A DNA stretch of 64,000 bases from Vairimorpha necatrix (Eukaryota), in NCBI GenBank assembly GCA_036630325.1, contig CP142727.1, positions 1,426,001 through 1,490,000 on the forward strand, read 5' to 3'. Both the position numbers and the translations under genes were made by a program. Positions 1 through 64,000 of the stretch are shown in pieces. The notes beneath the pieces were generated by a model. The model was not told the origin of the DNA, did no database searches, and saw nothing but the letters and a program-made list of their open reading frames with translations. Each line of letters opens with the position of its first letter. The stretch's first letter is position 1.

Positions 1-790
1 CACTTCTTAAGCCTCTTTCTTGGCCTCCTCCATTAAAAAGAGGTAACATTCTCACCCTTGGTCTTCTTCGGACATACAGCGCGCCTATTCCTTTAGGCCC
101 GTACATTTTATGACCACTCAAACTTAACAAATCTATATTCATTTTATTAACATCTATCTCAATATGCCCGACTCCCTGAGCCGCGTCAACGTGGAATAAA
201 ATATTTCTATCTTTACAAATCTTACCTATTTCTTTAAGTTTTTGTATAGACCCCATTTCATTATTAACAGCCATGACTGATACTAAAGCAGTGTCATTAG
301 TAATAGAATCTTCTAGTAGTTTAGGATCTAAAATACCAGTATTATCTACTGGTAAGTAAGTAATCTTAGCTCCTTCTTCTTCTAGTCTTCTACATGTGTC
401 TAGTACACATTTGTGCTCGATTTGTGTAGTAATAATGTGTACTGGTTTATTATCTTTCTTAAGAAAGGCGGCTACGCCTTTCAGAGCGAGATTGTTACTC
501 TCTGTGGCGCCACTAGTGAAAATTATCTCTTTTTCATTTGCGCCCAGTAAATCAGCCACTTGTTTCCTGGCGATTTCTACGCCTTTTTCTGCGTTCCAGC
601 CAAAAGAATGCGTCCGGGAATGCGGGTTGCCGAAAATTGAAGTGTAGTAGGGAAGCATGGCGTCTAATACACGCGGGTCTAGTGGTTTAGTAGCTTGAGA
701 GTCTAAATATATTCTCTTTGGAGTATTTGATACTAAATTTGGAGAAATTTTATTGACAGAAATGTCTGGAAATATGTTCAAGTTACTCAT
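1..790 (-). CDS. NFS1: Cysteine desulfurase Nfs1/IscS (3' end beyond the left window edge)
   Basis: Manual translation from the ATG at 790: [65 protein letters not shown]..., then [17 protein letters not shown] and the PLP-lysine motif [15 protein letters not shown] motif upstream of the ATG. Absent from the ORF track because it has no stop in the window. Confidence 0.97.
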
Positions 791-977
791 CTTAAAAAGG
801 GCAATAAAAAATTTTACACTAAAAAATAATCAAATTTTGGCTTTTTGAATTGTCCAAAGAGGTGTTTAATAATTTTATTAAAGATGTTGTCTTATTAAAA
901 TATTGTATTTATAATTATCTATAGAAGATATAATTTTGTCTAAATAAAAGTTAAGTAAACATTAATGATCTTTTATT

Positions 978-1406
978 TTATTGATCTTTACTATAAATTA
1001 AGCTTAAGAGATACATGATACTCACTTTACCATTCGCATCGGGATTTATTATTCTTAATATCTCCGCCAGTTCATATTCATCAAGTGCATATTGGCCAGT
1101 TGACAATGTATTGATCAGGGTATTGGCGTCAACTGTATCAGATTTATCAGAACTCAGAGATTCAAGACACTGTCTCAATTCTTCTTTAGAAATCTCATTT
1201 TTCTGTAATTCTTCACAGTGGATTAAATATTCACTAAAAGACAAGCCTGTCTCTGGACAACTTTGCCTTATCTTTTCTAAGGCCTTGTCTGTCAAAGAGA
1301 AGCCGGCGTGACTGAACAATTTATACAAATCGTCAACATGGACAGTCTCATGAGGAGAATCAACAAATAATTGGAAAACTTTAGACAATCTATTTTTATA
1401 ATCCAT
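978..1406 (-). CDS. Calmodulin/myosin-light-chain-like EF-hand protein (142 aa)
   Basis: Calmodulin-like size and helix pattern (LSKVFQLF..., ELRQCLESLSSDKSDTVDANTL, ELAEILRIINPDANGKVSI). ACCC directly precedes the ATG. Confidence 0.8.
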   Translation of the reverse strand: MDYKNRLSKVFQLFVDSPHETVHVDDLYKLFSHAGFSLTDKALEKIRQSCPETGLSFSEYLIHCEELQKNEISKEELRQCLESLSSDKSDTVDANTLINTLSTGQYALDEYELAEILRIINPDANGKVSIMYLLSLIYSKDQ

Positions 1407-1663
1407 GGGTATAAAAAAATGAACAAGAAAAGAACATTACAATTTATTTGTAATATTTTTACACAAAAAAATTTATATTTTTTTTTTACCAAGATATAAG
1501 AAAAGAACTTTACAATTTATTTATTATATTTTTACACAAATAAAAACATCTAGTTTTTGTTACAAATATATAAAAATTTATAGTTTTTTTTTCAAGATAT
1601 ATTTATAAGTTTTTTACAAATCTAATTTTATTTACATTTTCTATAATAATAACACATATAAAT

Positions 1664-2146
1664 TTACAAACTTCTTAAATTTAACATTAAAATTCTCTTT
1701 TCATTTTTACAATAAAAGAAAAAACAGAAATACCATTTACAATTCTCAAATGGTCCACTTCTATTTTTATACGAAAATATCTCGCATTTATCAAGTCGAA
1801 CTGTCTTGTCAATAATCAAACTTATAAATTGCACAAAATCTGACACTTACTTTTTACATTTATACAAAACCATAAGTGAGTACATAAGCTCATTTACTAC
1901 ATCTTGGTATGGCATAAGTGTGAAACTTAGAGCATTTTCATTCTCGAAATCGTAGTCCGGGTAGGCCAGGGCTAGTGTCTGGACGAGGTAACGAAAAGGC
2001 TTAGGGAGGGTATTAAATATTTTATCATTTTTTGAAGATTTACAAGAAAAGACTTCGAGATCAATTGTGAACGAAGGATGTTTCTCTTGGATTGATTTAA
2101 AAATCTCATTAGTTTTTAAGATTTGAGATATTTGTAAATATTTCAT
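1664..2146 (-). CDS. MAF1: Maf1 (RNA polymerase III repressor) homolog with one in-frame TAA at 1847-1849
   Basis: Two in-frame ORFs join into a Maf1 layout: MKYLQ...EVFSCK...DK (A box), YLVQTLALAYPDYDF (B box), LDKCEIFSY...GPF...WYFCFFFYCKNEKRIL (C box). The ATG at 2146 is preceded by ACCCTC. Confidence 0.85.
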
Positions 2147-2688
2147 GAGGGTATAGAAAAAAACAAACATAAACAAAATCAAACTAATGATCTAAATACA
2201 TATCTAAAAGTAAATTAAGTCTATAATAAACGCAATCTCGATGTATCTATAATAAACGCAGTATATTTGCATATTAAATTTAATGTATTTTTATTAACAA
2301 CGTAATTTATAATGCAAAACACACGTAACGTATTGTAAACCAATGATCTCCTCGATCAATCGCACATTACACATCCTCTAACATTTCCTCTTCAAAAATA
2401 AATTTTAATTAAACTTTATAATTTAATATTAAAAATTAGATTAAAAATAAGTAGCAACTCGAAATTCCAAACACAACCACTAGTAGCTCCCTTTTTATTG
2501 TGAAAACTCAAGCTATTTTTGGAATAAAAGAAAAAATTAATTAATACACATTTGAGATTGTTTACATCTAAACACAGACAAACAGATTAGAGAAAATAAA
2601 CTGATAAAAACAAATGATATCAAAAAAAAACATAGCAAACAAACACTTTGGCCGAGAAAAGATGGATTTATTGTAAATAAAAAACTTT

Positions 2689-2840
2689 AAATATGGCAAA
2701 TAGGCAGTAGCAAATATGGTAAATAAGCTAGTAAAAATATGGTAAATAGGCTAGTAAAAATATGGTAAATAAGCTACTAAAAATATGGTAAATAAACTAG
2801 TAAAAAACTGGTAAATAAACAAGTAAAAATATGGTAAATT
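2689..2840. repeat. Minisatellite, ~23-bp unit (AAAATATGGTAAATAAGCTAGTA), about 6 imperfect copies
   Basis: Tandem copies read directly, with no spacers. Lies in the divergent intergenic region between Maf1 and the homeobox gene. Confidence 0.9.
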
Positions 2841-3300
2841 GATATGGAAATTGTTAATACAATTAGTCACATAGAACAAAACAAATTTTACACCACTAGC
2901 AAACAAATATATAATAGGAAACAAATTATATTGAAATTTTAATTCTAATAATTTCGAATCTAATTATTTAAATTAATTTATGTCACTTTTCTCCCTTTTA
3001 TATAAATTTAGCAGCTTAGTATCATAAATATAAAATTCATAATACTCAAAAAAAAGTCAAGAAAAAACATAAAATTGATAATTTTATGTTTTGTTTTATT
3101 CATAATTAATTGAAAATTACGTTTTTGTTTATTTTATTTCAAAACTTTTAAAAATTATTTATTGATCAAAAAAAAAACAATAAAAAATGTTAAAAATTTT
3201 TTATTTTTGAAAATTCGTAATAAATATGTCAAAGTACTTATTTATCTGACTCATCATAGCTAATTTTTTTACTTTAATACTAAAAAATTCTAATACCCTC

Positions 3301-3696
3301 ATGTTTTCAAGTTCAAAAAGTTTTGACGCTGCTCTTGGTTTAATAAAACTGCGTAATATTGACAGAATAGTAAGACTTAATAATCCTTATAAAGAAGAAA
3401 TTACCAAAGCTGTATTAAATAGAGTATTTGAATTGACTGATAATCCGTCATATAACACTTTACTTGATTTAAGTATATTACTACACCAAGATATAAATAT
3501 AGTAAAAAACTGGTTTATAAGAATAAGAGAATTAAAGAGAAGAAATTCTAATTCTGATGTTGTAAAAGATTTTGATAAAAAAATTATAAAAAAAGCTGAA
3601 GATATTCCAGCTACTATAATAATGCAAATATTGTGTATTGTAAAAGATTCTTTGGCAGGTAGAAGCAAAATGAGAAGATCTAAAGTTAATATGTAA
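3301..3696 (+). CDS. Small divergent homeodomain protein (131 aa)
   Basis: Homeodomain spacing L..VF....PS......LS..L......VKNWF..R..KRR. ACCCTC precedes the ATG. Confidence 0.75.
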   Translation: MFSSSKSFDAALGLIKLRNIDRIVRLNNPYKEEITKAVLNRVFELTDNPSYNTLLDLSILLHQDINIVKNWFIRIRELKRRNSNSDVVKDFDKKIIKKAEDIPATIIMQILCIVKDSLAGRSKMRRSKVNM

Positions 3697-6600
3697 AAAA
3701 TAATAAAAATATGCTTCAGTAATTATATTATGTTTTAAGACGTGTATCATTTTTGTAATAGAAAGTTATAATGAAAAATTTGACATCAATATAAATTTGT
3801 TTATTTTTAATAAATATTTTTCATTTTAAAAAATTTTTAGAAAAAATAATAAACAAAAAATTAAACAAATTTAAAGGAAATAAAAAGTAGCCTTTTTATA
3901 CAATGAATATCGTATTTTGAGACAATGATTATCATACTTTGAGGTAAGAAAGTTTAGATAGATAATTAGTTATGTTTCAATATAGAAATAATTTTTTGTG
4001 TTAGTGATATTCCAATGTTTAGAAAAATTTGAACTGCAACGCACACCACATGCCAATAAATAAAAATTTTTCATGTCATTTGTCATATATTTATATTATA
4101 GTGATTTATCATTACTCGATTCTCTGAATATATGAACGAATGATTTGACATCCTGTCAAAAAGGCGAATAAATGGTAGCAAATTGTTTTTTTATAATTTG
4201 ATTTTGGACGTAGCTTACTGAACTATAACTTACAAGAATAAGACAAAAGATAAGAATTTAGTAAATATCAGAAGTAGCCCGTTCGACTTTGTAATAATAG
4301 TTGTATAATAAATTTTTTGAAGCAAGACATTATATATTAATCTATTTCTTCTAAAAAAAATACAGTTTTCTTTATAAAGTCCACATCATTTAGTATTTGC
4401 TGTCTATGTATGATAATTATTTTTGACATGAACTTCGAAATAGAGAATTTTAGTAAAAAAATTTAAAAAAATAATTCGTTCTAGATTCTTCTTATTTACA
4501 TAGTTTTTTATAATTAAACCAATGCTTGTTATGTATCGCTTTTAGCACAACTTTTTCTTGCATTAAAATTTTATTATTAGATTATAAGATGGAGAAAACA
4601 AAAAAAATTTCGGTTTTTTTTGTTCTATACAAAAACATTAACTATTAGAGTTAAAAAAACAAATATTTATTTTCGGATTACTATGATTAATTTTTGTTCG
4701 TTGTGGCTTGAGCATAAAAATTTTTTTTTGTTACCATCTCTAGCACTACATATACCAGCTTTCGGAATCTTAAGCATCAATTATATAAAATTTATCAAAT
4801 ATATACTTTTATTTCCAAAAAAAATTACTCTTTTACTCAAGACTTATACCGTGGATTTTATAACGCTTATGATATTTGCCCCTGATCAAAGTACGGGGTA
4901 AAAAAGCAACAATATTGTTTGTATTTGGCCTTGCAGTTTGATTTATCCATAAAAAACTCACAAGTCAAATATAACATGGTCTCATTTTGTAAAAATCGTC
5001 ATTCAAATTTTGTAGAATTATTTTCTTTTGAGTATTTTGCGTCCTATAACGCATTCATGACATTTACAAGATAATGTTTGGTCTTAGCAAAAAAATATTC
5101 TCTTCAACAAATTAAAGTTTATACTTTCAATATTACAATAAAACAGAAATTGTTAATTTTAAATAAAATAATTATCTTATTATATGAAATTAAAAATTGA
5201 ATGCCTGTATTCACAACTTATTTACACAATTATCTTGTTTCAACTAGCAAATGTTACGATGTTCTTTGAGTTAAAAATTCGACAAACTCTTTGATAAAAA
5301 TCATGGAATAAAATAATTGCCAATATGATTAATATTGCTTACAATATGAGAAATTCTTTTGTAAAGATGTTTCTGTATCATTTTTTGATCAAAATAATAT
5401 ACTTCCATGAAGTGGATTTTTTTCTCACAGTGCGATCGGATTTCTTTCGTTTGTAAATAACCTTGAGTCTTTATTGTTTCAGACTAGACCATGTTAATTT
5501 TATCGACAAGATTGTAAATTACTTTCTTTATATATAACTTTTTAGTTCCTTCATTTTACATGCCAGCTGCATTATTAAAATCACTGTTTGACCAACTTTT
5601 GTGAACTTCTATGCTCAAACAACCCTAGGCTATTTTTAGCGCCCTGTGTTGTGTTAAAATCCAGAGGAATATTGAGACTTGGCTCATTACTAAATAGTCA
5701 GTTATTATCAATCAAACTTTCCGAAAATTTATTGTTGTTTTGAGGTAAATTTAGATTTTTCTTCACAAATATGTCCCTTCTTTACCTCGTCGTATTCCTA
5801 AATTAATTTTCTATTTTATATTATGAACATTTATACTATACAGTTCTATTTTTGGTTTATATATAGATCATTGTAAATTATTTTACAAATTTATAATTTA
5901 TTTTTTTAATTTAAATTAGACATTTTATTTAATTTTGTACATATTAAAGACTCAGTATATATATATCTATAGGCCTATTTTTAGTTATAAAAATAGCAAC
6001 ATTAGATATTAAAATAATTTCTCCCCCCTAAATATTAAAAAAATTCCAGTACATTTAATTAATATTAGTTTTACCAAATTCTCCCATATTAATATAATTA
6101 CATAATGTCCAAGAATTATTTATAAGTGTATATGGCGTTACCCTTCTAGTGCAGTCGCTAAAAAATTTGTCTGCTTTGTTCAAGATTTAAATATAATTAC
6201 AAAATGAAACATTTATTTGGTAAATACCATATCAATTTGAAGCTTATTTTCTACAAGAGATTATAACGGGGCTTACGAATCCTTTTTTAAATAAATTATT
6301 GTAGCGTTAACTACTATAATTATTGTCCTAAAACTAAATTTTGCACATATAAACTATATTTCAGCCTCATTTTTGTATATTATTCTTATTAATGATTTCA
6401 AAGAACAAAATACAAAAAAATATTTTAACAATTGATAAAGCATATAAAAAGGATTCTAAATGATTCCACAATATTTAAATACATAAAAATTTTAGTGTTT
6501 TTTTGAAAACGACCATGTTATAAAATATAGACTAGTAAGTAAAATTTTGCGCAGCATATTTGAAAAAATTATTTTATATTAATAGATTAGCAATGCCTAT

Positions 6601-7164
6601 TTAGAATCGTGAACGGTCAAATATATTGTCAAAGTAAAAAATACCTTGTTTTTTAAAAATTTAGATTCGAATAAAAAAATTGGTATGTTTAATATTAAAA
6701 AGACGAAACATCATATAATAACCCAGAAAAAGATAATTTTATTATGTATGAAACGCATTTAGATGCACAATAAAAAATATTGAAGTACAATTATGATACA
6801 AATTTATTTAAAATTAAATACAACGCGTTATTCTTGATATAAAATTATTTCATTTATCGTAGAGCACAAATGCGTCATATGAAAATGCGATTTAAGTTTG
6901 CCAGATTCTTAAAAAAGTTCCTCAGCAAATCTTTTTGTGCAATATAAATTAGATTACTGCAAAAAAAAAACTGTTAGTCTCTTACTATATATTTTAGGCG
7001 ACTACATATATGCATAGTTTTGTCAAAGTATTATTGGATCAAGGTATAAAATTTGAAAAATTTAAACTCAAAATTATTATTTTATTGTACGATAAAAAAA
7101 CGCAAGTGGACTAAATTCGTCCAGAAAACAAAAAAAAACATAAAATTTTTTTTTAATTTTGAAA

Positions 7165-7911
7165 TTATTCGCAAATTGGCCTTGTACAAACCTCAATTGA
7201 ATTGTTATTAAATCCATCTTCAACACCCTGGAACGATAATGGTATATCATTAGAGCTAAAATTATCATGATTCATTAAATTGTTAGTTTCATCCACACTA
7301 CTTTCATAAAACACTTTTTTATTACTAAATATTTCTCCAAGAATGTCGTTTTTAAATACTTGTATAATTTTTTCGGTGCATTCCGTATTTATCTTCATCT
7401 CGATATTATTTCTTAAACTGTATTTCAGTATTGCTTCATCCGCCTTATTTTCAATTTTATAATATAGACTCAAATAGTATATTAATTTATAACTTCTAAA
7501 TGCTAACGCTTGGAAAAACTTATTAATTTTTCTTAATTTTAGCTTATTTTTTCGACTTATTAAAAATAAGACAACTTCAAGTTGAAATTTTTTTTCATAT
7601 TGTTTCATTTCGACATTCTCAATATAATTTTTTATTTCAAAAACCGTATTTAAAGTTTCGTTGACAGAGGTATCATGCATTAATATTTTAAATACAATAT
7701 GCGATACTTTGGACAGCTTATCAATGTCAATGGAATCGTATCGAATTATGTTTGCATTTTTAATGATATGTTTCAAACATTTGGATCTGTTAATATTTTC
7801 TTCAAAAAAAATAGTCATGTTTTTGGCTGTTGCATAAACTTCATGTGAATTAGAATCATTTTCTAACTGGCCTGAAGTTATGATTTGATTTATTACAACA
7901 AATAGCATCAT
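7165..7911 (-). CDS. Hypothetical protein (248 aa), short hydrophobic N-terminus, possibly secreted
   Basis: Long ORF in very AT-rich DNA; CCC 5 nt upstream of the ATG; N-terminus MMLFVVINQIITS. No family recognised. Confidence 0.7.
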   Translation of the reverse strand: MMLFVVINQIITSGQLENDSNSHEVYATAKNMTIFFEENINRSKCLKHIIKNANIIRYDSIDIDKLSKVSHIVFKILMHDTSVNETLNTVFEIKNYIENVEMKQYEKKFQLEVVLFLISRKNKLKLRKINKFFQALAFRSYKLIYYLSLYYKIENKADEAILKYSLRNNIEMKINTECTEKIIQVFKNDILGEIFSNKKVFYESSVDETNNLMNHDNFSSNDIPLSFQGVEDGFNNNSIEVCTRPICE

Positions 7912-10900
7912 AATTAGGGCAATTGAAATTTTAATATTTTAAAACAACTATTAAAACGTTATATTTAGTCATATGACCTCTGTAATAATTATTAAACTAA
8001 TGTAGTTTTATCATAATAACACTTAGTAAAAAAAGCACTAAAGCTTAAACTAAAAAGTTAAGTTTTTGACTTTGTAAACTCATCGAAAAAAATCGTCCTT
8101 TAGTAATATAATTATGTATTTACAATTATATAGAGTTAATATGACGTGTCATATTAACAAAACAAATGAACAAAAAGAAATGATATATGCCGTTCCATAA
8201 CGGCAATAATACATCTAAATTTTGAATTCGAGTTAAAAATTGATTTATATACCGAAACCTCTGTCCATATGAAATATTTGACTATATTAGCTCATAATAA
8301 GTCCTATAGTACAATATAGTTTTCCTTTTTAAATTACTTGATGATATTTGTTTTAAAAATTCAATTTTCTAGATATTTGATTTACTTTAGTGCTTGTATT
8401 ATAAAAGTATAATAAAATTTATGAATACATTAAATGCAACAAGAGTATATCATATAAGTATATTAGTAGAAATTTAATATTTACAGATTGATTTAATAGC
8501 TTAAGCTATCTTGGAAAAAAAATTAATACTGATATTACTGAGAGATAATATTGGCTTAGTTGTAAATAAAATTAAATTATATAAAAAATTGCTAATAGAT
8601 ATATCTTTGATAATTATATAACCCTCAGTATGAATTTCATACTTGGAAAGAACCACCTAAATTTTTTTTTACAAATGTCTTTATATAGGCTTAATTTGAC
8701 GATACATATGTAATACTAATATAGGATATCGTAGCAAATCACCTTTTGACAAATTGACGTATTTGATTGGCTTTTAAACTATTTAAAATCATTTTTAAAA
8801 GAGGAGATGGAAATTTCTTAAAGCAATTGACATAGAATTTACAATATTTTGAAAACAACCTCCGACCTTAATTTAAAAATAAACATATGATAATAAAATC
8901 GTTGGTCAGTGATGAAAATTTTTGTAATTTACAAGATTGATTTTGATTCTAGTACAAAACTGAATATTTTAAGATTGTCTTTTGATTTTTATTCATTGAA
9001 TTGTTGCACTAATTCCGACAAAATTATTGTGTTATCAACACAAAATATGTGCGTCCAGATAAAAAACAAGTATTTTTCAATTTTTTGTTCAATAATTGTT
9101 GCGATGCACCAGCCCGAGGCCGGTTTTTTTTATTTTCGAGACTCCTCAAAAAAAAAGAAAACAAATAACATTAAAATCAATTTTATCAATAACAAATTTT
9201 TTTATATTTTTAGAATTACTCTACTTATTCTTTGACATTTGAGTTCTGCAAATCTTCGGGGTCGCACTGTTTTTTATAGCTTTTTTAGAAATGTTATCAC
9301 ATTCGACGTGACTAGGCATTTTCTATTATATTGTTAGTATCCTCGCTTCAATTCTAAACCTCTATACTTAATCAAAACGGAATGTAAGATTGACATGAGA
9401 CAAATACACGGCATTAGTTATACGAGTGGGTTTATTTTTGATTTAATTTTTGAAATAATGTCCTACTAGGAGCCGTGAGTTGGTACAAGTATGGGTCTAA
9501 ATTCCGTGGTCCGTAGTTTATAGTACTACAAGCATCAAATTTCTATAAATCTTGTATATTTATATTGAGATTAAATGTATTTTGCTTCAGCATTTTCATT
9601 TGGTCGTTGTGTTACAACTCTAACTGTTTTAATATCTTTGATATTTATTATTTTCTTTTTCCCAATGCTCCGATTTGATTTTATTAGCCCTAATAACACT
9701 GAAACTACATATGAAAATTCTTGTTTGTTTTATATCTGAACTGCCTTTCGTCGAAAAAACATATAATATAAGAATTATTACCTTTAGTAATTATATATGA
9801 AAATAAAGTTTTGTCAAAATGCCCAATTGAACTTTTACAACTCATCTTCTCACTGTATCCAAGCCTATATCATTAAATGTACGAAGTTTTTGTGTTAATA
9901 CAATTCCTTTTTTTTTTGCATATTATTGATATAATTTAGTTTTTTAATGACTTTTATTAGACATGATATTGCTTGTGCATATCTTAGATGATTTTTGATC
10001 TTTTTACGCCACAGACGTGTTTGTAAAAAAAATAAATTTAAAAATTCATTCAAAAAGAAAAAAGGTTCATAAAAAAAGAGTTATCTTTTTGTTAAATTTT
10101 AAAAAAATCTGTAAAATTTCGACTTCTGCCCTATTTCTATATAAAAACTTTCCACCCTTTACGGACCAAGCCCGGATTAGAAACCTAAAAAATGTGATTT
10201 TAGGGCCCAGTCTTTACGTGAGTTTTGTTAAATTTATAATTTTTTCAAGACCTTGATAGTTATATTGAGTCAACTACTATATTAGAATATTATTTGGGTG
10301 AAATCAACTAAAGAAATGACGATTTAAATCGGTAAAATATCTTGATATAGAAAAAAAAGCGTTTGCGTGCACAAATCATTAGAAAATGGATTTTTCAATC
10401 TAATATTATTTGTAAGTTATGATACACAAAGATTATTTGTGATGTTCACTTATCTTTTTTATATGATCACTTCATAGTATTTCATATTTTTAGGTATGAT
10501 TCAATAAGAAATCAAAAATTTTTATAAAATTAAAATATTTTTTTAGTACCCTTCATCAACATATTATATTTAAATATTATGTCGTACTTTGTAGCTTTAT
10601 TTTTTCATCTGATGATAATGTAATTCTATTTTTAAATAATTTTTCCTTTTCGTACATTGTTTAAGTTGCACATCTTATGGACAGTTATGTTATATCTCAA
10701 CTTCGTATTCTACTTCAAACATTATATAAGGTGTCAAAAAAGAGTTTATACACATCTGACTCAGAGTATTGATTTAAATTAATTGACATGTATTGAATAT
10801 TTTTTTAATGAATAATATCAAGTTAATTTGGAGGATTAAATGTGCGACGGAATATTTTTTGGTGATAAAGCACCACCAAGTAGAATAAAAATTCTGTATT

Positions 10901-11183
10901 TTGTATTTTAATGTATTTGATAGTATATAAGAAATTAAATAAGAAATGTGGTAATTGTCAAATTGCTATTTTCGAATAAAAAAATATTAATTAAATAATA
11001 CCTACATTTTAAAAGAAACATATAGCTTGTTTGAATTAAGTCTTTTTTATGTAAAGTTTTTAGAATAAAATCATGATATAGTTTTGATATATATTTTGGT
11101 TTGTGCATATTTTAATAACCATGTAATAAAAAATATATCTCTACATGTGATATTATATCTTCAGTCAAAAAAATCTATTTAAA

Positions 11184-12041
11184 CTAATCATTTATCACTA
11201 TTTCATAAACCAATTGCTTGGTCAAAATAATGTATATTAGATTTAATCGTTCTTTACATAAATTTAGATTAAAATATATGTTACCAATCTTGCATTTTAT
11301 GCTATATATTGACTTAGTAATGAGTTCATTTGTATCATTATTATTCATTAATATTATTTTATTGATTACGCATTGTATATTAACAATTTCCAATAATTCT
11401 AAAACTTTCTTGTTTCTATTAACTATGAGTAATGACTCTACAGGATTTTTATATGAATCTTTATCAATGTTATCGAATCTGTTGAGGAAAATAAATATTT
11501 TTTGGAGCAAATCTAACCACAAAAAAACATCATTATTTTCGCCTTTTTTAATAAATCTATTCAAAATGAGTGCAATATTACGTTTAAGATTATCTAAATG
11601 TATAAACATATGATTTAGTGGGCCCACGTACTTTGCATATATATTACACTTAAGAAGGGATGGACAAATAATTGAATGTGGATTTCGTATAGGTACAATA
11701 TTAATATATTGATTTTCAAAATCATCTAAAATATTTACACTTGTTCTATACTCCACATATAATTCATCTGAAGACTTCTCATTTTTGATATTTTTATTAA
11801 TCCCTTTATTGTAATCGTTTATATCATGATATAAATTTGAAAAACTGTTAATATTATATAAATTAGATTTTGTTTCTGCAAAAAATAATTGCGGTTTCAC
11901 AAAAACATTTGAAGAACTACTTTGTTGATTATTTTTTTCCACTTCACACATTCCATCTTCAAATAAAGACAAATCGAAATCATCTATAGATTCTTGAAAT
12001 AATGAACATTTTAACTGAAACAAAAAACAAAGACAATTCAT
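11184..12041 (-). CDS. Hypothetical protein (~285 aa), short hydrophobic Cys-containing N-terminus, possibly secreted
   Basis: Long ORF. The second ATG (12041, MNCLCFLFQLKCS) is preceded by ACCCAT, so it is preferred over 12062. Acidic stretch followed by a helical-looking C-terminus. Confidence 0.7.
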   Translation of the reverse strand: MNCLCFLFQLKCSLFQESIDDFDLSLFEDGMCEVEKNNQQSSSSNVFVKPQLFFAETKSNLYNINSFSNLYHDINDYNKGINKNIKNEKSSDELYVEYRTSVNILDDFENQYINIVPIRNPHSIICPSLLKCNIYAKYVGPLNHMFIHLDNLKRNIALILNRFIKKGENNDVFLWLDLLQKIFIFLNRFDNIDKDSYKNPVESLLIVNRNKKVLELLEIVNIQCVINKIILMNNNDTNELITKSIYSIKCKIGNIYFNLNLCKERLNLIYIILTKQLVYEIVIND

Positions 12042-13484
12042 ATGGGTATAATTATCAAACATTTCATAAGTAAAAGAAAACTTACAAAAATGTAATTATC
12101 ACAATATTAATTTTTTGACTTTTTTTAGCCCAAATAATTTTTTATAAAATGTAAAATTTATATCATACTTTTCATATTTGTTGCGGTGACGTACTAAATA
12201 TAAAGCTATATTCATGTATAAACTCAACGATTAAAATGTGTAGTTTGATTTTTTCTAAAAATCTATGAAGTCTATCGCCTTAAATTTAATTTATCAATTC
12301 CTACAACTTAATTAAAAAAAACAAACTCGCAAATTTGATAATAATCAAAAACATTAAACTTGACCTTTAAAATGAATTCATAAACCTCTCAAACATATCT
12401 TCTTTTTATTTTTATTTGAATTCATATTTTAAAGTTGAAACGAACATAAAACAATGTATGCAAAAGTAAAGCCACAGCCAAAAAACATATTATAGATATT
12501 TTCGTTTTCTGGGGTGTCTAAATTTATTATTTATTTTTTCGAAAAATACTTTTATGATATTTAAATAAAAATAAATAGTATAATTAGCATTAAACAACAT
12601 GATATGTATATTAACATATTATATAGAGAAAACTAATCATTTTTATATATAATACAAATAAACCAAAGGACCTATTTAATAATATTTTTTTTGTAATGCA
12701 CAGGCTAAAGTACCTCATTCGATTGATTTTAGGTATGTATATGATTTTTTGGCAAAATGACCCCATAAATAAAATTACTTTCATTCATAATAAAGAATAA
12801 AATTAATGACGAAAAATTTGAAAAAAAAGTTCTTCAAGAAGGCAATTTGTTTTCTGTTCGTGTTGTCATATATAACTCCAACAAGCACTTTAATCATAGT
12901 AAAATATTAATTCGACGTTTTTTTAGTGGGGTTTTTAATTACATAAATAACCCACAAAATTTAACCATACGTTCTTGCAAAAATACATTACTTCGAGGGG
13001 AGTTATTGTTTTAAAATCAGCAAAATATCCTTTGTGACATATATATATACTTTGTTTGTGATTTTCCTTTTTTTATATATTACAAATTGCAAAATTAGGA
13101 ATCACAATCTAATTTTAAACTGAAGCATATCACTCATATAACCACTCTAGTCATATTAAACTTCTATTTTCCATTAAATCTAGTTAGGTGAACTTTTAAT
13201 ATCTAATTTATCACAATTTTAAATTTATTTAATCAAATATCTATTTCAATATAGCATCAATTAAAAGAAAAAAGAATACTGACAAATGTTATAAATATTA
13301 CAACAAGGTCCGTTGGCATTATTCAAATTTTCATGATATATATATTTTTAATATTTTAGGCTATGTAAATACCAACGAATAAAGATGAGCACCAAGAGGG
13401 GTTCGCTTAAAGAAGGGATTAATCCTTTGAAGAACGATAGCAAAACCAGAAATAATCATCTTTAGAGCTAAAGATAAAACTTTA

Positions 13485-14128
13485 GGCGCTACTTCATTTT
13501 TTGCCCCCTAAAAAAACATTAATACAAAAAAATCTTGTTATTTTTCAAATCTAAACATTTTTTTGTTTAAAAGAGGGCAAGAAAATAAAGTTAAGGTATT
13601 TTTTGACGATTTTAGAATTTTTAATTGTCTTTTTAAGATTCAACATAAAGGGGTTACAAAATTTTAATTTTTAAATCTCCATATGTTGAATCTTAAGAAG
13701 ACTATTCAGGAAATGAATATATTGTAGATGTGTGCTTTAGAACAACGAAGCAGCATTTGAAGATATTTTATACGCAAAATAAATCTGGCCCTATAATAAT
13801 TACCGATGGTTTATCTTTTTCTTCAGCCTCTGGAAATTTTGGAAGCGAACACTATACAAAAAACAACGCTTGGCTTTATACACGCTGATGGAGGCAATAC
13901 AAATCATATAGAAAATTTGTGGTCCCATTTGAAGAACGAATATAGATCAAGGTGGGTTAATAAGGCATAGCATTAATTTATTTCTAAAAGCAATTTACAT
14001 GGAAAAAAAAGAAATATCAAATAATCAAATAACGAGGATATGGGCTCTCTTTTATCAAAATTCTAGAACTTTGTATGTTAGTTTGTATAAATTATTTTTT
14101 AGGGGAGGCAAGAAGATGAAGTAGCGCT
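13485..14128 (+). mobile_element. Decayed, internally deleted Merlin (ISXO2/IS1595-like) DNA transposon
   Basis: Imperfect TIRs GGCGCTACTTCATTTTTTGCCCC...GGGGAGGCAAGAAGATGAAGTAGCGCT. Near-perfect 8-bp TSD (AAACTTTA/AAAATTTA). Remnant motifs IIITDG (~13793) and TNHIENLWSHLK (~13899). Confidence 0.8.
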
Positions 14129-14703
14129 AAAATTTAGATTGTTTGCAAAAAAAATCAAAGCAATCACAAAAACTCATAGGCGGGTTAAAATCAAGTTTTC
14201 CAATCGCTAAATTAAAATACCAACAACGTAAATAGTTTTTAAATTGATGCATATCTAAACGCTATGCAATACGAGAGAAATATCTTTATTATTGGTATCA
14301 AAAATTAAGACGTATTGGAACAATAATAAAAAGAGCTATAATTTGGTGTGAAATATGTCAATAAAAAAAACAAATAGTTTGAAGACAAATTATTTCTAAT
14401 TCATAGTGATACTATGCTGCTTATTTTAAGATATTCGATTATTTTATGAACTCATTACTAAGTGTCCGTCTAACAAATTTGTAAAACATTCTCAAGTTTT
14501 GCTGCATCAACACATTACGCAAATATTATGAAATGTTGTTCTTTAGTAAAATTCTTATTTTAAATTTCATATCCGATATGTTTCAAATTTGCTAAACAAA
14601 AAAATTGAATTATGTTGAAAATATGAAATAAGATATGTATTTGGAGAGCTATACATCTTTCGATTTCAGTGCAGATAGAACGACTTTATCAAAAATTAAG
14701 CAA

Positions 14704-15991
14704 GGCTAAAGTGCACTATAGGAATATTTTTTGAACTAGGTTTTTTTTATTTTTTTGCCCTTTTTTTGAAAAATGGAGGAAGAAAGATGGAGAGGAAGTA
14801 TTAATAATTATATATAATGAACTGATAAGAGATAAAACAATTAATATTTGTGATCAATGTGGAGGTAAAATACGTAAAGTAAGTAAAAAAGAGCATTTAC
14901 CAACTTGTGCTTGGAAGGGATGTCGAAATACAATTTCTATTTGACATGAAACTTTCTTTAGTAATTCTAAACTATGTCATTTACTAACATTACAAATACT
15001 TATTCTGTGTTTTCTTGGAATCCCAATACGTATATTTGTCAAATTTTACGTTATTTGAAAAAACTATATCTACAGTATTAAAAAAACTAAAGAAATGTAC
15101 ATTTACGATGAGTATTTGTCATCAATGACCATTATACGGCGAAGAAGACATAATAGTAGAATTTGATGAGACAAAGATAGGAAAAAATAAAAACTACCTA
15201 GGCAAGCTAGTGAAAGGATTTTGATGTTTTGGAATGACCAAACGTACAATAATACTAGATCACATAAAAAAGAGATAAAGAAACTCTAACAAAACTTTTA
15301 TTAAAATATGTAAACACAAAAAGTATCATACATAGTGATATGTGGAGAGCCTATAATTCTTTAGGTACTTTATTTAACCAACACCATATGATTAACCATA
15401 CATTACACTATAAAGACCCAATCGCGGGAGTTCATTCCAATTGCATAGATTGTATTTGGCGTTCTCTAAAAAATTCTATACCTAATAGAAACAGATCAGC
15501 CAATAGTGCAAAACTATATTTGTTTAGGTATATATGTGGTATTATTTACCACATTACTTATTTTTATTTTATATTCCCTCCAAACGAATATTTTAGAAAA
15601 TATTTTACTATAAATATTTTCTCTTTATTTTACCCCAACAAAAAAAAGATGAACAATCAAGAGAATATGAATAACTACGGGAGGACACAAAGATACCTAC
15701 CCCCTCACAAGAGGACAGCTAATTACCCACATGGGAATAGCATTAATAAAAACCATTTTACTAAAACAAATTTAGGTGCAGGGAGAAGCATTCTTGAATG
15801 CTATTTACATTATGGCCATCTCCCTGGTGGAAACACCACAATATACTCCAAAGAAAATCTTCTACTTGAGTCTTTGCTGCTTATAAATCTTTTATTCTAC
15901 TTGTTAATTTTCTTTCTTCCTCCATTTATAAAAAGGGGAAAAAAATAAAAAACCCCTGGTTCAAAAAATATTCCTATGGTGCACTTTAGCT
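14704..15991 (+). mobile_element. Decayed Merlin (ISXO2-like) DNA transposon carrying a nested solo LTR
   Basis: Long (~85 bp) imperfect TIRs beginning GGCTAAAGTGCAC. 8-bp TSD TTAAGCAA/TAAAGCAA. Broken transposase with CDQCG, IVEFDETKIG, IHSDMWRAY and NH...DP..GVHSNCIDCIW motifs. Confidence 0.88.
15535..15840 (+). mobile_element. Solo LTR (306 bp), diverged member of the ~286-bp LTR family
   Basis: TGTGGT...ACCACA termini; perfect 5-bp TSD ATATA; similar to the copies at 28455, 51469 and 53156. Confidence 0.88.
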
Positions 15992-18605
15992 TAAAGCAAT
16001 TTACACTTACACTTTAGACAAAGTAAATAAGAAGCAATATACCAGAGTAAGATAAACTTCAGAAAAACAAATGTAGCGACCTTACAGATTGAAGTTACAT
16101 ATTTAAACTGTTTGTTAGCCTTTGCATAGTTTATGGACAATCAAATTTGCTGTTTTTTTTTTGAAATGATTGAAAGAGAGAATTTAAACGGTGACAAAGA
16201 AAGAACTTTGAAAAGTAAATGCGTCATCTCAAAGTGGGAAGCTAGTATCAAATACTTACTTATATGCCCCCATATTTTTATTGTATTCTTTGAATAATAT
16301 TTACTATGACGCAGCAAAGGTACCATACAAACGGTTGAAGATAGCTTTTATACAATTAAGTATTGTGTTATCTTTGTGCATCAAAGATCCACAAGAAGAA
16401 TTGTTTGTTTTTTACACAACAAACACATAAAACTATAAATATAATTTCAGTCCTTACCCATACACAACCAATACAAAGATGAACTTCAGAAATTATAAAA
16501 AGACGAGCACTAGAGGGAAGAACTAGATACTAAAAACCATCAATAAAACTATTGTACATAAAAATATCTTAGAGACATACTTCGGATTGGGACATGTCAA
16601 GTATGTATATAAATGTTTATATTATATTAAATGGAGAATGTCAACATAAAAGGCTTTTTTAGACGAACTAATTAATACTAAAAGGTTTACCGGAAATTTG
16701 AGGTTATCAAATCTTTATTAGAACAGATTAATTACAATTTAATGAAGTTATATTGTGAAAATAAAATTACTTTTTTTTTCTGTAGATAGATATGACTAGA
16801 CAACAGACTCTTTAGTAATGTATAAATTTATTATAAAGTGTTTTATGCTTATATCTTATGTTTGTTCAAAACTAAAATAAAATACGTTGTAAAATCGGAA
16901 CAAGTATTGTGCTGCCATTATAGATAACGCTTTAAATTTTTGTGTTTCCATACACATTATTTTTTTTTCCAATTTAATATTCTAAAAAATATTTCTCTTT
17001 ATTTTCGTTTTCAATCCAGTGCAATAAAAAGAGGAATGTATCTTACATAAAATAAAGGGAAAGGTATTTTTTTTAAAACATACATTATTCATCGCCTCCT
17101 GCGCTACGATACATTAACAATAATGCACATATATAACCAACGAATAAAATTTAGATTGCCATATATATTTATAGCTCTTCCACTAGTATCAACACATTTT
17201 CCGATTCCCCCAATAAGGGCTTCTTATTATCTGCTCCGTTAAATTGATCATAATTATGACAAATACTAATGAATTTAAAGTCAAAAAATTCATTTTTTGA
17301 TGAACAAAATATAAGAATTTTATGTAAATTGTCTTTTCTGCATACATCAATAAATTATATTACAAGAGAAGGTTTAATTTGCTAAAAAATAAATTCATAC
17401 ATGATGCTTTGATTTCTAATTATTTAATTCAATTCAAGCTCGGGGGATTATCTATGTCAAATATAAAAAGCTTTATCAAAACTTCTTTCTCATTAAAAAG
17501 CCGAGGCAGTACGGTATCCTGAACATCACTATTTTACATGAGATTGGTCGATACGAATTGAAGAATGGATGTATGAGAGAAAATATTGTAAAGACATTTC
17601 ATCTATATTGCATCGAAACTATAATTTTACCACAGACTAGAAATTCTATATTTTTAAACGTAGAACAAGAAATCTACGAAACGATATTGAAATAATATAG
17701 ACTCAAACGTCGTCATAGAAAATATTATTTGGCGATTTTCATTAGAATATTAAATAGTAGATTAGGCATAAGAAATATTTAATATTATTATGATACAAAG
17801 TGTAAATTTTTAAAGAAAAACATTAAACCAAGAGAATATAACCCAAGAATTAGAAGATTTTTCTATTTTTAAAAATTAGCATTTACAGAGTCCTATTGGG
17901 GATACATGTTTTTATTACAATGTCTTTCTTGTTTATTTTTACTTTATTGCTTTATTTAAAGTGTAAAATGCTTCCATGGCCAAGAAATTAATATTTTAGT
18001 GATAAATTTCCTTAGATTAAATAATGTTAGAATTATAAATATATGATGTATTTATATGTCTAACCAAAAATTCTTTTTATAAGTAAAAATTACCAAAACT
18101 TTTCCATTTGTATTTATATTTTTATATTATAAAATTCTATATTTTCAGAAAAAAGGCAGTATATTAAAACATGAATGTAATTAAAAACTTATTTTCTCAG
18201 AAATACATTATTTACGCTCTGTTCAGCGTTTTGTTTTGACAAAGGCTTTAAGCGTGGTTGAAAAAACTTTAAAACTTAAAAATATATAGCTTTACATTTT
18301 TTAGATATTTAGTACGAATTTTTTATTATAGTAAAATAAAATTCTCAAAATTTATTCCAGAGTTTCAAATTTAATATCTAAAAGCGACAATAATGCTAAG
18401 CACATTGCGTGTACTATATTTAATAAAATCTGATCAAAAAATACACCTATAGTATTTACGATAAAATTGTATTGACTTGGACATAAATATTTTGTAACGC
18501 ATATTATAATATAATGTTCGATGATATTTGTATAATTTAAGTGCCTTCTGTTTTTCTATATGTATAAAAAATATTTTTTTTTGAATAAATTAAATCAACC
18601 CCCAA

Positions 18606-19677
18606 ATGATTACACTGTTTAGTATAATTTGTTGCACACAAGTGTCAAAAAAAGGAGATACCGAAAATTATAACTTTATTGGAACATTTAAAAAAACTGA
18701 AGATCAAGGGGTATATAATCTTGACATTATATCTCCATATGAAGAGCTTGAAAATTTTCTTTCCTCGGCAGATAATACATCAGTTCTTTCATTTGATTAT
18801 GAGCTTATTGAAACGAATCTGATGAATTCAGGTTGTTCTGATGTTTTCTCATTTGATAATATTATTTTTGAAGATATATACAATTATGATACTTATCACA
18901 ATTCTACACAGGATACGAATATTTATTTAGATAATAAAAATACTGAAAAAAATAATGATATTGAATTGATTTTATCTTATTAAAAATAAAGAGAAAAATA
19001 AATTTGCAGAGAAACAAAAACAGAACAATGTAATATCAGACTTTGAATCCTTCAATCTAGAAAGCCAACAAATAATTTCAACACTACAAGAAAAATTAGT
19101 CGAGTGTAGAAAAAAAATTGCAGGATTTATCAACCATAAAAGTCTAACAATTAACTCAATAACATATTCTTATAAAACATTTGAAAAAAATAATAATGAA
19201 GAAAAAGAGATTAGCGCACACTATAAGCAAATATATAAATTTTATAATTTTCTTTATAATTTAAACAATTTACAGATTCCTAAATTATATAAGAAAATTA
19301 AGTCTTTGAATGGGACTAAATATATTTACAATGTAATTCAGGAATTGTTAGATGTGTTTGTTTATTTTACTTCAATTTTTAAAATTAAGATAAACTATGT
19401 GAATTTAAAAAATTATTCAACAATAACAAAAAAACAACTGAATAATTATAATTTAGAAACAATGTATGCATTTAAACTAATACCAATAATTGAAATTTTT
19501 GAATATGTCGAAAAAGAATTGAACTTTGTAAAGTACCCCAATATTATCTATAAAAAAAAAGTTAAAATCTTTTTGTGCCTGCTTAATAAGAAATTAGATA
19601 ATTTATATAAAAGAACAATCGAATGTATTACAATTTATTATAAGCTTGATCAAAGAATGAATGGGAATTGTTTGTAA
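18606..19677 (+). pseudogene. Hypothetical, possibly secreted protein split by one frameshift near 18970-18980 (pseudogene or assembly indel)
   Basis: CCCCC precedes the ATG; N-terminus MITLFSIICCTQVS. The first frame stops at 18983 and a second frame is open from 18970 to 19677, giving ~357 aa when joined. Confidence 0.65.
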
Positions 19678-20647
19678 ATAAATTATCTAATTATGTAGCA
19701 CGATGTATTTCTAAAATTCAATTTTGATTTCATAAAGCACTCATTACACTTTACATGTTTCTAGAATCTAAAAAGACTTTTTTTAATTTACTTCGCGAAG
19801 TATGTAAAAATCAAGTATATTTTATCAAAACAAACGGCGCATTATAATCGAAGCATTATCTACACATATAAATTGAATATTTACTAGCAGAAACATCTTT
19901 AGTATCTTGATTTGAAACCGTAATCAATAATATAAATAAAGCCTACATAGAATGTTTGCAAAATTTTAGGGAGTTCAATAAAAAACAATAAAACAATGCA
20001 AATATCAAAGACAAAAGATCAAAAAACTTCAAAATATCTAAAAATTTCATTCTAAAAAAAATTTTCAACTACCAATGGAATAAACGCTAGAAATATAATT
20101 TTTTTTTGTGTTTGGCCTTGCAAAGATTTTTTATTGTATCAATACGCTAGTTAGTAGTATGAAATTCGATATTTGAATTTTATGAAGATATCAGGGCTTT
20201 AATTGTTTGTAAACTTCTTAAATTATACAATTAGATTCACTAATATTTCTTTGTTAAATCGTTTCAAATAAGACATTCTAATTTTTATGTCATAGCCTTA
20301 CTTGCAATCTTGATATTTTTTTTCAATAATTGTAGAACCTATAAGATTCATTAAGTGTTGTTTCTAGTATTCAATTTTTATTAATGTTAAAGAAAATAGT
20401 AAGTTAAGGGATAAATTTCGTAAATACATATATTCTCAACAATAAATATAACCATTAATGGGTTTTTACTCTGAAACCAGTTCGGAATTGCCTTAAATTT
20501 TATAACCTAAGCCATTTATTGCTTTATACAATTGCAAATAATACCAAATTCTACATGTAAGTCTACTTAAAAATTTTACAATATGGAGACATTGAATACC
20601 TCCATTGTCAAAGATGTCATAACTTTTAGCTTCTTTTTTCTATAATA

Positions 20648-20696
20648 TGTGTTTATTTTCCACAATGAGGGGTAAAAATAATAAGGATATATAACA
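20648..20696 (-). repeat. 3' LTR (49 bp)
   Basis: Minus strand TGTTATATATCCTTATTATTTTTACCCCTCATTGTGGAAAATAAACACA, directly after the PPT at 20697-20706. Confidence 0.9.
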
Positions 20697-20723
20697 TCCC
20701 CCCTCCAAGACGGTAGTCTCATA

Positions 20724-23459
20724 CTAGAACTCATTAATCCCAAGCAGACCTTTTAAATCATAATGCCGCTTTTTCACGATCCTACCATTTTCCAAACTAA
20801 CTAAGTACGAGTCACCTCCGCAAACTTCCTTAATAACACCATATCCTAAAAACCTTCCTTTCTCATACTTACTACAACCCGATAAGTTCTCTTTCTTCGC
20901 TACCCTAACTCTCTGACTTTTATAGAATTTCTCTCTTTTGCGAGCCACAAACCTCCTACTATAAAATCCTTCAGGTCCATTCTCGATCATAACATGGCCC
21001 GTTTCGTCTCTTGAGGCCTCAAACGGTGTACATCTCAACCCTTCATGATAGCTGTTATTATAACGCCATATACATCTATTAACCTTGGCTTCAAAATCCA
21101 CAGCATTATCTTTCAATATTCCTTCTCTTATGGTTCCTATTACCCTTTCCACTCTTCCATTACTTCTATGACTTTCTACGCTTACTTTCCTATGTAATAC
21201 ATTTTCCTCTGAACACCAATTCCTCATATATTCATTATTAAATTCTTTACCGTTGTCAGTAATTATTTCTACCGGTTTCATTCCTGATCCACACAACTGT
21301 TTTAAAAATCCTACAACCGAGCTTCCGCGTTTGTCCTCTATTACTTTTCCCCAAACGATCCTAGTATAATAATCAATCACGACCAACACATATTTCCCTA
21401 AATCTCTAAACTCAGACAAATCCAAAGCAACCTTTTCCAAATAAAATCTTGAACTAACAAAATCACAACCACCACTCTTTTTCCTATTATATATTTGGCA
21501 AACTTCACACTTCTTTAAAACATCCTCGATATCCTTCTTCATACCCGGCCAATAAAATTCAAACTTCATTGCATAGTACACTGATCCTAAACTTCTATGT
21601 CCCAAATTTTCATGAGCATTGACAATTAAACCTTCACGCAATTCTTTCTTTGGAATCTCCGCTTCTCTACCAGAGTCAAATACCCAAATTTCCTTCCCAT
21701 CAACAACTTTAACATGCTTGTCCCATTTACCCTGTGCCTGTTTAATACTTCTCTCCTTATTCATTAGCGTTTTCTCATTTTCATGTACCCTACTCAGTGC
21801 ATCTGCTACAACCATGGTACTAGGCTCTCTATATTCAATGCTAAAGTCGAACTCTTGAATCTTTTCAATCCACCTGTTAATTCTATTATTGTTAAATGCT
21901 GGTTTATTTCTAATCTCGATCAATGCCTTATGATCAGTTTCTACCCTAAATCTTCTTCCGCGTAGTTCATATTCAAACTTTTTAATTCCCCAAAAGACTG
22001 CATACATCTCCTTCTCACTGATTCCATATCTCGTTTCCGTAGGCGTAAACTTTTTTGATGCCCACTGTACTGGTACCCAATTACCTTGATCATCTTCCTG
22101 CATTAAAACAGCACCCATTCCAACATTACTCGCATCCGTGCGTAACAAAAATTCCTTATTATAATTAACAATTGCTAAACCTTTTAAATCCCTAATCACT
22201 TCCCTTAAACTAATATATTCTTTTTCCATTTCTTCTGTCCATTTCCAATTACTTCCTCGTCCTTTAAGAGAATCCGTCAACGCCAATGTACGTTTTGCAT
22301 AATTATCAATATGATTTCTAAACCATCCAGCCAGCCCAAGAAACTTCCTAACATCTGATACACACTCCGGTTTGGGAAATTCTAACGCTTCATTTTGCTT
22401 TATTTCAGATGGCAGTATCTCCTTGCCATTAACTGTTACTCCTAACAACATCACCTCTCGTTTACATAATTGAACCTTAGCCAAATTAATTTTCATACTA
22501 TTCTCCTCTATTATATCCACAGCCTCTTTCAACAATTTGTCATGACCCTCTCTTGTCTTACTATGAATCACAATATCGTCCATATAAATTTCGATTCCCT
22601 TACCAATAAATTTTTCAAAAATCCCATTCATTATTCTTTGTAATATCTGCGGTGAGTTTTTAATCCCCATGACCATCGAATTCCACTCGTATACCTTTTT
22701 ATTAAACTCAAAAGCCGTCTTAAACCTATCCTTCTCTTCAATCTCAATACTATAAAACCCCTCCTTTAGATCTATCACGGTAAAAAATTCAGATCCCTGT
22801 GTACTTCTAATAACATCTCTTATCCTAGTTAACTCATAAGGATCCTTCTCTACAATGTCATTAAGAGCAATTAAATTACTTACTAATCTTATATCACCAT
22901 TCGGTTTCTCAATCGCTCTAATGGGATTTCTCCAGTCAGATGTCGACCTTCTAATTATCTTTCTTCTTTCCAAACTATTAATATAATCTTCCGTCTTCTT
23001 CAACAAAGCCTGAGCTATAGCCTGCCCTTTTTTAACAACTTTCTTGCCTTCTTGAGTCTTGATAATACATTTTTCAACCTTACAAAAACTAATATCTTCA
23101 TCCTCTCTTCCCCCTACCCGTACAATAATCTCCTCTAAATACGCGATGCCTCTTACATCCCTTCTCAACAGAACTCTCTTATTATTGTCCCTTTTGCTAT
23201 AATCTTGTATATCCCCTAAATTTTTCTTCTTACGTTTCCCACCATCAACATTATAATAATCACATTTGTCCGAATTGGAATCGTCATCACATTTACCCTC
23301 TAAGTCTAATTGCACTTTACATTTACCAACATAATTAAAACTACTTTTATTTCTTCTGTCTTCAGAATCTCGCCTCATTCCCCTACAAAATCTAACACTA
23401 TGGCCTAACTTCCCACAATTGTAGCAACGCATATTCTTTTTATTTTCCTCACGAGACAA
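20724..23459 (-). CDS. pol: Zinc knuckle + reverse transcriptase + RNase H + integrase polyprotein (911 aa)
   Basis: CYNCGKLGHSVRFC knuckle; RT VIDLKEGF...YMDD; RNase H TDAS/EKE/TDH/ADALSR; integrase HHCC (HENLGH...CEVC) and DDE (ALDL, TDNG, VER). No D[ST]G protease motif seen. Confidence 0.96.
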   Translation of the reverse strand: MSREENKKNMRCYNCGKLGHSVRFCRGMRRDSEDRRNKSSFNYVGKCKVQLDLEGKCDDDSNSDKCDYYNVDGGKRKKKNLGDIQDYSKRDNNKRVLLRRDVRGIAYLEEIIVRVGGREDEDISFCKVEKCIIKTQEGKKVVKKGQAIAQALLKKTEDYINSLERRKIIRRSTSDWRNPIRAIEKPNGDIRLVSNLIALNDIVEKDPYELTRIRDVIRSTQGSEFFTVIDLKEGFYSIEIEEKDRFKTAFEFNKKVYEWNSMVMGIKNSPQILQRIMNGIFEKFIGKGIEIYMDDIVIHSKTREGHDKLLKEAVDIIEENSMKINLAKVQLCKREVMLLGVTVNGKEILPSEIKQNEALEFPKPECVSDVRKFLGLAGWFRNHIDNYAKRTLALTDSLKGRGSNWKWTEEMEKEYISLREVIRDLKGLAIVNYNKEFLLRTDASNVGMGAVLMQEDDQGNWVPVQWASKKFTPTETRYGISEKEMYAVFWGIKKFEYELRGRRFRVETDHKALIEIRNKPAFNNNRINRWIEKIQEFDFSIEYREPSTMVVADALSRVHENEKTLMNKERSIKQAQGKWDKHVKVVDGKEIWVFDSGREAEIPKKELREGLIVNAHENLGHRSLGSVYYAMKFEFYWPGMKKDIEDVLKKCEVCQIYNRKKSGGCDFVSSRFYLEKVALDLSEFRDLGKYVLVVIDYYTRIVWGKVIEDKRGSSVVGFLKQLCGSGMKPVEIITDNGKEFNNEYMRNWCSEENVLHRKVSVESHRSNGRVERVIGTIREGILKDNAVDFEAKVNRCIWRYNNSYHEGLRCTPFEASRDETGHVMIENGPEGFYSRRFVARKREKFYKSQRVRVAKKENLSGCSKYEKGRFLGYGVIKEVCGGDSYLVSLENGRIVKKRHYDLKGLLGINEF

Positions 23460-23797
23460 CTTATTCTTCTACAAAATTTAGCCCATAACGCTAGGGACAA
23501 CTCTTCAAATTCTTTTTTTCTCGCTTGTTCCTTTTCCTCCTGAATAGCTAGCAACTCTAATTTTTCCTCAATTTCCTTCCAACTACCCTCTTGCGAGATC
23601 CTCTCAACAATAAAATTTCTCAATAAAATAGAACCTCTCCTAAAAATTTCTAATTTAAATCCACACTCATCAATTTTCTCTAAAAACAACTCATAAACAA
23701 TCCTTTTAACCTCTTTTAATAATATTCTAGCCTCTTGGCCACGGTCCTCCTTTGTAGACCCATTTTCTGGTATCGCCCCCATGTGTTTATTTTCCAT
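23405..23797 (-). CDS. gag: Short Gag-like ORF (130 aa) starting inside the 5' LTR
   Basis: The ATG at 23797 lies within the LTR (23782-23830), after CCCCTCATT. The ORF overlaps the downstream knuckle/pol ORF, which is in the -1 frame. The gag call is positional. Confidence 0.7.
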   Translation of the reverse strand: MENKHMGAIPENGSTKEDRGQEARILLKEVKRIVYELFLEKIDECGFKLEIFRRGSILLRNFIVERISQEGSWKEIEEKLELLAIQEEKEQARKKEFEELSLALWAKFCRRISCLVRKIKRICVATIVGS

Positions 23798-23830
23798 AAT
23801 GAGGGGTAAAAATAATAAGGATATATAACA
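23782..23830 (-). repeat. 5' LTR (49 bp)
   Basis: Minus strand TGTTATATATCCTTATTATTTTTACCCCTCATTATGGAAAATAAACACA, followed immediately by TGGGGGCGA (23781-23773). Confidence 0.9.
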
Positions 23831-23953
23831 AAAAATAATAATGAAATAAGATTCTTCAGTGATTTTTAAAATTTAATTTTTAGGGATGAATATTCAATCA
23901 GTTTAAAAATTTTTTGTCTTATTAAATTTTTAATAAAATTGCTAATTACTACA

Positions 23954-25749
23954 TGTCACCGTCCGGAGCGGACGCAAGGGAAAATGCTTACTTGAGAAGG
24001 GTAAAAAATTAAGTAAAAAAATATCCGTCCGGAGCGGACGCAGGGGAAAATGCTTATTTGAGAAGGGTAAAAAATTAAGTAAAAAAATCGTTGGTTTTTC
24101 TTTGTAATTTGTATATAAAAATTATTTAATTTTAGGGGCATGAAAATAAAATTGGATAACAATGAAAGACAAGAAGTTTTTGTCTTTTTACAGACTGGTA
24201 TCGTTCCAACAAGGTTGGTTGAAAGACAAGCAAGAGACGCTTTTAGGAAAAAAAGCAAAAAAATTTATTTTTTTTGAGGAAGTAATTGATGGTATCACAG
24301 AGCTCACGGTGAGATTTAAAGTAGGTCTATATAAATCGTTAAGATTCTTTACCACCAACGAGCAACGTTTTAAAATTGATCCACGTCTCAAATGGGCATG
24401 CGGGACGGGACAGATTGTTTCCATTATTGCAAACAAAAGTCTACGACGCAACCAAAAACGATATCCAAAGAGTTTTGAATAGCTGTGAAATATGTCAATC
24501 AAAGAGAAATCTAGTAACTAGACCAGTTATTAGACCAATTGTATCAAAATATCCAAGGGAAAGATATGTTGCAGACTTGATTGATCTCCGGCTATATCAC
24601 GAACTCAATGAAGGATATAAATGGTTATTAAATGTTGTAGATTCTTTTACCAAATTTTGTTGGACGGTACCACTGCTTGACAAAACAGGTATTAGCGTAG
24701 GGAATGCTTTTGAAACATTGTTTAGGACGTTTGGCCCTTGTTTTATACTTCATACTGATAACGGCAGAGAATTTGTAAATCAAGTACTTGTCGATTTATG
24801 TCAGAAATATGAAATAAGACACGTAAGGGGGAGAGCTAGATGTCCATGGATACAAGGACAGATAGAACGATGCAATCAAACAATAAAGTGGATGATTGCA
24901 TCCACTCTCAGGACAAAAAATATTATGGTGCAATGGACCAAGGTAAGAGAAGAAGTTACCTGGTCATATAATAATTTAAGACACTCTACTACGAGACAAA
25001 CACCATTCTCTTTAATGTTTGATAGGCCCATTAGGGAAATAATGGACGAGTCTAGAATCACAGGCATTCTAGATTCGATTAATAGCGAAAATCATGAACA
25101 AGAGTTAGAGGACGAAGAACGCACTGGAGAAAGTTTATCAGATGTTCTAGATGGCAATACCAATGAAGAAATACAGCAACTCTATGCTCTTAATAACACA
25201 AATCTTTTTTTAAATGAAATTTATCATGATGCAGCTAGAATTCATACACAAACTGCTGCAGATAGAATGGTGCAAAGAAGTATGTGGAGAAATGATTTTT
25301 TAGAATTTAAAATTGGTGATAGAGTTTTTATAAGACCTTATCTGGACAACAATGTCAATACCAGAAGACATTCGCTTTATGAACATTTAGATGCGGAAAT
25401 CTATGTTGTAGCCGACATAATACAATTTAATAAAGTGAAATTATGCAGAGAAGATGATAATGGAATTATTTTAGATGAAATAAGTACTAGGGATCTTAGG
25501 TTGCTTGGAAATGAATAAAGTACTAAAAATTTTGTTTATTTTTTTTTCTCTTTTTTTCATTATTCCTTCCCATTATTATAAAAATAAAACAAAAATATAC
25601 CCCTAAAAACTCGTGACAAAATTTGGGCAGTCATTTAAGAGAAAATTTATTTTTTCTTATTTTTTGGTTCGATCCTCACTGAAGAGATTTTTTTTAATTT
25701 TTTACCCCTTGCGTCCGCTGCGGACGGGCGTCCGCTCCGGACTGTGACA
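23954..25749 (+). mobile_element. Ginger2/TDD-like DNA transposon with a retroviral-type integrase
   Basis: TIRs TGTCACCGTCCGGAGCGGACGC...GCGTCCGCTCCGGACTGTGACA; perfect 5-bp TSD CTACA; single integrase gene and no RT. Confidence 0.9.
24140..25518 (+). pseudogene. HHCC/DDE (rve) integrase-like transposase, KRBA2/SCAND3-like, with two apparent frameshifts (~24250 A-run and ~24370)
   Basis: MKIKLDNNERQEVFVFLQTG...FRKK/AKKF.../IHVSNGH...CEIC, ADLID, VVDSFTKF, HTDNGREF, QGQIERCNQTIK. GGGG precedes the ATG at 24140. Confidence 0.85.
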
Positions 25750-28454
25750 CTACATATTCTGATTTGACAAAAGCATGATAAAAATGAGAGTCCTTAACGA
25801 CTTAGAAAAATTTAACTTGTCAATCAGACATGGGCAGATTCTGAGCAGGAAAGCGTGTTTTAAGCCCAATAAGAGAATTTTAGAAACCATCTCGGGAACA
25901 GATGAAGAGATTTTGAGTGCATTTTGTGAAGGTAATCAGTAATATGATATTATACACAAATTGATCATACTGCTTTGATTAAATAATAGGGAAAGAAAAA
26001 AATATAATATATTTTAAAATGGTATATATTAATATGGTAATAAAAAATGATAGCTATTAATCGATGCTTATAAAATCTTTAATTAATGCTAATAAAATAA
26101 GTTAATCAGAAAAAAGTATCTTAAACAAAATATGACTTTACTTTTTTTAATTAAATTTTTTTTGTTGTGATGCACTTATATTATAGAAACACTTAATGAA
26201 TTCTAGTGCAAAACTTTTCGAAGTCAAATTAATTAGAAATCGAAAATTTCTTTCTTACAAATTAAATAATTTTTGTACATACAATATTTTTAAAAGCCTA
26301 GGTTCTAGTACATTCGTAATTTCCAGATATATAATATTTAATTTTAATCAATATTAATAGCGTATTACATATAGCTGATTATATTATAATTAGTCATAAA
26401 AAAATTTATAGAATTATGTAATATGGAAAGATGAATTGCTTTCGTAATTTTATGGATTTATTAACATCTATACGACCAATAAAGCTGTTAACCACTTAAG
26501 TTTGTTGTAAATCTAATATCTAACATGCGTATAAATTGTTTGTAGAATCATTTAATTATATTATATAATGTGTAACGATATTATAAGTCAAAAATTTTAA
26601 TTATAAGATTTTAAAAAGCAAAATGCAAATGTAAATGATAGAAGTTTTAATGTATAAGAACGATCCTTAAATAGAAAAAATTAATAGATTGCGCTTACCA
26701 TTATGTGTTTTGTAAAAAATTTAATAACAGAGATGAAAATACTATTACATATAATAAGAGGATTCAATGCACTAAATACTATTTCGAGTACCATCTTCCT
26801 AGCAGATAATACAAAGTGAATAAAAGATTTAACGATGATAATCTATACGCTTTTAATATATTTTGAAATATTAGTAGATAATCATAGAGTTCATTGTGTA
26901 TAGATAGGATAAATTTTTTCAATTATACAATATTTTAAGTTGCTGAAGGAGATATTAAAATTACCAAATTTAAAATCGCAAACAACACTTTGTTCGATTT
27001 TAAATAAAAATTTACGAACTTTTTTATATTCATAATTTCACTATTATTAAATTATTTAATCTGTTCATTATTTTTGCATTTGTATTAACAAAACAAATGT
27101 TTTTTTAAACTAATTCAATAATTTAATGAAGCACATCTGAATTATAGAGGAAATTATTCATCTTAATGATCGTCAATACTTACAAAAGTATGAAACGCTT
27201 AAATATCATATTGCACAATCTTTTAACAGTATATTTTACTATATTGAGAAATAAATGATCTAATGTCTCGAAAAAATAGTATTGTAACAAATTTAAATAT
27301 CTTTTGTTAATCATCAAAATTTAATTTAGCAATCATACATACCAACCCTTATGCCAGTACATATTTTACATTATGAGTAGTCTTTTATAAATATACTCCC
27401 TAATTTATATTGGTTGTGTATAATTATTTATCTATTGATTAATTTAAGCAGGACTTTTTCGTAATCAAAATTCAAAAGCATATATTATATATCATAACAC
27501 TTACTTAAAAATGCTCAAAGTCAATACAAATATGCCGAAATATATATTATTTCTTTCTTATATTCTACCATATATTTTTTTATTAATAAAATTACAAATT
27601 TGTAAAATTGTGCATATTTTATAAACAACTATACAAGATTCTTAACCAGAGTAAGTTCAGTATTTCTATAATTAATAGGTCATTAATAAATTTATCTAAT
27701 TGATTACGAAAAATTCTTAGTCTTACGTTAAAATCTTTCGAAATATTAGAAAAACTTAATTGCTTGATCATTAAACACACATACAAGCAAACAAAAGGTC
27801 TTTATATATTTAAAATTTATGTAAAAATCCTATTTAATATTTTAATACTTATTATATACTTTCCTATTATTAATCTATTTTTCTAACTTATTTCTATGTG
27901 TGATCTCACGATATTATAAGGGCTCTTATTTATTGCCATAAATAAACAAATGGAAATTCGCGTATAAATCCTGAAATGTGTAAAAAACATTTAAGACTAT
28001 TATAATAATTATAGATATGGAATGCATAAAAATTCCTTCATCAGTATAAATTTATATAAAATAACCATTTATTAACCAAATTGATAATCTTGTAGTTAAA
28101 GTATCAAAAAACATCTTGTCTATTACTTTTAAATTTTATTCTAACAATATATAATTATTTATGTTAAATTCAAACTAGAAAAATATATTTACGCTTGAAA
28201 AGTAAAATAAAAACAAACAAATATAAAATAAATAATTATGTCTAATCGTTTTTATATTTAAAACGAAAAAATTTCAGCTGTAAAATATTTTATAAAATAC
28301 AAATCATTTAAAGATAAAAAGAAATATTTATTTTTATATGCCTATAAATATTATATGAATTTTAGCATATAAATTACGTTTTATTTTCTTACATATCAAC
28401 ATTCTAAAATTATGGAAATTTTTCAAGCACTTTGGACTTTAGTAAGATACTACT

Positions 28455-28741
28455 TGTGGTATTATTTACCACATTATTATATTTTCCCTCCAAATGAATT
28501 TTCTAGAATTTATTTTTTAAAAATATTTTCTTTTTATTTTTAACACACAAAAAATATGTCGAGAAGAACAGAGGAGTCTAGAGAACAGCAGTATCAATCA
28601 CTGCATCCCCAGAAGAGGGAAGACAATGATCAAGGAGGCAGATTAAATAAATACAACATTAATTATAACCAAACTTTAATACCCGGGAGAAGCATCATAG
28701 AATGCTATCTGAGGAACGGCTAACTCCCGGGTAATACCTCA
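28455..28741 (+). mobile_element. Solo LTR (287 bp)
   Basis: TGTGGTATTA...TAATACCTCA termini; perfect 5-bp TSD CTACT; close match to the LTRs at 51469 and 53156. Confidence 0.93.
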
Positions 28742-30540
28742 CTACTGCAAATGATTTTAATTAAATTTTTACTAAATATCAATTGTGCTGTCAAAATAAA
28801 TTTTCATTTGTAAGAAAATAAAAGTTTTTATATAATCAAATTTTTACTGTTATATAAAATCGAACACTCTAAACATATATATTTACATATTTCTTTTTAA
28901 TTTTCACAAAGCCTTGTATTTCTCTTCTTATATTTAACTAGAATTAAGGGTAAAGATTAAAAAAAATAAACTTTAAGAATTAGTATACATGCGTTTTATT
29001 GCAATATTAATACAATATATAATGTATTAGACATAGATGTGAAAAAAAATATTGACATGTCACGTGAGTTGATTTATAATTAACATAGTATTTATAATAT
29101 AATCTGTATTTACTATTATATCGCTCTAAACAAATTTGAAAACAAAATTTTAATTGTATAAATTGTAACTCTGTACATATTGAAAGGACTGGTTGTTACA
29201 GTATCTGATGAAAATGTAAATTGCCTTTAATACAACAAAACAAACATTATGTAGCCACAGTTTATTATAAAAAAGCCGTAATTTAAAAAATTCGTTCAGG
29301 ATCCTCTTAGAATGAAAAAATATATAGATCGAATTTTTAAAATTATGTTAACTTAATAGTTTGTTAATAATACAATGATTTTTTTAAATTATATCAATAA
29401 TATTGCACAAGGATTTCTCCAAATTTGTTTTACTATTATGTTTTTATGTAAAATTTGATTCTTTATATAGATACAATTAAGAAGTATAGGTTTAAACGGC
29501 TATTTATATATTTGTGTAGGCTAAATTATTTAAATATCAGAGATAGCAAATATTTTATAAAATTTTTAAAATAAAAAATTGTACATAATCTTTTATGACT
29601 CTATTACTATTTGCAGGTTATTTTTTACAGAAAAGACCTAGTATTTGTATTAAAACAGAAAAAATTATACTTAAATAAAGGTCATAACAAATCTACCAAA
29701 AAAGCCATTGTAATGCACAAGTAAATTTAATATAACACAATCATGAACATATAAAGTAAAGATTGAATTATAAATGCGTATAATCCGTAATTACAAAAAA
29801 ATGATATTAAAGCTACTTTATTTCAAAACATGTTTATATTATAAAAATCAAAGTGTTTATAAGAACGTCATATATATAGTAAAATCTAATATACTATGTT
29901 TTCGTTAACTTTATAAGTATTGTTAACTCTAATTTCGACACTAACGAAAACAGCCCATGTCATAACTCGTTTTCATAATAATTAAATCATTAAAACAAAG
30001 ATATTATTGTGTTTTTGATTGAATTTAAAAAAAATGCCACGATAAATAGAATCAATATATATATATATCGTGTTTGTTTTGCTATATTTAACTTGTCATT
30101 ACATCGGAATAACTTTTTTGTATTGTCTTAAGACTTGCTTAAGGCTTTTTTAGTTACTTTAAAATTACACCTACCACGCTTGTACAAATGATTTAATAAA
30201 TTTTTATATTTCTATTGATATTAGAAAATTTGGTGCATCATTTATAATAATAGTACTGAGGTAAAATTTTTTTATAAATATTGCATGAATATTTTTGAGT
30301 TTTCCACTACACTATATATTTTATCTATCTAAATTAGCTTAAACATGATATATTGACACAACACATAATTAACAAACAACATTAGCTTTTTAACTGTATG
30401 AAAAAAATTTTAAACGAGAAAAGGAAAAATCAGATAATTTTTCTTATTATCGCGGTTATAAAAATACTTAAATTATATTTTCTTGTTTTAAAAATATAAT
30501 TTATATATATATTTAATATCTCCTTTAAACCGATAAGTAT

Positions 30541-30880
30541 AGAAATACGATGTTTTTACAAACGAACTGTGCTTAGTATGGTTTTAAAACAGAAATAATT
30601 CCCTACATAATCACCTGCGACGGTATAGTGACTAAGTTTTACAAATCTTTTACAAGTGACTTAGAATCCCTAAGACAGTACAAGCTTATATCTAGACTAT
30701 CAAGCTAAAGAAGATGAAAGAATGTGTATCTCTGAAATTACTAATTCGAGGAGACGAAGCTGATGTTGAAAGGACCATAGAGCGGATGCTTCCTACAAGC
30801 AGAAGACGCCAACTCAAATCATATTCTTGTTTAATTAGAAGTATTAACACTAGTATACACAAATTAATTTTATTATGCAT
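30541..30880 (+). mobile_element. Decayed 3' fragment of an RLE-type non-LTR retrotransposon (second family)
   Basis: Broken translation KYDVFTNEL...TEIIPYIITCDGIVTKF...QAYI aligns with KYDLLANEL...TRIVPYVMTWDGVVTKY...EAYI of the 50206 ORF. Shares a 3' motif with the fragments at 39385 and 51256. Confidence 0.75.
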
Positions 30881-33800
30881 ATTTTCTTTGTATAAAAAAA
30901 ACTTTCTTACAAATTAATTTGAAATACGTTGGGACTTTTCTAGAAAAACCTATAAGTTGTTATTTTTGTATTTTGATTCAGGAAAATTTATATGAATAAT
31001 CTTCTCAATTACTTTCTTTTGTTATTTAAGAAATTAATGTATCAGAAATTAAATAAAATTTTATAAGTTGAAACTTTAGAAACACAATGAATAGATTACT
31101 ACATTTCATATAAAAAAAAATTTCGTTATATTAATTTTTTTTAAAACATATACTTAGAATTTCTAAGTCAAGAAATATTTTACATACAAACGGTGTTTAT
31201 TATGAATTTTCAGATTTAAAACACATGTTTTACTGAACAACTTATTATTAATTTTTTTCTCAACTTAATGTACTACTAATTCTTTTTTATTTCAATTATA
31301 TATTTCATATGATAAAATATGATTATCTCATATATATATATAAACACAAAGTAATAGAATAACAATGCTCATATGACTTATACCCTAAACAATGAACATT
31401 TTATACACTTCAAAGTAAAATTATAATCAAATATTTACAATATGTATTGTCAATATAAAAAAGACAGAAAACCTAAAAAATTAATAAATTAAAATACTAA
31501 TTTTATCATTGAAAATAAAAACAATAAAAATTTAAAAATAAATAATAAATATGTCGCATTTTTAAATAAATATCAAAAATAGATTTTAAAAGTTTAGTAA
31601 ATTAACTAAAAATACATCTATATAAGTACCAATTAGAAGACTAAGTATAATGTTGATAGTAGCCGTTTTTTATGAATAATTTAGTATGCAGTAAAATATA
31701 AAGTTCTAAATATAGAGTGATTTTTGAAATATAAACTTTAAAACATATAAGAGCACATTCACAATACGAATTGGTTTATACTTTTTAGAATCGACTATTC
31801 ATAATGTAAACTTGAGTACATTAGTCTGAACTATTTTAGATTTTAAAAGAAGCCTATACAATAAAATAATATCGAGTATTATAAAACAAAACTTATATTC
31901 AGCAACAATGATAAAGAGAATTAGAACACATCAGATAGTCGTTATAGATATCACGCTAAAAAATTAACCGAATAAAAGATTTAATATTATTTGATACTGA
32001 AACGAAAAGAATATGCATACGAGTCGACTGGTATAAATTATACACATACTACAGTACATAAAAAAACATAAGATAAATTGTTTCAAATATCTATGGTAAA
32101 TTTATTTAACTTAAATTCATATTTAAATAAACAAATTACTAGAAGCTATAAATTCTTTAAAATCTTGCAAATCAATTTATTTTATGGCAAATATATCTTC
32201 ATTAAGTCATATAATACATCAATATAAATATACATGAATAAAAATCAAATTTTCTGATTAAAGTTAATAAAAGATATTAAAAATTACGCTGTATAATTAT
32301 GATTTAAATATTCAAATTATGGTACAATATGTTTAAAAGTTAGGTATTACCTAATTAAATGTATTTAGATTATATTGCCTTTACGAGTGGTGTAAGATTG
32401 AATAAATTTAATAACACAAATAAAAAAGAGTTTATAAACAGAGAAAAAATTTATTAGTAACAAAACAATATGATATTTAAACAAAATGAATTTTTTGAAT
32501 CTAAAATTTTTTAACAATGAAAATAAATCCTCATAGACAATAAAGCATTCAAAAGTTCTTGTATGGACAAAGAATAGATAAAGATATTGTTATCGAATAA
32601 GTAATTTGTGATGTTTAAAGATCTCAAAATTTTCATTCAAATATTTGAATTCGTCAAGTTATATTGAAGTAATTAATTTTTTTTGAATAAAAAAGGGAAG
32701 AAGTAAATTTAAAAAAATCGAAATATTATATACAAAAGGAATTGTTAAAAAAATAAAATAGAAATTAATATAATTACAAAAAAATATATATTAAATTATT
32801 TCTTTTGTTACTAGAACTTGTCTTAAAATAGTCGTTGTAGCTTAAAAACTGCGAGCTCCATTATTGACAGTTTAATATTTTTCAAATTCACAGTATTTAA
32901 AACTTTTGTATTTATCTTAAAGCAACATGAAAAGAAAAGTATAAACTGAAAGACATTTAAATATTAAAAATTGTGGTTTATATTATCTTCATTTACGGAA
33001 AAAAAAAAGTATATAAAGATTATCAAAAAAGACTTTTTATAAAAAACAAATATGAACGATCATAATAGTAATAGTATATAATAATTTTACTAGAACTTTG
33101 TAATGAAATTTTTTTTCTTCTGTAAATTGGCTTTAAAAAGTTTATCTTTATGAGAAACCTTTTTTTTTTTGTATTTTCGTGTTTGTTGGTCCGTATGTAT
33201 TTTCTTTTTTCTGATCAAAAGTCTGCAAAGTGCACAGAATTTTTTTGTTTAAAATATATATGAGTTATGTAAACAATATATATACGATAAAAAGATTTAT
33301 CTATGAAAAATAAACTAATTAAGTAAAAACAAAATGAGTACAATTGTTTTGACGTTAAAAAATATTACTTATATTGTTTTTAACCAAAATAGCAAGACCA
33401 ACGATGAAAAATTTTACATCATATATATGATAAGTAAAACATGCGTATAATCGAAATACCTGTTCTTGTACACATTTAAAGTTTAATTAAAAACATAAAG
33501 AAATAATAAAGTAAATGCCCCAAATACTATAGGAAAATCTAAAAATCATATGAGATGGAAATTGAAAATTAATAGAAAAATATATTATACATATCTAATA
33601 ATAATATAGAACAAATAATGTTTATTTTTATATTACATTTCTTGATTTTATATGTTTGCTTTATATAAAAATGCGTTTTTAAAGTCTTCTTTTTATTAAT
33701 GCACATATTCGTAAATTCAAATGTATTCATATTTAATTCAAACCCATTGTTTCGGAATTATTATGCTAAAGATGTCAAGAGGATAATCTAATTCGTCCAG

Positions 33801-34072
33801 AACATCTGTCATTTAAATATATGATTTTAATGTTTTTTAAGATAAGACATTATGACTGCAGAATGAATTTAAAAAATAAACTTATACAATAATAATACGA
33901 TAAATGAATCATTTAAACATACAAATTTAACTTTTATTAATTTAGTGATAACTAACATCGCTTATAGATATTACTTATTGTTTTTGAACTGCTAATATTA
34001 AAAATTTTATCATTTTTTTGTTGAGAATATATATTTAATAAATTTAACCCTTAACTTACAATTATCTTTAAC

Positions 34073-34620
34073 ATGGTGGACAATAAAAAAAATGATCGAA
34101 CCCAAACATAAACAAAAGAAAAGGTTGTAAGTTCCGCCGAGGCATGAGACGTAAAAAAAATGCAGTATATGACAGATTGGGGTGTTGGATGTCTAACAGA
34201 AGAGAAGGTGATGTCTTGCATATGTGAAGACTTAGAGTAGCTATGGATTGTTATTTGAAACAGTTTTGATCTTGTAAGATCTGACATAAAAGTTGTCGAT
34301 ATTGAGGGTAGTGGTAATCACCATTAATATTAAAGCTATCGTGGGAAGATAGCTGAACCACCAGTATTCGAAATCCAGAGAGAATTAAAAACAGAAGAAA
34401 AACAACAAAAAAATTGTGTTGTAAATAAATAATGAAATAGATAGATAAAATCATGGTTCCAATGTTAAGAAGACATGTTAAAAATAATCCCATGCCCATC
34501 GATGAAATTTTTTTTACGCGGAAAAGAAAGAACCGTAAAGACCAAAACAAGAAAAGATATTAAGATGCAAAAGAGTAAAGCACAGCATATGGTCTGTTAA
34601 CATAATAATGCACTTCTTTT
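34073..34620 (+). pseudogene. Possible decayed coding sequence of unknown origin
   Basis: Raised GC and a purine-rich plus strand. CCC at 34048, then ATG GTG GAC AAT with scattered stops. No motif recognised. Confidence 0.25.
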
Positions 34621-37606
34621 ATGAGAGCCAAGTAGTGAGCGAGTTAGTAGAAAAAAATATATAAAATACTTAGTTGTAGATTCAGCGCGGGATGTTGAAA
34701 ATATATATTTATAAATTATACCCTTCACATACAATTTTCTTTAACAATAAGCCTTAAATTATGTTATTTTTTCTTGTTTAAATAATTTTTTATAAATATC
34801 ACATTAACACACAACTATTTCTTGAATTTTTTCCCTATTAATCTTTATTCGCCTTCTTGTGCATATTTTTTATCCAAAAAATGAATCTGCTACTAAAATG
34901 TAAATTACAAACCCCCTCTTATATATTATATTAAATTTATTTGATTCAAATTTATAAAATATTATATAAAACCCATTATAATTCTATAAATTATATATAA
35001 AACAAGAAAATCTATAATAAAAGAAACATTTCATTTTTTATAAATTTAATAACAAGACAAAACAAAATTAAATTGTTACTCAGAAAAGAAATTTATTTTC
35101 TTAATTATGATATCAAGAAAAATATTAGAAATGTAAGTTTAAAGATTTAACAAATTTAATTAGATGTAATGGATTGTATTTTTGTAACAATTCGATCATA
35201 TTTAACAAACCTTATACTAAAGTTCAATTAAAATTCTAATCTCTACATTTATCTCCCTCTTATATGACCGAAACATTTTTTTGTACTATGAGGACTGACA
35301 CATCCTAGGCTTTCCAAAATCCTATCAATTATATAACTGTATTCACGGCTTTATGATCCCCTGATTTGGGTTCAGTAAATACTAGATCCAAATGAATCAA
35401 AAAAATCCAAAATCGCAAATACAATAGCGTTAAGCCATACATGTAAGTGGTATTTTTTACGAAAAGAACTAGTTCAAATATGAAAATAAAAGCTGCAATT
35501 CTTTAAAAATTGTAGATATTTATATATTAATGTTAATTGAAAATTTGTAATGGACTAAATTATTGATGAATATTGTATAGTGAACATAAACCTTATATTA
35601 AAGATATATGAATTCAAGACTCATTTAAAGATAGAAAAAATATCTGATTAAATCTAGAGTAATCTAGAGAACAAGGAAGTGCATTAAATTTATCTTTAGT
35701 ATGTGTAACATACATTTTATTAAAATTGTTAATATTTGTTAAGAAGATATTCAAGAACAAAAAAAGATCCTTTGTAGATAATGTTTTGAGAGTTGGTTAA
35801 ATGTTTAGATAAGTAAATGATTGCTATAGAAGAATATTTAAGATATCTACTTTTTATTAGATAATTTAATGTATCCAGCAAAATTTAAAATAAAATGCAA
35901 TATTAATACCATAAAATTCAGTTTACAAATTATTTTTGTTATCCATACAATTTATAAAAAAATAAAGAGATAATACAATTTACATTTATATACATCTTAC
36001 CTTCTTTTTTCGTTGCTGTGCATATACAAATAATCATAATATTAAAAATCTCAAATTTTGCTATCTATTATAATGAAATTTTTTTTTAAGAATTTGAATT
36101 ATCAAAATGACTTTTAATTTGATAGATACAGGTTATAGAAAGTAAAAAAAATTATGTACTAAAAATCATTGTGTTTACCGGAAAAATAAAACTATACATT
36201 TATTTAAAAATATAATAATACATTATTTTACGACTATAAAACTCATAAATATAATAATTCAATCTGATATGTCGATATTTTACATTTATACATTAATAGA
36301 TTTAATATTTTACATATGTCATATCTGCTTGTCTTTAAAATCGTATACTGGGAGTTCCTAACAAATCTTACAATGGACTTCAAAAAGATTCTATTTTATT
36401 TGCGCTTCGCCTTACCGAATTAGTTCTTATTAAAGTTTTATTATCGAAGGATAGTAATGTAGAACTTTTTGTAATTTTTTAAATCTCTGTTCTATATAGA
36501 TGACTTAGTACAAAATTTAGCTTGGGTCTATTGCATATATACTTAAAATATACATTATTTTGTTATAATTCAAATAGTTTATCTAAATGAATTAGATTAA
36601 AACGCTACAATAGACACTTCTAACATAAAATTATATTGCAATGAATGATATAATGTCATTATTAATGAATACAGCTTTATGATGAAAATTATTTTTTTAT
36701 TATTATTATGCATTAAACACTAAATCTTACTTTTAGAATGTTAATAATTATAATTGATCGAATTATAGACGATACTTTAAATAACAAATTGTTTATAATA
36801 TAAGTACGTATTTCAGGACAAATTTAATTTTGAATTTTTTTTAAAACTCAAACGAGAATGCATTATAAGAAATACGGCTAATTTAGTTTAGTAGGTGATA
36901 GACAGGGTAGTTTAGATAGGTTAGGTATTTACTATCTAGAAAAAAACTAATTTATAACTTTTGAAATAATTAAAGTCCGCAAAACAAAGCAATGCAAAGT
37001 ATTTTCTATTTATTTATATTTTTGTATATTTAGATGATCAATTATGGTTTGTTAGGCCCTTTAAATTTTTAGATGACCGATGTATGAAGAAGTTGTGCCA
37101 AAGAATTAACCATATTTTTAATAGTTAAATATAGGAATTCAACCTTTTAAATTGTAATTATAAAACAATAATATACTATATACACTATGAAGCCAAATTA
37201 TTAAAAAAGCTTTAACATAACGTATTTTAACAACAAACAGAAACATACTGTATCGAAATATTGGTTAATATAATCAAATCATTGGGGTACTAAGAAAAAC
37301 AGAACTTATACTCTTTTTATAAAACTAATTGTAAATATGTATATGTATATATAAGAAGGATAATGAACTTGAAAGAAGAAGAAAATTAACTTTACTTCTA
37401 AACAAAAAAAATTAACATGTATAGTATATGTATAAAGAGTTAAGAACTATGGGTTTTCTTGATGATATTTTTAAGAGAAAATAATTTTAGTTAATTTTTA
37501 TAGATAAGTAACTATAACTTTATAAACATATAAGAAGGAAATAACAATGTCGTAAAATTTAGAACATCTAAGACTACATATAAATCTATATTATTGGTAT
37601 ATAAGT

Positions 37607-37920
37607 GAACTTTGTGTGTCTTTTTTTGTTTTTGAGCCATTTAAAAGATTTGTTATTTTTTCATCTCCTTCCTGTATATATATATAAGAAGACAGATCTT
37701 GAAAAATATGAAAAAAATTTGAACAGCTAAAAAGGCATATAAATTTACATATTGTTATACAAGGACTTTTTGTGTGTCTTTATTTGTTTTTTAAGCATTT
37801 AGAAATTTGCCATTTTTCCATCTCTTTCTTGTATATATATATATATATATATATATAAGAAGACAAATATAGAAAAATATGAAAAAATTAAGAAGAGCTG
37901 AAAATGCATATAATTGTACG
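37607..37920. repeat. Diverged tandem duplication (~155-bp unit, 2 copies) with an internal (TA)n tract
   Basis: TTTGTGTGTCTTT...CATCTC...(TA)n AGAAGACA...GAAAAATATGAAAAAA...AGCT..AAA.GCATATAA occurs twice in tandem. Confidence 0.8.
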
Positions 37921-39289
37921 ATCTTATGTGATAACAAGGAATGTGTGTATATATATGCGTACTTTTTAGTTTATTGTTTCATCTTTTCTTTAAGTAAATC
38001 AAAGTATGTCCTTATTATGAAGATTTTAAAACAGAATGATTCTAAAAGTTTCTAATGTAACCGTGGGCGTTTTACGATTTAACATTCTAACATAAGAATA
38101 AAATTAATAAATGTATACTAATTGGTAAAAATTTTTATTATAATGATTAAATATTTTAAAAACTCCCAGAAACAACCTATATTTTAATTACAATTACATC
38201 TAAATATATATACAAATCTTTAAGTATCAGCAATATTTCTAATTTTTTTGGCAAATGGAAAGTATCTATGTATATTTTACATGAGAGAGATAATGAACAA
38301 AAAAAGGAGAAATTGACATCTCATAAAAACTAGTAAAAATAACATATGTAGTATATGTAAGTAAATTGTGAAGTTTTTTATTCTAATTAAAACCTTTATT
38401 ACATACATGATTTAAATTTTTTTAAAAAGTATCTATCTGCACATATATATATATATATATAAAAGTACAAAATAGAAAACTTAAAAATCAAGAAAAATAT
38501 ACATAAATATTAGTGCAGTGAAATTAATTGTATTGAAATAATAGAACTTTCTATATGGTAACATATAATATATAAGTATTTTTATGTAATTAAAACATTC
38601 AATTATATAATTTTTGCCGGTATCAACACATAGAATAAATAGATTTTGAATTAAACAAATCAGAATATAATTTGTGTATAAATCAATAACAAAGATTTTT
38701 TGAATCTATAGATGAATTCTTTATTTGGAATACATCGAGGTACATTAGAAAGAATATAATCGTGGATAAAAAACAACCAATACCCCATTGGAAACAATAC
38801 TTTATAAAAATACAACACTTTAACATAATATAAAACGAAATTTAAATATCATGAAGATTTTATATTTTATTTATTTAATACGAGGGAGCGATTATATAAA
38901 TGTATCGAGAATAAACACAATTTCTATTAAGAATAATAGCAAAATCTCATAAGTACGTATGTATGAATTTAACATTGAAATTATCTAAAAATTATAATTT
39001 TTATACATAAATGTAGATATTATCGTAGCCAATAAAATACTGATCAATCATATTCTCACAAATTGACAGATTTAATTGGCTACAAAAAGTATTTAAAATA
39101 ATTTCCAAAAGATGGCATGGAAAATAAAAAGAACAAATTGATATATTTCAAATAAATAACATCTAATAAAATCAAGATACTTATATTATATAATTATATA
39201 TAATTTTTTGCATAATTTAATGAGAATTTCTAAAAAAATAAGCTTGAATAAGAATTGTCATATTTATAAAAAATATGTTATGTCTAAAT

Positions 39290-39475
39290 AACATCCAGAT
39301 GATCACGCTACAAAGCAGGTCTCTGGACTAGTGAAGGAGAGGATACGAAGCAGATGTGGAAAAGACTATGAAGATAAGAAGCAACCTACAAGCAGGAGAC
39401 GCTAACGCGAACCTATCCTTGTTAAACTATAAATATAAGTTACAATAAGCATATCCTAATTAGATTCATTTATTT
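39290..39475 (+). mobile_element. Short 3' remnant of the second non-LTR family
   Basis: CCTACAAGCAGGAGACGCTAA motif and the downstream GCATATCC...ATTCATTT are shared with 51256; the first motif is also at 30792. Confidence 0.6.
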
Positions 39476-40722
39476 TTATGTCGAAATATAACTATATTTC
39501 AACGATATCTTATTGTACCATAACATAGAATTTCGCGACCCAATATAGGATATAAAATTAGTTAAAACATCTTGATCTTAAGATATCTCATGATTTTACG
39601 AGATCAAAATTACTTTTAATAAAGGATAGTTTTTGAAAAACTTACTTTCAATATATGATAATATTGGCAAACCTGTTCAGGAGATGAGTAGACCACCTGA
39701 AATTAAAACGAAATATATATAAATATATCTGATTGTTATGTTAGTATCTTTCTATTAGAGAAAATATTTTACATCTGATCGTATAATATTTACTCGTTAA
39801 ATCAGTAGTAGATCAAAAAAAAGTAAAAAGGATTCAACATTTTGAACTGATATTTTTTGTATATATTTTATATAGAAACCTCATTAATAACAATTTCTAT
39901 TGTATATATAAAATACTTTTTTGTTTAATATTTTGTTTTCGATATTTCTAAAATTTTATCCTTATACATCTGTTTTAAATTAATAGCAAATTGAGAATTA
40001 GGGATATTTATGCATACTTCTTAATTCAAAATATTCATTGTTAATCGTATAGTGTTATAACACTTAATATGATATCGTTTTGAATTTTATCATTTATTTA
40101 TATCAGTATATGGAAGGGACACATAAAATATTAAGCATTTTAAAAGTTTTCATAAATTATCTTTTTAAATTCTTATAATCATTAATTAAATACTAGAATA
40201 ATCATCAAAATATTCTTGTTTTTACATATCACACAATTCAATGTTATGTATCAAATTCATCAGACTGATGTTCTATGAATAATATTAGTAAGTAGGATTA
40301 TTAAAATACTCGAAATGTCTAAAATTGCACCTTTATTCTACGTAAAACTGTTTCTAAATAGTCTAATATTTATAATTTGATCTTAATTCTAATATCCCTT
40401 TTAATAATTGAATTATTTATTCAGATAATGCTAAACTTATATCTATAGAAGTTTTCGCATACATTCATCACAATGATTATGTAATAATCATACTTATGTT
40501 TGATTGGCAATAATTAGGTATAAATGCGATTATTAAAATCATTATTTTCTACGGACTAAAAATATATGACCGGAGAAACCTTATGTTTATCAATAGATTA
40601 TATGACTAAATTTAAGTAAAGCACATGTAGCGGAAGAGCTTTTTTATAATTATAGTAAAAAGCTGCGATTACAATTCTTGTGACAGCCCGTATTTTTTCA
40701 CTGTTAATGTAATTTTTTTTTA

Positions 40723-40951
40723 CTTTATGCTCATGATCTTATTTATCAGCTAATGATTTTTATACAATTTAATACTTCGGAAATTTGAGTATACATCTGT
40801 ATTCCAACTTTTCAACTTCTCGCGACACGTGGGATGCGCAAGCGCTATAAGGTCTTGTCCATTGAAGTTGGTATAACTAACGGGACTCAAATTTCTGAAG
40901 TATATAATTTGTATAAAAATCATTTGTTGATAGAAGATCATGAGCATAAAC
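40723..40951. mobile_element. Candidate MITE/foldback with ~66-bp imperfect inverted arms and TA on both flanks
   Basis: 40724-40790 (TTTATGCTCATGATCTT...ATGATTTTTATACAA...ATACTTCGGAAATTTGAGT) is the reverse complement of 40885-40950 apart from a few mismatches. TA at 40721-22 and 40952-53. Confidence 0.75.
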
Positions 40952-41626
40952 TATAGAGATTATTACACTATCAGAAAAAAAATTGACTGTCTTGTGATGT
41001 GATATTGTATAATACTCTATTTATAGTAGTATTAATTTCACAAAACTTCATTGTCATTCCAAACTTGTCTTATCTCTTTATTGCACCAATCCAATCTTTG
41101 ATTTCTCATTGCCCATAAACAAAAAAATTTTATTTAATATTTTAGGAGGGAAATTTAAAATAAACAAAAATTTAAAAGAGCGTAGATTTTGAATTTAAAG
41201 GATTTAATAGCAAAAACAAAACAAATTTTACTTTATAAATTAATTAAAAAATATACAATCAAAAACTAAACAAATATGTTAATTACTCTTTATTCAATGA
41301 TCTTTATTTGAAATTTATTATTAATTTTTCTTTGTCTATAGAGTAACAACTCAATTAAAAAGATGATCAGATGGTATTTTTTAAATAAAATACGGCCTTT
41401 AAATTTTTTAAATTCTCTGGCATTTTTGAAGAAATTCAAAATTTAATTAAATTTTTACTAAAAATCAATCGTAATGTCAAACTAAAATATTTTTTCCAAA
41501 ATAATAGTTACAGTTGTAAAATTTTAAAAGTTTAGGAATTCATTATTTCTAAACTATATAATTATTGTGTAAATATATATTAATATTTTAAAATCTTATT
41601 TGCATTCTGCAGAAATCTAAACATTT

Positions 41627-41935
41627 CTGGAAGCATACATTCAGTCTAATGTGATGAAGAAAACTCCAGAGTCCATCTCTTTGGAACGACGAACAAGATA
41701 CGATAAAGATTATGCAGGAGAGAAAGAAGTAACTAGAGCTTTAAGCGCAATTGCATATATGAAGAATGTTGAACAAGTGATGTCGGTATAGGAGAATGAA
41801 GCTAAAAATTTGGAGTTGAAAAACATAAATAATTCCACAGAAACCAAAGTCTATGAAGAGCCGAATCTAGTGAGCGATACCAAAGTAAACTGTGCTAATC
41901 TAACTTTAATGATAAATTAACTCAATAAATCTTTT
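41627..41935 (+). mobile_element. 5'-truncated copy of the RLE non-LTR element at 50088-51057
   Basis: Colinear similarity to ~50740-51053 (CTGGAAGCATA...CCAGAGTCCATCTCTTTGGAACGACGA...AATTAACTCAATAAATCTTTT). Confidence 0.88.
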
Positions 41936-42689
41936 ATATGTTGTCAACACTAAACACAAACATTGGCGTACTTACGAATGTAGTAACGACCATGGAACTT
42001 TCGTTTGATTGTGTGACCCAACTTGACATGCCTTTCAAAACGGTTGACATATTTTTGACATCTGTCCATGTGTTGTAGTAATGTACATCACAGTATCTAA
42101 GAAAAACAAAATCTCAATAAAGAATATTAGTTAAATCACATAAATATGTTTTTATAATTTTGTATTCGAAATTATTAAAAGAATGTAGTTCATATATAGT
42201 TGTAGCAGATCAAATATATATTAATCATATTCTTACAAATGACAGTTTTAACTTGTTGAAAAAATTATTTAAAAAAATTTACTTTAGAGGGTATGGAAAA
42301 TAAGAATAACAAAATTGCCAGATATAATAGAGAAATTGAAATAAGAAGCCAAGAAATCTTAAATTGTGCGGTCACATATGAAAGTATTTTGTATATAATA
42401 TAGGACATATACTTGTTTTTGCAGTGTAAAATGTTTACTATTTTTTAGTATAACATGTATATATATATAGAAATGTATATTTGGATCAAAGAAAATCTTA
42501 TATAATTTATTTTCCAAAAGAAAGCATAGAACTAATATTGTAAATTGTTCTATTATTTGTTTCATTCGATTTAATGATCTTTCAATATGACTAATATGAA
42601 ATGTTTCTTTGTGCATAGAAAGAAAACTAAAATTAAAGGAAGTTAAAAATATAATTGGTTTTCTTAAACGATAACCAAAATTAAAATAC

Positions 42690-42760
42690 GTGTGCTTGGC
42701 AGAATGGTTGCACCTTGATTTGGGATATTGAAGGTCCAAGGTTCGATTCCCAATGGCAAT
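42690..42760 (+). pseudogene. Degenerate tRNA-like sequence (TGG at the anticodon position, Pro-like); pseudo-tRNA or SINE head
   Basis: A-box-like TGGCAGAATGG, loop TTTGGGA and B-box GGTTCGATTCC at tRNA spacing. The D-stem pairs; the acceptor, anticodon and T stems do not. Confidence 0.4.
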
Positions 42761-43499
42761 AAAATTAAAATTTATATTCACTGTGTAGAAATAGATGCTG
42801 TTGGGCATACAGACGTCTCTAAATATAATATTTCAAAATTGATAGACTAAACAAATATTATGAAAATAATTCTTGAAATGAATTGATTAGTAATTTCTGA
42901 AATATATTCACACTTTAAATTCTTATTACATATAATTTGTTTTTCTGTGTTTCAAAATACCATGGCTGTATATTCTATAGGGATCTAAAAGCTGATTATG
43001 GCCCTCTTGATGTAGAAATTTATGAAGTTGATTATTATACAAACAAGATATAGTATAAGATGGAGATCTGTTCAATTATTTTATTAAAGACAAAGAAGTT
43101 TAATAAGTTTGCTTTTAGTGTTCTGTGTAAGAGAAAGGGCCATCTGAATTCTAGATGTTTTATTTTTATATAGACATTATATTAATCTGATAAATCTATA
43201 CAGAGGTTTTAAAACCTTTATTTTAATATATTTATTGATTTAATGATGCGATTAGAGGCTTGTATATAAAAATATTCTTAATTAAAAAAAAATGGTTGCG
43301 TCGGAGATAGTGAAGCGCAAGTATTCGGTAATAGTTAAGTGAGTAGAAATACCCTATATCAATTGGATTGTTAACTTAATTTTTTTTGAGTTCATGTATA
43401 AGATTTCATCTTGTCTTCTACTCGCCGAGAATACGAAATTTTAAATTAAATAAAGGCTATAAGTCAAAATTATGTTTTTTGAACTTTTAAATTTTTAAT

Positions 43500-43900
43500 T
43501 ATTCAAAGATGACAAGTATATATATTCAAACACCAAGAATAAGAATAAAATCATAAAAAAAAAATTATCTAAAATGACATAATTTTGATTTGTTTTTTTC
43601 ATTGATGAAAAGAATTTATACACATTTATAAAAAATAAGAAGTTGATAAAAATCATAAAAAAATTTTGTCTAAAATGCAATAATTCTAATTTTAGAGTTT
43701 TGAAAGTTTCATTTTTTAAATGAGGAAAATTCTATATACATATATATATACAATAAGACTGAAAAGAAAATCATGAAAAAATAATTAGTCTAAAATGCAA
43801 TAATTTCTAATTTAAGAGATTTAAATTTTAGATTTTCCAAACTTGACAATATATATACAAATGTAAAAAGAAAGAGAAGAAAATCATGATAATTAATTGA
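43500..43900. repeat. Degenerate tandem repeat, ~100-120-bp unit, 3-4 copies
   Basis: Recurring ATATATAC...AAAATCAT(A/G)AAAAA...TCTAAAATG..ATAATT block at ~43547, ~43650 and ~43767, partial at ~43880. Confidence 0.65.
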
Positions 43901-46900
43901 TGAAAATAATCACCCCAAAATAATTCATTACAAAAGAACTCAGCTATATCATGAATGTTTAAAAGTAACTATTCTTGACATTTTAAACGATCAACTAATT
44001 ATTAAGAAGAGATGCACTTGTATATGTATATATATATTTAAGAAGAGATAATAATATTGACAAGACAAAAATAATCTGATATTAAAATTCGGAATAAACA
44101 GTATTGTAAGTACCAAACTTCAAAAGTAGACTTAATATTCTTTGCGATTAAAAAATTCTAATTCTATCTATAGCTTGCAAACAAAGTAAAGTTAGTATAC
44201 ATACTAGAGAAACATTAAAAATTAGTTTAATCATTTTTTCAACAAACACTGTTAAATACATTGTTTTGGAGCTATTTATCTTAACAACCGAACTAGATGA
44301 TTTAAGAAATTTTTATTTCGAACAGATTCCAATTAATACTACATAATTGAATAATCTATGTGTGATAAATTATTTGCACACTGAGACGTGGCCTGCCCTG
44401 AGGATTAGCTATTATTGACTGGCACATCGATAGACAAAAGAAATGATTGACTTTAGATGGCAAAATGAGCAGGTATATATCTGTAATGTTGACATATAAA
44501 GATTTATATAACAAATGTTTCTTGTGTTTTAAATATCTCCAATTATTCATTAGCATTTTACTTAAATAAGACACTTTTGGGGAAAGACTAGGAAAGATTA
44601 CTTATTAAGGATCGAAAAGCACAGAAAAAATTAGAACATTAAAGAAAACAACAATATTCCCTCTTTAGGGCGTAAATCAACCATGAAATCTATATATAAA
44701 ATAAAATAAAAATTATATAATACTAGAAATTCAAAATGCCAACAAAATTTATAAATTTACACTAAGATATGTGTAGATATAATAAACATGGCAAGTGCTT
44801 AATATAAATATACATAAATATACTAAGAAATAAAAATCGTATTAATAAGAGCATATTTATTGCAACATTCAGATGTATCTATGTATAAAAGAATGAAATA
44901 CCCCAGAATCAATTACATCATATATTTTATTCGTACAGACTTGACATAATGAACAAAAACGTATTTTAATAATATAACATAAGATAATTTTGAGTTTCTG
45001 AGTTATGATAATTTCGACAAATTAATAAAAAAAAAATATTCCGTATGTAAAAAGAATAAACAAATTATATTAAAGAACCCAATCGATGAAAATTAAGTAT
45101 TGTAAACATTCAAACTATTGTTCTTTTTGGCAAGACAGATAGCCCAAACCCCCAAAAATTAAATAAAAGACAAATTAAAAAAAAATTTTACGTATCTTAT
45201 ATATTTTAAAATATAATGTCAGTGTAAATGTACTATTATTAATATTCTGTAGACTGATTATAGAGATTTTGACCTACAATAAATGATATAAGAGAAATAA
45301 TATTTTTATTAAAGGGTAAAATGAACAAAAGTTGAAAAATAAAAGAAATATACATTGGGAATAACGAGATTATTATTATTTTTTGATTTTAATTACAAGA
45401 AAAAATATTTTTTTACGCCATACATACAATAAAATAAAAGAAATCTGCAAATTCATATTTGATATGTTTAGATTTCATTACGTTAACATTTTTTTTTAAA
45501 TTATATAATCTTAACAATGAAAAATTTATATTTTATGATACTATATTTTTTGAATATTCCAGAGATGAAAATATTTTTCAAATATGGGGTGAATGATCAT
45601 TTAAATATAACATTTCTAAAAAATAATTAAATTGATATATTTTTGAATTACACCCCTAATAGATATACTTTTTGTTTTCATATAATTAGACTATCTAAAT
45701 CATAGACAATTCAAATAGAGAAGAGAACGATATATAAATAGAAAAGAAAACAAATAAAAAGATTACATATCTAACAATAGTTATAAAACTGTACACTAAA
45801 TCAAATTTATTGTTCACATTAGAAATTATACCATGGATTAAATAATTGCAGACATAAATTTTGACTGAACCTTTCTGGGATTGATTTGGTTGCAAATTAA
45901 ATTTTTATAAAAAATGCACATATTTTATTTATGTTCTATAAAAAAAAGTAAAAGGACATTATATTCACATTATAAGTTACTTTAAAAATAATTAGACAAA
46001 AAATAAAGTATGCATGAAACAAATTAACTCGTTTCATCCTTATTTCTAATTTCTAAAACCAAATTCCGTACACAATTTTAATTTGGCAGAAAAACAAATC
46101 CCTAGATGAAAGATTATCGAAATGTCATTTCTTACAATAAAAATTTTGATGTTATGTTCAAGCCATTTATAATATTAAAAACGAAAATATATATATGCGA
46201 GAAATTAATATTTACAAAATTAAACAAACAATTTCTTTAAAAAACAGTTCAATATTTATTTTAGATGAATCAATAGCTTTCATTCCTCGTATAAAGGACA
46301 AGGATCATATATATCATTATTAAAATAGAAATACTGTCATTATTATTTGTTTGTTCCGTAAATCCGAACCAAATCCTCTATCGTATAACAAAACATAAGG
46401 TTACACATTTGATAATCTTTATGAATTTTTAGATTGTAATTTAGTACTGTTTCCTTAATAGAGATGTATTGTTTTTTTTTTAAAATATCAGTTGTTGATA
46501 AAATTTAGACAAGAAATTAATATGAAAATTACCTTATAAAACAAAGATGAAATACGCTTAATACGTACAATTCATGTCGAATTAATATAATCAACTTGTT
46601 ATAAATTAAGAATATTTTGTCAAGCAACATGATTCAATGTATCTGTGTAAAATCAAAAATAAGATAAATTCTTACTCAAAAAATAAATTATATAAAATAT
46701 AATAATTTGAAATATTTATATTTTTCAATTATTATTTTTAAATGACAAGAAACGTACCTATATTAAAAAGATAATACAAGCGTTAAAATGATGTGAATCT
46801 AATACACTCTTTAAAAATCAAGACAACTTGCATTTTAGACATAAAACTATGTATGTAGAAATTTTTAAGTTAATAAATATGAATATAAAACTTGCATCAG

Positions 46901-48468
46901 CAATATATATAGAGTGGATAAAAAAAATATTAAGTTTAAAACAAAATAACAAACCGTTTTTAATACAATTTTATAATCAATAGTGTAATATAAGAAAAAT
47001 TTACATATAGAGTATAAAATAACTGAAAACTAATGTTCTATATATAAATTAGAGTTGATTATTGTATAAAAAATAATAAGTAATATTGTATAAAGTAGCT
47101 TTTAATAACTATTTTTAAATGTTATATTTTTGTGGTAGACACTGAATATTTAGAACATTTTGAAAATACTTATGAGATATAAAATGAATATCCAGTCCTT
47201 TATCTTTAAGATTAACGTCACTAGAAAAAAACATTGTAACCAAGCCTTTTCCATAATGACTATTAAGATTTACTTTTTTTGAAAATTTTTTTGATCCTTA
47301 AACGACGAAGTGTATTTTGGAAATCATTAAAAAATTTTATGTAAAAATGAGCTTTAAAAAATGAAAAAATAGAACTTTACTATTAATGAACAACTTCACT
47401 TACAACTAGAAATAAAATTGATGGATACATCGACCGTGTTTTCAAAAAGAGGCCAGGTTTAAAAAAAAACATTACTGATGCAGTGTTTAATGAATTTTGT
47501 TAATATCGAATTAACGTCTAAAGAATTTATCTAGGATCATCTTTTTTTCTTTTATACGATTATATATCCCCATTTTTCAAAATTCGAATAACTGGTAGTC
47601 AAAGAAGTCCGTAGAAAGCAGGATCAAATTTTAGTAATGTTAAATGTCGAGTAAAAGATTTATGTAATGATAAGTGACATTTGTGTAAGTTAATTATGTA
47701 CATTATTTTGCAATTTAGAATTTAATTAAAGCTTTGTTTCTCATTAGCAGTGAATCTTGACGATGTAATATAAAGATAGACAAAAACATATGTTCTGAAA
47801 CGAAAAAATTACACAATATGTACTTTCTGTAGTTTTTTTTGAGAATTCAAATTGGTATTTATGAATAAACTTCCTACACTAAACGTATGAGAACAAATTC
47901 ATTGTTAACAAAATTCTATGTAATGGTTCTCTCTTATCTTACATGGAAAAAAAATAAAAATTAGGAAGAGTGTAATTTTATGAGAAAAGAAGAGAATGTC
48001 TAGAAATATTATTTTATGAAGGATCATTAACATTTACGAAAATTTTAAAACAATCGAAAAGCGAAATTTATCAGATAAGAAATTTAGCATATAATAAAAT
48101 TTGAAAGTTTGGGCATACGGTAATTGATTGCAATTACATATCTGTCATATAAAGTATATATTGACACTGATTCAGACAAAGTTTAAAATTAGCTTTGAAA
48201 GTCTTTATTAGTTAACATTCAACTTTAGATAATATATTAGTAATAAATAGATAGCAAATTATCATATAAACTGTTTACAGTTATAATTAAGATGAATCAG
48301 TAGAACAAAATATTTCAAATGTAAAGTTATAAATGATTAGAACATTATATAAATACCAAATTAAAGACTGTCATTCTATTATAATGAATAATTTTAATGA
48401 GTGTAATAAATAAAAATATCATAAAAACGAATATATGATAAAAATTTTTATAAATAAATAAGAATGAT

Positions 48469-48507
<39 letters not shown>

Positions 48508-48535
48508 TAAAAATCTAGATTTAGTATAAAAAAAT

Positions 48536-49681
48536 GGTACATGACCGTTTGTCACCCGCTTTGGGAAAATGAACCCGCATTGAAAAATTCAAAAAAAGGG
48601 AAAAATAAAAAAAATTATAAAAAAAGAGACTTAACGATTTATTTTGAATAATGAAAGAAGTCGATTAATTCTTTGGTTTTTTGCTATTTGATAAGACCAT
48701 AGAAACTGTAAAAGATACTCATAGTGCTCGTCCTGGTTTATTCCATGTATAGACCGAATATCTCTCTTCGAAAGAGACCAAAATCCTTCAATTTGTTGAG
48801 TAAGTGTCTCGGGATCGTTAGGATTTACAAAATTGATAGAGTGATTGACAGTCCTATGCTCCATCCCTGTGATTTGTCTAAATGCAGCACCATATGCTCT
48901 CCATTGATCAGTGATCACAATATAACCAGGCAATACATTATCTTGTATTAACTTAAGAAGCGTAGCAATATTTCTACTAGCTACAGGGACGAGAAAGGCC
49001 TTTCTAGAACCTCTTTCAACTCCTCCTACATACCACTGACCTGTGGTATGATTGCCACGATTATATTTGGCACGAAAGAATAGACTCTCGTCGATCTCCA
49101 CTACTTTAGGAATGCCTAACTCATCACGACCTCCTAACCTCTGGCTATTATTGGTCACTTCCTCGATTATGCGATCTCTGCAGAGCATACCATATGTACT
49201 TACGGTTTTTCTGTCTAGCTCAAGATCATTTGCTATATCGAGAAAGGAAACTCTTTTGATATACTTATATATCATTCTTATAATTTTATAAAAACTTAAT
49301 TTGGTATTTTCAAAAATAGAGTCTTTTCTGACAGATTTAGAAGTAGTACAAGGTTTCGTGAATTCCAAACATATTTGTCTAATAATCTTATTCTTCTAAT
49401 CAATTTCATTGGCCTTTCAGAGCTGCATACAGTACAAAAAAAGTTGTTTTGTATTAATGAACTGCGTGCCAGAAACATACACGCTGTCTCAGCATCATAA
49501 AATGTTTCCAAAATAAAATTTTCATTTATTTCCATGTTTAAAAACATTTCATCACTTAAAAGCTCATCTTCTATAACAAAATTTGTTTTTGTCAATCTTG
49601 CCATTTTTTGAAAGGGGGGGGTCCTTTAATTTTTCAATGCGGGTTCATTTTCCCAAAGCGGGTTCCAAACGGTCATGTACC
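48536..49681 (-). mobile_element. Near-intact Merlin (ISXO2/IS1595-like) DNA transposon, 1146 bp
   Basis: 54-bp TIRs GGTACATGACCGTTTG..ACCCGCTTTGGGAAAATGAACCCGCATTGAAAAATT (2 mismatches); perfect 8-bp TSD AAAAAAAT. Confidence 0.95.
48631..49604 (-). pseudogene. Merlin DDE transposase with one frameshift near 49360-49370
   Basis: N-terminal CTVC...KYVW in one frame; KPC..SVRKDSIF, VEIDES, ITDQWRAY, VNHS.NFV and TQQIEGFW in the other. A C7 run precedes the ATG. Confidence 0.92.
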
Positions 49682-50087
49682 AAAAAAATATATTTAGAAA
49701 AAACATGTTGGCCATGTAAAAGAAGGTGAGTAGTAATTTGGTTGTCGGTAATGAATTTTGATTTTTTTTTATTAAGATAATTAAAACAACGGATTATATT
49801 ACAATAAATACTAAATGAAGGATAAATCATCAGATCAAGCCTTGTAGAATTCTAGTATTTTTTATCGATGTAAGGTTCATATTAATCTTGTCTATTATAT
49901 TTAATGAACCTAATCTTTTTGTAATATTTAATTTATATATTTTGGGATCTGAAATTATCTTCATTTAAGGAAAATATTTAAAAAAAATATTTTAAATATA
50001 TTATGATTAAACAAAAATGATATATTAAAAATTTAAATAAGATAACTTATAGAGTATAATAAAAAGATATATATATATATATTTGAA

Positions 50088-51057
50088 AAAATGAGGGTAA
50101 GGACAGAGCAGGAGGAAGAAACCGAAAAAATTACAAAACAAACCTCTATAGCAAACATAGACAAAGTAGACACAGAAGAGAAAGAACAGGGGCCAGAACA
50201 CACTAGTGTGCCCACTCATCTTCTGTGGACAAGAGGGACAATGTCCCCATTGTGGATCTCATAGGAAGACCGTGGATCATTTAGCTACCAAGTGTGATCG
50301 AATGTTGGGTTTTGATTATATGAAAAGACACAACGAGGTAGTTAGATGCATTCATCTCTTACTATGTATTAAATATGGGTTTAAGAAGACAAAGAAAATA
50401 CGTGGACACTCAGTACAAGAGATCATGGAAAATGATCGTGCAGAAATAAGAGTAGATACGAGAATATCCACTAATATAAAGGTAACCCATAATAAGCCTG
50501 ATATTCTTGTGTTTGACAAGAAGAAGAAAGAAATTTTAATAGTTGAAGTTGGTATAACCAACCAGGATCGACTTACTATAGTTGAGAATGAAAAACTAAG
50601 AAAATATGACCTTCTTGCAAATGAACTGGGACTAATACATAAATCCCGGACAAGAATAGTTCCTTATGTAATGACATGGGATGGAGTGGTGACCAAATAT
50701 CACAGAAAGTACATCAGGGAGCTAGAAATCCAACCCTACCTGGAAGCATATATCCAGTCTATTGTGATGAAGAAGACTCTAGAGTCCATCTCTTTGGAAC
50801 GACGACGAGGATACGATCAGGAGGATGCAGGAGAAGAAGAAGTGGCTAGAGCTGTAAGCGCACTAGCGAATATGGCGACTGTTAAAGAAGTGGTGTCGGC
50901 AAAGGGGAATGAAGCTGCTAAAGTGAAGTTGGAAAACATTAATAATTCCACAGAAACCAAAGTCTGTGAAGAGCTGAATCCCATGAGCGATACCGGGGAA
51001 AGCTGTGCTATGAATATCTAAACATAATTGAAAATTAACTCAATAAATCTTTTATTT
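50088..51057 (+). mobile_element. Partial non-LTR retrotransposon with a restriction-like endonuclease (R2/R4/NeSL-type group); RT absent
   Basis: ORF 50206-51021 has the CCHC motif CPHC...DHLATKC, RHNEV and the PD-(D/E)xK-type KPDILVFD...VEVG...K..KY. Ends in AATAAA. Candidate 10-bp TSD TATATTTGAA (50078-87 and 51058-67). Confidence 0.88.
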
Positions 51058-51153
51058 TATATTTGAATAAAAAAATAATCTAATAGTAATATTGTTGTGT
51101 TATATAATATAAAAAATAGGTTAAACTATCAAATACTCTAAGAATTTAATAGC

Positions 51154-51345
51154 GTACATCAAGATGATTAACAGAAGACAAACTAAAGCATTCCAATAGA
51201 CTACAAAAGAGGTGTGAAGGTTCCGATTTAAAAAGGACTAAGAGCCGTGAAGCTGCCTACAAACAGGAGATGCTAATGCGGAACCTATTAAGAATATACT
51301 AGAATATAAAACACCATTAGCATATCCCGTATTAATTCATTTTTA
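51154..51345 (+). mobile_element. Short 3' remnant of the second non-LTR family
   Basis: CCTACAAACAGGAGATGCTAA motif at 51256 and GCATATCC...ATTCATTT, as at 39385. Confidence 0.6.
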
Positions 51346-51468
51346 TTAGAATAATAATAATAATTATGTTTTATATATTTATAAAGATTATTTATATATA
51401 TTATAACAATGGTATTTATTATGTTATTTTCTGGAATAAACTATATTTTTCCATATTAAATATGAATT

Positions 51469-53441
51469 TGTGGTATTATTTACCACATTATTATATTTTC
51501 CTCCAAATGAATTTTCTAGAATTTATTTTTATATAAATATTTTCTTTTTATTTTTACCCCCACCAAAATATGTCAAGAAGAACAGAGGAGTCTAGAAATC
51601 AGCAGTATCAATCACTGCATCCCCAGAAAAGGGAAGATAAAGCCCAAGGAGGCAGATTTAATAATACAACTTTAATTATAATAAAACTTTAATACCCGTC
51701 AGAAGCATTATAGAATGCTATCTGAGGAACGGCCAACTCCCGGGTAATACCTCAATGAGCTCATTAGTATTAGAAAAAAGTAATAATACTGAGAAATAAA
51801 ATGATGATGAAGCATATACCACATTTGATAAAACCATAGAAGGAACTACAATAGTGTTTAAAGAAAAAATTGAAAAATGTAAAACGTGACTGCACCATAA
51901 ATCATCTCGAGCTGTTTGAAGAGCTAGGAACGGCCAATAAATGGACAAATGAGCAGATGGGACTCATCTACCATTCTTTGATTGAAGATTCTAAGGTGAA
52001 AGATAAGCTAAATAAGAAAAGCTTTAAAAAACAAAAAAAAGAACTACTAGAATTCAGATATCCAAAAAATGATGTAGCTTTATTATTAACAGAGATGGAA
52101 ACTGTAAAACAGGTAAATTATAGAAGTATAGCAGATTACTTCGAGAAAATAAAGTCGATGATTAAAATATACGGACTATCTATAAACCTATCGAAAAAGG
52201 AATCTGATGTTAGATTGAAACAGATTTTTGAAAAAGGATTAGGCAGATCAACTGCCATTGAAGTTTTAAAATCAGGAATGAAAAACAAGGTAATGGACGA
52301 GCTATTAAAATATTCACAGGATCTGGAAGAAATGATTATTTTACAGGTGAAACTGGAAGGGAGACTTTATCTCAATTTATATCTAAGAAAGAGAATTATG
52401 AAAGACCTGAAGAAACAGGAAGATACTTTAAAAGTGATAAGTGGTGCTCTATACATCGAGCAAGATCACATGATACACGAGATTGTCGTCTACAAAAACC
52501 AAAAGCCAACGATAGAGAAATAAAAAAAGAAGGAAAATCGTTAATGATAAAAAAAATTCCTAACGATGAATTGGATAAAAAAATAAAAAAACCGACTGCC
52601 TATTAATTCAGAAACAAAAAGAAAATAAAATCATCAATAAACAGAAATGTATAAATGAAAGAATAAATAATATAGATAATTGTATTAAAAGGAATTTGAA
52701 TAAAAAATAGACAATCTTCTAGCTAAAGTCTTAACTAATATAGTTGACTTTGTGAAAAGGACAGGGAATACGATACCATCAGATGATATATATTCAAAAA
52801 TATTAAAATAAATAACAAAGGAAGAAGCAAGCCTCCTGATAAAATTAAAGATAACCATCAACAGGTAAAAGATTTGGCAACATCTAAATATGATAGTTAT
52901 CAGAATAAAAAAAAAATCTTGGAACTTTCAGAAAACATTGCCTCAAAAATAAAATGCAGCAGATGCAATTTAGCATATGTAGATATGGAGTAAAGGGCGA
53001 ATCTGAGAAGCTCAAATGTGATAAGTTAAACTCATACCTTGATTCGAGGTTTAGAATATCCAACCCAGCTATTTCTTAGAAACGGCGAAAAGAACTATTT
53101 GATGATTTCGGAGGAATCCGTATTCTAATTTGCTGATTTTTTGCAGGAGGTAGTATGTGGTATTATTTGCCACATTATTATATTTTCCCTCCAAATGAAT
53201 TTTTAGAATTTATTTTTCTATAAATATTTTCTTTTTATTTTTACCCCCACCAAAATATGTCAATAAGAACAGAGGAGTCTAGAAATAAGCAGTATCAATC
53301 AATGCATCCTTAGAAGAGGAAAGATAAAGCCCAAGGAGGCAGATTTAATAATACAACTTGCATTATAATAAAACTTTAATACCCGGGAGAAGCATTATAG
53401 AATGCTATCTGAGGAATGGCCAACTCCCGGGTAATACCTAA
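51469..53441 (+). mobile_element. Internally deleted LTR retrotransposon (two 286-bp LTRs, gag remnant, no pol)
   Basis: LTRs at 51469-51754 and 53156-53441; perfect 5-bp TSD GAATT; purine-rich GCAGGAGGTAGTA before the 3' LTR. Gag-like ORF 51870-52523 (LFEELGTANKW...) plus a frameshifted WCSIHRARSHDTRDC knuckle variant at ~52442. Confidence 0.92.
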
Positions 53442-56400
53442 GAATTAAACATAAAAACAAGAAATAAATATATGACAAATTAATAATTTTTTTTTCTTTA
53501 GGGAGTATCTACACATCTTATATCCGGCATGAAGCCTGATCCGAAGTTGAAGTGATGAGTCTAAATTTACATATTGATTTATATTATTTGTTTGTTTTGC
53601 TGCTCATCGGAATTGTAGGTCAGGGGTAAATTCCGTTTAAATAGTCAATCAGATTAACTGTCAAACTCTTTGAGATGTAATCAAACAAACATGAAACCGA
53701 AGTTCTACTGAATTAGTAGTACTTCATGTGACATGCACTTGTCTTACTTTTAGTTTGTGAATGTCAAACATGTCTAATGTTTATTTACAATACTCTTAGA
53801 CGTTTGACAGTACCAATAATCATTGTATAATTATAAACAAGATTCGTCAGTGCAGGTCTGCAGCCTCACACATCTGAAGAAAATATTAATATTGTTATTT
53901 TGAAAATTATTTCTTGCACTATTTAGTACATTTTTTTAGAGGTTGCCAACGTATGTATCTGTATAATTAATATTTTAAGAAATTTAGATTTATTTGTCTT
54001 TTCATATGAGTACGTAAGTATATAATTTGCTGTATATAAAATAATTATGAAACGCATTATGTGCAGAATCGACATAAAAATAAAAAATTGAAGTAAAGTT
54101 AAACATATTAATTCGGCTTTGGACAAATACGTTAATTAAACGCAATATTTACTTCTTTTTGCAAGGTAAAAACATATTTTTCAAAACAAGTAAATTAGAT
54201 TCTTTCAAAAAGAAATTAAAACACAATCATTGAGTGATTTAATTACAAGAAATGTCTGACACTATATAACAATCATTTAAGACATATAATTTAGTCTAAC
54301 AATATATTTGTTGAAAGAATTAGGACATATTTATATACAAGAAATAAGATTATAAATCTATTTAAAATAATTTATGTATATGCATTATAGCATTTAAATA
54401 AATGTTAAAAAACGAAAACTTGATAAACTAAACACAAAGGTTCATGAAAGTGTGTATTAACGATTACATCATAAGAACATTTGTCAGAGTTTACATTCAA
54501 ATATTCACCAACCACGTTTCAACACACCAATAATACAACAAAAAACAAAAAATTCAATATGTTTATCCATGCAAAATAATTAACCTATAACTTACGTGGC
54601 TAAAAAATAATTACAATAAAAATAGAATTTTAATAAGAAGTTTGTATATGAAGGGCAAAGAATATTTATGAAGCAAGTACACAATCATAAAGTTATTAAT
54701 AGCGAAATATTTTTAGCCTTCTTACTTAAAAGTAGCAAAGTTTTATCTATGAAAAACAGAAAATAAAGAAAAAATAAGAACGAGCATATTGGTTGAAAGA
54801 AAAAATATCTTTTAAAATTTAAACGAACTCTACAATCTATCTAAATTTACAACATAGGCAATAACAAGATAATTTAAATTTGTTTTTTCCTTTTTTCATT
54901 TGGTATAAGTACAACAAAAGAATGGAATTACTTACGATCAAAAATAGCACTGTTTTAGAAGGGATACAAATAATAAAAATTTATTATAACTAGATAGTAG
55001 AGGGATTATAAAGATAAACATATGATTCATACATATTGCTTTGCAAGATAAATACATAAGAATTCAAACTAAAGATATACGATCAAGATATTAATTGAAA
55101 TGTAATTTTCTTTTATATTAAAATCTACGCCAAGATAAACAAAAATAAATCCCAATATTGCATATAGTATTATTTAAGTACAATTAAAACAAATAGATTA
55201 GTTTTTTAATTATCTGAAACATATCAGACGATTTTGTAAATGAAAATTATACTGAAAAATCAACTATATAATATTTATATTTGATAAATATGTACACGTT
55301 ATTAAGTATAATAATTACTAATGGTAAAAAACGAAAACAAATATTATATAAAAATTTTAAACGAATTTTGATTAACCTCGTATATTACATTTTTTGATTT
55401 ATAGAATTCTAAAGAAGTTTCAGTTATGAAACATTGTAGACTTTTGGAATCGAAGTTGGTAAAAAACAAATGTCACAAATATTAATTTGTTGTTTACAAT
55501 CATATTGACCACACAAAATTTGAAATTATGACCAAAAAATTCTAAAAAGTAAAATCATCAATACTAGTATTATAATTATAAAAATATATTATTTTATTAT
55601 TAATTTCAAATAAATAAGAACAAATCAATTCAAAATTCTCTCGGTTAAATATTTGATAATCGCTCTTTTGTTATATATAATACTTTATAAATCCGTTAAG
55701 TATAATATTTTTATATAATAATTAGATAAAAATTTAGGTATGAAGATCGAAATATTATAAAAAGAGTTTTTTGACGAAAGAAAAAAAAATTTAAAATTCA
55801 ATCAACAATTATCGTAAAATTATATAATCATTAGAAAATCATTTATTTAATTATAATTAGAAGAATTGATGAAAATTATTTAAATTAACAATATAAAATA
55901 AAACCTATTCATTGTAAAATCGTTCAGCAACAGTAAAAAGAATTTTACTTAGAAACGACATTTATGTAATTGATTTTAAAAATCCTAGGGAACCCCTACT
56001 TAAATATATTTTCCATATTATAATATAATAAGAAATAATAAGTTTATTTTCAATTATGAATAATTAAATAAAAACAATAGCTCATACAATTTAATATAAG
56101 GTTGACGTAAAATGGGTTCGAGATTTTGAAAAAGGCGTCGCATATCTCAAAAAAATAAAACAAAAATAATGAGGGGAGTAGAATAGAAATGCATATAAAT
56201 CCAATACATTTAATACAAAAAAAAAATTAATTATGAAATGCTATATTTATTAAAAAATCTTTTATGCCATAGTTACACGCTAACGGAATATAATTTTCAA
56301 TATTTATATATTTAAGCAGAAAATAATTTAAAGTAAGATAAAGAGTAATAACATAATATAAAATGATTAACACTTGCTTAATTTAAATTAAAAAACTTAT

Positions 56401-59400
56401 AAAAACACGTTAATTTAGAATAAGTATTTCTTAACTATAATACTATATAATATTTCACCTGGACGTTTTCAAGATTATTTACAAAAAAATAAAAAAATTC
56501 GAAAAGTTTGAATTGCATATATTAAATATTAACAATATGATAATACTTCGGGAAAACAAATAAGAATCTTAGAAAAAACACCTAAATAATATTTATATAT
56601 CGTTAGTTTGAGAAATTTACAAGTATTCTTAAGAAATTAAATTTTTAGAATATATAAGAATTCATTTACACATATTTAAATAAAAACAAAAAATTTATAT
56701 TATTTAGCATAAAAATGAAATATTATTAGTTAAAAGAAAAACTTAAAAATTCCTCTTATAAAATAAAAAATTTTGTTCTTTGTCTTATAATTATCAGATA
56801 TTTAAATTTTTTGAATCAAAAATTTTATATAACTGTTATAGTCAATATTTTTGAAGAAAAATTGAAATTTAATTTTGATATTATATATTGTATAGTTCAA
56901 TAAAATGCGTTAGATTAATTCTAAGTATGAAAAGGTCAAGAAAAGTTATACTTCAATATAAATTTTTAATACACAAAGATTGACCTACAAGTAAAATAAA
57001 ATAATGCCAATAAAAATCTTTGAAAAAACTAATATATTTCGAAATGCAATTTCAATAATGATATTTGAGGTTAATATTACAAAAATAATTAAAAAAAAAT
57101 ATATTTAAAGTAGTAGGATAACTTTTTTTAAAAAAAAACGTATTGGACTAAAACTCGTTTTGAAAATTAATGTTAATATCTAGAATAGTTATAAAAAATA
57201 TTCAAACTAAACGTTAAAAAAAATTCTAGATAAGTGAAAAGAAGAAAATTTTTATACAATTAAATTTTTACGACTTTTGAAGCGCGAAGTCTCAACCACT
57301 ATAACGAAAATAATATTTTTTGATCATTAAATATAATTTTATATTTTCAAATTTCGCTCATAATAATACACATACGACTGATTAGTATAAGTAATAGTTT
57401 TAGAACATATAACGACTTTATCTTTTTTTAAAAATAATGTATCAATCGAAAATTTAAAATGCAATATATTACACCTAGATATTAAACATGATGATATATA
57501 CAACCTACACGAGAAACATATGATTCAATAACGAAAAATTTATAAAAATACTAAAAATAATCTATTAAAAATTTTTATATATTTGTATTTCAAAAGAAAC
57601 CATATCACGGAGGGTTTTAGAAAATTGTAGATTAAAAATATTAAATTACAATCATTATTTCATAAAGTTTTAAAAATGATTTAAATTATTCTTATGGTAA
57701 AACATTAAATACTATTTATCGCAAGGAAGCATTAAAAAGTTCTTTATATCTAAAAACTCATTTTTTTATGCTTAACTTAAGTTTTTAAAATTATTATAAA
57801 AATGTAGCTTATATAAACCAAATAATATCAAGAAAATTCATAAATAAAAATTTAAAGTCTCAAAGAAACATAAAGACATACGACGAAAATAAAATATAAA
57901 CATATATAGAGGAACACAACAAACGACATTTCATTCTGTTATCATTTATTACAACAGTATTTTGAAATTTTTGGTTATAGACTGTAAAAAAATTATAAAA
58001 TATCAAAACAAAAAATTATTTCAATGAAAATAATGATAAATAATTAAGAAATAAATCTAATAATGGTCAGAAAACATATTAAATACATTTCAAATGATAA
58101 GATAATCAACATTTATACAAATTGTAAATTTATACACAAAAGTAGGCTGGAAATAAATTTCGTATTTCTTCATTTGAATTTTTCTAGTAAACATCATATA
58201 TTCCACGTATTTATTATTAATACTATAATTATGATAAAATTAAAACAAAACAAATACAGAATTGGTAAATTTATTAACAAATATTTTACACTAACCGAAG
58301 AATTAAAAAAATATAAATCAATAAGAGCTTGAAGGGTTAATAAAAAGTATAAACAAACCCCAATGCAACTAATTAATAGATATTTATATAAATTTAAGAA
58401 AAATTTAATGTAAGAACATATAAATTAAAAAACAAATCTTATCTTTAAAAATGACAGAAAATATTTTAATGCATTACCCCGATTACATTATAAATATAGA
58501 TGCAGTAGACGAATTCTAATAATTATAAAATTTAATTTAATTTAAATATTAATTGATTAAAAAAATATAATAATATATTGATAAATTAAATTCCAAATAT
58601 GAAAACAAAAAAATCTTTATGAATTTTTTTGGAATAAACATTTTGATTTTTAAAGAATGAAATCAATCTAATGATTTAATAAAAAAATTAAAATTTTTTA
58701 ATAATACATGAATACTTTTATTCATAAAAAATAACATTTTAACATAACACATTATGTAAAACATTTTTATAGATAATAATAGGTTACTTTTAAACTATTC
58801 GCAATTTTTTACGCAAAAATTTAACAATTTTAACTGGTTATAAAATATATCAAACTAGTTCTCTTCATAATTGAAATTATATGAAGATCAAGCATGAAGT
58901 AAATCTTACGGTTATAAAAGAAAATTTATAAGTACAAACAAAACATATCCTGGGCATTATGATCACATATCAAATATATTTTTTATAGGATGTATTTTTC
59001 AATTATCCAATAACTTCACTCCCTCTTTTTTTTAAAATATTATATTTTCTACCATAAAAAAATTAATCCCAAAGAGAACATAAATAATAAACACAATAAC
59101 ATTTGTAATATTAAAAGACTTTTTGGACAGTTCAAATACATAGATAAATAGAATTGTACATTAGAAGAAGCCTCATCCTATGCAGCAGCCAAGTAGATAT
59201 AAATATTCATAAAAAATTCAAAAGAACAAATTTTTGCGAAAATATTTTATTTTATAAAAATTAATTAAATCATATTAATCTGATAAATCTTAAGTACTTC
59301 TATTGATCTATTTTAATATAACATAATTTTATACTGAAATATACAAATGTAATTAGTTATAAGTATTGTATTTTCAAACAAACACTGGAATCTTTCCTTA

Positions 59401-59744
59401 ATGTTAACAAATTGTTACGTCCTTTTACTTTCTATCAATAATGATCAAATTTTTTTATTCAAAGTGATTATCATAAGCTTTCCTAAAGAGTATAAGCTTT
59501 TGTGTCTGTATATATGCGTTAATACAGCATTCGAGATTTAAGTTATTTGTATAATTCCCTAAAATATTTTTTTTTAGTATAATACGAATATTTCCAGTAA
59601 GAAATATGTTAAAACACAAAAATGACTTTTTTTTACAATGAAATATATTACAAATTAAAGAAGTAATTTCATACTTTTACAATATATTATTACATAAATT
59701 TATTCGCAAAATTACACCAAAAATACTTTGTGTTTTAATTATAA

Positions 59745-62700
59745 TGTTAAAGTTGAACCTTTTATTAAATAAATGTATAACATGGCAAACACAAAAGACG
59801 AAAGGGTAACAAGTGAGACCTGTGTTTAAGAGAAGATAAAATTACTAAAAGAAACTCAGAGAGTAGAAGCAATCATCAGAATGCAGAAAGAAAAAGATGA
59901 GACAACGAAGCAGTCGATAAAACAAGTAAATTCTGAGCTTCAGGATTTTATTATTGATAAAAATTTAATCATTATGATTAATTGGAATAATATTATTGAT
60001 GAAATTGATAAATTAGTTATTGAAGAGGAAGAGAATAAGAACAAGGAAAAAATAAGGAGTAGAGAACTAGAAGATATGGTAGAGGGTATGAAGGAAAAAT
60101 TAAAAAGAAGATGAAAGGATAACTGACTAGGACTGTAGCAGTGTCAGGAAGATACTTTCAATATCAAAGACGAGAAGAAAAACATTGGTTTATATGTGGG
60201 AGAATTATACATATAGCTAGAGGTTGTATGGAGCGTAAAGGAAGACAGGAAGAGAATAATGAAAATAAAAGTGTTAAATATTTTGGCATTTGTGGAAAAG
60301 TAAAATGAAAATATTAAAAATGAAATGATTTTAAATTGAGACTACCAGTGGAGGTAAAAAGAGAGAACTCAAGAAACAGTTTTTATGTAAAAAATACAAA
60401 CCAAGATAAAAGAAGAAAAAATATTAATAAATATGAAGAATTAGAAGGAAAATTTTCGAGGTATTGTGAAAAGACAGAGGGAAAAGAAAATACTTAACAG
60501 GGATAAAATGTTCTTTTAAAACAAAACAATGAGTAAAAGTAGTGCAAAAGAAACAAAATATTCCTTATAAACTCCGAGAAAAGGCAGAAAAGTATATTAA
60601 TTTATTAGAAAGTAGAGGTATTATCAGAAAGACAAAGAGCAAATGGAAAAGCCTAATAAAGCCCATAGAAAAACCAAATGGTAAAGTACAATTGAGAAGC
60701 AATTTGATGGCTTATAATGAACTGGAATAAAAAGATCCGTATGATTTGCCATTGATTAGAGACATATTAAAGCAACGCAAGGTTCTAAAGTATTTATGGT
60801 TATAGACCTAAAGGAAAGATTCTATCATATAGAAATTGAGAGAGCTTACAAACATAAGACAGCTTTTAAGATAAATGGTAGAGTTTACGAATGGAATGGC
60901 ATGGTAAAGGGATTAAAAAATGCTCCCCATATTATGCAAAGAGTGATGAACGGAGTTTTAGATAAGTTTAGAGGCAAGAGTGTTGAGGTGTACATGGATT
61001 TTATTATTTATGCATGAGATAGTAATATACAAGAAAATTTTTTAAAACAAGTAATTCGAAAATTTAATGAATGTGGATTAAAAGTAAACTCAAGAAAGAT
61101 ACAATATAAATTAGGAGAAGAAAAACTACTTGGAGTAACAATTAACTGAGAAGACATTAAACCGAAAAAATATATAGGAGTAGACATTAGAATACAGAAA
61201 GCCTAACAACATAAAAGATCTTAGAAGAGTTGAGGAGCGGGCAGGCCGGTTAAGAGATTTTATTCATCATTATGCTTATCGGTCAGCGCTTCTTACAAGA
61301 GCACTAAAAAAAGATAGTAAATGAAAATGGTCCCAAGATATGGAAAGAGCTTTTATGGATATCAAAGAGGATTTAAAGGATGTGAAAAAATTAAAAATAG
61401 AAGATAGATAAAAAAATATTTAGAGTAAGAACGTGTGCATGCGATAAGGGAATTGGAGTTATACTTCTGCAAGAAGACAAGGAAGATAGGTAGATTCTGA
61501 TACAATGGGCATCAAAAATGCTAACACCAACAGCTAAAAAGTATACGATTAGTGAAAAAGAGATGTTGGCAGTGTTATTTGAAATAAAGAAATTCGAGTC
61601 AGATTTGGGGGAAGAAAATTTCAATAAATGACAAATCATAAAGGAATGGCCGAGATTAGAAACAAACCGTTTTTTAATAATTACATAATTAAGAGATGGA
61701 TAGAATATATACAAGAGTTCGATTTTACTATTGAATATGTAAAAACAGAATTGATGATGTATGTGGATGCTCTTAGTAGACAATTTAAAAATAACGAAGT
61801 AATTGAAAAGGCGAAAGAGATAAACGCACCAAAAACAAATTAAATGGAAAGAAAAAAAGCGCATGGTTAAAAGAGAAGGCAAAAACTATTGGAAGTTCTC
61901 AACAATAGAAATTATTAAATACAACACAAAAAAATAAATGAGAACAGAAATTCGCAGAGTTCATGAGGAATTAAATCATCGTGAAGTGAAAAAGACCTTA
62001 TTATAAGGAAAAACAAAGATTGTACTGACCAGCTATTTGACCAGATATCCACAACGCTAAAAAATTGTGGAATATAGTGCATTAATAACAGAAAAACGAC
62101 TGGAGGTTGCAATTTTGTAACTATATTTAAGAAATTAGAAAAAGTAGCTTTACACGTAATTGTTATCGAGGAAAACAAAAAATACCTGCTATTAGGGATT
62201 GACTACTTAGAAGAAAAGTATAGGGCGCAAAAATGGAAAATAGAGGAAGTGATGTTAATACGAAAATTTTAGGATATTTGATAAATGAAGATGGATGCCC
62301 AGATGAATATTTCGGATAACGGTAAGAAATTTCTCAGTGAGAAGTTTGTAACTTGGTGTAAAGAAAACGGAATTATGCAATGGAAAGTAGGTTTAGAAGC
62401 TCATAAGAGCAATGGAAAATTGAACGATGTATTTGAACAATAAGGGAATCATTGATTAAATAAAAAGAAGGAAACCCAGAGTAAAAACTAGAACAAGCTA
62501 AGAACCTATTATAACATTTTACACACAGCGATAAAATGTACACCAATGGAAGCATGTAAAGAACAAGGAAAAGAAGTCTTTATTGAAAACGTTAAAAAGG
62601 GTGTGTATGCAAGTAATTTTAAACAAAGGAAAGAGATAAAATTTGAAGTAGATCAGGCTGTGAGAATCGCAAGATAAAAAACTTGGGTAAACAGATGAAA

Positions 62701-62914
62701 TGTATGAAAGGAAGTTTTACAAGTGTTGGTAAAATGATGGGAAAGTGTGAGAATGATTTTTATATTGTAAGGACTGATAGCTGAAAATACCTTAAGAAAC
62801 GACATTATGACCTAAAAGATTATAAAAATGATAAATTAGAAGCTTGTAACGTAGAACTACCCGTTTGGAGGGGGATGTTAGGGTTGAACTTTCCTATTAA
62901 ATAAATGTATAACA
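59745..62914 (+). mobile_element. Decayed Ty3/Gypsy element, 3170 bp, with 38/39-bp LTRs; relative of the 20648-23830 element
   Basis: LTRs at 59745-59782 and 62876-62914 (TGTTA...TATTAAATAAATGTATAACA); perfect 5-bp TSD TATAA; TGG after the 5' LTR; PPT GGAGGGGGA. Fragmented RT (IEKPNG, VIDLKE, YMD), RNase H (DALSR) and integrase, colinear with the 911-aa ORF. Confidence 0.93.
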
Positions 62915-63077
62915 TATAATCATTAATCTGAAAAAAAAATACTTGAATTAATAGATATTTAGTTAAAATTTATCTAAAAATTTTCATTTTTTATTTATTT
63001 TAGTTACATATTGATGTAACTGAATTTTTTTTTTAAAAAAAAGATTCAGGAAGGTTTGAGGGCTAAAAGCTGACGTG

Positions 63078-64000
63078 TTAGGTAGGTTAGGTAGGTTAGG
63101 TAGGTAGGTGGGTGGGGGGTGTGGTGGTTAGGGTAGGTAGGTGGTTAGGTAGGTAGGGTGGGGTAGGTAGGTTAGGTAGGTAGGTTAGGTAGGTGGTTAG
63201 GTAGGTAGGGTGGGGTAGGTAGGTTAGGTAGGTAGGTTAGGTAGGTAGGTTAGGTAGGTAGGTTAGGTAGGTTAGGTTAGGTAGGTTAGGTAGGTAGGTA
63301 GGTAGGTTAGGTAGGTAGGTGGTTAGGTTAGGTAGGTGGTTAGGTAGGTTAGGTAGGGTAGGTTAGGTTAGGTTAGGTTAGGTAGGTTAGGTAGGTAGGT
63401 TAGGTTAGGTTAGGTTAGGTAGGTTAGGTTAGGTTAGGTAGGGTAGGTAGGGTTAGGTAGGGTTAGGTAGGTAGGGTAGGTAGGTTAGGTAGGGTAGGTA
63501 GGTAGGTTAGGTAGGGTAGGGTAGGTAGGTTAGGTTAGGTTAGGTAGGTAGGTTAGGTAGGGTGGTAGGTAGGGTAGGGTAGGTGGGTAGGTTAGGTAGG
63601 GTTAGGTAGGGTTAGGTGGTGGTTAGGTAGGGTAGGTAGGTAGGTGGTGGTGGTTTAGGTTAGGTTAGGTAGGGTAGGTAGGTAGGGTAGGGTGGGGTAG
63701 GTAGGTAGGTAGGGTAGGTAGGTTAGGTGGTTAGGTAGGGTAGGTAGGGTAGGTAGGGTAGGTAGTAGGTTAGTAGGTTAGGTTAGGTTAGGTAGTAGGT
63801 TAGGTTAGGTAGGTAGGTTAGGTAGGTAGGTAGGTTAGGTAGGTTAGTTAGTAGGTTAGGTAGGTTTAGGTTTAGGTAGGTTAGGTTAGGTTAGGTTAGG
63901 TAGTAGGTTAGGTAGGTATGGTAGGTAGGTAGGTTAGGTAGGTTAGAGGTTAGGTTTAGGTAGGTAGGTTAGGTAGGTAGGTTAGGTAGGTTAGGTAGGT
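63078..64000 (+). repeat. Telomeric repeat tract of mixed TTAGG/TAGG units with TAGGG, TGG and TAG variants
   Basis: >900 bp, free of C on the plus strand, with the G-rich strand running 5'->3' toward the window end. Confidence 0.96.

Follow-up and report, generated by a model that had tools for sequence, protein, structure and literature searches.

The 3170-bp element at positions 59745-62914 (forward strand; hereafter E2) is probably a dead copy from a miniaturised microsporidian clade of Ty3/gypsy retrotransposons, whose members are ~3.1-3.2 kb long, carry long terminal repeats (LTRs) of 38-49 bp and a single open reading frame (ORF) of ~1000-1050 aa, and would follow an ordinary LTR cycle with its signals compressed. 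Coordinates refer to the window, i.e., the whole 64,000-nucleotide stretch of Vairimorpha necatrix contig CP142727.1 that was analysed. The host NFS1 matches Vairimorpha bombi and V. apis at 80-81% identity, as fits a Nosema/Vairimorpha-like microsporidian. The case for E2 is a conjunction of its ends, its target-site duplication (TSD), the position of its putative primer-binding site (PBS) and polypurine tract (PPT), and its relatives.

Ends, target site and interior of E2

E2 is a decayed Ty3/gypsy element on the forward strand, with the following features:

59740..59744, +, left target-site duplication TATAA (sequence)
59745..59782, +, 5' LTR, 38 bp, TGTT...AACA (repeat alignment)
59773..60227, +, decayed short Gag, with a degenerate zinc-knuckle remnant (~60186-60227) at its end (clade alignment)
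59783..59792, +, putative PBS TGGCAAACAC, directly after the 5' LTR
60458..61221, +, decayed reverse transcriptase (RT) with stops and frame changes (tblastn 50-59% to the clade protein P0031)
61419..61804, +, decayed RNase H (tblastn 50-70%)
61830..62817, +, decayed integrase (tblastn 32-49%)
62854..62866, +, conserved block before the PPT (comparison of six sequences)
62867..62875, +, PPT GGAGGGGGA, abutting the 3' LTR (sequence)
62876..62914, +, 3' LTR, 39 bp, TGTTA...AACA (repeat alignment)
62915..62919, +, right target-site duplication TATAA (sequence)

The layout reads TATAA, 38-bp repeat, TGGCAAACAC ... GAACTACCCGTTTGGAGGGGGA, 39-bp repeat, TATAA, and the observations of a sequence-only reading of this locus were recovered throughout. 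The lengths of 3170 bp for E2 and 3183 bp for a second element near 20.6 kb (E1) came out the same on remeasuring; the ends described as TGTTA...ACA read TGTTA...AACA in both LTRs; AATAAA and an ATG lie inside the LTR (59768-59773 and 59773, respectively); TGG directly follows the 5' LTR at 59783; the ACTACCCGTTTGGAGGGGGA block, similar to that of E1, precedes the 3' LTR; and the flanking TATAA duplication is exact (59740-59744 and 62915-62919). The AATAAA belongs to an ATTAAA/AATAAA run at 59764-59773, and the CC motif of this LTR is degenerate.

The two LTRs are identical at 34 of 39 columns, with four transitions and one gap between them, and the repeat ends at the LTR borders, because only 30-33% of positions agree without gaps in the 40 bases beyond it on either side. 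Given the flank composition, two flanking 5-mers would match by chance in ~0.45% of cases. Among 326 control window pairs, two reached the local score of the repeat (56), both belonging to a single, different duplicated segment, and four further control pairs scored close to it (47-54); taken alone, the similarity of the repeats is not decisive in DNA this AT-rich (26% GC). All differences between the LTRs fall within the first 19 bases, and a functional reading of this clustering was rejected, since the first half holds nearly all of the G/C and the changes are transitions.

An empty site was sought at 85% likeness in the contigs of three runs. Run X1 spans all 30 bins, including the flanks; one of its contigs crosses the 3' junction of E2 (62756-63023), and one links 59736 to 63031 (skipping 3294 positions, side 27, with intervening letters not known), which differs from the expected joint with a single TATAA. 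Run X3, with thin coverage (nine records), was left out of this comparison.

E2 is dead: there are 71-104 stops per forward frame, the longest open stretch is 94 aa, and the frame opened by the LTR ATG (MYNMAN) meets a stop after 18 codons. The interior matches E1 Pol in six pieces at 32-55% identity, RVT_1 is matched at 60760-61014 (E 3.8e-16), and the domain order of RT, RNase H and integrase, as expected of Ty3/gypsy elements, is retained. A non-autonomous (TRIM/SMART) identity was ruled out, as the interior is a decayed full gag-pol and relatives have intact ORFs. Starting ~160 bp past E2, a telomere-like array of mixed TTAGG, TAGG and TGG units occupies 63077-64000; compared with the TTAGG or TTAG repeats that PMC13174016 gives for microsporidia, it is more degenerate.

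A clade of compact elements

The comparator at 20.6 kb belongs to the same clade as E2:

20648..23830, -, E1, younger member of E2's clade in another subfamily (LTRs, ORF and tree)

Its LTRs are 49 bp each with one mismatch, its gag has one frameshift, and a CCHC-RT-RH-IN frame of 913 aa is open; an intact 1024-aa protein in public data (P0003) is 99% identical to it. E1 has no TSD (flanks TTTTT and TATTA), and near-identical LTRs without a TSD suggest either that two copies have recombined or that the assembly was joined here.

Relatives were collected with residues 1-600 of E1 Pol as the query. The best 120 of 201 matches were listed; the first 61 rows form the clade set and the other 59 the outgroup set, where P0100 is probably a clade fragment. 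Named sources among the 61 listed clade rows are Nosema granulosis, Vairimorpha necatrix, Enteropsectra breve and two bacterial metagenome-assembled genomes (MAGs). Full-length clade proteins mostly measure 985-1052 aa and hold a short helical Gag, a zinc knuckle, RT, RNase H and integrase in one ORF. Mean column identity in the clade is 40-44% with long ORFs intact, and the catalytic columns of RT, RNase H and the DDE integrase are invariant or nearly so. A quick FastTree tree of RT-RH-IN drew its 66 rows from the clade set (42 of 61 proteins) and the outgroup set (19 of 59), together with E1 and four X-filled decayed copies, and not from the published microsporidian families (Aalg retro L and Nbr5 are absent). 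In this tree, 47 rows formed one clade (SH 100), E2 paired with the ORF of locus L005 (SH 99), and E1 fell in a different subfamily. A search of viral contigs for clade relatives found none.

LTR length across the clade and beyond it

Eight outside loci were fetched (L001-L008), six of which gave at least one LTR, and only L003 is full length, at 3163 bp with LTRs of 39 and 39 bp and a perfect 5-bp TSD (TTATA). The 3' LTR of L005, sister to E2, is 38 bp long, and its last 22 bases agree with those of E2 at 20 positions; together these two loci bear out the earlier proposal that E2 most likely integrated with LTRs shorter than 40 bp. Single LTR ends cross-check within families: the 3' LTR of L004 (49 bp) is matched by a 5' LTR of 49 bp on the reverse strand of L002, and that of L008 (46 bp) by the 5' LTR of L007 (47 bp), both 5' LTRs being followed by TGG. 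L001 and L006 yielded no LTR, and a long LTR was found in none of the eight loci. LTR length thus ranges from 38 to 49 bp in five subfamilies of the 47-row clade. A TSD is present in two of three full-length members (E2 and L003, not E1), the PPT abuts the 3' LTR in 6/6 3' ends examined, and TGG follows the LTR in 5/5 5' ends in DNA (E1, E2, L002 reverse, L003 and L007).

The same junctions can be followed in the proteins. Among the 61 listed clade proteins, 22 read the LTR/PBS junction as [YHND]-M-[AG], 11 start with M[AG] (two probably at internal starts), two read [HD]GT in another frame, and 26 match none of these patterns, many of them being fragments; the C-terminus reads through the PPT into TGT in 13 of the 61. 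These protein-level reads argue that the compact layout is clade-wide. Logan contigs of full-length members (~3.0-3.3 kb) only slightly exceed the ORF length, and were rejected as evidence of LTR length because they show a compact interior only.

Two peculiarities of the fetched loci were also noted. L005-L008 are microsporidian-type gypsy elements in contigs of Clostridium and Turicibacter MAGs (GTDB genomes), most likely through binning contamination. At L001 50-427 and L002 1092-1469, a second RNase H-like piece lies in frame before the clade polyprotein frame, and the start of a reverse-strand clade element lies just upstream in this rearranged or nested locus.

Longer LTRs occur in the same window, in an element of another family:

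51469..53441, +, E3, internally deleted LTR element with 286-bp LTRs (263/286 identical) and TSD GAATT

E3 has an ATG inside its LTR after CCCC and a gag-like ORF at 51855-52520, and its 5' LTR is followed by a palindrome, ATGAGCTCAT, in place of TGG; LTR-like copies also lie at 28455-28738 and ~15532-15830. In Anncaliia algerae, LTRs measure 105-272 bp in 46 of 50 complete families, and 45, 50, 73 and 90 bp in the other four (PMC4202319, Table S1); the 45-bp entry, Retro S, was not counted as ultra-short, since its LTR looks ~81 bp long by eye. Short LTRs are the mark of one element clade, not of the host. The earlier suggestion that they are a lineage trait therefore stands for the five subfamilies of that clade, and falls both for the host, with its 286-bp LTRs in the same window, and for microsporidian gypsy elements in general.

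Several other repeats and mobile elements share the window. An open frame of 391 aa at 24343-25515 (+) holds an integrase zinc finger and an rve core, with no RT in frame, and we take it to be Ginger-like; a 66-bp tandem duplication (23959-24088) adjoins it. Two elements bounded by inverted repeats, at 48535-49682 and 14705-15990, carry transposase-like frames (58-bp arms 95% and 105-bp arms 77% complementary) and, by eye, are probably Merlin-type. The segments at 50170-51018 and 41611-41897 (82% alike over 287 bp) resemble by eye the zinc-knuckle/endonuclease end of a non-LTR retrotransposon, and a diverged direct repeat pair lies at 38902-39187 and ~42093-42370, 3.19 kb apart.

Protease and Gag

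As judged from sequence, a canonical aspartic protease between Gag and RT is absent from the clade. A protease HMM built from 26 outgroup proteases matched 0 of the 61 listed clade proteins but 45 of the 59 in the outgroup set, including 19 that had no part in building it, and the spacing between the knuckle and the RT motif is 99-178 aa in the 43 clade rows (of 61) that span this interval, compared to 242-720 aa in eight outgroup rows. In Pfam, no retropepsin family is assigned to the 16 clade proteins with complete listings, nor does one occur among 25 of the 54 families given for 46 members, and a six-frame translation of the window held no protease. The Pfam family 'Peptidase_A17' was rejected as a protease, since its matches cover the connection/RNase H region and not the Gag-RT interval. 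The linker of one protein (P0016) carries VVDTG, with too little room after it for a domain and no match to the HMM. In the structure model of P0003 (mean pLDDT 80), four N-terminal helices and the knuckle region are followed by a linker (residues 146-214, pLDDT <50) that is unfolded and of low confidence in the model, and then by RT; the best structural matches of the model are the RTs of CaMV and Ty3 (Foldseek E 1.8e-31 to Ty3 RT).

The Gag before the knuckle is ~100-180 aa long. Pfam finds zf-CCHC in 28 of 46 clade members and Retrotrans_gag in one of the 46, a weak match (E 0.0043) in P0054, which is deep-branching and has a longer Gag; this suggests that the protease was lost first and that Gag was shortened later. 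The capsid motif of outgroup Gags and the start of the clade Gag align in register, though not significantly (hhalign E 0.22), and the Gag N-terminus aligns with the Arc C-lobe over 64 residues (Z 5.4, rmsd 2.6 Å), a score not above that of unrelated rows. Structural searches with this N-terminus stayed empty at thresholds of E <= 0.001 (Foldseek) and Z >= 8 (VIA). A new fold is unsupported, as the lack of capsid folds among the top matches is no evidence for one.

It is possible, and we suggest it tentatively, that the clade is widespread in microsporidia and fully autonomous, its polyprotein staying uncut and protease-free, its capsid consisting of one lobe at most and its strong-stop DNA measuring only 10-25 nt, perhaps with help from a conserved RNA stem upstream of the PPT. 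We consider it rather unlikely that the clade is semi-parasitic, supplying its own RT, RNase H and integrase and borrowing a protease, and perhaps a capsid, from co-resident gypsy families with longer LTRs. Such borrowing would be in keeping with the missing protease and short Gag, with the other LTR families present in the same window and in A. algerae, and with the statement in PMC2474625 that almost every N. bombycis element encodes a protease; against it, the clade is old and diverse, as its mean column identity indicates, and keeps long ORFs intact, no conserved motif resembling a cleavage site is apparent by eye in the linker, and the six frames of the window contain no protease.

A proposed compressed replication cycle

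In the reading that we prefer, i.e., an ordinary LTR cycle with compressed signals, a U3 of ~20-30 nt would act as a host-type core promoter, made of an AT-rich run and CC(C) just before the ATG. Just before the ATG, microsporidian genes carry a CCC-like motif; they also have an AT-rich AAATTT-like signal and AAUAAA/AUUAAA, and their 5' UTRs are <7 nt (PMC2803860), from which R plus U5 would span only ~10-25 nt. All nine tabulated LTRs have a CC(C) run and the hexamer, with 10-20 nt separating their last or in-frame ATG from the LTR end. The hexamer begins upstream of the ATG in eight of the nine; AATAAA would thus probably lie within U3 in most members, and for this reason the poly(A) signal would act only in the 3' copy. 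E1 is the exception, with its AATAAA downstream of the ATG and 4 nt from the LTR end, a position that does not fit the proposed U3 step, and the AATAAA of E2 overlaps the ATG, just 9 nt from the LTR end.

A host tRNA would then prime at TGG, a strong-stop DNA of 10-25 nt would jump via an R of 10-20 nt, the PPT would prime the plus strand, and integrase would generate the 5-bp TSD, while the polyprotein may work uncut or be cut by a protease encoded elsewhere (by the host or another family). Transfer is efficient with a 12-nt R in MLV and 14 nt are enough in a lentiviral vector, whereas a 15-nt R lowers HIV-1 growth to 5% (PMC13370168); by analogy, an R of 10-20 nt would be feasible but near the limit.

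For the priming step, TGGCAAACAC reads Met-Ala-Asn-Thr in frame, and MANT occurs in 8 of the 61 listed clade proteins plus E2, recurring in separate subclades. TGG is also kept in another frame, as His-Gly-Thr in L002 reverse and P0053, and its retention despite the different frame argues that it is more than a Met codon. The recurrence of MANT and the frame-independent TGG fit a putative tRNA PBS of ~10 nt, the classes of which include TGGCAAAC, TGGCACCC and TGGGGGCG; tRNA genes and Rfam matches were found neither in the window nor in the fetched loci. That TGG is merely a Met codon and the next G, with self-priming or a pre-PPT stem used instead of a tRNA, seems improbable: the junction is indeed ATG-G in most members, and E3 has its palindrome where TGG would stand, but TGG is maintained in the subfamily with a different frame, MANT appears in several subclades within an otherwise variable, low-confidence N-terminus, as a fixed PBS of ~10 nt predicts, and by eye the LTR contains nothing complementary to the stretch that follows TGG.

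The pre-PPT block could form a stem of 4-6 bp in 6/6 3' ends, with arms GAAC/GTTT in E2, AGAC/GTCT in four relatives and GGAC/GTCT in one, i.e., with one two-sided change (E2) plus G-U variants. In two members the block pairs better with the PPT itself, and the stem is therefore a lead only, from six sequences.

It is very unlikely that the short repeats on which this cycle is built are chance repeats in AT-rich DNA, or what deletion or assembly collapse has left of longer LTRs. Such a reading could point to an E2 repeat score that reaches only the top 1-2% of control pairs, to the telomere-proximal, decayed locus of E2 and to the missing TSD of E1. Against it stand two independent elements whose TG...CA ends are directly flanked by TSDs, the lengths of 38-49 bp seen across five subfamilies and different data sets, and a published consensus with a 50-bp LTR (PMC4202319); L003 and L005 largely refute it.

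Relation to known elements

The short LTR of the clade is already recorded in print, in a 2014 supplementary table: Aalg retro L (Parisot et al. 2014, PMC4202319, Table S1) has an LTR of 50 bp, compared to 38/39 bp in E2, an ORF at 32-3049 and a total length of 3127 bp. By eye, its 5' end runs TGTTA...AATAAA...CCC-ATG...AACA and then TGG, as in the clade, and its Gag start and knuckle are clade-like (File S1 of the same paper). It is placed in Microsporidia Group 1 with Nbr5, Nbom_C, Nant_A and Nant_F (text of Fig. S1), and given Nbr5 beside retro L, the paper on Nbr1-8 (Xu et al. 2006) may already describe a clade member. Keyword look-ups in the main text of PMC4202319 returned no remark on short LTRs and no protease, PBS, PPT or target site.

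Microsporidian Groups 1-3 (Parisot et al. 2014) and Nbr1-8 likewise have one ORF with the order RT-RH-IN, and in most families of Table S1 the ORF begins inside the 5' LTR, as it does in the clade. Unlike the clade, most microsporidian families with a single polyprotein have LTRs of 105-272 bp and total lengths of 3.6-4.3 kb (PMC4202319), and a protease is described in nearly all N. bombycis Nbr elements (PMC2474625). SMART/FRetro129 of grasses, the smallest LTR retrotransposon according to a 2012 report (PMC3281118), is similar in its very short LTRs, TGT...ACA ends and 5-bp TSD; however, its LTRs are 85 bp and it is non-coding, whereas the LTRs of E2 are less than half as long and its family encodes its own enzymes. 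With yeast Ty3 (Metaviridae) the clade shares the RT fold, the domain order, a tRNA-type PBS (putative in the clade) and a PPT. Ty3 differs in its LTRs of several hundred bp, in keeping Gag3 and Pol3 in separate frames, and in having a capsid with two lobes and a protease that is essential.

Among the titles and abstract openings searched (subscription papers lay outside the search), none describes a clade with short LTRs or without a protease, and a term search of the main text of PMC7313128 gave no 'LTR', 'protease' or 'Gypsy'. In the literature searched, we found no treatment of LTRs of 38 bp, of the pattern across the clade or of the lack of a protease.

Implications

As a dead copy, E2 contributes chiefly a second data point anchored by a TSD. 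At 38 bp, compared to the 85 bp of the grass element, the clade would mark the natural lower limit of LTR length for an enzyme-coding LTR element. With default settings, common LTR finders look only for LTRs of ~100 bp or more, and the clade has therefore probably been missed in microsporidian annotations. Its members make two questions testable, namely the minimum R/U5 for first strand transfer and the need for Gag-Pol cleavage, and if the clade is indeed autonomous without a protease, it would represent a minimal working form of the retrovirus-like cycle.
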